From Nymphaea colorata (Eukaryota), in the NCBI RefSeq assembly GCF_008831285.2, contig NC_045138.2:22878001-22942000 (forward strand): a DNA stretch of 64,000 nucleotides, read 5' to 3'. The notes below the pieces were generated by a model. It saw only the letters and a program-made list of their open reading frames with translations. It did not search any database and was not told the DNA's origin. Positions 1 to 64,000 of the stretch are shown piece by piece. Positions within the stretch are counted from its first letter, which is position 1, and the number at the start of each line of letters is the position of its first letter. A program made the position numbers and the translations under genes.

Positions 1-4873
<4,873 letters not shown>

Positions 4874-5042
4874 CCAACTCCCAAGTTGAAGCTCTGAGTA
4901 AATCAGTTGACATCATCATTGTTGCATGGCTCACCTCCTCACTATAGAGCCACACCCCCTCACCTCCCTCTCTACATTTTCCCTTCATATATTTGTATTT
5001 ATAATGTAAGTTTGAAGCATGTCTAGGTTTCATATATTAGTG

Positions 5043-5088
<46 letters not shown>

Positions 5089-6044
5089 ACACATATAGAG
5101 AGGCCTTTCCTTGGGATAAACCAAAATATCCAATCAGGACTTCATGCTTGTTTGAATATTGCATTGGGATGATAAACTTCTCTAAGTTTAATTTAGTAAG
5201 GTTTCCAATTCATGATGTTTGGTTGAATATTGTATTACAGGTATCTTTTACACCTTTGATGTTCTAGCAACTAGAACTTTACGTCCCTATTCTTTTACTA
5301 GTTGCTAAAGTAGTCCAATGCAAATGTTCATTACATGTCTAGTAGTTTCAATAATTGATACTTACGATATTTTACAACAAAATACAAAACAAGCTGAAAA
5401 GAAAAAGCTTGAGATAATAGAATGCAATAGGTAAAAAAAATTAACACTTTAGATTTGCTGGTAAACCTGGTTTTCGGCCTACTTGTCATTCTACCTACAC
5501 TTGAAAATTGCTATTGGACAATTCTGAACCATTTTGGCGGCTATAACGCTATAAACAGTATAGGCTAATGGTCTTTCTACCATTGTGTGCAGCTTAGTTG
5601 GATGATGTTGATTCTGTTAATAGGAATTTATGTGGTGTTGCTCTATCTTTTGTGACCTTCTTTGGCTTATTGTTTTGACATGGACGTGAAGGCTAAGTGT
5701 CCGTGTGGCAAACAATGGCAACATGCGCTTTAACCAATTCAATGTTTCTTCTTATCTTGTTGATGCATTTTCTTGGTATTGACAACTTAAAAAAAAATTT
5801 CTCATTTAAATTATTATGCAAATCAGTCAATGAGATCATAAATATGATATAGACACCCACTTTGGGTCAATGACATACATGCATTTGTTGGACATAGAAA
5901 TGTGCATAGGTTATATATCTTTTTCTTGAATTATAGGTATTCTAAGTCCTATCAAAGATATTATGTGACTTCAAATTTCATAGTCAAATTAAGTTTATTA
6001 GCTATCACTGTTCACTTCATCAATCAGCTATTCCATAATGTGTT

Positions 6045-6900
6045 TGTTATGACCAGAGAGAGAGCCAAAAAAACTTCAATTAACAAAGTTAAAAGAGATT
6101 AGGGCTGGGGGTAACAAAAAATTACAATATCAGTCCAAATAAAATAAGATAATCTTTAAAAACACACACTCTAACTTACTAATGTTGCAGAAGACTCTAG
6201 ACTACAATTAAAGATATTTAACACTCCCCCTCAAGCTGGAGCATAGATATCGATCATGTTCAGCTTGTTAAATCCTCTCAAGAAGTCGGCTATGGGAAGA
6301 GCCTTTGTAAAAATATCAGCTGTCTGCCACCATGGCAGATTCAAAGTGTGATGCATAACAGTACTGGCAAGGTGAGCGAAGGGCTTTTAACTGTTCATAT
6401 GCAACCGTCTTTGTGGCCAAATATTGGGACAAGTCTTGATCACCTTGCTATATTTTGTCTAATTTCTCTTCCACCTATAAAATCTTAATAACATTAGTAG
6501 CATGAAAATACTTTTTCTTTAAGAAAGACTACATATCTTTGGCCTTGGTATAGTATGCAATTGTTGAAGCTATATGAGACTCTACATTATTCATAATCCA
6601 TGACATCATCTTCATCCCACTTAGCATATTTGCATTTCTTCTCGGTTGATTCATTTGCTTCAAGAACACACTCCTTCCTATGACCTGTCACAAACATCAT
6701 GAACACCTTAGACCAAATTTCATAATTTGAACCATTAATTCAATCGTGGTTGTATAAGAGAAGGAGTTTCCAGTGATCTTGTATGCATTAGAACCTTTGG
6801 ATTTACTACCATCAGCCATAGTAAATTTTCCAACCAAAAAAAATCTGACGTACAGTATATGTGTGTATGAGGCATTTATCATCACTGTAACCACTTCCAA
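6045..6900 (-). mobile_element. Internally deleted Ty1/copia element (gag fragment, RNase H end, PPT, ~180-bp LTR)
   Basis: Minus strand: a gag-like NGSNYEIWSK segment (~6350-6820), then QTADIFTKALP...NKLNMIDIYAPA* (~6235-6325), polypurine tract GAGGGGGAG, and an LTR TGTTA...TAACA at 6223-6045. Confidence 0.75.
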
Positions 6901-6959
6901 GAATTACCAAGTTTTTATGAGATTTTTTATACACTGGTCATTCAAGAAAATCATTTGCA

Positions 6960-9454
6960 CATTCTTATACTTCAATTAAACACTAATAGTGATTGGTGAA
7001 AATGCCTCAACTATGAAGAAGGCAATGCCCTATGAAAAGTCCCTTGGCGAAAAGCCTCAACTAGAGCATGTGAAAGTCTTTGGGTATAAGGTATATCTTA
7101 TTGCTAGCCCTCAATGCAAATCTAAACTTGCACCAAAATCATGTGCATGTATTTTCCTTGGATATGCTGCATCAAAAAACTTACATTTGCTATAATCTCC
7201 TAGACAAAAGTACCATGATCTCTAAGCATGTGTTATCTGATGAAAGTGCATTTCTTTACTCCGCGTTACACCACCTACCATGGCTCAAGAAATCATTCAA
7301 TGGCTTGCATTCAAATCATTCAATGGCTTGCATCCAACAAAAGCAAACCACCACCAGCCATTTTCCAATCTTGTCACCAAACCCTTGTTATAATACTATT
7401 GAACCAGGTGACCAAAGTCCTAGACCTAAAAAAGTTAATACCAAATCTACTCCTATTATCACTAAGCCCAACATTAATTGAACATCCTAGCCCACCTCAT
7501 CTAAATGAATTTGGACCTCAACCGGCACCATCTCATACCAACCATATTAGGGGTCATCTTATGACCACTAGATCACAAGACGGGACACAAAAACCCATAA
7601 TTTTCACTTATTTTAGTGAAACAAAGACGTTAATAGTAGATGAGTCCGAACCTAGCAATCTTTAAGAAGCTCAAAAAGACCCTAGGTGGGTTGATGCCGC
7701 ATCTAGTGAAATCCATGCCTTAACAAAAACAAAACCTAAGAACCCGTTCCTTCTCAACCTCATTACAATGTGGTAGATTGTTAGTGGACATACAAGGTCA
7801 AAAGACATGTTGATGACTCTCTGATGTGGTACAGGGCACAACTTGTGGCCAAGGGGCATACTTGAAAAGATGGAATTGATTATTCTAACACTTTCAATCC
7901 AATCAATTAATCCACTATGATTCAATTGGTTTTATCTATCGCTACTAGTTAGATATTGAATATTCACCAACTGGACATTAACAATGTCATCTTACATGGT
8001 ACTCTAAAGAGAAGAAGTATCATAAGTCAACCGCAAGGATTTAAAGACAACGATCATCCTCGCTATGTGTGCAAGTTAAAAAAGTTCTTGTATGGGCTTA
8101 AGCAAGCCCCTTGAGCATGGCTAAAAAGTCTGAACATATATCTCATATCCAAAGGATTTGAAGGATCTACATCTGATTTCTCTCTATTTATATATATGTC
8201 AACACATTTATTGTGCATATTCTTATGTATGTTGATGACATTAAAGGCAACTCCTCACAGAAAATACTGAAAATCATTCGCAAGATGAGTAACAATTCTC
8301 CATCAAGGATTTGGGAGAGTTCCATTACTTGGTAGACATGTAGGACACAGACCAGACTTTATCTTTAAGAAAAGAAGTATAGAAGTGACATTCTCACTAG
8401 AGCTGAAACGAGAGAAGCCAAATCTGTTGTCATGCCAACTGCACCAATGTGTCTCTTTCTAAATTGAAGGGAGAGATTCAAAGATAGAACTCTCTATAGA
8501 GGTATTGTGGCGGCACTACAATATATGACTCTTACACGATTGGACATTGCTTTTGTCATTAACAAGACATGTCTGTTTCTTCATGAGCCCATTGATCTCC
8601 ACTAAACTCATGTAAAACGAATCTTGTGCTATCTTCAAGGAACTCGGTCCTGTGGACTTCATATAAAAACATCATCATTGGAAACTTAAAGCCTATTTGA
8701 ATGCTGATTGGGATGGCTAGCCTGATTATATAAGGTCCACAAATGGGTTTGTTACTATGTTGGCAGGAAATGGGATCAAATAAACAATAGCAGCATGGTA
8801 AGTATATCGGCTGAATATAAAGCCATGGCCTGTGCTGTTGTAAAACTTATATGTCTAAGTCATCTTCTCAAAGATTTACAAATTTCCTTTGAAGAAGTCC
8901 CTTTCCTAAAATGTGATAATTTGGAAGCCACCTGTCTTGTGTAGCAAATCCTGTTTTTCATGTTTGAACCATGCACATCGAAAGGGACTTACTTTTCATT
9001 AGAAAAAAGAGTTTTCTAAGTTGAAATTCAAGTGGAACTTGTCAAATCTGAAGATCAGGCAGCGGTATTTTAACTAAACCGTTACCAGGTCATGCTCGAT
9101 CTTGTCGACCCAAGCACTGGCTCGTGGGGGACGTGTTCAGATAGAGGAGCTATGTGAAACGGTTAAAGAACTTGAAGGAGGATCTCCTTCTAAAATCAAG
9201 CGGCTTATTGAAGATAAAAACAAAAAAGTTCGAAAAATCAAGAGTTGCCATGTTTATCTAAATTAAGATCCAAAATTATTGAATCCTTGTCGTAACTCCT
9301 GAAAATGTATCAATGAAAGAACTCTTTCCTTGGTGTGGTGTGAGAGAGAGAAAGAGCTTTTCTTATCGTGGATGTAGGCTGAGTTTAGCCGAGCCACGTT
9401 AGATCTAGTTCTCCTTGTGATTGTGTGTTTCTTCGTTTTTCTTGCATTCATCAC
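6960..9454 (+). mobile_element. Degenerate Ty1/copia pol (integrase C-terminus, RT, RNase H) followed by a probable LTR
   Basis: Motifs in the expected order: KVFG..KLAPKS..CIFLGY, MTTRS, EPS..DPRW..EIHAL, QLDINN, LYGLKQAP, YVDD, ADW, AEYKAMA, CDN, NPVFH. Many stops and frameshifts. An LTR-like segment at ~9133-9454 follows GTGGGGGAC and contains GTGGATGTAGGC..GCCGAGCCAC. Confidence 0.85.
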
Positions 9455-9559
9455 ATTGTTTCACTAAAATATTGTATATGTGTGAAAGGAAGAGAAAACA
9501 AACATAAGCTTGTGGAGCTTGTGTCTTCAGTCTATAAGGAAGAAACACACGCACGATGT

Positions 9560-10350
9560 ATGCAATATACTTGACGGTATTTAATATTCCTCCAGATAAC
9601 AGTCTTGCAACTATGTACTTAAGCATCCAAAGTATATATATTCTATTGTTCTATCACTACACCAAATTAGAGATTACCCGACGGGCAGCATGCCATTGGC
9701 AACCCATTCGCCCTTCCCATCTAATGAAACCGTTGGGAGTGGAAGAGGAAAGCATCCTCCAGGATGCCAAAAAAATGTTAACGTTCATGGCCGTTGGCAG
9801 AGAGATTCGTGCCAAATTTTTCGACTGGAAGCCTAACTGTCATCGATCTTTCCGCTGGAGGTGTTGTTACGTTCGTGCGAATCCCTCCATGCACAACCCT
9901 TTGAAGCAGCACAGAGTGACACAGCGTCCCCCTTTTGAAATTTGCACAGGCATCCCTTTTGAACCAGCACAGTGGCACAGGCGCCCTTGTTTTGTTTCCA
10001 TGGACCAACAACGTAACCCAGATACCAGTTGCTTCTCTCTTTATTTTGGGGGTTAAATCGTTTGTTATAAACGATCTGATACCACTATTGGTTCTTTGAC
10101 AGTAACCATAGGTAGCGCTTGGACCTCCGCAGCAAGTTCACCGGTGGAGTCTCAAGAGAAGAGAAGAGAAGAGAAGAGAAAGAAGAAAGAGGTAGGGAAG
10201 ATGGTCCGCGTTAATGGGTTTGCTTCAAAGAATTAACTCAAGGATTCTCGATATGTCAATAGTCAATTAAGCTTGCAATAGTGAGAATGTTGGGCTATAT
10301 AAACAAAGCCTCTTTGGAGTCCCCATGAGCCCGGGCTCTCGATTACAGCC
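9560..10350 (-). mobile_element. Fragment of another LTR retrotransposon (tRNA-Met PBS-like site with adjacent LTR-like DNA)
   Basis: TCTGATACCA at ~10075-10084 reads TGGTATCAGA on the minus strand, next to a CT-rich LTR-like segment. No clear protein domain. Confidence 0.4.
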
Positions 10351-11772
10351 CATAGTTTTAGAAAAAGTTTTTGTAAATAATGACTTTGTAAAGTTTTTAT
10401 TTTTATAACTGTTACAAAGACTTATCAAAGATTGTGTCCAGTAATATGTCAAGTGAGTGCAGCGAGTGCTGGTACGGGTGCAGATGTGGTTTTATATATA
10501 TCATTTGTTACATAGTTATTTAACTGTTTAGTATCCTTATTTATTTAATATAGTTTAATTATGTGCCCATTTATAATGGTCAGGCCAGTTCGGCTGAGTG
10601 CACCAGATGTTCTTTGTTGGAGAAGCACCAACACCAGTGTTGACATGGGTGTGATGCAGGTGTGGCAGCCATTAAGGACTCATGACAGAGGTCCAGTAAT
10701 TACCAGTGAGAACCCCCTCACAGCGATGAACGAGAACAGTTGATATTTCTCATCGCCACCATCCAACAGATATGTGTGTGTGGTCTGCATGTGTATGTGC
10801 AGATCTTTTTTTACTAAATGAAGTTGAGTTGTTTAAGTATATGATATATAGCCTCGGATTCACACCTAGTTTGCCGAAGTACTGTCGGCTTTCTGACCAG
10901 TCTGCCTCCTTCCTCTTTCTTGATGGAAGATAAGATACTATCTACTAGAGTCACAGCCGGTGAAGGTCCAACAGATGTGTGTGCCTGTGCAGTTCCTTTT
11001 TTTCCTAAATGAAGTCGAGTTGGTTAAGTATGTGATATATACATAGCATATCTACTATAGTCACAGTTCAGATCCTTTCTTCTTCTTTTTTCTAAGAGAA
11101 GCCAAGCAGAGTTTAGGGCTGTCTCAGCTTGTACAAAGAGTTCATGTCCATGTAACTCAAGCCGGCAATTACTCACCTAGCAGCCATTGGCCCGAGCCGG
11201 TGTTCCAAACCCCTTGGGGCTACTAGGTAAGATCTTGACTCTGCAGTGTATGTAGAATGAAGGAACTGGAGTTAAACCCTCTTTGCATGGCTAAATTGGT
11301 GGATCTACAATACCAAGTCAAGTATCAATGTGTCTTTTGAAAATTTCGCAGTCAATCGACGGCGAGATCTTTGTTTTGTTCCATATGGGAGGACCATGTG
11401 GACGGCCCACGATGAAGATGACAACCGTCTAAAGAAAAATGGACGGTCTATCTCTTGAATTGATTTTCATGAAATGTGTATTGTAATTTTTGATGTGAAG
11501 ACCTTTCGAAGATCAGACCACTTGTTGTGCAGTATGCTCATACTTAAGAATAAACAGATTTAGCGTGACTTACAAGGGACAAAGCTCAGACTATAGTATA
11601 GAGCCTCCGAATCGGAGAAGTATCGATCTTTTATTGCTTGAAGAACCTTAATGGAAGTTCAATTACAGAGATGCAGGAGAGGCAATGAGCCCATGCAAGC
11701 CACTTTTATTTGACTTTGATCTAGTTTGGTGTTTTGTGCCCGAGCTTCGCAGTTGGCTTTGACGATAAAACT

Positions 11773-12241
11773 TAAGGACATCAATGGATCGGATTCAAAT
11801 TGGGTGTACCTCTTATTTTATGGGGATTTCACCTGTTTGGATTCCAATGCTAATGAAAAAATCTATATCATATCTGGATCCAAATTTTAAATATGAAATC
11901 GGAAGCCTCATGCAAATCCAACTTTTAAATTCACCAACCAAATCTAAATCGAACTTTTAATTACACAATCAAATTTGAACAGCTTTATTATCTATTAAAA
12001 AAAATCACAATGTATGGATCCTGGATATAGCATATTTATTTTAAAACTAAATCCAAGTTCAAATCCAAATGCATGTAATCAGATTTTTATTTAAAACCGA
12101 ATCTGGATCTGATTATGTCTTTTTTTTTTAATGTCAATCCAGCCTGATTTTTTAATCGGATGTCAAAATTTTCCCTATACAGAATTTCTTTAAGTAATAG
12201 GGTCAGATATTCAATTCAAATGAAATCGAACGACATCCCTA
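11773..12241. mobile_element. hAT-like MITE
   Basis: Imperfect TIRs TAAGGACATC / GACATCCCTA, internal ATCC(A/G)A-type subterminal repeats, and approximately duplicated flanks GATAAAAC / GATAAACG. Confidence 0.5.
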
Positions 12242-13147
12242 GATAAACGTCAGTCACTTGGCTAAGGCGTTAAAAGTATGACGTTGAACTACGAGTCCAG
12301 TAATTGGTAGCTCCTACGCAACTTTATCGATAAGGGTGGACATAATTAACAAATAACTTGCCTACTTTTTCTTTTCGGTTAAATTGAAATATTTTCATGA
12401 ATCTATAATTACTTATTTATTAAGATACATGTTTTTGTTCAAATTGATTTTGTCAAAAAATTGACTTACCATCATCAGATTTTTCATGTATAAGAGCATT
12501 CAATTTTTTTATCGTTCAACAAATATACTAAACAAGAAAAAATTCTAATTTCACATATAGGAATTTTAAAGATCACATTACAAGATTGAATAAATAAAGA
12601 CATCTGAATTTACGTATTTCCGTCACCTGTACATATATGGAGAAATTGGAGTTCATTTCTAGAGAACTTCAACTACCAATTTACTTATTCAATGCTTAGA
12701 ACTAATAATTCAACGAGATAAGAGTAAGAATGTAAAATTCAAATATAACATTAGGTTTTGAATGTGTAAAGCCAAAAACTAAAATTGTAAATTTAAAAAA
12801 AGACATTAGATTATGAATGTGTAAAGCCAAATTTGTTAAGAACAATTATCCTCAAGAATGTAAATATAAGAAATAAAATTAGACTCTTAATGTCTTTACC
12901 CAAATCTAGTAAAAGAAAATGGTTCCGGTGACTAATGTCTTTTGATTTGACGTGAATTTTAAAAACTGAATCCAATTTGGATATCCAAGCTCAAATCTAA
13001 CTGAAAACGGACTTGGTTACACGTTAGATCTAAATTGGGTTCCAAAAATTAAGGTTACCTTCAAGTTTCGACGAGTTCAGTAGATTAAGACTCGATACAA
13101 CTCGGATTTGTATAAATACATAAGAGAGATAAATGCGGTTACCATGG

Positions 13148-13184
<37 letters not shown>

Positions 13185-13719
13185 AAAAACTTATTGCTAA
13201 AATACTATAAATCATCACTAAAATCACCATATCGAGACATTATAAACCATATCTGGTAACAATTTAATATCGGGATGGCAGGAGAATTTAATATCTATAC
13301 ATACATATTTATACAATAGAAAAACAAAATGATTAACCGGAAAACCCTAAATAATAATAGAAGATGAGAAGAAAAAATAAGGTCACAACCTGGATTGCGA
13401 TTTTAACGTGCCATCCAGTTAAGGACTTCATTTAGGGTTTGGAAGCTAGGAAATACGTTACATCAAAATGGAAAAGAAAAAATGAAACAGACAAAAAGAA
13501 GAAAAAGGAACACTGGGATGATCCAAGTCGGAGCCAGTTGAAAATAACATGCAATAACATTTCAAATTACCTAATTCTACCAATGCAACCTTCCAACGTC
13601 CATCGAGAAGGAAAAAGAACTTGTTCCACACAAAACGAAAGGAGAAAACCAAAGATAAAACAAATCTCAAGGTCTGCGGAGACAGAGACAAAATTGCTAC
13701 AGGATATATGTTTAACATT

Positions 13720-16137
13720 TTATGCCTCATCAGTCACAATTGTTCCCTTCTCACTCACGTAGATACCATCAAGGAACTTTCTTATGTCCTTGTTCTTCAC
13801 ATGGCATTTCTGTCAAAACAACCATAAAAATGATAATGTCAAGAAGCCTATCGCTCTTTCATCATCTTGCCGATACAATAAAGCAGGATGAGGCCTCAGA
13901 AACTGATAAATGGAAAGCGTCGGAAAAAAACATGCGTACCTGATTTATCAATGCGGCCGATCTAGAAACAAGCTCAACATCGTTCCCGTCCAATACCAGT
14001 TCATCCTTAACCTTCTCTGAACGAATAACAGTCACGCCTTCTAACATGTCTACCTTCCTCACCTGACAAGTACAATTTTAAAATATAACAAAGAAAAAGT
14101 CAGTACACGAGATTAAAGAATGATTGTCTAGTATTTCAAAATAAAAAGGTTGATGGAAGAAATGGATAAAACACTGTTGTGTGAGACAGGCAGTAATCCA
14201 AAGGAAATTCAGTTTTCCTTTGCGTTGAAGAAGAAACCAGCAAATGAAGCGACCAACGTGTGCAAATCAAACATCACAACTGATTCTTAACAATTGAAAG
14301 CTGCACTTCAAAAATATAAAATAATCCAACGAAAGCAAATAGATGCATATCTCAAGAACCTAGGACAAATTTTACCCCTTCATCTGACAAACATACCCCA
14401 TGAAATTCCGTCCTGTTTTCCACCATTAAATATTTTGAAAATGCAGTGGCAGTAATGAATTCAAACCAAGTTCTTTTGAAATTTAAAGCACCAACATCCC
14501 TAGTGAAGGCAATAAAACGATGGGAGTGACTTTAGGATGATAACCAATGTGTGCAAAATTGCAAATACATCACGACAACTAATACATAACAATCGAATGC
14601 TGCACTTGAAAAATTAAAATATAAAACATTAAAAAAAAGGAAACAATTAGATGCACGTTCCCAGCTTCCAATCATCTGACAAACATATCCTATGAAATTT
14701 CATCTTGTTTTCCACCACCAAATATTTTGAAAATGCAGTAGGATGGGTTATAATTTCAAAGCAAGTTCTCTTGAAATAAATGACCAGCTATCCTTTGTAA
14801 AGGAAACAAAACAAGGGTTTAGGATGATGACCGATGTGTGCAAATCAAAACCATTCACAACAACCGATCCATAAGAATTGAGTCCTGCACTTTAAAAATC
14901 TAAAACAATAGAAAAATAAAATAAAATAGAATAAAAAGATGCAAGTTTCAACTTTCAACAACCTAGGACAAATTTCACTAATTCATCTGACGAACATATC
15001 GTCCTGTTATCCACAACCAAATATTTTGAAAATGCAGTGGGCATGGATAATGCTTCCAAACCAAACTTTTCTGAAATTCAAAGCACCAGCTATTCCTAGT
15101 AAAGGAAATAAAACGGAGTGGCTTTATGATGATGACCAATGTATGCAAATGCTGCACTTTAATAAATTAAAAATATAAAACAACAAGAAAACAAAAAGAA
15201 ACAATTAGAAGCAACTTTCCAGCTTTTAATGATCTGTTGAACATGTCCAATGAAAGACTTTGTCTTGTTTCCACCACCAAATATTTTGAGATAGCAGTGG
15301 GATGGGTTTGAGGCCATGCCATGACACAGCGGTATGCCACAAAGACCCGTGTACCATACTGGTACGCCGGTAAATCAAAACCGGTACGGGGGTGCATTGT
15401 GGTACGTTGGATCTGGTTCCGGGTCGGAACTAAATCCAAACCACGAAAAAATCTAAAAAAAACCTGTAATGCCAATGCTCATCTCCTCCCTCCCTCTCGA
15501 CTTTCGACAAGTCTTTCGACATGTGTTTGGGCAGCTGGAGACGCACGACAGGTTTTCAACGAACGGCGGTTGGCGACTAGCCGTATCGGTCTGGCTTTAA
15601 GATACGCCGTATGGTAAAATATCGTAACGTATCGTAACCGTATCACTTTTTTTTTAAATAAAAAATAAATCAGACAAAATTGAAAAAAAAAATTGAAAAA
15701 TTCATATTTACTAAAAATCAAGAATAATATGTTCATCATCATCAAATATTCATAAACATAGAAAATGATGAAAAGGAGGTCATATATCAAAATGCATCTC
15801 ATTCTTGTTTCAAGGATTTCATCCAAACTTAGATCCAACTACATTTTATATATATATATATATATACAAGACCTTAGCATTTTAAAGGCATGTTTGCTTT
15901 TTTACATGCCTTCACATTTGTAGTCTTCGAGACACTTCTAGTTGGGTCATGACCCAACAACCACAGATCGGAATCGGGTCTGTGTCTATTGGATTCATTC
16001 CTATGTAATAAATAATAACTAATAACAAAGAAGAAACCAAACCAACGTATTGAACAAAAAATTTGACGAGAGCAAGCGAGTCGTGTTCCTCTTCCTGTTT
16101 GACGAAGCTCCCGCGAATCTCTAGCCTCCCTCCATCG

Positions 16138-16180
<43 letters not shown>

Positions 16181-18960
16181 GTGGTCGGAAGAAACCCTCG
16201 TTCAACCCTTGCTTTCCCTCCCACAAGCCTTCGATCGGGCAGAGGGGTTCCTAGTTTTCTTTTCAATCACTCTATCCCTCTCTGGTCGGTTGGAAAACAG
16301 AGCGTCGAAGCCTTCTAGCCACCAAGCAAGCCCTCTTTCCTTGCCCAAAATGAAGGTTCTAAGGCGTATTAATCACTTTCAATATTAAATATGAAAAACA
16401 GCTCATATCGTACGATACGGGGTATCGTACGATACGGTACACCCCCTATTTACGATATGGGGGGTGTATCGTAGCGTAAAACCTAAACAGTAAGGTACGT
16501 ATCGTACGATACATCCCCGTATCGTACGATACGTTTAATTTGCTTCATTATTGCGGGGTTTCTTCTTCTCTAGTTTCCCCAAATTGATGGCACATTCCGG
16601 CGAAATTTCCTGCTCCCTATTCATTTGTTTTGAATGTCGTCATTTGTTTCAAGAACCTGCTCCGTGTCCATGTCGTATTGCCGTGCTTTGAGTTTTTTCC
16701 TTTTTCCTGATACATTCAGTTCTCAACTTTGATTTCCTGCTCCTTGTTATGTTCGTTTTCTCTTTTCTGTGAAAACTGTAACTTACAATGCTTGAAATGG
16801 ACTACCTATTCGGCTGCTCCCTATTCATGCCGTGTTCTCTGTTATGTGTGGCTTTTTGTTAGGCTTCATTCCCTTGTGCTTCAGACATGTTTCCTTGTCT
16901 GCTTCCATTTGCTTTCATGTGTGGCTTTTTGTTAGACTCTTCCATTTGCTTCATATGCAAAACGCAAGTGGTTTTGCATATGCCCTTGTCGAGTTTTCAG
17001 ACATGTTCATTAATTTGATTATAACTTACAAGTTACGGACTATGTAGCTTAAAAAGGAACATTGTCTTAATGATGCGATGATATCATTTATCTTTTCAAT
17101 ATTTTTAATTTTTTTAATTAAAAGTATATAATTATTGATGTACCGCCGTACCAAGATTTGTGAAAATGCTGTACCCGTACACGTTTTCCCGTACCAGCAC
17201 CCTTACCCGTACCTATGTGACATAGGTTTGAGGTTGCAATGGGATAGGTTATGCTTTCACACCAAGCTTCCTTTAAATAAAACACCAGATATGCCTAGTA
17301 AAGGAAATAAAACAATGGAAGCGGCTGTACAATGATGACCAGTGTGTGCAAATCAAACATCACGATAACTGATCCATAACAATTGAATGCTGCATTTTAA
17401 AAATATAACACAATTAAGAAAACGAAAGAAATAGATGCAAGTTTCAACAACCTTGGACAAATTTCACTTGATGAACATAACCCCTGAAATTTTGTCCTAT
17501 TTTGAACCATTTTCCACCATCAAATATTTTGAATCAAGTGGGATGGGCAATCCTTACAAACCAAGTTTTCTTGAAATTCAAAGCACCAGAGCAAAGGAAA
17601 TAAAACAACGGGGTGGCTTTACGATGATGACCAATGTGTGAAACATCATGACACTGATCCAAAAATCGAATTGAATGCAGTTTAAAATTTTAAGCAATTG
17701 AAGAAGTGATGAAATAGATGCAGGCTTTCAGCTCCTGAAGTGCAAAGTATAAAATGCTATGGTGATACCAGCAAAGATAGGTATATTGATCTGTAACATA
17801 AACAGTTTTTAACTAAACCTCAAAACGCAAATAAGAATCATCAAGTTGAATCCAACAGCCACTAACTAAGACAGGAAATAACTCGCCATCACCATGGATG
17901 CCTGACCTCATTTCTAACCAATCCACATTTTTTTTAAATACCAACACACAAACCAAAGGCTGACAGCAATAACTACTCATGACAGGTAAAGTCTATACAG
18001 GAAATGTATTCCCTCATGGAGTAATGCCAAGTACATTGTAAAAAAAGATTATTTCCCTATCCGCAGTATCAGCTACAACCATATTTTGTAATTCAAGCAA
18101 GAACTGTCACAGACTGATTAATTCTAAGATAAATTTCCACATATAAATCATCAACTGTTAAAATTTGAAAGGAGAAACACTTGCTCGAGAATTGATGCAA
18201 TCCCAAAGTCCAAACATTATTCCATTTACTCGTTTTCTAACCAATCTAAATTTTTCTTATAACACCAATATCCAAGCCAAAGTAAAGACCGGCAGCAATA
18301 ACTACTCATGAAATGAAAGCTATAGAGGAAAATATATTCCCTCGTGGAGTATGAAATGCCTAGTACATCGTAAGCAAAAAATATTTCCCTACCTGCTTCA
18401 TCAGCTATAACCATACTTTGTATTGCAAGCAAGGACTGCCATAAATTGACTTATTCTACGGATAAAATCACACACGTAAATTACCAACAGTTCCTCTAAT
18501 AAAACGATCAGAAGCAATGACAGTAGTCCCCATATACACCAAAAAGAAAAAAGCGGATCACGAACCAGGAAATGAAAATCTCGACTGCGTCTCTTACCCG
18601 CTTCTCGCCAAGAAAGTTCCTGATCTCGATGGATTGGTTTGAGTTGGTGATGCTGGCGTTGATGGGGAAGTGAGCGTAGACGAAGCGCATCTTGTACCGG
18701 TAGCCCTTGGTGACACCGGTGATCAGGTTCTGGATGTGGCTGATGGCGGTGCGGATGGCGGCCATCGTGCGCCTTGACCCAAACCAGGCGTCCACCTTGA
18801 GCTTGCGGCCTCCCTCGATGAGTTGGAAGTCGAGGCTGAGGTGCTTGAAGTCCCGGGTGAGGGTGCCCCTCGGCCCCACCACCTTCACGAACTTAGCCTT
18901 CACAGTGAGGGTCACCTCCTCGGGGATATCCATAGTCTGAGACGCCAGGATCGTCTTCAT
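13720..18960 (-). CDS. RPL9: 60S ribosomal protein L9 (uL6), 191 aa; exons 18960-18598, 14062-13940, 13809-13720
   Basis: [14 protein letters not shown]...[20 protein letters not shown]...RNFLGEKR | [10 protein letters not shown]...SAALINQ | [29 protein letters not shown]. Both introns are GT-AG and phase 0. Confidence 0.97.
14245..17730. repeat. Degenerate ~290-bp tandem repeat array (~6 units) in RPL9 intron 1
   Basis: Recurring blocks (GATGATGACC..TGTGTGCAAATC, GCTGCACTT, TAGATGCA, CCACCA..AAATATTTTGAAAATGCAGT, AAAGCACCA, AGGAAATAAAAC) start near 14250, 14540, 14825, 15130, 17332 and 17625. The fourth unit is split by a TE. Confidence 0.85.
15314..17225. mobile_element. Non-autonomous hAT-like DNA transposon, probably with a nested MITE at ~15600-16535
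   Basis: 8-bp direct repeat GTTTGAGG at 15306-15313 and 17226-17233. Imperfect TIRs CCATGACACAGCGGTATG versus reverse complement CTATGTCACATAGGTACG. Subterminal GTACC and CGTACGATAC repeats. No transposase. Confidence 0.75.
17913..18492. repeat. Two diverged ~260-bp direct repeats in RPL9 intron 1
   Basis: CTAACCAATC..CAGCAATAACTACTCATGA..TATTCCCTC.TGGAGTA..ATCAGCTA.AACCATA..CAAGCAAG occurs at ~17913-18160 and ~18237-18492. Confidence 0.8.
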
Positions 18961-19958
18961 ATTCTCTCCGTATAAATTTCGAGTTGCAGACGGCGAAGAA
19001 GCGGAGGAAGAAATGAACTGTAGAAACAGGGGGCGACGGCAGGAAGAAAGGAAGGGGAGAGGAGAGAGGGGAGATGGAAGAAGGGAAGAGAAGGCACCCG
19101 AGGGCTGCCCTAACTAACTCCGCACCTTTTAAAGCGGTGTCAATGGATTCGGATCGGTCTACTACCGACTCGCTTTTAAGAGCTATTTCTGTAAGAATCG
19201 GACGACTCGCCATCCGATTTTGGCCATCAAAACCTCCGTGCCTTTTCAGAAAAATTTACCATTTACTATGTTAAATTTTTTTGTGTGCATCAAACGGATC
19301 AAGAAGGTCATGATAAAAACATTTGCTTAGCATGTATTTATTTCTCTCTCTCTCTCACTTTATCTATTTATCTCTCTATATCAACTACTTGATTCCCCAT
19401 AGGCCTCTAGATGTTTGTAAATTGATTGTAAAAATATGTACGTAAATTGTTAGGCTTATTCATATTAAGTTCTTGATAAAAGCTTTTATGAAAGGAAAAA
19501 AAAAGAAAAAAATGGTTAAAAACTTAAGAATGGAGATTAATTTTACACTTTAAAACAGTTAGAACCAAACTCTGGAGAGTTTGATACGAGACATCAATCC
19601 ACGAGTCAGTCCATTCTTGATTGAGTCACCAAGTTTTTGTGCTGACTCGTTTGGGTTCTGACTTGGCCCAACGAGAGGACGATCCCGAGCCGACTCTGAG
19701 GCCGACCCGCCGAGTTTGCCAAAAGGTAATGTTCGTTTCGAGATTCAACTTTCTGGAATTGGGGAAAATGGAAATCCGTTTCTAAAAGGATTTTATGTGT
19801 GCATAAAAAGTGGAAAATCATTTTTATGTTTGATGGGCATGGTTGAAAGTTGGAAACTAAGCACCGCTTTGAAATTGTTAGAAAATTGTAGGTTATTCTC
19901 GTAATGTCTTATAAAGGGTTAGCATAGCTTTAAAATTTTCTAAAAAACCGTGGGGTGT

Positions 19959-22900
19959 TGATACGAGCCCACTTAGGACCCCCACTAGGACTAAGCAGGG
20001 GTTAGGCGAGACTAGTGAGGTTAGGACGGAACCCTTAGAAATTCTTGGGTCCAACGTCCCAACAAATTAGAACATAGGAAATTCAGAACCTAGAGCGTTA
20101 GCAGTGGGAGGTGAGGGTGGAATAGCAACGGCTCTAGGATAGGTTTTCGAGCAAGGAAGGCCGGTACATGGAGAAACCAGGGGCTGGGAAACCAAATTCC
20201 TAGGATTTGGTCCAGTATAGGCTTAAGTTTAGTTCTTGAGTCAAGTCCAAAACCCAAGTCCTTAGAGTCGGGTTTGCGCGAGTCTAGGGAGGTCATCTAG
20301 TCGAGTTGAGCCCAGCTCGAGGAGGCTAGATGGGTGTGCTAAGCAAGTGGTTTCCATCTTGAGCTCACATGGCTCAAGAGGAGTTTTTATTCAAGAGTTA
20401 CACTTAGTGTTTGGTTTTCTCTATTCGATTTGATTACATATTCATTCATTCGCATAATTCCATTCATTACTTACCAAGTCGGGTTGTGACTTGGGATGAT
20501 ATCGCTTTTATTATGTTTATGCATTTCATTTTGAGTTTTGGGGCTGGATTCATGTTTGGAATCCAGATTTGAATACACTTGTATAAATTGAATTGGATCA
20601 AGGGACTGAGGAGGCAATTTTGGGAATTTGAGATCATTTGATTTTTGCCTCTCTCTCCTCACGTTTCTCCTCTCTTCACGTCAATCCCTCTCTCCCTTGT
20701 CTCTCTTCTCTCCTCAACTCTCCTAAGACCAGCGTGCTGGCCTCTCTCCCCCCTCTTGTCTCCCTCTCCTCTCTTCTTCCTCCATCATCTCTCTCGTCAT
20801 CCCCTCCTAGTCACATTTATCTCCAACGTTGAAGAAGAAGGAGCGGTGATTCCTCTAGGCGAGCCACGGCCCTAGGGGGATTTTCAACACTTCGACTTCA
20901 CATCGGATCTGCACGCCTTGGGTGCAATTCCTCTGCCATATCAGAGGAGTTAGAGGCTCTAGACGAGCAAAGGAGGCTGCGGTTCCATCCCTTGTAGCGC
21001 AGCAACCCATCGTGAATCAAGAAAGAAAGGTTAGATCGTTTCCGATTTGGAATTGTCTAAGTAACGTGTTGGCTAAGTTTAGTTTTGGATTTCTCGTGGG
21101 AGGAGCTGGGACTCTTGAGTCACAGCCAAGATTCCATCATCTTCCTCGCGTGGAAGGCACTCCTAAACTTGGTTTTACAAGTCTTAGAAGGATTCCAAAG
21201 GGGACGTGCTTGCCAACGTTGAAAGAAAGTTCAAATTTAGACTAGTAAGGGCCGATCTTCTTCAAGGAAAAACACGGAGACTTGCTGGAGTTTTCACCGG
21301 AAAATCAGTATTTCATCATCAAGATCCACGGTGGAATACCATCAAAACCAACCAAGAAGCATAGGAGAAAAATCAGCACGAGAAAAGAAGAAGAACGGTG
21401 GTGGTTTCGCGTAGAACGGCCAAGGCGTGCAAAATACAAGTTGCCAATAAGTTCTGGAATTCCGATCAACTCTGCTTTGTTTCCGGCTACCTTCGGCACC
21501 TTCCGTGCAACCACGCCCAAGGTCTGATTTACCCCTCATTGCCATGAAAGGAGTTAATCATTTGAAGGGGTAAAAACGTCCACCATTGATCAAAAAGTGA
21601 GTACCGCATAAAGCGAAGAGAGGTTGGAGCCGATCTTTTGGGAAGCTCCACTTTTTTAGCTAGGATTGGGTTAAGGATCAATAAGGAGTTCTTACATTTG
21701 GGTCAAATGATTCTAGAGATGCCACGTCGCCACATTTGATTATCTTGGAGAAATCGGCTACCAAAAGAGTCCACATTTGATGGAATCACATCCAAAGTTT
21801 TAGCAGTCCCAATTAACCGTCATCACCTAGACCTTTGCCACCTCACGTCCCAATCCCTACATTTGAGTTAGAATCCATTCTTTTAGAAATCCATCTCCAT
21901 CCGTGAGAGGAGGGTCCTCATTTGGCCCCTTTCCCACATGGCCACTTTTAGTAATTTTTTTTAGTCAATCATAAGCCCGTAAGCCTTGTCTTACCCACTA
22001 AATCCCCTCATCCTTGACTTCACTACATAATCCCAAGCTCCTAAACCTCACACCCTTAGATCCCTCCTTCACACCGTAGAGGAAACCGTCCAAGCCCTTC
22101 TTTCCCAAGCTGTCCCCAAGCCAGCCTCACATAAGGATATACCAAGGCTCTATGACCGAGCTTCCATCACTTGACCGTAGCTAGGGTACTCCTCAGCTCT
22201 AGACCGAGCTGCCCAAGTCAAAACCAGCATTACAAAGTTCAAGAGGCGTGCATCCTTGGGTTGAACTCTCATCGCCCAAGTGACTTAGGCCGACCCACTT
22301 CGGCCTCATCCATGTGCTACCACTGCACTCAGCCAGGCGGGCTGAGCTAGGAGATCTTTCCTGCCTCCTTGATATCCATCAGTAACAATCGAGTCGCAGC
22401 ACCCCATCCTGCTGTATCAGCTGGTGCTTCAGCTTCAATCAGATTGCAGAGGAAGATTGAGCAGCGTTTTACCAGCGTCCCCTCATTCCTTCGCGTCCTC
22501 TTCATTTTGGTGCACCATTCCTTCAGCCATTACTCAAGTGACTCCCAGATTCAGCGGCAAATCGAGGTCAGGCCGTCTTCGTGAGTGAGGTTAGTTTGAT
22601 TTTCATCATTACTATTGTAATCATCTTGCTTAGTGCCGCTTAACTCTCCATAGAGACGTAAGGACCCTCTACGAGGATCTTGGGGAAGTAGGATCGACTC
22701 TAGGACCGGGCTGTCGCCTATACCGGAGTTAGGTCCTACCAGGTGTAAAGTAATCTTTTAAAAAGGAGTCTGCACCATTTCGAAATATTGCTAAATGTTA
22801 AAAGGCGGACTTGAAAAATTTCATAAAGCGCCTAAAATTTCTTCCGAAGTTTTTTTCTTTTCTCATTTTCATCTTCCTTTTCTCTGTTGGATCTCATATA

Positions 22901-23815
22901 TGATTGGATCATGAATTTGAATCTTAGAATATTGGATTTCAAATTCAAGTGGATTCTTAACATAGATCTTAAGCATTGAATCTCAAATGATGTTGGATTT
23001 CAAATTTGCATCATACTACATTGATCTTAGACCAAATTAGAAGTTTAGTTCTCATAAACCTGGGATGATATTTGGATCTTTTGATTTGGACCATGTTGTT
23101 GGCCTTCGATTTGGATCTATTATTGAATTGAAATCATAATGTTGGATCTTTGGAACTAGACCTATCGAACTTATGAAATAAATTTTAATTTGAATTCAAA
23201 CTGGATCAATAAATTTATAGATTATTGCTTGGATCATTAATATGAGCTTTGGTATTAGAGTTTTATCTAATTTGAATCTTTAGAAGTAGATCAAATCGAC
23301 ATTTTGAATTGAATCTAAGTTTGAACTTGAACTAGATTAATGGATCTTTAAATTGTTACTTAGATCATTAGTAGGAACTTGAATTGAATCATTGTATCAT
23401 GAACTACACTTAGAACATGATGTTGGATCTTTGATTGAATTGAACTTGGATATAAATTGAATTGAACTTTGGGATCACACCCAAACACCTAACCTTAAAA
23501 ACCAGGTTTTGATCATGTATGGTCTAGGTCCATGCATCATAGAGGCTGCTCACATTTCCATGGATCATGATGAATACAGGATTGCACAACATCTCTCTCT
23601 CTCTCTCTCTCTTGAAGCTTTTCTCTTTGTAAACTTGAACTTCTGAAGATCCAATTAGATGTTTAAAACAAGTTTCGTTAAAACTATGACATATTTGCTT
23701 TCAAAGCATTTAGAAACTAGACATCACTCAACACTTAGGCATTAGATCTATATAGTTTAGTCTTTGGTCTGATTACTCCTAATAAATGCGTCAGAAATGG
23801 TCAGACCTCGTACCA
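19959..23815 (+). mobile_element. Large (~3.9-kb) Ty3/gypsy-type LTR, solo or the 3' LTR of a truncated element; related DNA may extend left to 19582
   Basis: Inverted termini TGATACGAG...CTCGTACCA, preceded by G-rich GTGGGGTGT (PPT-like). Same terminal words as the 33828-42758 LTRs. No matching TSD. Confidence 0.55.
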
Positions 23816-26800
23816 ACAAGTCAGATCCCATCTCTCATAGTCTCATAGACATCCCACATGATTTAATGGAGGCGAATACAAGTTTTTCTTATCAACAGTC
23901 TACCTATAAATTTAAAATTTTGCATATAAATAGAGCCCTAACAAGGTTATCACCGTAAGAAAGCTTAGTCTAGACTAGGTAGAGGCTTGATCCAAGGTCT
24001 TCAACTTAACAACTTTTACATTACCATCTTAGTACATCTTGGCAATCGATAGCAATGTAGATCCATCGATCGTTGTTTTCCAACTAAAAAGCAATAGATT
24101 TAATCCAAACCGCTTTTGGCATTTTTTTCCCCTTCTAATCAGCATTCAGAACTGCTCCCAGGAAAAATCATCTGTCTGGTACAAGAATCCTTCGTAAACA
24201 ATGACAAACATGTTAACGTCATAATCCCATCCACAGCATTTTCAGCAAAAGAGTGATGCTGATCCCATGTTCATATTAAGCAGAAAATGACAATTGGAAT
24301 TTTGTTCGACTTGCATAAGACTTGACACGGTGAACTTTTCATAAGATATTTACCAAGGTGTTGGAGAATGACAAGCTACATATTGTTTAGTTATAAAACT
24401 ACTCTCTGATGTTATGTGCCTCCACACATGCACTATCGAGAGAAGCCTTACTAAGGACTGTGAATGATGCATTCAGTACTTTTAGCAATAAGAGCAGTCG
24501 TCGCCACTGTAAATTGAAGCTATCGTTTTCAGTGAAGTGACTATTGCAGATGTACTTTGAACAGTTGTAGTGGAGAATACATTCATGCAAATATAGTACA
24601 TGGGAAACGGGTTCATAGAGAGGTCGTGCTTCAAAAAGGCAAACAAAAAACCAAGCTAGGAAAGGAAAAGAAAGAGCTTGCATATGTCAATATAAAAAGT
24701 GCGGGAATACCAACCTCAACAAAAGAATGCCTCGGTTTTCCATGGTTTCTTCCTGCATTTTGGAATGAGCGTTTCCCTTTTGGCATAATTTCATATCTGA
24801 ACAAGATATCCTTTTCCATTTGGATTCCTTTTCCACCATGAAAGAACTGAAATACAGAAGCCTTCTGCTGGATCCACATGGTGCAGATCCAAAGTTACTG
24901 TGCGGGGTGATCCTTATCCTATTTAAAAACCCAACCCTGTCTGATCCAACCAGATAATTCAAAATATAGTAACCCCGATCCAGATTAGGGATGCAAATCC
25001 AAGTGACCTCTGTGGGGCAAATCCTAATCCTATTTAGGAACACAAGCCCGCCAGATCCAGCTAGGTAATTCAAATAACAGATCATCCCGATCCAAACTAA
25101 AGATTCAAATGACTCTAATCTGATATACCTAAATATATTGGAGAGCAAGTAAGAAGTAGATTTAATATATCCAAAAATGAGAAAGGGGGTTGAACCATCA
25201 GCAACCTTCTCCCAGATGATGCCTCAATTTTAGATTGTGGAATACTAATATGATAAGTGCCAACAAAATTTAAGCTTTCCATTTTATGACTGTAACTAGT
25301 GCTGGCTGCCTAATTGAAAGAAGAATTTATAATGGTCCTAGCTACTCTCTTATTGTCCTTTCTTTTCCCAATTTCCCAAGTTTTACAAGCTCCAGCTTGA
25401 TTTTTCCTTGACTGGAACCAATTAAGTTTTAAAAGTAGAATGAATTATTATTTAATCAAATTTAAAGCATAACATGCTATACTATCCTGCTTCTAACATA
25501 AACATTATTATAAAATCCTATGGTGGTCCACATCTAGACTCGATATAACAAGAGGATATGATCAAATAAACCCAAAACTAGGAAATTTTTTTACTACAGT
25601 TGAATTTAAGATCTACAAATACACTAATGTGAGTTTGAATATTTAATATACAACATGTATTTATAGGTTTGACCTGGCAAAAGCACGTGTACCTTAGCAT
25701 AACTTTTTTTTTATATATGTATTTATAAACCTGAATAGGTAAAAGTTTGAGAATCATTTGAAGATATAAATTCAAATTACTGCCAACCAATCATTACATT
25801 GAGTTTGTCTAATTTAATTTAACATTAATAGGATTTTGAAAATTCCAGAGATAATTATCAAAGTTGACCTACTTTTGCATTCCATTCCATCTTAACCAGC
25901 TAGACATTGAGAAAAATAATTTTTAAGATATGAACCATGTTGCCGCAAAACACATACCAGCTTGTATCCTGTTCCTTACAGTAAAAACAAAATGTAAGTC
26001 AGTCAGCCTTCTGCACATCTAGATTGATTGAAAACTACGTGTTCAAGTTCGCTTCAGATACAAAGAATTATACGACACCTCCACTATTGTGCAAGGTTTT
26101 ATCCTGACTTTGTTTGCTTACATGATTTCTCAGATGTAATCTCTGATAGTACATGATCACTTATTTTCTCAGGTGAGGCGACGAAGACCATTTGACACAA
26201 ACCAAATTTATAACACATACAACTCAAGCTTATTTGTATTTTAAATTTTGATGAAAACTCACAGCTGATAACTGCTTGACCATGCAAGGTAGCCTTGAGA
26301 AGTGCTCGACATTCCCTATAGTGAAGAAAGTTTTGGGACCATCGCGCATTAGACCCCCAGGAAACTGCGAGCACTAACAAGGAATACGTTATATGAACCC
26401 ATCAGAAAAAAAACTCAGGATTGACACTAGCTGCCACCCAACTGTCTGCAGTATTTAAATGCTAGAGTCCTGCATGTAAAAATCAAACTAAAGTCCACTT
26501 GTTCTATGATCAAGAGGACGATCTCATTTCTTGAACAACCAAATAAACCACAAGGTCAAGCTGGGTTGTTTGAGAAGCTGTCCCCAAAGCAAATCTGAAC
26601 TCTAAACTCAAGTTAAGGACAAGATTATTACAGAAAAGGCACGTTAAGTACGGCAAAATATTCACCAGGAGAACAGAATCAGACTCACTTTACAGGATGA
26701 AACCTCTAACTTTTTAAGCTACTGGCATTCTGTCACAAGCTTTCAGGACGCTCTCTACAAAAAATTGCAGTTCCAAATTATTCCTATCAGGACTATAAAA

Positions 26801-28713
26801 ATGGTCAAATGGTTTACTTCACCCACTAAAGAAACCGCCCATCTACCAAGTTGAAGCTGCAGGGGCATGCCCATGAAGCAAGAGTTGAACAGATCATACT
26901 CAAGCATTGAACAACATCTGACAAAAAAGGTGTGTAGCTAGGCCTAAGTCCGCAACAGTCTTTTGATTTGACCAAAAATACGTCAAAAAGAGTGAGGATC
27001 ACAAGCGATCAATATGCACAAAGCATATTAAAGATTTAGATTTTAGAGTGTGAAATACAGGAGAACATGAAGCCTCTTGGACAGAGGCATGAGTGGCTCC
27101 AGCCTCCTGTTCCTCATAAATGTTACAGGAGCACTTGGTTGTGCCATGCTATTTTATTCTCCATATATTATAATACCCTATCATTTACCAGGTGCTTCTA
27201 TAAATTCTTAACATAACTTCCCATATCAATTAGCCGCAGTTCATAAATTTTAGCAAGCAAACACCAAGTATTTCTTGTGTAAACAAACTTTTTCAAGTCT
27301 AACTATTCCATTGATAAGTACAGGTGGCCATCAAAATTTTTCAAAAACTCTAGAAACTGGTGCACCTAAAACAATATTTACCTTACTCAAATGTCACAAA
27401 CTTCCCTAAAGTTACTTCTAACAGCAACAGTTTGGTACAAGCACCATAGATCTTGAAAACTGTTAAAATGAGAAAAGACTAATGACTTGAACACAGATGC
27501 ATGCCCACCTAGCACCGGCTGCAATTAGTTACAATAAATTGAAAAAAGCAAAAGATGCGTTAAGGTGGTTCAAAACATTAATCCAAGCCCTACAGGTAAC
27601 AAAACAGATTAAACCGCAATAGGCAATGGTTAAACATATCTTTAAAGCAATCAACTATCATAAACAAGAGGAACCTGAAATTGAATTTACTGTTTGTATG
27701 TGATAAAGTTGAAAAGACATAAGTGACATGGGATCCTTACCAATGGCATTAAATTAGCCTGTTCCTAGCCACACCAAGGCCAACAAGTGAGTAATGTGCA
27801 TCAAATGGATATAAGACCCAAAATTTCTTGAATTAGCACATGCATCCCTTGCACTGTCTCATGCTGGCAAACACATGCTTTCCCTATCTAAGAATTGCTT
27901 GACTGAACCAGTAAAACCAGATGCCCACTTGATTGGTATCTAACCAAAATTATTATAAGCCTATCTTAATAGAAAGGTACTTAAAATACAAATAGCTACT
28001 TTATTGCCAACATATAGACGAGCACAATCCCTAATTCTTACGGTAAAATTGATATTTTCGTATGACCATTCCAAAGTAGAATTTTTAGAGGCGAAGCGCA
28101 ATGCAAAATCTATTGAAGAACTCGGAAGCAATAGCTAACAATTCGATATTCAACTGACAGATAACAATCTGCTATCTAATAGACGACCATAAATCCGCAG
28201 ACGCTTCAGGAAGTTGGAGGTCATCTAATAAAACCAAAAATTAGATGCATAAACACCACGAGACATGTTAGAATAACAACCACAGAAGGAACACGAAAGT
28301 CATAGGGAACCTTGAACAGTTTCTCTCCAGTGCTTCTGGAAATCGCTAGACCTCAACATCGAAGAACAACAAGTAAAATAAAATTTTCTGGGTGTTGTTC
28401 AGTGTAGGGATAATAAAAAAAGGCTAAATAAAAATAATAAATAACAACAACACAAACGAGAAGAATCACCTAAACAGATTAATCATCTTATTCATACAAA
28501 TGGCACTTATAATACATCAAAAACGGACGTAAGATGAAAAGAACGGAAGGGAAACTCAATTTCCCATAGAGACAAGTCTCACTCAAGCTATAAACAACAA
28601 CAAGGATCAGGACGGATGTTGATTCATCAAAAAACCTCTATGTTACGAGCCTTAGGAGAAGAAGAAGAAGGAAGCAACAACGAAGCGACAAAGAGGAGTC
28701 GATCGCGAGCATA

Positions 28714-28983
28714 TCAATCGGAGTGCGAGTCCTCATAGTAGTCGCCGGCATCAGAACCGATGTCGGAATCGTCGGAAGATGAATCGGAGAAGAACTGGGA
28801 GTTGGGGTTGCAGAGGATGGACCAGAGGCAAACGGCGAGCCTGCGGATCTGCTGCAGGGGAACGCAGCAGAGGAGGTGGAAGACCTGGGCAGTGGGGAGG
28901 CGCTCAGGGTTGCAGGAGATATACTGGCAAGCATCTGCCGACCACGACGCGACGGAAACGATCAGGAAGCCATTGAACACCAT
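28714..28983 (-). CDS. Small uncharacterised plant protein (89 aa), Cys-rich core with acidic Ser/Asp tail
   Basis: MVFNGFLIVSVASWSADACQYISCNPERLPTAQVFHLLCCVPLQQIRRLAVCLWSILCNPNSQFFSDSSSDDSDIGSDAGDYYEDSHSD*. ATG context AAGATGG, GC-rich, with a CT-rich leader upstream. From memory it resembles a family of short angiosperm proteins with a CxPERL...CCxPLQQ motif; not searched. Confidence 0.75.
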   Translation of the reverse strand: MVFNGFLIVSVASWSADACQYISCNPERLPTAQVFHLLCCVPLQQIRRLAVCLWSILCNPNSQFFSDSSSDDSDIGSDAGDYYEDSHSD

Positions 28984-29244
28984 CTTCCCCCGCCCACCCC
29001 CACCCCCACCACCACCACCACCTCCTCCTCCTCCTCCTCCTTCCTTCGTCCTAAACTCATGAAGGTTCACGGCTGAGAAGGGGCCGATTCCGCAGATCTA
29101 GGCTTCAGGACGAGGCATCCTGCGCCAACCTAGGGCCAATTCGATCAACGGAGAAAGAGACAGAGAGAGCACGCGAGCGAGAGAGAGAGAAAGAAAGGGG
29201 GAGGGAGAGGGAAGATGATGACCTTACTTCCTGCTACAAGCGAG

Positions 29245-29390
29245 CGTTACGGTTGTATCGGTCTAATGGAATCGGTCTATTCTCTGTTTCGTTGAGCTGT
29301 TGAGCGAAGAATGCGACCAAGGGAACCGGATCGTTACGGTTGTATCGGTCGAGTGGGATCGGTTTATTCTCTGATTCGAGGAGCTGTTGA
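29245..29390. repeat. Imperfect direct repeat (~58-bp match, 87-bp period) in the small gene's upstream region
   Basis: CGTTACGGTTGTATCGGTC...ATCGGT.TATTCTCTG.TTCG..GAGCTGTTGA at 29245 and 29332. Confidence 0.85.
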
Positions 29391-30944
29391 CCACTGCACG
29401 CACGTTGAATACAGGAAACCTCGTGCCATATGAACCGGACTCGTATCTGAACCCGAATATTCCGCCGACAGATCCGAGCCCGGGAGTTCAAACATCGAAG
29501 TGAACTCGATGTTGTGGAGTCGGAGCCGGACCCAGATTTATGGATCCATCATGCTGGATTCGGCAGATTACGTCAACCGCTTGCCCTTTCGTGAATTTGG
29601 ATCATGGTATGACGGGAAAATGTTGACCCGATGGCAACAGGAAAAGTGTGATCGCCTAAAATCGGTTGACCATGAAAATTGAAAACTCATATATACTTGC
29701 TGCACTGTAAAATGAGAAAAATGTCCCGCCTATGTCGACAGTATATAGTTTTTGGCGACAATATATAGATTTTATTGGGCTGATTATTTATATATATATA
29801 TATAGAAACCATTTTAGCATTGTGGGGTTGTTGATTAGGTTGATGTACCCTTCCAACCACAGGCAATGTTTGATTGAGATATGAGTTGCCATCTTCCAAC
29901 CAAAGTTCCACCTAACCAATCAATGGGGAGAAAATCCAAAGGCACTCAACCTGAACTCGTATATATGATATCCCAGCCTATCCGATCTCGTGTAAAGTGG
30001 TTGGCCTCAAATGTCATTTATGAGTTATATGGGAGACGACGTTTATAAGTACTTTTCTCAAACTCTGTTTGGGAGGTCTATCGGCTTAATCTAAATTTTA
30101 GTTTGATTAGAAGCTTTCACTTTTTTTAAAATGTTTATTTAGAGGAAACCACCTTGAGCATAAAAATCCGTAAGGTCATACGTCCTTTTCCATTTTCTCT
30201 TTAAGATTTTAGCTTGTTTTGAAGTATAAGAAGACATGCGGCACATCTTTTAACTCGGGTATTGCACTTGCCACCACTTACAGTAAAAAGGTAACAAACT
30301 AAAATGTGACAATCACCATAGGATAGAATTTGCAACTAGGACCCCCTTGACTGTGAGCTGTCTTACTGCTCGATTGCGCTATGCCCCTTGAAGCAAAAGC
30401 TTTCACCTTTAATGGTTTTTCAGAAAACCATGGATTTGCAACCAGGTGCTGACCCAGGAAAAAGATGTTCTTTTTTGCTAGGCATTGCTAATATACACAA
30501 ATACTCATGTTTCTAGGAGAAGCATTTACTTTGGATATGCCCATTATTGGATCCTAAATGGTGAGAATGATAATAGAACTGGAGCAAGCTTTACTTAAAT
30601 ATGCCTTGGCTCAAGCTTTTCTCGAATTTGAGTCGAGCTGAATCGGAAAAAAGGGAAAAAAAAAACCTTTTTGTAGTACTGATATGCAAAATAAGGACCA
30701 TGTGAAGAAGGGGCATTAATTTGAAATTGCAGTGGAAGAGAAAGGCACCATTGTAGTGATCCCTGTACCAAAACCTTGACCTGTGAAATGCATGTGTGTG
30801 TATAGAAAAATCCTGCGACTTCTCAAAGCACATCCCGTAATATGTTTAATCATGAACACACCCCTCCTCTCAAATACATTGCATTGGGTGGCCGTGATTA
30901 GTTGAAAGATTCGATGGATGAAGGATTTTACCTTCTTTATCTAC

Positions 30945-30990
<46 letters not shown>

Positions 30991-31875
30991 TTAACAAGCT
31001 TGATCTACCTTAAATAAGTTCCCATAGAGTAACTCAAACTTGGCTTGTTAATTACTCAAGATCATGACGAGCTTTAAACGGGCAAACCCCAGTTCCAGTT
31101 CAAATTGTTCAATCCATTACCCACTCCTAATAGTGGGAAGCAGTAGCAGAGCAAATTGTTGGCTAGGGTGAGCCACTGCCCGCCCATGCCAGTCCATCAA
31201 AAAATTCATTATATTGTGTTAATTTCACATTGTTATGATTCCAAAATTTTATGCAATACCCACACCAAAGTTGTGCCACCAATAGTGCTCCATGGATGAA
31301 AAATCTTGACTCCTCCAATTGTGGGAAGCAGTTAGGGCAGTGGAATGCATACAATAACCCACCTCCAAATCATTTCTTTCGACCAACTATGGCCAGATAG
31401 ATCCACTTTGATTTTGCAATTCACTCGAACTACCTTTGTGCCAAATATGAACCAACACAACCCTGGACATGGGCCTGAGGTTCAAAAATGTGATTTGTTG
31501 GTGCAAAAGATCAAATAGATATCAACAAAATAAACGTGTCAACCGGGATATAGAGCAGACTTGACGAATAACGCTTCAATAAATGGATACATCCCTTTCA
31601 ATAACTAGGTTATTCATTGTTTCTCTGGAAGAGGTCTGCCACAACAAAATCAGGCTCACATGCTTCTAAAGAAAAAGAACAGTTCAAAGAACATGATAAT
31701 CATTGTATATACGAACAATTTGGGATACATTATTGCAAGCAAATGCTTAAGAAACTAGAACATTGAAAACAATGTTCTGTGTCTGCTATCCATTTAGCAC
31801 AGGGATCTCAAGAAGAAGGTTTCATTTGATGCTCCTTTTGTTGGATCGGTTACACTCATGAGTCCTAAATGATGA

Positions 31876-33579
31876 TCAAGGGATGGTTCGTTGGTACAAA
31901 GGCAGAGCTCCCAATGCGTCACGCTCTGCTCTCTCTTTTTTGACCTTCAAAACAATACAATGAAGACCATAAGTTTTGGTTGGTTACCGACTGAACTGGA
32001 ACAACATAATGACACATTCAAAAGTTCAGAACACCATCAATTTTTTGAGTAAATGTATCCACGCTATAAAACCAAAACTCTGACAGCTGCATCGAGGAAA
32101 GCAAAGTTCTCCGGGCCCAATAAAGTAAAATGTGATATTAGACGAGTACTTACAAGAGCCAGCATCTCCTGCAGGTAGCCCCTAAAGGGTGTTTGCAAAG
32201 CCTACATGAAAGAACGAAACTTGAGACTACCAAAAGAAAGAAGCTTATGGATAGGGTCGAGTAATAAATCACTTATCAAAGCTGTCTAAAAAGCATAAGC
32301 AAACAAGAACAAATGAGTAATAGCCATAGCAATGTGCATAACTGTGGATGCAAGTGTGTGTGGGACAGCCTTCTCAAAGAATAGAGCATGGGTGAGAGGT
32401 TGAGAGTGACGCCACATTGATCCCCAAAAGCACCTACACTCATGTTGTGGAAACCATAGGGACGAGCTGTATTATTATAATCATACATTAAAAATATCTT
32501 CAGGCTTCAGCATGATTTATTTGATAGAAATTGATATTTCAGATCATCATGTCATTTGGACAAAAAGTAGGAATTCTACTAAAAAATGCTTGTGGATCAC
32601 ATGTATAAGATTGGAGGGACAAAGACAGTATCAGTTGTGAAAATTTGTACCTTTTGTGAAGTGCACCTTGTAATTACTAACACAAAAACAGACACATGCA
32701 CATATATATACCATGCCCCTAAGTTCTATAATTTGCCCGCCATTGGCCATGTATTTGGATGCAAAAAAGAAAAGGTCATGTTCTTTACTGAATATGAACA
32801 TGAATAAACTGGAATTGAAAACATTAATATCAACATTACAGTTGAATAGGTCCAAACTCCAAACAAGCACTTTACAACAACAAAACTGTCAAATAAAATA
32901 ACAGCCAAGAAGAAAGAACAATACCATTGAAGCCTTCAACATCCAAATAAAAAATAAAAATCAGAACTTAGAAATGGTAATATTACGAATCTTGTTTATG
33001 AAATAGTAAATGAATCTATGCATGGGTGACTTGACAGACATCACAGAACCCAACTTGACTAGCCAGTAGGTGCAACCGTGCAACAAGGAGAGGAGCTAGC
33101 AATCATACCATTACCACCACACCATGGTAGAACATGTTATCTTCACTTTTGCGACAACATGCACAACAGATAATACTCTAACTTCATCCTTTCAGAAAGT
33201 TGAATCCAATATACATTTCAATGTCCACAAAAGCTCACCCTCCAAATGAAGGATTAAAAATAATAAAGAGATCCTCCCTTATTGTACATTGTTCTGCTTT
33301 TACATTTTACAGGGATGCAGGTACATGTGCTGAAACGAGCATGAAGCAAGTTCAAGAAACTTGGTCTGGGGGCACATATCTCTCTATCCCCTCGAAAATT
33401 ATGCCTCCTATGCATGTCGCTCAATGTATTATGTGGTTCTTAATAAATTTGACTGTATAAATCTTAACTTCTCTGAAAGAGTGGGACTTCCATAGCACAC
33501 CGAAGTAAATGAGAATGAAAAGATAATTGATTTTCTGAAAAGAGATCATGAGATGACTTACCAATTAAGCAAAGTGTAT

Positions 33580-33635
<56 letters not shown>

Positions 33636-36600
33636 CACACCAAAAGCTATTTATGTTTAGAAGATCAAAAAAGGTACAACCTACAAGAAAAAATCAAATG
33701 GTATCAAAAGCAAAAAATGCATAGACAAGCACCCAACATGGCTTTACCGTGCCCAAACAGTCTCATGTCTGCATCCATGTTCTGTCATGCTGACACAGGT
33801 GCAGATGACTAGGCATGCTTGTGTAACTGATACGTGCCTGTCTAGGAGTCCGTCGAGACAGGACGTGGGCGAGGCCACTGCTACTGCCGTTGAGCCCGTC
33901 GGGGGCGAAGGAGGCAACAAAGTGCCGTCCAGGACCGGCCAGACCTGCACCGAGGGCCGCCGATGTTGGCCTCCTAGTGCCGAAGGTAGTGCCGATAGAC
34001 GCGGGACAGCTAGCGTCTTCGGGGCTACGACCAGGGCAGACACCGTTCACACCCGTCGGGCAGGGGAAGAGCCGACGACCGACCCGCGATTAGAATTTTA
34101 TATGGCTAACTCTTTGTGTGACAGGGATAAAGACGCACCCGAACCTAGCGGGACCAAGGAGCTAGCCGACACGCGGCGCGATGGACGGATGCTGAAGGAG
34201 GACGGCTCAGACGCGGACATGCTCGTGATGAAGACCACCCTTCCTGAGTCAGGGTGAAGTGGGTTCACACCCAGCTCGAGCGTCTCGACCGACCCCGCCC
34301 TTGGAACGGGCGTTGATGGACTTGGGTGACCGTGCGAAACGGTTCCCCTTTCATGTTGTACATATTTTTACTTATTTTTACTTTAATCTTTTATTGTTGT
34401 AACCTATTGAACTGTGAATCGGTTCGGCCAGTTGGAACCGGTTCGACTGAGCAAACCGGCTCACTCATGCGTTAAAACGCATGAACCTCATTGTACAGGA
34501 TATACATGTTTTATGAAGAACCTGGTTTCTCTCTCCTCTCTCGCGATTTTCTCTCTCCTCCCACCCGAGGGCTCACGCTCGCCATGGCGAGGGTTGTCTC
34601 CCCCGCTTCTCTCTCTCGCGTCCCTACCTCCTGACGCCTCTTCCTCTCCTCGATCCTCAGCTTCTTCTATCTTTCCCACGCATCCCTTATCTCCGATGCT
34701 TTCTTCTGATTTCCCCCGTGAGGTCCAAGCTTCTCCTGTCGCCCTCCACTGCAGCTAAATGCTGCTGCTTCACCCGCAGCCTCCACCGCATCACCTCCTC
34801 CTAACCAGCCTGCAGATCTGCTCAGCGTCACCAAGGGACAACACCGTGGCTTCTGCCCCTCTTGGCGACGCCGTGGATCATCCCTGAGAAGGATCTGACT
34901 GCCCTCAGCTGCCAACGAAACCCCAATGAAGTCAGACGCACGCGGGCTGCTGTCCGCCCCTGTTCCTGCCTCATCTTCCTATCCAGCCTGCTGAATCCCT
35001 TCCATCTGAACCAGGGAGCATCGCCGTTGGCTTCTGCTCCTCTGGGCGACGCTATGGCTCACCTCTGAGCAAGACCCGACAGCTCAAAGAGGCTGAAAAC
35101 CCCACCCGACGGATTTCTGATCTCTCAGGTTGCTGTCCGCCTCTTTCAACGCCTCCTCCACCCGAACAGGCAGCTGATGCTCTTCCATCTGAACCAAAGG
35201 ACCTCGCCATTGCCTTCCTCACCTCTGGGCGATGCCGTGGGACCTCACTGAAGAAGACCCGACAGCTCCAAGCGATTGACAACCCACCTGCCGGAATTCT
35301 GAGATCACTGAGCTGCTGTCCGCCGCTGTCCCTGCCTCCTCCACCCGAGCAGCAGCCGAAGCGTTTCCAGCTTAGCTAAGGGAACCTGCCGTTGATCTTC
35401 TCCAGCCCTGGGCGACATCAGAGATCATTTCTGAGGAGGATTCGATCATCCACCGCTGCCAAGGGACCCTCCGACGGAAACCAGACCTCGCTGGTGGCTC
35501 TCCCTGTGAACTCCGCCTGCTTCCCAGCCGGTTCCCCTGTTTACGATAGCCATTTGGGGGAAAACCCCAAATCGGGTGAAGGATCGACTCCTTCCTCATT
35601 CTCTGTTGCTTGATCCTCGTTTCTGCCTGTGGACTGCACGAACAGAAGGCTGGAAATGGGTTGCTGGGTTGAGCAGTGAGCTCTGTTTCACGCTGCAGAC
35701 CAGACCCCAACCTGGTTAACGAATTGGCCATGGGGTGGTCAGATGCCCCCCATACTCTGGGCGTCCCAACGTAAGGGTCATGGCCTCCTGCCCACCAAGT
35801 TTCAGCCTCATCCGCCACCGGATTGAGCTGCTGTGAATTTCTGAAGGTCGCTCCCCTGTTCTGCCGTTTCTCCCCTGTTTCGGGTATCAGTCCAGCAGCT
35901 TGAGGAAGCAACGACTGGACCTTAGGGTGGGCTTTTGCCCCCCATATTTTGGGCGTCTACAGATAGGTATCTCAGGCAGCTGCACACCAAATTTCAGCTC
36001 AATCCGAGCTTCGAGCCATTTTTGGTGAATTTTGCAAGGTTGAGCTCCCCTGTCCTGCGCCTGAAGTTGAACTGAGCCTCTGCCGCCTGTAACAGTTCTG
36101 AACTTAAATCCTTCAACGACCCTGCCTTGGGGTGGGCATTTGCCCCCCAAACTTGGGGCGTCCCTTGGTATCTATCCTGGCGACCTTCCTACCAAGTTTC
36201 ACCCCCATCCGACGTCGGGATGAATTTCTGGGATTTTTCGAAGGTCTGCTGCCCTGTTCAATGACAGAGGGTCTTCCAGCAGCCTGTCGCCTGTGACAGT
36301 CCAGGGGCTTCTCCAGGGGCTTGAACTCGCATGCTGGGTTCTTTCCAGCTCCACCTTGGCCCATCCTCGGATAACTATCCGGCAGAGCTGCTGTCCAAAA
36401 CTCGGCTCAATCGGACAGTTCTATGATTTATGGTGTCCTTCGGAAGCGGCTAGACCCCTGTCTACGCCTTTGAACCTGAGCACACCAGTCTCGACCGTGG
36501 GAAGCTGGAGCACTTGCTGCCCTGCAGCGCGCCTGCGCCGGCGTTAAACGGCGCTTGCCTCACCCCACTGACGTCTGCTCCCGGGGTTTATCTTCGCACA

Positions 36601-39600
36601 CGGTGACGCTTCTCTACTCCTTGGGACTGTTCTTGCTTGTTTGATTACGCATTGACTGCTTGGCTTTCTATTGTGAGGGCTGCTCGACGAGCCGCTAGGT
36701 ACCAGCCGTGAGGAGCTAGGAGCAAAGGCTGCTTGGCAGCGCGCATGCACCGGCGTTAATCGGTGCCTGCCTCACCCCTTACGTTCGCTCCTGGGGTCCC
36801 TATTGCCGTCTGGTGAAGCTCCTCTACTCTCGCCTCCTTTATTCCTGTAAATTGTGTTCTTGGTAATTGCCCTGCTGCTTGTGTTTGAGGGCGTTTCCAA
36901 GGAGCGACAGGGGGCGTGAAGGAAGCTGGTAACCGCCTGATTCGCCGTCCGTTGCTGGATACCGAGGGCCTTGGTCTTCTGCCCTTGGTCGTGCCGCTGG
37001 GCTAGCCCCAGCGAGGTTTGCCTCACTCTCCCCCTGTAGAACGGGGTGGGTTTACTCGCTTTCAGCCTTAACTGTGATCCAACCTATGGGCTGGGGAATG
37101 GTTTGTACGCATAGGCATGAATGAATGGTTTGTTGAGTGAGGCTGAGGGCATTCTTGTACGCAACGGTTGTAAGGCCTTGAACCCATCTGTGTAGTAGGT
37201 TCAGACCTAGAATAGGCGGGAAAAGCCCTCCTTGTACCCTTACCCTGGGGGATTCACTGGGTTTGTCCCCAGTGGGGTAGAAACTGAATTGTAATCTTGG
37301 TATCTCCGGATCCGAAAGCATTCCCGAAGAGATCTTGGGAGGTCAGGACGGCAGCGCAGTCTGGGTTTTCTGGACAGCTACAGTGCCCGCAGCTTGCGTC
37401 CTACCAGTAGGTATCAGAGCTGTCTTCAGGAATCAGTTTTCGGTTTTCTTTTCAGAAGATTACGCAATTGTGTTTAGCAGCTATGGCACCACGTGATGTT
37501 AAACAAGTTGCTGCAGATATTGAGTTACAGGAGGTTTCAGATGAGGGGGTAGTTGTTGTAACAGGGGAGGAAGTCACGCCTGTTACTCTCAAATCCCTCA
37601 TGGATATGATGAGTCAAATGCGAGATGACAAGCGCAGGATTATAGAGCGCCTTGACAGCCTTGAGAGGAGAGTGCTTGAGACTCCTCTTGGTGCCCCACC
37701 CTTGCCCCAGGCCACAGCTAGCCCTGACGTACCGACCGCCTCTTATGTGCAACAAGGTGGAGTGACTGAATCTGCTATGCACAGGACGCGCGATCAGATG
37801 CAGCAGAAGGCCACTCAGTCAGTCAGGTCGACAGAGGGGAAGGGGTTACTCTCCACGCCGACTAGAGAAGGCTGTAGTGTACTTGCGGGAAGGTTCCTCA
37901 ATGCTTCTGTGCCCAGGCCACCTTTCAGCCAGCCCACAGTGGACGTTGAGGTCCCCAGCACTTCCTTTACCCAGCCACGGGGCATTTCTGAGTCTTCTAT
38001 ACATCAGGTGCTTTTTGAAACGCAGCAGGCTAATGTGAAACCTATTCAAGCACCACATGGGGAGGAATTACTTCCTAAGCCACCTAAGCAGACCGACTAT
38101 GTCAGTATAGATCAACCTTCTCAAATGAGCTACGCGGAAATGGAATTCGATGAGGTTGAATAAGAAGCTGCCCTAGAGCAGCCAGGGTCGCCTAGTGGTG
38201 AGTGCCACACAGCTACCTACCCCAGCCGCCCCAGAACTATGCGCATGGTAGGATCCATTCAGTCTACAGGTGTGGTTGTTCTTCTGGATTCAGGGGCCAC
38301 TCCTAACCATATCAGGACTGAGATTGCTCATAAGGTGGCCTACACGTTGACACCGCACGGACCTCTCACTGTTGTCGTTGGTAACGGTGCCTTTCTCTCT
38401 TGCAATCTTGTGTGCAGAGCAGTGAATTTAGTGATGCAAGGGGAGTCATTTGTGGTTGATTTGTTGGTCTTACCTATTGAGGGGCCCGATGTTGTACTTG
38501 GGGTTATCTCAGTGGCTACTGATGTACCTCTTGCGGCAGGTAATGATGTTGACCAGGTGCCTACATTGGGAATTGAATGCCCTATGTTTACCGACACAAA
38601 CCCGCGTGACTGGAATGTTAAAGTTGTAAGGTACTCTTTGTGCTTAGGGGTACCACCAGAGCACCAAGTCACCTATGCCATGCTTCGTCTTGAAGACCCT
38701 AAGTATAATTATGTGAATCAGAGTGGCGCAGTGGAAGCATGGAGGAAACAGACAGCTATATGGGCAGATCAATTACCATCGCTTTTTGTTTTGGCTACCA
38801 AAGGCGAGCGGGATAGCTCTTCTATCTCGTTCCTTCTATCATTGTTGGAAGAGCAGCCAGAGGCTAGAGCGAAGCCACGTAAGAGGCAAGTTTATGATCG
38901 TGGAAAAGCCTCCCACACCAGTACATGGCCCGACGAGCTCCACAGACCGCGAGAGTCATTGTTAGCCTCTTTGGCAAGGGACTATGGACCTCACCCCAGA
39001 CGAGCTTGTTGGGTGCGTGAGTTAGGGAGCGAGACAGTCCATACCGTCCATCTTGTGGAAGGGAAAGAGAGACGTTTCCAGGGTACCTCAAGTGGAGGGG
39101 TTGAGGAGTTCGACCAGATCGCCCACAGGTTTCCTTACGTACGAGCTTGGGGACAAGCTCACACTCAGCGGGGTGGATCTGATACGTGCCTGTCTAGGAG
39201 TCCGTCGAGACAGGACGTGGGCGAGGCCACTGCTACTGCCGTTGAGCCCGTCGGGGGCGAAGGAGGCAACAAAGTGCCGTCCAGGACCGGCCAGAACTGC
39301 ACCGAGGGCCGCCGACGTTGGCCTCCTAGTGCCGAAGGTAGTGCCGATAGACGCGGGACAGCTAGCGTCTTCGGGGCTACGACCAGGGCAGACACCGTTC
39401 ACACCCGCCGGGCAGGGGAAGAGCCGACGACCGACCCGCGATTAGAATTTTATATGGCTAACTCTTCGTGTGACAGGGATAAAGACGCACCCGAACCTAG
39501 CAGGACCAAGGAGCTAGCCGACACGCGGCGCGATGGACGGATGCTGAAGGAGGACGGCTCAGACGCGGACATGCTCGTGATGAAGACCACCCTTCCTGAG

Positions 39601-42600
39601 TCAGGGTGAAGTGGGTTCACACCCAGCTCGAGCGTCTCGACCGACCCCGCCCTTGGAACGGGCGTTGATGGACTTGGGTGACCGTGCGAAACGGTTCCCC
39701 TTTCATGTTGTACATATTTTTACTTATTTTTACTTTAATCTTTTATTGTTGTAACCTATTGGACTGTGAATCGGTTCGGCCAGTTGGAACCAGTTCGGCT
39801 GAGCAAACCGGCTCACTCATGCGTTAAAACGCATGAACCTCATTGTACACGATATACATGTTTTATGAAGAACCTGGTTTCTCTCTCCTCTCTCGCGATT
39901 TTCTCTCTCCTCCCACCCGAGGGCTCACGCTCGCCATGGCGAGGGTTGTCTCCCCCGCTTCTCTCTCTCGCGTCCCTACCTCCTGACGCCTCTTCCTCTC
40001 CTCGATCCTCAGCTTCTTCTATCTTTCCCACGCATCCCTTATCTCCGATGCTTTCTTCTGATTTCCCCCGTGAGGTCCAAGCTTCTCCTGTCGCCCTCCA
40101 CTGCAGCTAAATGCTGCTGCTTCACCCGCAGCCTCCACCGCATCACCTCCTCCTAACCAGCCTGCAGATCTGCTCAGCGTCACCAAGGGACAACGCCGTG
40201 GCTTCTGCCCCTCTTGGCGACGCCGTGGATCATCCCTGAGAAGGATCTGACTGCCCTCAACTGCCAACGAAACCCCAATGAAGTCAGACGCACGCGGGCT
40301 GCTGTCCGCCCCTGTTCCTGCCTCATCTTCCTATCCAGCCTGCTGAATCCCTTCCATCTGAACCAGGGAGCATCGCCGTTGGCTTCTGCTCCTCTGGGCG
40401 ACGCTATGGCTCACCTCTGAGCAAGACCCGACAGCTCAAAGAGGCTGAAAACCCCACCCGACGGATTTCTGATCTCTCAGGTTGCTGTCCGCCTCTTTCA
40501 ACGCCTCCTCCACCCGAACAGGCAGCTGATGCTCTTCCATCTGAACCAAAGGACCTCGCCATTGCCTTCCTCACCTCTGGGCGATGCCGTGGGACCTCAC
40601 TGAAGAAGACCCGACAGCTCCAAGCGATTGACAACCCACCTGCCGGAATTCTGAGATCACTGAGCTGCTGTCCGCCGCTGTCCCTGCCTCCTCCACCCGA
40701 GCAGCAGCCGAAGCGTTTCCAGCTTAGCTAAGGGAACCTGCCGTTGATCTTCTCCAGCCCTGGGCGACATCAGAGATCATTTCTGAGGAGGATTCGATCA
40801 TCCACCGCTGCCAAGGGACCCTCCGACGGAAACCAGACCTCGCTGGTGGCTCTCCCTGTGAACTCCGCCTGCTTCCCAGCCGGTTCCCCTGTTTACGATA
40901 GCCATTTGGGGGAAAACCCCAAATCGGGTGAAGGATCGACTCCTTCCTCATTCTCTGTTGCTTGATCCTCGTTTCTGCCTGTGGACTGCACGAACAGAAG
41001 GCTGGAAATGGGTTGCTGGGTTGAGCAGTGAGCTCTGTTTCACGCTGCAGACCAGACCCCAACCTGGTTAACGAATTGGCCATGGGGTGGTCAGATGCCC
41101 CCCATACTCTGGGCGTCCCAACGTAAGGGTCATGGCCTCCTGCCCACCAAGTTTCAGCCTCATCCGCCACCGGATTGAGCTGCTGTGAATTTCTGAAGGT
41201 CGCTCCCCTGTTCTGCCGTTTCTCCCCTGTTTCGGGTATCAGTCCAGCAGCTTGAGGAAGCAACGACTGGACCTTAGGGTGGGCTTTTGCCCCCCATATT
41301 TTGGGCGTCTACAGATAGGTATCTCAGGCAGCTGCACACCAAATTTCAGCTCAATCCGAGCTTCGAGCCATTTTTGGTGAATTTTGCAAGGTTGAGCTCC
41401 CCTGTCCTGCGCCTGAAGTTGAACTGAGCCTCTGCCGCCTGTAACAGTTCTGAACTTAAATCCTTCAACGACCCTGCCTTGGGGTGGGCATTTGCCCCCC
41501 AAACTTGGGGCGTCCCTTGGTATCTATCCTGGCGACCTTCCTACCAAGTTTCACCCCCATCCGACGTCGGGGTGAATTTCTGGGATTTTTCGAAGGTCTG
41601 CTGCCCTGTTCAATGACAGAGGGTCTTCCAGCAGCCTGTCGCCTGTGACAGTCCAGGGGCTTCTCCAGGGGCTTGAACTCGCATGCTGGGTTCTTTCCAG
41701 CTCCACCTTGGCCCATCCTCGGATAACTATCCGGCAGAGCTGCTGTCCAAAACTCGGCTCAATCGGACAGTTCTATGATTTATGGTGTCCTTTGGAAGCG
41801 GCTAGACCCCTGTCTACGCCTTTGAACCTGAGCACACCAGTCTCGACCGTGGGAAGCTGGAGCACTTGCTGCCCTGCAGCGCGCCTGCGCCGGCGTTAAA
41901 CGGCGCTTGCCTCACCCCACTGACGTCTGCTCCCGGGGTTTATCTTCGCACACGGTGACGCTTCTCTACTCCTTGGGACTGTTCTTGCTTGTTTGATTAC
42001 GCATTGACTGCTTGGCTTTCTATTGTGAGGGCTGCTCGACGAGCCGCTAGGTACCAGCCGTGAGGAGCTAGGAGCAAAGGCTGCTTGGCAGCGCGCATGC
42101 ACCGTCGTTAATCGGTGCCTGCCTCACCCCTTACGTTCGCTCCTGGGGTCCCTATTGCCGTCTGGTGAAGCTCCTCTACTCTCGCCTCCTTTATTCCTGT
42201 AAATTGTGTTCTTGGTAATTGCCCTGCTGCTTGTGTTTGAGGGCGTTTCCAAGGAGCGACAGGGGGCGTGAAGGAAGCTGGTAACCGCCTGATTCGCCGT
42301 CCGTTGCTGGATACCGAGGGCCTTGGTCTTCTGCCCTTGGTCGTGCCGCTGGGCTAGCCCCAGCGAGGTTTGCCTCACTCTCCCCCTGTAGAACGGGGTG
42401 GGTTTACTCGCTTTCAGCCTTAACTGTGATCCAACCTATGGGCTGGGGAATGGTTTGTACGCATAGGCATGAATGAATGGTTTGTTGAGTGAGGCTGAGG
42501 GCATTCTTGTACGCAACGGTTGTAAGGCCTTGAACCCATCTGTGTAGTAGGTTCAGACCTAGAATAGGCGGGAAAAGCCCTCCTTGTACCCTTACCCTGG

Positions 42601-45600
42601 GGGATTCACTGGGTTTGTCCCCAGTGGGGTAGAAACTGAATTGTAATCTTGGTATCTCCGAATCCGAAAGCATTCCCGAAGAGATCTTGGGAGGTCAGGA
42701 CGGCAGCGCAGTCTGGGTTTTCTGGACAGCTACAGTGCCCGCAGCTTGCGTCCTACCAGTAACATAGGTTTACTTGTTTATCCTAGTGAACTCCCTTTTG
42801 TAATAAATTAATAATTCCATCTTTGTTGCTTGATGTACAAAATACTTGAGTAGTTCAATGGTTTGAGACTACTCAACTTTCATTCCTTTTTTTGAAAAAC
42901 ATTTTAAACATCAGCTTTATTATTTAACTATAGTTCATCAAGCAACTGGCAATTCATCAAGTAATTCGCAATCAGCTTTACTAATTGCCACACTCTATGT
43001 CACATGCACTCGCGGAAAAGGACCCTGCACCCGTGTCAATACAGCTTCACTCAAGTTCAGGTATTGGACATGGCAAAATGATAATTAGTATTTTTTGGGT
43101 CTACTTTGATATTTTCTTTGTTAGCCTATATTTTATAGATAAGAAAAAAAATAGATCAATTTTTTGCTTAGAATCCTATATATATGTGTTCCAGCATTCA
43201 AGTTCTTTGAAGCTGCTTCACACCCGGACCCACACCCATGTGACAGCCTGACAGGTCAATAATCTTTTTATGTGAGCCCTCCAACACCTCCACTAAGTCG
43301 CATGCATGGCAACAAAATGTCATTCCTGAGTTTTTTAAGTATTGCACTTTTTGTTGGGTACAAATCAAAATGTTTGTTTTTCCTCAGAATTCAAAAAATT
43401 GAAACATTATACAGAAATAATAAAAAACATTATCAGACTATGAGTCTTTGACTAATTTTCTTCCAAAAAATGATAAATATTGAAAATGGTTAAATATTAA
43501 AAGAAACCAAAAAAATGAAATATAAGAAATGTTAAAAGGGGAGCAAAATCTTGCATACTATCGCAGTATTTTAAAAAGAAAATTCATATGGATGATACTT
43601 CCAAACTATTTCCATCAATTGCACATCTTGTGCTTTATTCTTGTTTGGCAATACTACCACAATATCATGCTTATCTGAATCACTTGACAGAACCAATTAG
43701 GAGGGTTGCCATTTTACATACATCACCCAAGAGAAAGCACATCCGTTTGGATATCTTTTGTCCTCTAAGAGTCTAAAGAGAAAACATGGAAGACATGTTA
43801 TTGTTTCATTTTCTCGTAACTTTTAATATCTAATATTAATGTGATATCCCACATACATAGATGCCAGTTGTCAATGATGATTAAACATGAAATTTGCAGA
43901 TAACTTGTCTTCAACATAAACACAAGTAATTTTTTTGCTATACTTCGTCTCCCAGCTCAGACACAATAAAATTTTTACCCCAAGAATAACTTATCTCCTT
44001 CGTGATTGTTACTTTGTTTGCAACAGATAAGGCATCTAAACAAGTTATCCCACGATTACTTAAGCTAAAACTCAATAATCCACTAAATAATGATAATACT
44101 GTAATTTCCACACATGAATAGAAAACGGAGTATGGGAATCAGAACCAAAAAGTGACCATTTCAAATTTTGGATGAATTGCGAAGCAGTAAATGATAATAC
44201 TGTAATTTCCACACATGAATAGAAAACGGAGTACGGGAATCAGAACCAAAAGGCAACCATTTCAAATTTTGGATGAATTGCGAACCAGTAAATGTGTAGG
44301 CAGTGACAGTGAGAGCTTCTAGTTTTAACTTTTCACTTTTAAGGTGTGTTGAATCTTTTGATACATTGAAAAATCAACCAGGGTGAGGCCCACCCAGGCT
44401 TCCATCTTCTTTTTTTTTTTTCCATAGTTAGTTGATGGGGAGGCCTCCAAATGAAAATTAGGAAAAGCCATAAAATTGAAGTGTACTTTAAGGAGAAGCC
44501 ATCCACAAATTTCTGTGTTACCTTGAACATGACCGTATGAGGAGGATACCCTAGATGAGTCATAACTGGTATCCGACATCCCCTCAGGATGTTAGCACAG
44601 ACAAGCCTAGCATGGCAACTAGGCTCATTTAGGTCATCTGGGCTAAGTTCTTCATAGGTAACCTGCCTTTCGTTGTCGAACACATTGCCTAAGCACTTAA
44701 CAGTGTAGGCATTTTTTTCTTCAACAATCTATATTATTTGTTTCTGTTTTCCTTTTCCTTTGTCCTTCTACTGCTTGAGGCAGATTTTCTTTCCATTTCA
44801 CTATCTTCTTCTTCTACATCAAAAGTAGCTTTCTTCTTTCATGCGTATTTTCTTTTCCTAATTATTTTGTATGTTGCATGTGATATGGCATAGGTTGAAG
44901 ACGCGTTTGTGCAATTATGTCATGATGAAAGACCCAATAAATCTGTGATGAACAATGTTGAAGATTTACGTTCCTTAATATCTTCATTAGACAAGTAATT
45001 TGAAGTTCAAGTTTAGTTTATTAAATACTAGAAATACGAACAGACAATGATGAATGCTAACACAGACGTTTCAAGTTGTGATGTACAATTGTGTTTTCTT
45101 TTAAACTGATAAAAATTTATTTTTCATTGAGAAATGCTGATAAAGCACCAAGTATACATAATTTTATATCATTATGTCCATGTTTTAATGAAAAATTACG
45201 TTTAAATTTTAAAATCTCATGTTTGGTCATAGCTAGATGATGAACCTAAAGGACTTTGAGCACCATTCAATCTGAAATTTGGTCCACATCTGAGATCTAG
45301 ATGTAACATGGCCTAAACACTAGGTCCCCTTAGTTTTCCTCCTCACAATGATATCTTAAGGGCTAAGGCCCTAAACCATTCAGCCCCCTCTCCCGATTTC
45401 TGTGCCTTGTCCCTCTTTCCCCGTAATTCTCTGTGTCTGTCCTTTCCACCTCTATTAAATACTTTCTTCCTCTTCTTCTTCCTCCATCCTCCCTTCTACA
45501 TCATGTCCTATCATGTTGCTATAGCCTTCAAGGCTTCAACTCATCCTCTTGTTGGAAAAAAATCATCTAGAAAGATCCACAAGAGCTCAGATCCTCCATC

Positions 45601-48600
45601 TTAGCCAAATCTCATCTTTCTCCCATGAGAATGGCTCCATCAGTTAGGGAACCACCTCTCCCTTGGAAACTTGGCCAGTGGTACCAGATGTCCGTATCTC
45701 CTTCTAGTATGGCAGCATGGCAGAAATCCTCTTTTGGAGTGAAAAACTCGGAGACTGCAACAGCATATCAAAAGTTAGAAAAGGAGTCTTCACTCCCTTG
45801 ACCCAATCTGGAAACGGGAGAAGGCTGTTTCAACCTTCCCTGCTTGCTCCACAAAATACAGCCAGCAGATTGTACTTTATTCTATCTTTCATGTTTCAGA
45901 GAAAGGAATGGTGATCAGAATTACTGGCTAATGGTGCATTCAGTTAGGTTGATTGTGGTAGAAGCAGCACACTGTTGTTAAAACTTAAAAGTGTTAGGCA
46001 GTGTTTAAAAACTCGCCATGTCAACACCTTGACTTGGCTGACTCGGCTCGGCTGGCCCACTTACCGGGTCAACCCAGTCGGGGGACTCGATTTAAACAAA
46101 AACTCGGTAAGACTCGGTAGAACTTGCCTTGGACTTGGTTGACTCCGCCGAGCCTTCTGTTGAGTTTTTTTATGCAGTGTAATACAGAAAAACTAAAATG
46201 TGCAGGGGGGTTTGAGTAATAAAGCAAGTTATAAAAAAGATGTAAACCTAAACCCTTGTTGGAGTTCTCTTCTTCTCGATGGCAAAAGACGGAGGAGAAA
46301 GACATTAAACCCTTATCTATTGTTTTTCGCCATATTTCCAACGAGAATGGAGATTCCGATGATGCACCTGCATCAACAGAAAAATCAGCTTCTTAGGTAT
46401 GTCATTCTTGTGTTTTTCATTTTATTTTTCCAACATTTATGTTTCCCAATGATTTGGATCGATTAACTTAACCCTTTTAGTTTTTCCGGCAACTTCAATT
46501 TTTTACGATGTGTTCTCTCTCTCACTTTCTAGTATCTCTGTCCTCCCCATTCTTCTCTCCTTATGTTGGTTCATAGTCTTATGGAAGTATTCCCAAACCT
46601 GTCATGCTCTCTCTATGTTTTTCTCTATGCTCTCTCTCTTGTAGCCTCACTCTGTTCCTGCCCCTTTCTCTGTAATTCTCTCTCCCTCCCTCTCGGCTGC
46701 TCGGACTCTCTCTTTGTTCATAGTTTTCATTCTTTTCAAGTTTCAAATGAATGGATATTTTGTTTCTCCTTTATTTCATCTAATTCTCATCATTTTTTAG
46801 TTGATACCGTTGTACTATCTACTTACTGTCTCCCCATTTTTTTTTAAATTTTTATCGTTAGTTTCAACTAAAGGAATATTCTGCTTCTATGGCTTCATTC
46901 TAAACACAAACATGAAAATCTGTAAAGTTCAAACTTGTCTCCATAAAACATTTTTTTTCCAAAAAAAAAAAATGAAATATACTGAATGCTTCAATCCTTT
47001 GTTAAGTTTAACATTCAATATTCACTTTGTAGTTTATTTTCTCAAAAATGAAATTGTACAACTCAGTCTGCCTAATCCTGCCTAGGCTCAAGGCTCAACC
47101 TCTCACCTAGGCTAAGCCTAGGGCTTTAACAACATAGATCTAAAGTCAAATGATACAAATTCCCTACTTTAATTGATTCAAAAAATATACACACCTCTAA
47201 TTCAAAGACAAGAATTAGAAAAAGTGGTCTCTAATCAACCTTTCAGATCATCCATCATCGTTCATTCATTTTGTAAAGGAACAGAGATTTGCAGTTACTC
47301 TGCTTCAATTTTTTTTTTATCATGTGCATGCTTCATACACATGGTTAATTAACCATAACAGCAAACATGATGCAATTTTGAGCCTAAGAGTTGAAAGAGA
47401 ACTTGAATGAACTTGATTTCTCTCTTCCTTGTCCTAGAGATAAGAAGTTCACACATTTATTTTTTGGATCAGAAGATATGTTTAAGTCTTTAAGAGGATA
47501 CAATTATCTCAGCTTTTATTAACTCCAACCAGATGCAATCCAGATTCCAGAATACATGTCTAACAAGACAGAATCTTCCATTACCAATTCGCTGATCTCA
47601 ATTTTTATAATTTTTATTCACCCTAACCAGAAACAAGTCCTTAATGACACCTCTCCCTCTATCTTCAAGAATTCAATCATGGAAATGTGCATAAAAATTC
47701 AAGAAGAAAAAAGGAGGAACCACCGAAATACTTGTCACACATCAGCCAACCGACACATAATCAACTGGCAAACCCAGGTTGACGACACCACGTGCAACTA
47801 GCAAGCAGATAAACTCCTCAAGTTTATCCAATGTTTCACAAGTTGCCCTAAGAAACCAAAATAACAGATGACCAAGAATAGAATTTCATATTAGGAGAAG
47901 CTCCCACTTTCGAAGACAACCCTACAAATACTTAGTCTACTTACAACCGCTTGCCATCAATAAAATGTAACCTATTCACGATTCCGTACCATTATATACC
48001 CCTCTGTTTTCTATCAAAAGACTCTCCAACAGTTCCAGGCCCAAAAGGACATGCTACAGAATCAAAGCAAGTGGTACGTTTTCAGAGAAAGCAACTTGCC
48101 ACTAAAATTAAAATTTTCTAAATTCAGAAGAGTAAATGAACGTCGACATTTTTATAAACCTAACTGGCTGTCATTAAAGACTGAAACCCGGATTCTATTG
48201 CTTCCCGATTTCCATGGAACGCGAACGAGAAACTAATTGTCATCAACGAAGAGCAAAGCCGCCATAAATAATCCCGATCTAGCCCCTCACAATTTGTCTA
48301 TCGATATAGCGCAAGAGCGATGCGAAAAAACTCATAGTTCACAAAATCAGAACATAAATGATCTGAAATTTTGCTTTGCACCTGTAAGTCTTCGGGAAGG
48401 TACTCGTGCTTCATGGACAGATCCATGGCGCGCTTGAGCCGCTGGGTCCGGGCATCTACAACCTCTTTCGGGAGACGAGAAAGGGCTTCCTTAATGTCAA
48501 GGTCGAACATGGGGTCATAGAGATCGTCGTAACGAAGCCCTAAAGAAGAAGACCATCTTGATTAACCGATCCCGCAGGAGAGAGGGAGTCAGAAAGAGAG

Positions 48601-48710
48601 AGGGAAAGAAGCATACCATATTTCTTCAGGCGCTTGGAGATGGCCTTGCAATGCTGGGCAGCAAACCAGTTGCGGGATGGATTCAGGAACGATCTCAAGA
48701 ACGCGTCCAT
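31876..48710 (-). CDS. QCR7: Cytochrome b-c1 complex subunit 7, 122 aa; exons 48710-48617, 48539-48382, 32201-32154, 31944-31876
   Basis: MDAFLRSFLNPSRNWFAAQHCKAISKRLKKY|GLRYDDLYDPMFDLDIKEALSRLPKEVVDARTQRLKRAMDLSMKHEYLPEDLQ|ALQTPFRGYLQEMLAL|VKKERAERDALGALPLYQRTIP*. GT-AG junctions keep frame. Intron 2 is 16.2 kb. Confidence 0.95.
33581..33632. repeat. (CT)n microsatellite
   Basis: Directly visible. Confidence 0.95.
33828..37406 (+). repeat. 5' LTR (3579 bp)
   Basis: Near-identical to 39180-42758 (about 15 substitutions counted by eye, same length). Contains internal ~180-210-bp sub-repeats. Confidence 0.95.
37483..39609 (+). pseudogene. Deleted gag/aspartic-protease polyprotein of the non-autonomous element; one in-frame TAA at 38161-38163
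   Basis: The ORF-track ORFs 37468-38163 and 38239-39609 are in the same frame and separated by a single stop. Contains RTMRMVGSI..VLLDSGAT..DVVLG (retropepsin). Confidence 0.75.
39180..42758 (+). repeat. 3' LTR (3579 bp)
   Basis: Direct repeat of 33828-37406, followed by TSD GTAAC. Confidence 0.95.
42995..43246. mobile_element. MITE of the CTATGTCACAT-TIR family
   Basis: Starts CTATGTCACATG and ends CATGTGACAG, with subterminal CACCCG repeats. Same TIR word as the element in the RPL9 intron. Confidence 0.55.
44089..44290. repeat. 101-bp tandem duplication
   Basis: AATGATAATACTGTAATTTCCACACATG...GATGAATTGCGAA.CAGTA repeated at 44089 and 44190 with few mismatches. Confidence 0.9.
45999..47137. 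mobile_element. Possible hAT-like non-autonomous element or composite
   Basis: Starts CAGTGTTTAAAAACTCG with ACTCGG/CCGAG subterminal repeats and ends CCTAGG..TTTAACAACATAG. No clear TSD. Confidence 0.35.
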
Positions 48711-49179
48711 GGAAGCAAAGCTCCAAATCTCTCCGGCTCTCTGTGTTCTCTCCCTTCTCTCGACCCTTCCGCAAGCCTCCAATTATTATGGACGCTCGGC
48801 CGCGCCCTCCTCCCCTCCTCCTCCTCCCCCGCCGCCCCTAGGGCGTCGTAAATTCGGATCTCCTTCTGGACTTCTATACCCGAAATCCATCTTTGAGGTT
48901 TTTCACTAGCGCTTCGAATTGAACCGAGTCTTTTGAGTTTTGACCGATCTTTCTCAGGTGCGCGCATTTGCACCCCTTTTCTTTTTGTTCAAATTTTCGG
49001 TTGTTTTTCGCAAATTTAATCATGTAAATGCAAAACGTCCGAAGCTTCATATGCTCAAGAAATAATGAAAATATGTTGCATAAATCTTGATACTCTTAAG
49101 GGTTTTAGTTAAGATTAACGATCTTAACTTTCTCACTAGACATTAACTTTTCATTATGTTCTTAAATTTTTTATTTTGC

Positions 49180-49214
<35 letters not shown>

Positions 49215-51311
49215 TTCTCCCGTCATTTGAATAGTACCGATTCTCATATGCATCGGGCTGCACGTTCAAGAGGCTCGATAGACAAATCACAGGATTTCAA
49301 TTGCTCTACATGGATTTTTCAGGCACTTAGATGCTCCAGTTACGCCGGATGGATGGATGGCCGAGAAATTGGTAAAGATCATATCATTTTGGTAAGAAAC
49401 AAAAACTAGACCTACTAAAAGTAATTATTAAAGTGTTTTTCTGTAACCTAGCAGTATAGATTTGATTTTAAGAGTGATTTGATGAACAACATGTATTAAG
49501 TTAATCATTTGACTTTAATAATAAAAAAAAATGAACAGTTCTTATAGCATCAAAATTTTGATAACAACAAAGTCAAACTTTTTTATGAATATAATAGGAC
49601 GTTGAAATTTTGTTTTAAAAAAAAAATCAAAACAAATTTAAGTGGTCTGGATATAGTTGTGTGTTTGGGAGGCCAAAGCATCCAAACTGCTGGATGATAT
49701 GTGTGTGTGCATAGAATTGGCAAACCCATGACTCGGACTCGATTGGCAAATGATCGGGTCCTTGGGTCAGCAAATTGACTCGTTGACTCGGTTGAATATT
49801 CAAATAACCATAATGTATTTTTGTTACTGTTGAATGAGCAATTTCAGGCGAGTTAGGGTTGAGTCAAGGGTGAGTTGGGCTGAATCATGACTCGTGACCG
49901 AATTTGTTTGGGCGATTCCCAAGTCAGCCGGCGAGTTTGCCAACTATGATATAGAAGTTGTAGATTTAACCGTCTCAAGTATGGGTCATCCACAAGTCGT
50001 CGTGAATACTTTAGGCCTTTGGCTAGATTCAGCAACTTTACATAAAGCCGTCGAGCTTCTGACTGGAATCCAGACACCTTTCATAAATCCAACCATAGGG
50101 ATGTGGGTAGGTTGTGTAAAATTATATGAACAGAAGACCATGAAGATTTTATGTAAAGTTAGATAGAATTTGATAAAACTACTAATCAATTGTTACTAGT
50201 TTGAACATGCAAATAGTTCGGGCGCATCAAATACAAACTCTTTGGTTATATATCTGATTTTCCATGCTTTTGCTGATGTTAATATTATCAACTGCCTTGG
50301 TTCACAACTTTTTCTAGTAAAAACTACATCAACTGTCGTGGTCCATAAGGACCATAACTCTTTCTTGATACAAACCAAACCCAACTATCACAGGTTGATG
50401 TCCATCAGACCGCCCAGTGGGGTTAGTTTAATTGGAATCTGTACAGTCGGTATTCAATCCAAATTCTACGCTTAAATCCAAAGTCTCACATGTGTGAACA
50501 CCCGCTCTTAAAGCAAAGCAAAGTGTAAACACCGCAAGCATGTGAAAGTTAAAAAGTCATGCATCAAAGATTTTGGATCCTTCAAAAACTTATACTCTGG
50601 TTGCACATTTCCAGTTATATTACTTCATTGCCTACCGAATGCGAACGAAAGTCAGTGATGAGACGAGCAGAAGCTAGAGTACACCAGACCGAACACTTGG
50701 TCTGCTTTAGCTGGATTGCCATGACGTGGGCCTTTTCGAATCTAAAGTCTAATTTCAGCCCAGAAACTCAGATGGGCTTAGGGGCCACTTGGCATTAAAA
50801 ATAGCATAAAGGTGTCCTACAACAAAAAGCAAGAAGCAGATTCATGAAGCTGCAGATTGCTTTGAACGAACGTCCATAAAAGGATGAGAAAGTTTTGACC
50901 ATCTGTCCGTTATTTTCAATAACATAACGACATTTCAGGTGCCCAGGGAGGGCTCTGAAAATGGAAGCAAGGTGCAAGAAAATAGCTGAGGTGTGCTTTT
51001 AGTGGTGCCATGCAGGAAAACAGATGCACAGCAAAGTGAAGCTCTGGCGGTCTGGCTCAGATAGATCAGGCTTTCGGACAACATAATGGTATTTCAGCAG
51101 GCTGGAACCAGCATCCTCTGTCTGCACTTCAATCTTCAACATCCAATTCTATAGGTTTAAATCACACTGCCTATCTGGATTTTCATATAAAACTTACTTA
51201 AGAGTTAAGAGAGAGAGAAACTATAAGAATTACATGGAATTGTGACAATGAAGTTACAGTAAATACATAAAGGAATGATGGCCATGAGTACACAGATGCC
51301 AACTTTGGGCT

Positions 51312-54300
51312 TCAGACCATGGTTAATTCATCAACTGTGTTCGTACTTTTTGGAATTGATGGGGCCTCATAGGCAGCAAGCTTCTGCCTGATAGCTGCCA
51401 ACTCCTCCCCAGAGTTGCAGATGTAGGCTGCAGCCTGTCTTCCTGATAAAGTTGCCCCTTCCATACTGTCAATGTAATCCTAGAGATTTGCAAGCATGAT
51501 GAGTTAGCTGTTGTTTTAGCGCGTTAACCCAATTATGATAAAAAATTGCCAGAAGTTCTAAAGTAAAACAACTGACATATAAAAGAGCTTCACACGTTCA
51601 ACAAGCATACACCTAAAGTAGCAATCAAACCGTGTTAATGGTAAGGTTGGCAAAATCATGAGCCGTGATCACAATGATATAGCCAGTTACTCCAACTTAC
51701 AAAGGTTAACATGAGCCAGCCATGCAAGCACATACAAAGAAAAGAATCGGAAACATGTTTCATGAAAGGATAATAGATGCTGCAGCCTAAACAGAGAGAG
51801 TGGTAAGAGGTGTGTCACCAACCTGTTTCGTATAAGAACCAGCAAGAAAGAAATTCTTTACAGGCGTCCTTTGATCAGGTCGAAAAGGATCCATTCCAGG
51901 ACCCTCACGATATAAAGATTGCCCAATTTTGACAACTGAAGACCATATAACTTGTAATCCTTGGGAAGATGGAAACAAAGACAAAACCTGACGAGCAAAA
52001 AAATGCAGAGTTAAGCTCCCTTTTTTCTCACAGATGAGAATGAAGCTCCTACTGGTTCCTAGCATTAATAAAAGTCCATAAAATTACGGTGGGCAAACCA
52101 TCATATGGTACTTAAACCAAATAACATGTCAATCCATAAAGATATTGCAGAGAGTAATATACCAGGTAAACAAGTGGTGTCATGAAGCACAAGCAGGGAA
52201 AAAATATTTTAAAAACAAGCATCGAGGATTTAGGGAAGCAGTGTGAGGCAGGAACGCAAATTGGAACTTTGGGGAAATGCATTTTAGTAAAGGCAGGAAC
52301 AATTTTCCGTAGCAGTTGCTGACACCCATGCCCCCAACTTTTTACATTTAAGATTTGAAAGGGCGTAGGACATACATGCTGCTAACTATTTTACTTCATT
52401 TTACACATCTGTATACCTGTCATCAACATTTACCTTAGACGAATAGCTGTCAAGCTCGACATTGTAGAGTTGAATATAACAGATACAAAAATTTGGTGAT
52501 TTTTTTTTTCTCTTCTTTGACAAACTTTAATAGCCGAAAGAATTTCAAAATGTATTAAACCTATCATCACTTACTACTTACTAGCTAACATATCCATCCC
52601 AAAGGCAAAGCACATGCATCTAGATTCTAGCCTTCAATGGGTATTTACAATCTCTGAAAAGAGACCCAAATATTACTACTGAACATGTGTCATTAACAAA
52701 ACCAGGCCAGAGCACTTGCACCGCACCTATCTATGTTTGTGCACTTAAGCCAAGCATGAATCTGACATGCTGGTTATAAACCCTATTCTACTGAAAAGAA
52801 CATGTGTATACATCCACACATCTATTCAGAACAAAGTGGAAATCTGGTAAGGACTTTCTTGAGCATCTTACCTGCTTCTGTACTCGATCAATAATTTCTT
52901 CATTCGGAAAAGGCATGTATGGATCACCCGGTGTCAGCACAGCTCTAGAAAGTAATATAAAGACTACTAGTTAGATGAAGAATTAAAAAAGAAACATAGA
53001 ACAAGACTAACCAACAAAACAAAGCTAACTGGTAAAGGAAATAGGAAGACATAGGTTGATTGATATTCATGATCGACAGAGATTATACCTACAGGCTACA
53101 AGAATAACTAAATGAAATTATAATGTGGAATATACCAAATGCTGAACAAGGTTCATCATTAAAGTACTCCACAGTGTATCCAACAACCCCAAAATTCAGC
53201 CTTTATAGAAGAAGCATCCTTACTGGATCAGTGAGCCTTGCCCTTCAATATAGTAATCCTCTGGCGAAGTGAGTGCCAGGTCAGCAAAGCAAGAAAAATC
53301 TGCATCTGGGGTGTAAAGGAGATTATCCAATCCAGCCGCTTTTCTTAGTTGCCTAACGCAGACAATATTAGAAATTAGCTCAATGACAAAAATGATTATA
53401 AAGCCAGAAAATGACTTGAAGTGATACTATAATACAACACGACCACATGAATACAAATAAAAAAAAAAAGTTTTCTACAGTATGATGTTGAATAGCCAAA
53501 TATACCTCGATTTTTCCACATTTTGAAGCTCTGTAACCCAACCATTATATCTAAGTTGAACAGTGATAACTGGCACTCCGACCAGCTTGTAGATGTTGTC
53601 AAAAGCTTCCCATTGTCTCCACTTCAATGGAAGCAATTTCTTTATTCCAGGGACATCACAAGCTATGACAAGGGGGTTGAGAAAAACAAATTAGATCCTG
53701 GATCTTCCCCAGCAATATAATTACACAAACAAGATTTAGATGTTCGATAAAAACCTGCAACATATGCATCTGCTTGCACCGTTTGCTTGCTTGTCGCCTG
53801 CATACAAACAAAACTGAATTTAAGCACCATATCGTCAATGTTTGGAACAGAATAATGTGACTAAAGATGCTCTAAAGATATTTAGATTACGTTTTCCTAG
53901 TTTTTTCAGTCCAGACCGTCTTGTTCCATTCAATAAAGAAAATATCCATTGAAAAAGAACGAAAAGAGAAATGAAAGGTATCAAAATATTCATTTAGACC
54001 TGGAGAAGAATACTGGAAAAAAAATCTGAACCAACACAGATGGTTTAGTAGCCTTTGCTTATGTGCTATTCAACCAAATCACTGCCCATATATGCCATAC
54101 TTCATAAGAAGGCTTGATCCTCCATTTACCTCCATTAACATAATATATTTCTCCTTGCTCTACTCAGATGCAGTAGGATACTCAGAAGAATCTGACTAGA
54201 GAATGAGATTAAAAAGACAATGATAGTCATAGCTGTGAAGGTTTAAGCATACATTCTTTCAACAAAAAATTTGTTCATTTCATGATTAGACATTGAGAAG

Positions 54301-57300
54301 GTATGTCACACCCTCCAAGCAAATTAATCCAATAAACATATTCATGCGAAAGGATTGAAAACACAGACCTACCTTTGACAGTGCAAGGCCTGTAACATAC
54401 GTTTCCCCGTCAATGGATTTATCAAAATAAATGTCTCTACATCCCCATCTAAGATGAAATCTACAGCAAGAGGATCAGAGATGCACCGTCAGCACATGAG
54501 TACCAGAGAGCAAATGTTAAAGAACGAAAACCACACCTCAAAAGATTCCCTACCTTCCTCCCTTACTAATGATGTACTTCTGTATGGGACCACTCAAGAA
54601 GTTATCAGGAGAACCTTTCAACATACGCAGCAGGGATGCCTCCGTTTTAGTGGCGAAGAAGCCAAAAACAGTGAGCATACAACGGGCACTTATATTATCA
54701 CAATCAATAAATCCAAGGGCATAAGCAACAGGATCCCACATTCTTTGGATACTTAAACGCGTTCCACCTTTGGACAAAAACCACTCGGAGAAGCTAATCT
54801 GAGATTTTACACAAGATCAAAGACTCAATAATATGATAACACTCAAAACAATCAAATACATAAATAGATCAAAGCTGGATGCATGAGAATGACATCATTA
54901 GCCTGCCAGATGTCTAACACATGTCACCAACAGGAGTACCATAAAGGCATAAACTAAACAAAGGTCCAACGTTAAAGAACAATGGAACAGAATTAGATAA
55001 AGCATGCTGAATGGGAAAACTGAAAAGGAAACATAATTTTGTTATGGGTAAAAAGGAAACATAATTTTGTTATGGGTAGTCATTTGAAATTTAGACAATA
55101 TATACATCTGAGATATTTTGTTTTAACCCTAATCTCTATATAAAATGAGATTAGGAGTTTAATGAAATACCAATTATTCTCCCTCTATCTGTCTTCCTCT
55201 CTCTCCCTCTCTTAGTCTCATGTCCCCTCTTTCTTCTTTCTTCTCTCTTCTCTCCCTTTCTCTTCTCTTCTCTTTTCTTCTCTCCTCGTGTCCATCTTCT
55301 GGCTTAATGTAGAGTCATAGACACAACATGGTATCAGAGCAAAGACCATCTCTGGGAGGAGGTAGCGGCAGATCATTGACAGACATTACAGTTGTGTTGT
55401 TTATGTGCACGACAAAACATGGAAGAGGGGTCGCGGTTGCACAATACCACTGAAGGATTGCCAAAGGATAATGAAACTCAATGTTGCAAAGGCGAACACA
55501 CTCAGACTTCGAGTCTCTCTCTGCTCGCAGCAAAGGGAAATTCAGAAGTTTGCACAAGGCAAGAAAAATTGCTCAAAAGACCGATGCCTGGTAAGGGGCT
55601 TGGTGGTAACAATTTATAAACAACGAGTGATGGTACAATAATTCAGTGAATAAATTCGCCTGCAAAAGTAGCACGCACTGAGCGATGCTTTAAAAAAAGA
55701 AAACAATGACAAGATAAGCTTTACAAGATTCGCCAGTACAATGATCAAAAGAAGACAAAGATGACTCATGACTAAGACTTCTGCTTTCGTTGCAATGATC
55801 AGAAGGCGACAGATGACTCATTGGGTTGCTTTTTGGCTCTGAATATATTTGTGTTGGAGTTTTGTCGTTATTCTTCTTTTGTTTCACTGCTTTCCGCCTC
55901 GGATTCCAATATTCGTCGCACAGCAAATTCATGGTGGAGGCAGAAACCTTTAGTCTGGACACGACAGTTCCGACATTTGCGCCTTTCCTTTGTGATTTTT
56001 TCTAGTGTCGTGCAGCTTTCTTCAAACTCCTTTTGGGATATTCTCATATAGGAATTCTTCATCTTGAAAGATTGCGACTTCGGGATAATCAACAAAATTG
56101 ATTCTCTGCATTTTTCGACACAGTGCTTCTTCCCACTTTGGACTTGCAATAAAATTAAAAAATTCTCTAGATACGTTGTTAGCATATAATTGTCTTCTGT
56201 GGAGGATTAGATTTTCCAATACAGTTTTGTCAATGGCCCATAATAAAAGTTCTATTTCGAATGAGGTCCATTTTAGGTTATTGACAATGCAGGTAATTCT
56301 TCCTCCAGCTGTGTAGTAAAAATCTAGATTTGGATAGTGACCTTCTACAGCGTCTGCAAAGTCTGGAATTCTGGATAAAGTTTTCTAATCTTTTGACAAA
56401 CCTTCCATCTTTGCTCTGGTGTGTCTACTAGCCAGTCTTCTCATTGTCTGCCAGTTGATCTCATCATCTTGCATTCTCAGGTGAGAGCGTCTGGTAACGA
56501 ATGATGTACTCTTTTTACCAGATCAATTGTAAAATCATACTGGGATACAGAAATTGCTACCAAGCAAATCTTTGTAATTTTGGACTGCTGGTAATTTTTC
56601 TCTTGAATAGTACGGACAGGTTGTGAAGTCGTTCTGAGTATGAATTTTTCGCCAATCAAGTAAGGGTGAAATTTTTCCAACCCTCTGATCGCTGCAAGGA
56701 TTTCTTTTTCTGCATGCCAATAATTGATTTCATTAGTTTTGAATTGCCCGCTAGTATAAAAGCATACCTTTTCTTGGTTGCCATCTTTCTTTAGCAGAAC
56801 TGCTGCCCATGTGTCACTTGATGCATCTGTGGATAGGACATAGAGCCCGACAAAGGCAGGTTCTAGCTCTGGCAGTCTTCCCTTAATGAGATTACTGCTT
56901 TTGTAGCCGCTTTAGTCCATTCATATGACTCATGATGCATGACCTTGCGGATTGCCTGTGTTTTCTGTGATAGATTTTGAATATAGTTTCCGACATAATT
57001 GAGGCATCCAAGGAACCTTTCGCACTGTAGCTTGTCTTCGAGCTGATTTGGAAATTGCTCGATTTTCTTCAGCACATGATCTTGCATGGTTATTTTTCCT
57101 TCTTTGAGCTTGATGTCGAGAAATTCAATTTCTCGTTTGGCCAGTTGAAATTTTTCTTCTGTTTTGGACAGCCCTATGTCATGCTATCGCATATTTCTGC
57201 GAAAATTGTGAGATGCTGCAAATGTTCATCTACAGTTTCTAAGACTATCAAAAAATCATCAATATAATTAATGATAAAATCATAACCCTTGAAAATTTCA

Positions 57301-60300
57301 TCCATTCGTCGTTGGAACTGTGATGGTGCATTTTTTCTCTCCAAATGGCATAACCAGCCATTCGTACAAGCCAATAGGAGTGTAGAAAGTCGTTTTGTGT
57401 GTCTTCTTCGGCAATCTTAATCTGATGATAATTAGACTTGCAATCAAATTTAGAGAAAATCTTGCCTTGAGCCGCCCTTTGTATCAAGACTTCTTTGTTC
57501 GGTAACGGCCATTTTATATCTACAGTCACGCTGTTCAGAGGAATGTAATTAATTACCATTCTCGCTTTTCTTCTTTTGATTTCAGCATGATTTCTAACTA
57601 TGACGCTTGCGCTTGCATAGTGTGATTCGATTTTTGAATCAAACCTTTTTCTTCCAATTCATGTATTTGAGATATAATCTCTTTTTTGTCTAGTTCAGAA
57701 CCCACAATAGGTCTGCTTTGTACAGGAATGTTGTGCATAGTTGGTATATGTGCTGTAGGGGAGTCCTTGTTCCAAAACTGTAACGGATGTTCAACACAAC
57801 AGGACTTTAATCGTTTTACCACCCGTGTGAATTCAGGCAAGCAAACTATTTTTTGTCCTCGTAAAAGATTTATGGCCTTAATGGCCTTGATCCTTTCGAC
57901 TTTTTCTTCAAATTCAAGCTCATGTTTCATGATTTGAAGTAAAGTCATGTTTTTGTTTCTGTCCTCTTTGTTTCTTTTTTTGTTTTGCATTCTTTTGAAA
58001 GAGGCAGACAACCTTGAAACAACTTGTTGTTCATTTCCTAATCTGAACACAATACAGTCCCTGCATATGGTATAGGGGCCTATTTCATCCAATGTTACAG
58101 ACCCTAATCCGATGTCATGTCCGGCATCATCTATCTGTACAAAATTTGCACTGATCGTTTTTTTCTCCTATTTTAACCGGGACATTTAAGGCAAAATTAT
58201 GAAGTCTTCTTTCTCCGTTCATTGTTTCGACTCTGGTTCCTTCGGGATAATATAGCCAGTCGCTAATTATCACCTTTTTGCAAAAATTCATATTTGCACC
58301 AGTGTCGATGAAGGCTTGTCCTTTTTTCCATTTTCCTTTTTTATCTGCAGCTATTTGAACTAGGATAATTACAGAAAGATCAAATAAGGACATCTTTTTG
58401 ATCTATTTGATCTCAGAAGTTTTGAAGCTACTTTTTGGTGTAAAATTCCAGAAATTGATAGGAGTTGTACCTTTTTCCTGTATTGCGTTTGCAACCTTTT
58501 CTGAGACCGCTCATTTCTCTTGTTGTTTTGGGGCTATTGGGACTTCATCTTTTGAGTATACTCTATTATTTTCTGAACCTGATTCTTCTGAAGTTGAGTC
58601 GTCTGAGTGAGTGTTCTTTTCACTGTTGTTACTATGAATAATCTCATAGGGACTGGTTGATGCAAAATTGTTGCAAAATTCACTTTTGCATTCTAACTCG
58701 TCAGATTCTGATTCAGATTCTGTTGAGATCATGACTTCTTTTCCTTTTTTTGCTACCATGCAAATGTGTCCTGCTGCTTCTGACGATGATTCTGTAAGGA
58801 TGCTCATTGTTTCATCATCTTCTTCTCCACTTTCTAGATAGAACACTTTTTTATTTTTGAGGCATTCTTCAAATTCTGCCTCATTTTCTATCAGATCCCA
58901 GTCTTTTTCGATTTCTGGGACATCAAACATCATCTTGATTTGTCGAGGAGCTCTGTTTGGGCATTTATTTGCATAATGCCCCTACCTTCGGCAGGCGAAA
59001 CACCTTTCGTCCTTTTTTTTGTCACTATTCCTCCTTCTCTGAAAGAATTTGTATGGCTTGAACGGCCTCCTCGTTTTAGTTCGTCTGAACCTTGGTTTGA
59101 ATCTTTTTGGCAGATTATGCTCTTCTGCTCCATCAATCTGACTGCAAATATTTTTTCCAACTTTAGGCAGTTCAGTGTTTGCCTTAAGTCGGTAACAGAG
59201 CTTTTTAATCTATTGTTGGACAATCTGTTGTACATCAACCAGATTCAAACTTTCGACCAGGATATTTTTATGTGATAGTTCGTCTAGCACAATGTTACCA
59301 AGTGATTCTCGTAACGAAGCAAGGAAGGACATACCGATTGTTGAGAGGGCATGTGCGCCTAAGCGGTATGCTTGAATTTGAAGAAGAAGTCGATATGATC
59401 AAGGCTATTAAGGCCATAAATTTTTTACCAGGACAAAGAATAGATTGCTTGCCTGAATTCACACGGGTGGTAGCTTGTTGTGTTGAACATCCGTTACAGT
59501 TTTGGGACAAGGACTCTCCTATAGCACATATACCAACTATGCACAACATTTCTGTACAAAGCAGACCTATTGTAGGTTCTGAACTAGACAGAAAAAAGAT
59601 TATATCTCAAATACAAGAATTTGAAGAAAAAGGCTTGTTTCGAAAATCCGAATCACACTATGCAAGCGCAAGCTTCATAGTTAGAAATCATGCTGAAATC
59701 AAAAGAGGAAAAGCGACAATGGTAATTAATTACATTCCTCTGAACAGCGTGACTGTAGATATAAAATGGCCTTTACCGAACAAAGAAGTCTTGATACAGA
59801 GGGCGGCTCAAGGCAAGATTTTCCCTAAATTTGATTGCAAGTCTGGTTATCACCAGATTAAGATTGCGGAAGAAGACATACACAAAATGGCTTTCTACAC
59901 TCTTATTAGCTTGTACGAATGGCTGGTTATGCCACTTGGACTAAAAAATGCACTATCACAGTTCCAACTACGAATGGATGAAATTTTCAAGGGTTATGAT
60001 TTTATCATTAATTATACTGATGATTTTTTGATAGTCTCAGAAACTGTAGATGAACATTTGCAGCACCTCACAATTTTCGCAGAAATATTGATTTTATCAT
60101 TAATTATACTGATGATTTTTTTATAGTCTCAGAAACTGTAGATGAACATTTGCAGCACCTCACAATTTTCGCAGAAATATACGATAAGCATGGCATAGAC
60201 TGTCCAAAACAGAAGAAAAATTTCAACTGGCCAAACGAAAAATTGAGTTTTTCGGCATCAAGCTCAAAGAAGAAAAAATAACCATGCAAGATCATGTACT

Positions 60301-62143
60301 GAAGAAAATCGAGCAATTTCCAAATCAGCTCGAAGACAAGCTACAGTGCCAAAGGTTCCTTGGATGCCTCAATTATGTCAGAAACTATAGTCAAAATCTA
60401 TCACAGAAAACACAGGCAACTAGCAAGGTCATGCATCATGAGCCATATGAATGGACTAAAGCGGCTAACAGAAGCAGTAATCTCATTAAAGGAAGACTGC
60501 CAGAACTGGAACCTGCCTTTGTCGGGCCCTATGTCCTATCCACAGATGCATCAAGTGACATATGGGCAGTCGTTCTGCTAAAGAAAGATAGCAACCAAGA
60601 AAATGTATGCTTTTATACTAGCGGGCAATTCAAAACTAATGAAATCAATTATTGGCCTGCAGAAAAAGAAATCCTTGCAGTGATCACAGGGTTAGAAAAT
60701 TTTCACCCTTACTTGATTGATGAAAAATTCATACTCAGAACAGATTCACAAAACTTGTCTGTACTACTCAAGAGAAAAATTACCAGCAGTCTGAGAAAAA
60801 TTACCAGCAGTCCAAAATTACAAAGATTTGCCTGGTGGCAATTTCTGCTATCCCAGTATGATTTCACAATTGATCTGGTAAAAGGGATACATTATTCGTT
60901 ACCAAACGCTCTCACCCGAGAATGCAAGATGATGAGATCAACTGGCAGGCAATGGGAAGACTGACTAGTAGACACACCGAAGCAAAGATGGAAGGTTTGT
61001 CAAAAGATTAGAAAACTTTATCCAGAATTTGCAGACGCTGCAGAAGGTCGCTATCCAAATGTGGATTTTTACTACACAACTGCAGGAAAAATTACCTGCA
61101 TTGTCAATAACCTAAAATGGACCTCATTCGAAACAGAACTTTTATTATGGGCCATTGACAAAGCTATATTGAACAATCTAATCCTCCACAAAAGACAATT
61201 ATATGCTAACAACGTATCTAGAGAATTTTTTAATTTTATTGCAGGTCCAAAATGGGAAGAAGCACTGTGCCGAAAAATACAGAGAATCAATTTTGTTGAT
61301 TATCCAGAAGTCGCAATCTTCCAAGATGAACTCTGGTATAAGAATATCCCAAAAACAAATGAGTTTGAAGAAAGTTGCACGACACTAGAAAAAATCACAA
61401 AGGAAATGCGCAAATGTTAGAACTGTCGTGTCCAGACTAAAGGTTTCTGCCTCCATCATGAATTTGTTGTGCGACGAATATTGGAATCCAAGGCGGAAAG
61501 CAGTGAAACAAAAGAAGAATGACGACAAAACTCTGACACTAATATATTCAGAGCCAAAAAGCAACCCAATGAGTCATCTATCTTCTGATCATTGCACCGA
61601 AAGCAGAAGTCTTAGTCATGAGTCATCTTTGTCTTCTTTTGATCATTGTACTGGCGAATCTTGTAAAGTTTATCTTGTCACTGTTTTCTTTTTTTAAAGC
61701 ATCGTTCAGTGCGTGCTACTTTTGCAGGCGAATTTATTCACTGAATTATTGTACCATCACTCGTTGTGTATAAATTGATACCACCGAGCCCCTTACCAGG
61801 CATCGGTCTTTTGAGCAATTTTTCTTGCCTTGTGTAAACTTCTGAATTTCCCTTTGCTGTGAGCAGAGAGAGACTCGAAGTCTGAGTGTGTTCCCCTTTG
61901 CAACATTGGGTTTCATTATCCTTGGGCAATCCTTCAGTGGTATTGTGCAACCGCGACCCCTCTTCCCTTTATTCAGATCTGACATAGAGGACAAAGATTT
62001 GCTGTCGTCAAATAATCTGGTGGCTGTTTGTTTATGTCAAATTTCAATGATAGTTAATGTGAACATCGCTTCTTGTAAAATTGTCTTCTATTATTATTCT
62101 AGTAAACAAGAACAAGTATTAAAAAGAAAAAACGTATATATAC

Positions 62144-62194
<51 letters not shown>

Positions 62195-63583
62195 TTAAAT
62201 CCAAAAATAACTTAAATTATTCAAAGTAAAAGAGTGCTTGTAACTATAAGTGAACAGGCACATGTACACACATACTTTTATGAAAAATCACAAGCAACAA
62301 GAAAAAATGTGAAGACTAAAAAACTGCAGAAAAACATAAGAAAAGAATTCTGTCTCAAAAGAATAATAAGAACAAGAAAGAAAAAAAGGAACAAAAATTT
62401 AAGTTGACAATGAAAGCCTATGCTATTTATTGCCTAGCAAACCTAGGCATCTAGGTGATATTCTAGGCATTTTCAAATGGCAGGTCACCTAAAATCAGCT
62501 AGCCCAGACAACAGAGATCCAAGGCCAGCCTTTGACAACATGGACTCAAATGAAAACTTTGTGCTTTAACTGTGAGTTGAAAATCAAACTATTGACAGTT
62601 CACGAGATCATCTATAAAGTTACTTTTTCAAAGTCAAAACACTACTTGTTGTCAACCTCTCTAAAAAAAAGTAAGGTTACATGTAGCACAGAGGAAAAGC
62701 TTCATCAGATTATGTGGACGTATATGTATCTTACTTATAGTCATTACATACTTGATATATACATATGTACACATAGCCTCACATTTATCTTGTAATTTTG
62801 AATTTGTTTTTCCTGTTTTACTGTAGTCTTACTGTTCTTTCTTCTGTATTTCTGTACACCCAATTAGTGGCTGAATGTGCGCCATTGCAGCTAGCTCCTC
62901 CTTTCCTCTTGTTATATATATAAGGGTCAAGGACAACCTGTCTCTTGTATTATGGCTTTTGATGCCATTTGTTTGGTGATCAAGTTGATTACTATTCTGA
63001 TTAGGATAATGTGTTCTGGATAGTTAGTCTTCCAGAGTCTTAAGGGTTTCTTCCTCAGGTTCATGTGAACCTATTGTTGTGTTTGATTCCTTGTGAATCT
63101 TGTTGTGTGCCTTCCCATTCTATCTGGCTACATAAATGGCTAGTTTAGCTAGCCAAAAGAAAATAGAAATTCCCACAGTTACTGCTATCTTTTGTAGCAT
63201 AAGAAAAAGAGACTTTTTTGTACTAGATATGCATATCTATTATGCATTTCAGGGATAATAATAAAAATCACATTTTTATTATTTAATTTGTCATTATCTA
63301 TCTTTTATGCTTGCAATTTGTGAGAGGTTAAGTGTGATACTTCACAATCTGAGAGAGGTAAGTCTGTGCTTTGGACCCATCAATTGCCTTTCCAAGGAAT
63401 ACAACTTTGTCTCTTATGAGTCATATCTAAGGCTCTGTAAATGTATCTTAGATTACTCATGCAATGGATTCCACTTACACTATCAAGGCCCCGAATGTCC
63501 TTCATCGCACCTTCAGGATCAATAAGTGCCTTCACGATTGGACTTGTTGCAAGAGCAAATGCATTCCTTGCTTTGTCATATGT
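51312..63583 (-). CDS. ZDS: Zeta-carotene desaturase, 3' part (5' exons lie outside the window); exons 63583-63479, 54798-54554, 54460-54373, 53797-53755, 53662-53506, 53352-53224, 52944-52872, 51987-51823, 51479-51312
   Basis: [71 protein letters not shown]..|FHLRWGCR..|..[13 protein letters not shown]|..[21 protein letters not shown]..|VLTPGDPY|..[44 protein letters not shown]. All junctions are GT-AG and in frame. Confidence 0.97.
55023..55078. repeat. Perfect 28-bp tandem duplication at the left edge of the intronic insertion
   Basis: AAAAGGAAACATAATTTTGTTATGGGTA occurs twice. Confidence 0.95.
55068..55340 (+). mobile_element. Short LTR-like segment (261 bp, TATA box) plus tRNA-Met primer-binding site
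   Basis: TGTTA...CAACA at 55068-55328, CTATATAAA at 55136, a CT-rich leader, then TGGTATCAGAGC at 55329-55340. Could be a copia-type LTR with PBS or a caulimovirid intergenic region. Confidence 0.65.
55421..59369 (-). mobile_element. Endogenous caulimovirid copy 1: capsid C-terminus with Zn knuckle, acidic linker, aspartic protease, RT, RNase H, C-terminal extension (pseudogenised)
   Basis: Minus strand: basic stretch and CFACRR*GHYANKC (59002-58961), AFIDTGA (~58310), [83 protein letters not shown]. No integrase. Several stops and frameshifts. Confidence 0.9.
59370..62134 (+). mobile_element. Endogenous caulimovirid copy 2, inverted: RT, RNase H, C-terminal extension, 3' region (pseudogenised)
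   Basis: ORFs 59272-60126, 60284-60964 and 61061-61420 carry [53 protein letters not shown]. Positions 59370-61966 are the reverse complement of 57919-55421. The viral origin of 61967-62134 is inferred. Confidence 0.9.
59997..60180 (+). repeat. 92-bp tandem duplication of the RT YxDD region
   Basis: TGATTTTATCATTAATTATACTGATGA...GCAGAAATAT at 59997-60088 and 60089-60180. Confidence 0.95.
62135..62193. repeat. Compound (TA)(TG)n(AG)n microsatellite at the right edge of the viral insert
   Basis: Directly visible. Confidence 0.9.
62682..63132 (+). mobile_element. Probable solo LTR (~450 bp) in the ZDS intron
   Basis: Inverted termini TGTAGC...GCTACA and an internal TATATATAAG. Flanks are only approximately duplicated (TACA / TAAA). 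Confidence 0.55.
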
Positions 63584-64000
63584 CTGCCATGAATTAAGAA
63601 AATCACCATTTAAAATTTTTTGGTAACCAAAGGCAAGACATTCTATGCTAATTATGTGTACCAAAGGAAATTGTTCTATGCATTTAAATGCCCAGGTATG
63701 GGAAAGAAGATATGAAAATACAAAAGCCAGTATCGGAAAAATGTCCAGGTAGATAACATTTGTCATGTCATATCACAGCCGCATTAAATGGTCTATGTCA
63801 CAGACACTGCAAGAAGGGGCTTTGAGCCAAATTAGCCATGTTACAGACATGAACATGCGTTGCAGATAGAAAAGAACCAATCACATTTGACTAAAGTCTT
63901 CAAATTTACAAATCTGGCAACCATATTCAGCTACTCCTTTATGTTAGAGTCACACCACCAAATTATATCATAAAACATGAACAGCGTATAACTTTTCAAG

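What the first reader, a model, noticed from the sequence alone, without database searches (positions are those of the whole stretch)
55421..61966. Natural intronic hairpin of pararetroviral RT-RNase H sequence inside the ZDS gene: candidate heritable antiviral siRNA locus
Seen: two ~2.5-kb caulimovirid segments in inverted orientation around a 1.45-kb spacer, wholly inside the 8.7-kb ZDS intron (54799-63478), with all flanking exons intact and in frame. Perfectly complementary runs of about 60 nt exist, for example 55620-55681 versus 61706-61767. Established: long fold-back RNAs are cut by plant DCL2, DCL3 and DCL4 into 21-24-nt siRNAs without needing RDRs, and endogenous pararetroviruses have been proposed to give homology-dependent resistance. 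Inference: ordinary ZDS transcription would make a ~2.5-kb stem covering the most conserved viral genes, so a carotenoid-pathway gene could double as an antiviral RNAi cassette. It may instead just be a silenced accident of integration.
Basis: partly seen in the sequence, partly recalled or inferred. Interest (0 to 1): 0.88.

Follow-up and report, generated by a model that had tools for sequence, protein, structure and literature searches.

The report
Fold-back viral hairpin in water-lily intron
A broken piece of plant-virus DNA lies as a 2.5-kb mirror-image pair inside an intron of a water lily carotenoid gene, where it would likely fold into double-stranded RNA and be cut into small silencing RNAs, a set-up already described in tomato and soybean; small-RNA output and any antiviral role are untested here.

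Summary
The structure is real. Two caulimovirid arms (55421-57919 and 59370-61966; 146 substitutions in 2471 aligned columns, 15 indels) face each other inside the 8680-nt GT..AG intron of a ZDS gene. The nine exons in the window give residues 187-576 of the Nymphaea colorata protein exactly. One contig in another public run carries the loop/arm joint. The 'spacer' is also viral and continuous with the left arm. The arms look like one viral molecule folded back on itself: up to 4 shared bases at the turn, both outer ends at the same base, and neutral divergence since (dN/dS 0.60; neutral expectation 0.60), roughly 2-7 My. The virus groups with Welwitschia mirabilis virus 2, and related copies are numerous in two DNA runs. 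ZDS-sense RNA is predicted to form the stem. I could not reach small-RNA data, and intron RNA reads were few (24 of 11.6 million). The base pairing shows no sign of selection. Verdict: a good new TSA candidate in an early-diverging angiosperm, with a clean fold-back origin; not a new kind of system.

The parts
55421..57919 (-). Left arm: caulimovirid protease-RT linker, RT, RNase H, post-RNase H region, TATA-like box and following ~190 nt; several frameshifts and in-frame stops
57920..59369 (-). Loop: single-copy viral sequence continuous with the left arm (coat-protein C-terminal part, zinc knuckle, acidic spacer, aspartic protease), broken by frameshifts and stops
   Evidence: tblastn of P0140 (N. 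thermarum) and P0129 (WMV2); weak Peptidase_A3 hit E 0.026; P0140 has a Caulimovir_coat_dom hit
59370..61966 (+). Right arm: inverted copy of the left arm, with a private 92-nt tandem duplication (59997-60180), a private 21-nt extra segment near 60772 and one stop after RNase H
59370..59373 (+). Fold-back point: up to 4 bases that fit both the continuation of the coat-protein gene and the start of the right arm (mirror of 57916-57919)
   Evidence: P0140 aligns to 59374; an X17 contig of another copy fits up to 59373 and then leaves (table 8); junction printed
61769..61775 (+). TATA-like box of the right arm (mirror at 55618-55612 on the minus strand); both point outward, away from the hairpin
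   Evidence: motif scan; function inferred
54799..63478 (-). ZDS intron that holds the hairpin, 8680 nt, GT..AG; the other seven introns in the window are 92-884 nt
63479..63583 (-). ZDS exon upstream of the long intron (starts at residue 187 of P0003)
51312..54798 (-). Eight ZDS exons downstream of the long intron, through the stop codon
55119..55340 (+). Left flank: 210-nt TGTT..AACA segment with a TATA-like box followed by a tRNA-Met primer-site-like 12-mer; looks like a short retrotransposon LTR, opposite in sense to the left arm; no second copy in the window
   Evidence: primer-site motif recalled, element type inferred

Best explanation
One caulimovirid DNA molecule likely folded back on itself and integrated into a water lily ZDS intron a few million years ago, leaving a 2.5-kb inverted repeat that ZDS transcription would likely turn into a long RNA stem and that Dicer-like enzymes would likely cut into 21-24-nt siRNAs, as at tomato TSA loci. 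Shown: the inverted repeat, its viral nature, its place in an intact GT..AG intron, the neutral pattern of arm divergence and the many related copies. Inferred: (1) origin by fold-back, because the + strand from 55421 reads as viral minus strand down to the coat-protein gene, turns at up to 4 shared bases and copies itself back to exactly the starting base, with unrelated flanks on both sides; (2) read-through by ZDS pre-mRNA, since both viral TATA-like boxes point away from the stem; (3) dicing and silencing of related endogenous copies in trans. Retention looks passive rather than selected at the level of base pairing.
For: Arms 94.1% alike, transitions 109 vs transversions 37. dN/dS 0.60 (bootstrap 0.41-0.91) over 605 codons equals the simulated neutral value 0.60 (0.41-0.98); changes at codon positions 1/2/3 are 39/36/40; three left-arm stops in RT-RNase H are not shared by the right arm. 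At 7 of 25 listed sites both arms share a base where other copies show another (16 sites are left-arm-only changes, 2 fall in gaps; the list is the tool's best-supported subset of 407 rows). Both arms end at the same base with different flanks and no target-site duplication; another locus in run X21 and five contigs in X9 also leave the sequence at 55421. Run X9 (DNA?, other organism label and study) has one contig joining 59396 to 57892 on opposite strands (depth 5.7, 53 letters on the shorter side). Predicted folding. Family is multi-copy: 485 and 737 contigs laid, 372 and 677 of them at 90-99%; OTU 1 has 23 RT copies in N. colorata (PMC13308828 S9). Precedent: 12 of 22 tomato TSAs are intronic, transcribed on the host gene's strand, with weak RNA-seq signal and 22-nt siRNAs (PMC9868043).
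Against: No small-RNA data were examined. Only 24 of 11.6 million RNA reads of run X21 lay on 55300-59400 (15 at 99% or better; 13 of 30 bins; both mate directions, also in the loop), and 3 of 12.1 million in X22, all at 90-95%: too few to tell pre-mRNA from DNA carry-over. No excess of G-U-keeping changes on the ZDS-sense strand (50 vs 59) and no better-kept segment (permutation p = 0.47). Transitions are mildly enriched at CG/CHG (7.4% vs 5.0%, p = 0.04), which fits a methylated repeat. PMC9868043 also reports inverted-repeat EPRVs without RNA or 22-nt enrichment. What fixes the outer end at 55421/61966 is not shown: no primer site or AATAAA lies there in viral sense. The segment RT-C+RNase H alone gave a ratio of 0.46. 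A DCL2 gene in N. colorata itself was not seen in the passages read.
Confidence: 0.55

Rival explanations
1. Inert accident: the hairpin is methylated, spliced out and degraded, yields at most heterochromatic 24-nt siRNAs acting on itself, and is tolerated because splicing is unharmed.
For: Neutral arm divergence and no pair-keeping bias; CG/CHG transition excess; very few RNA reads; non-TSA inverted repeats exist in tomato; 99% of gene-overlapping florendovirus inserts in grape are intronic without known effect (PMC10377300).
Against: TSA introns also give weak RNA-seq signal and are methylated in all contexts; 953 fully paired 22-nt windows remain on the ZDS-sense strand; a host gene with an intact frame should transcribe the intron.
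Confidence: 0.3
2. Selected antiviral cassette: the plant keeps the hairpin because its siRNAs suppress related endogenous copies or a living virus of the same lineage.
For: Persistence for an estimated 2-7 My in a core metabolic gene; arms cover RT-RNase H; many 90-99% copies as possible targets; a tomato TSA siRNA cleaves a reporter in trans.
Against: No sequence signature of selection on pairing or on any segment; no living cognate virus known from my searches (best named relative 59.5% over 168 RT residues); presence across species not established.
Confidence: 0.12
3. The inversion was made after integration by host replication or repair (template switching), or by two separate insertions of near-identical virus, not by a pre-formed fold-back DNA. 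This concerns origin only and is compatible with any of the functional readings, so its probability is not additive with theirs.
For: Endogenous caulimovirids often show tandem and inverted rearrangements (PMC10377300); short shared bases at a junction also fit host repair; PMC9868043 holds that repeats arise 'at integration or chiefly afterwards'.
Against: The duplicated part stops at the same base on both sides and takes in no flank; the neutral codon pattern argues against two diverged strains.
Confidence: 0.35
4. Assembly artefact (palindromic long-read chimera).
For: The published N. colorata assembly is PacBio/Canu (PMC7015852); no single record laid spans both arms.
Against: 6% transition-rich divergence and arm-private duplications; loop/arm joint in a contig of run X9.
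Confidence: 0.03

Closest known systems
Tomato TSAs, 'transcriptionally competent siRNA areas' (Valli et al., Mol Biol Evol, PMC9868043; abstract, sections 6, 8 and 9 and passages read; supplements not read)
   Same: Endogenous caulimovirid sequence in inverted repeat, inside a spliced intron, to be transcribed from the host promoter on the host strand; arms from coding and non-coding viral parts; related copies elsewhere in the genome.
   Different: Host is an ANA-grade angiosperm, not a eudicot; virus is of the WMV2-like lineage, not solendo-, florendo- or caulimo/soymovirus; siRNA output, the defining TSA feature, is untested here; arm divergence suggests 2-7 My, whereas tomato TSAs were absent from S. 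pennellii (2-3 My).
Soybean caulimovirid-derived long inverted repeats making DCL2-dependent 22-nt siRNAs (Jia et al. 2020; seen only as cited in PMC9868043 and PMC10377300) and soybean/tobacco TSA-like loci
   Same: Long inverted repeat of viral origin as a primary siRNA source.
   Different: Described as oversized and highly rearranged in soybean, short and without repeats in tobacco; this locus is one simple hairpin.
Caulimoviridae subclade B.1: Welwitschia mirabilis virus 2 and OTU 1 (PMC13308828; passages and part 1 of 2 of S9 table read)
   Same: Coat protein-zinc knuckle-protease-RT-RNase H order without integrase; RT groups with WMV2 (97/94) and with an N. thermarum protein.
   Different: 59.5% RT identity to WMV2 is below the paper's 62% OTU line; the post-RNase H region has no match to WMV2 or in a database search; no movement-protein part in this fragment.
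Hairpin (snap-back) DNAs of cauliflower mosaic virus reverse transcription (recalled; not found in searches)
   Same: Minus strand that turns and copies itself back to its start, giving two arms with a common open end.
   Different: Known as free replication by-products; an integrated example is my inference, and the identity of the open end is not shown.

Membership tests
TSA (PMC9868043) | Endogenous pararetroviral sequence | tested here: met
TSA (PMC9868043) | Inverted-repeat arrangement able to form a stem | tested here: met
TSA (PMC9868043) | Lies in a spliced intron or long non-coding RNA | tested here: met
   GT..AG intron between exons that give the annotated ZDS protein; spliced reads themselves were not observed
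TSA (PMC9868043) | Transcribed on the host gene's strand | tested here: inconclusive
   24 of 11.6 million reads in X21, both directions
TSA (PMC9868043) | Abundant siRNAs on the arms, enriched in 22-nt, DCL2-dependent | not testable with these tools
   no small-RNA run was offered; N. colorata libraries exist
TSA (PMC9868043) | Complementary targets among other endogenous copies | tested here: inconclusive
   hundreds of 90-99% contigs in X9 and X17; no siRNA-level matching done and no genome held
TSA (PMC9868043) | Cleavage of a target in trans | not testable with these tools
   needs a bench assay
Caulimoviridae (endogenous) | Coat protein/zinc knuckle, protease, RT, RNase H in order, no integrase | tested here: met
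   no integrase Pfam hit in 18 segments scanned
Caulimoviridae (endogenous) | RT groups with caulimovirids, apart from Ty3/gypsy | tested here: met
   23-row tree, caulimovirid side 98/97
Caulimoviridae (endogenous) | Movement protein | not testable with these tools
   that part of the genome is outside the fragment; the nearest named relative has it
Subclade B.1, OTU 1 (PMC13308828) | 62-65% or more RT identity to the OTU 1 references | not testable with these tools
   references not held; the five OTU counts read for N. colorata in S9 sum to the 121 of S8, and OTU 1 (23) is the only clade B entry, so OTU 1 is likely
Welwitschia mirabilis virus 2 OTU | 62% or more RT identity over 150 residues | tested here: not met
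   59.5% over 168 residues of a degenerate copy

The most novel reading that the evidence does not exclude
The locus is a snap-back reverse-transcription intermediate of an ancient caulimovirid lineage, captured whole in an essential gene's intron, and has since served as a constitutive 21/22-nt siRNA source against its family. Viral replication errors would then deliver ready-made hairpin RNAi cassettes in one step, explaining how TSAs are born and extending heritable antiviral hairpins to the base of the angiosperms.
Probability: 0.2. Interest if true: 0.72.

Novelty: new member of a known kind. Interest (0 to 1): 0.42.

Why it matters
Whether endogenous pararetroviruses give heritable resistance is still mostly argued from tomato and soybean. 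This locus is a single clean hairpin with a built-in control (a viral loop that should yield few siRNAs), in a sequenced early-diverging angiosperm for which small-RNA libraries already exist, so the central test needs only remapping. Its geometry also gives a testable account of how such repeats arise.

Tried and rejected
No whole genome is held, so copy number, empty orthologous sites and ZDS copy number were not tested. Exon coverage and spliced reads were not obtained, so intron reads have no exon baseline. Run X17 shows many related copies but no listed loop/arm joint; contigs cannot show absence. Scans of viral and metagenome contigs found no relative. The post-RNase H region found no homologue among proteins of 83-265 residues. 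Rfam: 0 matches in 43000-64000. The 176 nt at the arm's outer end do not fold better than shuffles (z -0.31). The flanks share no second LTR and no target-site duplication (best non-microsatellite matches E 0.4 or worse). OTU 21 (two copies, Nymphaea only) was considered and dropped: it is clade A, while this RT groups with WMV2. Ty3/gypsy origin rejected. Earlier scan notes: nothing relevant. Literature searches (7 papers; 9, 8 listed) showed no paper naming this locus; most hits were seen only as listings, and supplements of PMC9868043, of the two bioRxiv papers and files 13-14 of PMC13308828 were not seen.

Full report
Observation. The inverted repeat is there as described. Self-BLAST gives arms 55421-57919 and 59370-61966. 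The right arm has a private 92-nt tandem duplication. This is far beyond chance and unlike a sequencing palindrome. Run X9 (DNA by guess, a different organism label and study) holds one contig that passes from 59396 to 57892 on the opposite strand, which is the loop/right-arm joint, and pieces identical to the left arm. It is one contig at depth 5.7 with 53 letters on the shorter side, so it supports but does not prove the whole structure.

Host gene. The exon at 54556-54798 is 100% identical to Nymphaea colorata and N. thermarum ZDS, and the residues that separate the two species match N. colorata. Nine exons give residues 187-576 of P0003 exactly, with eight GT..AG introns; the hairpin intron is 8680 nt, the others 92-884 nt. 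The first 186 residues lie outside the window. The gene is on the minus strand.

The virus. Pfam finds RT and RNase H and a weak caulimovirus protease hit, and no integrase, in 18 segments. The best hits among 1.84 billion representatives are the Welwitschia mirabilis virus 2 polyprotein (52%) and two N. thermarum proteins (76% and 84%). One of these aligns across the loop into the left arm, so loop and left arm are one 3.95-kb viral piece: coat-protein end, zinc knuckle, protease, RT, RNase H, a post-RNase H region and a TATA-like box. A 23-row RT tree groups the sequence with WMV2 (97/94) inside the caulimovirids (98/97). PMC13308828 places WMV2 in subclade B.1 (passages); its S9 table gives OTU 1 as the only clade B lineage in N. 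colorata, with 23 RT copies. OTU 1 is therefore likely but untested. Runs X9 and X17 lay 485 and 737 contigs over all 30 bins, mostly 90-99% alike, so close relatives are numerous.

Origin. The arms descend from one molecule. Over 605 codons dN/dS is 0.60 (0.41-0.91), the same as a neutral simulation with the observed transition bias (0.60), and the changes fall 39/36/40 on the three codon positions. Three left-arm stops in RT-RNase H are not shared, so decay came after duplication. At 7 of 25 best-supported sites both arms share a base that other copies do not show. Read along the + strand, the element is viral minus strand from 55421 to 59369, then turns at up to four shared bases (59370-59373) and returns as plus strand to the base that mirrors 55421. 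The flanks differ and show no target-site duplication. Other loci also leave the sequence at 55421 (X21, 3 reads; X9, 5 contigs). A host duplication would not be expected to stop exactly there. I therefore infer a fold-back viral DNA that integrated as a unit, like the hairpin DNAs of cauliflower mosaic virus (recalled; searches found no text). What defines that end is unexplained: no primer site or AATAAA lies there in viral sense. With Ks 0.9 at 107 Ma (PMC7015852) the arms split about 7 My ago; a retrotransposon-like rate of 1.3e-8 (recalled) gives 2.4 My.

Function. On the ZDS-sense strand 2375 of 2471 columns can pair, the longest helix is 94 bp and 953 22-nt windows are fully paired. The MFE of the inner 2.7 kb pairs 571 of 631 right-arm bases with the left arm. 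Both viral TATA-like boxes point outward, so the stem needs host read-through. Direct RNA evidence is thin: 24 of 11.6 million reads in X21 (15 at 99% or better, both directions) and 3 of 12.1 million in X22, with no exon baseline. No small-RNA run was reachable. Nothing suggests selection on the stem: G-U-keeping versus breaking transitions are 50 to 59, divergence is even along the arms (p = 0.47), and CG/CHG sites are mildly enriched for transitions (p = 0.04).

Comparison. PMC9868043 (abstract, sections 6, 8, 9 and passages) describes 22 tomato TSAs, 12 of them intronic and nearly all inverted repeats, which give about 80% of uniquely mapped 21-22-nt pararetroviral siRNAs, depend on DCL2, and in one case direct cleavage of a reporter. 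It reports similar loci in soybean and tobacco, and also inverted-repeat EPRVs without this signature. The present locus has the TSA anatomy; the defining siRNA output is untested, so it is a candidate member that would work like one. Nymphaeales small RNAs have a prominent 21-nt peak and N. colorata libraries exist (10.1101/2020.04.25.061721, passages); DCL2 is reported for seed plants in general (10.1101/2022.01.18.476847, passages). I found no paper naming this locus, with the limits given under Tried and rejected.

Verdict. Real feature, known kind. Best reading (0.55): a fold-back integrant that ZDS transcription likely turns into an siRNA precursor, drifting neutrally. Inert relic 0.30, selected antiviral cassette 0.12, artefact 0.03. 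What is new is the host lineage, the virus lineage, the age and the clean geometry.

Noticed in passing
window 33821-42761: Young LTR element: two 3589-nt direct repeats 99.5% alike around a 1.76-kb interior with a primer-site-like motif and a retroviral protease fragment; no RT seen, so probably non-autonomous.
   Followed up: partly
window 55119-55420: Short LTR-like segment with TATA-like box and tRNA-Met primer-site-like motif, 80 nt from the left arm's outer end; the viral hairpin may have landed in a small retrotransposon remnant. Low depth in X9 and X17 over its last part suggests it is not part of the virus family.
   Followed up: partly
window 55421-55551: RNA reads in X21 from another locus carry only this 131-nt end piece of the element, with other sequence on both sides (3 reads each side); this bin is also among the deepest in X9 and X17.
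   Followed up: no
window 48301-48800 (minus): Gene for the cytochrome bc1 14-kDa subunit (UCR_14kD) just downstream of ZDS.
   Followed up: no
window 18511-19113 (minus): Ribosomal protein L6/L9-type gene fragment.
   Followed up: no
window 14250-15310 and 17227-17730: Degenerate tandem repeats, about 70% alike, in two blocks.
   Followed up: no
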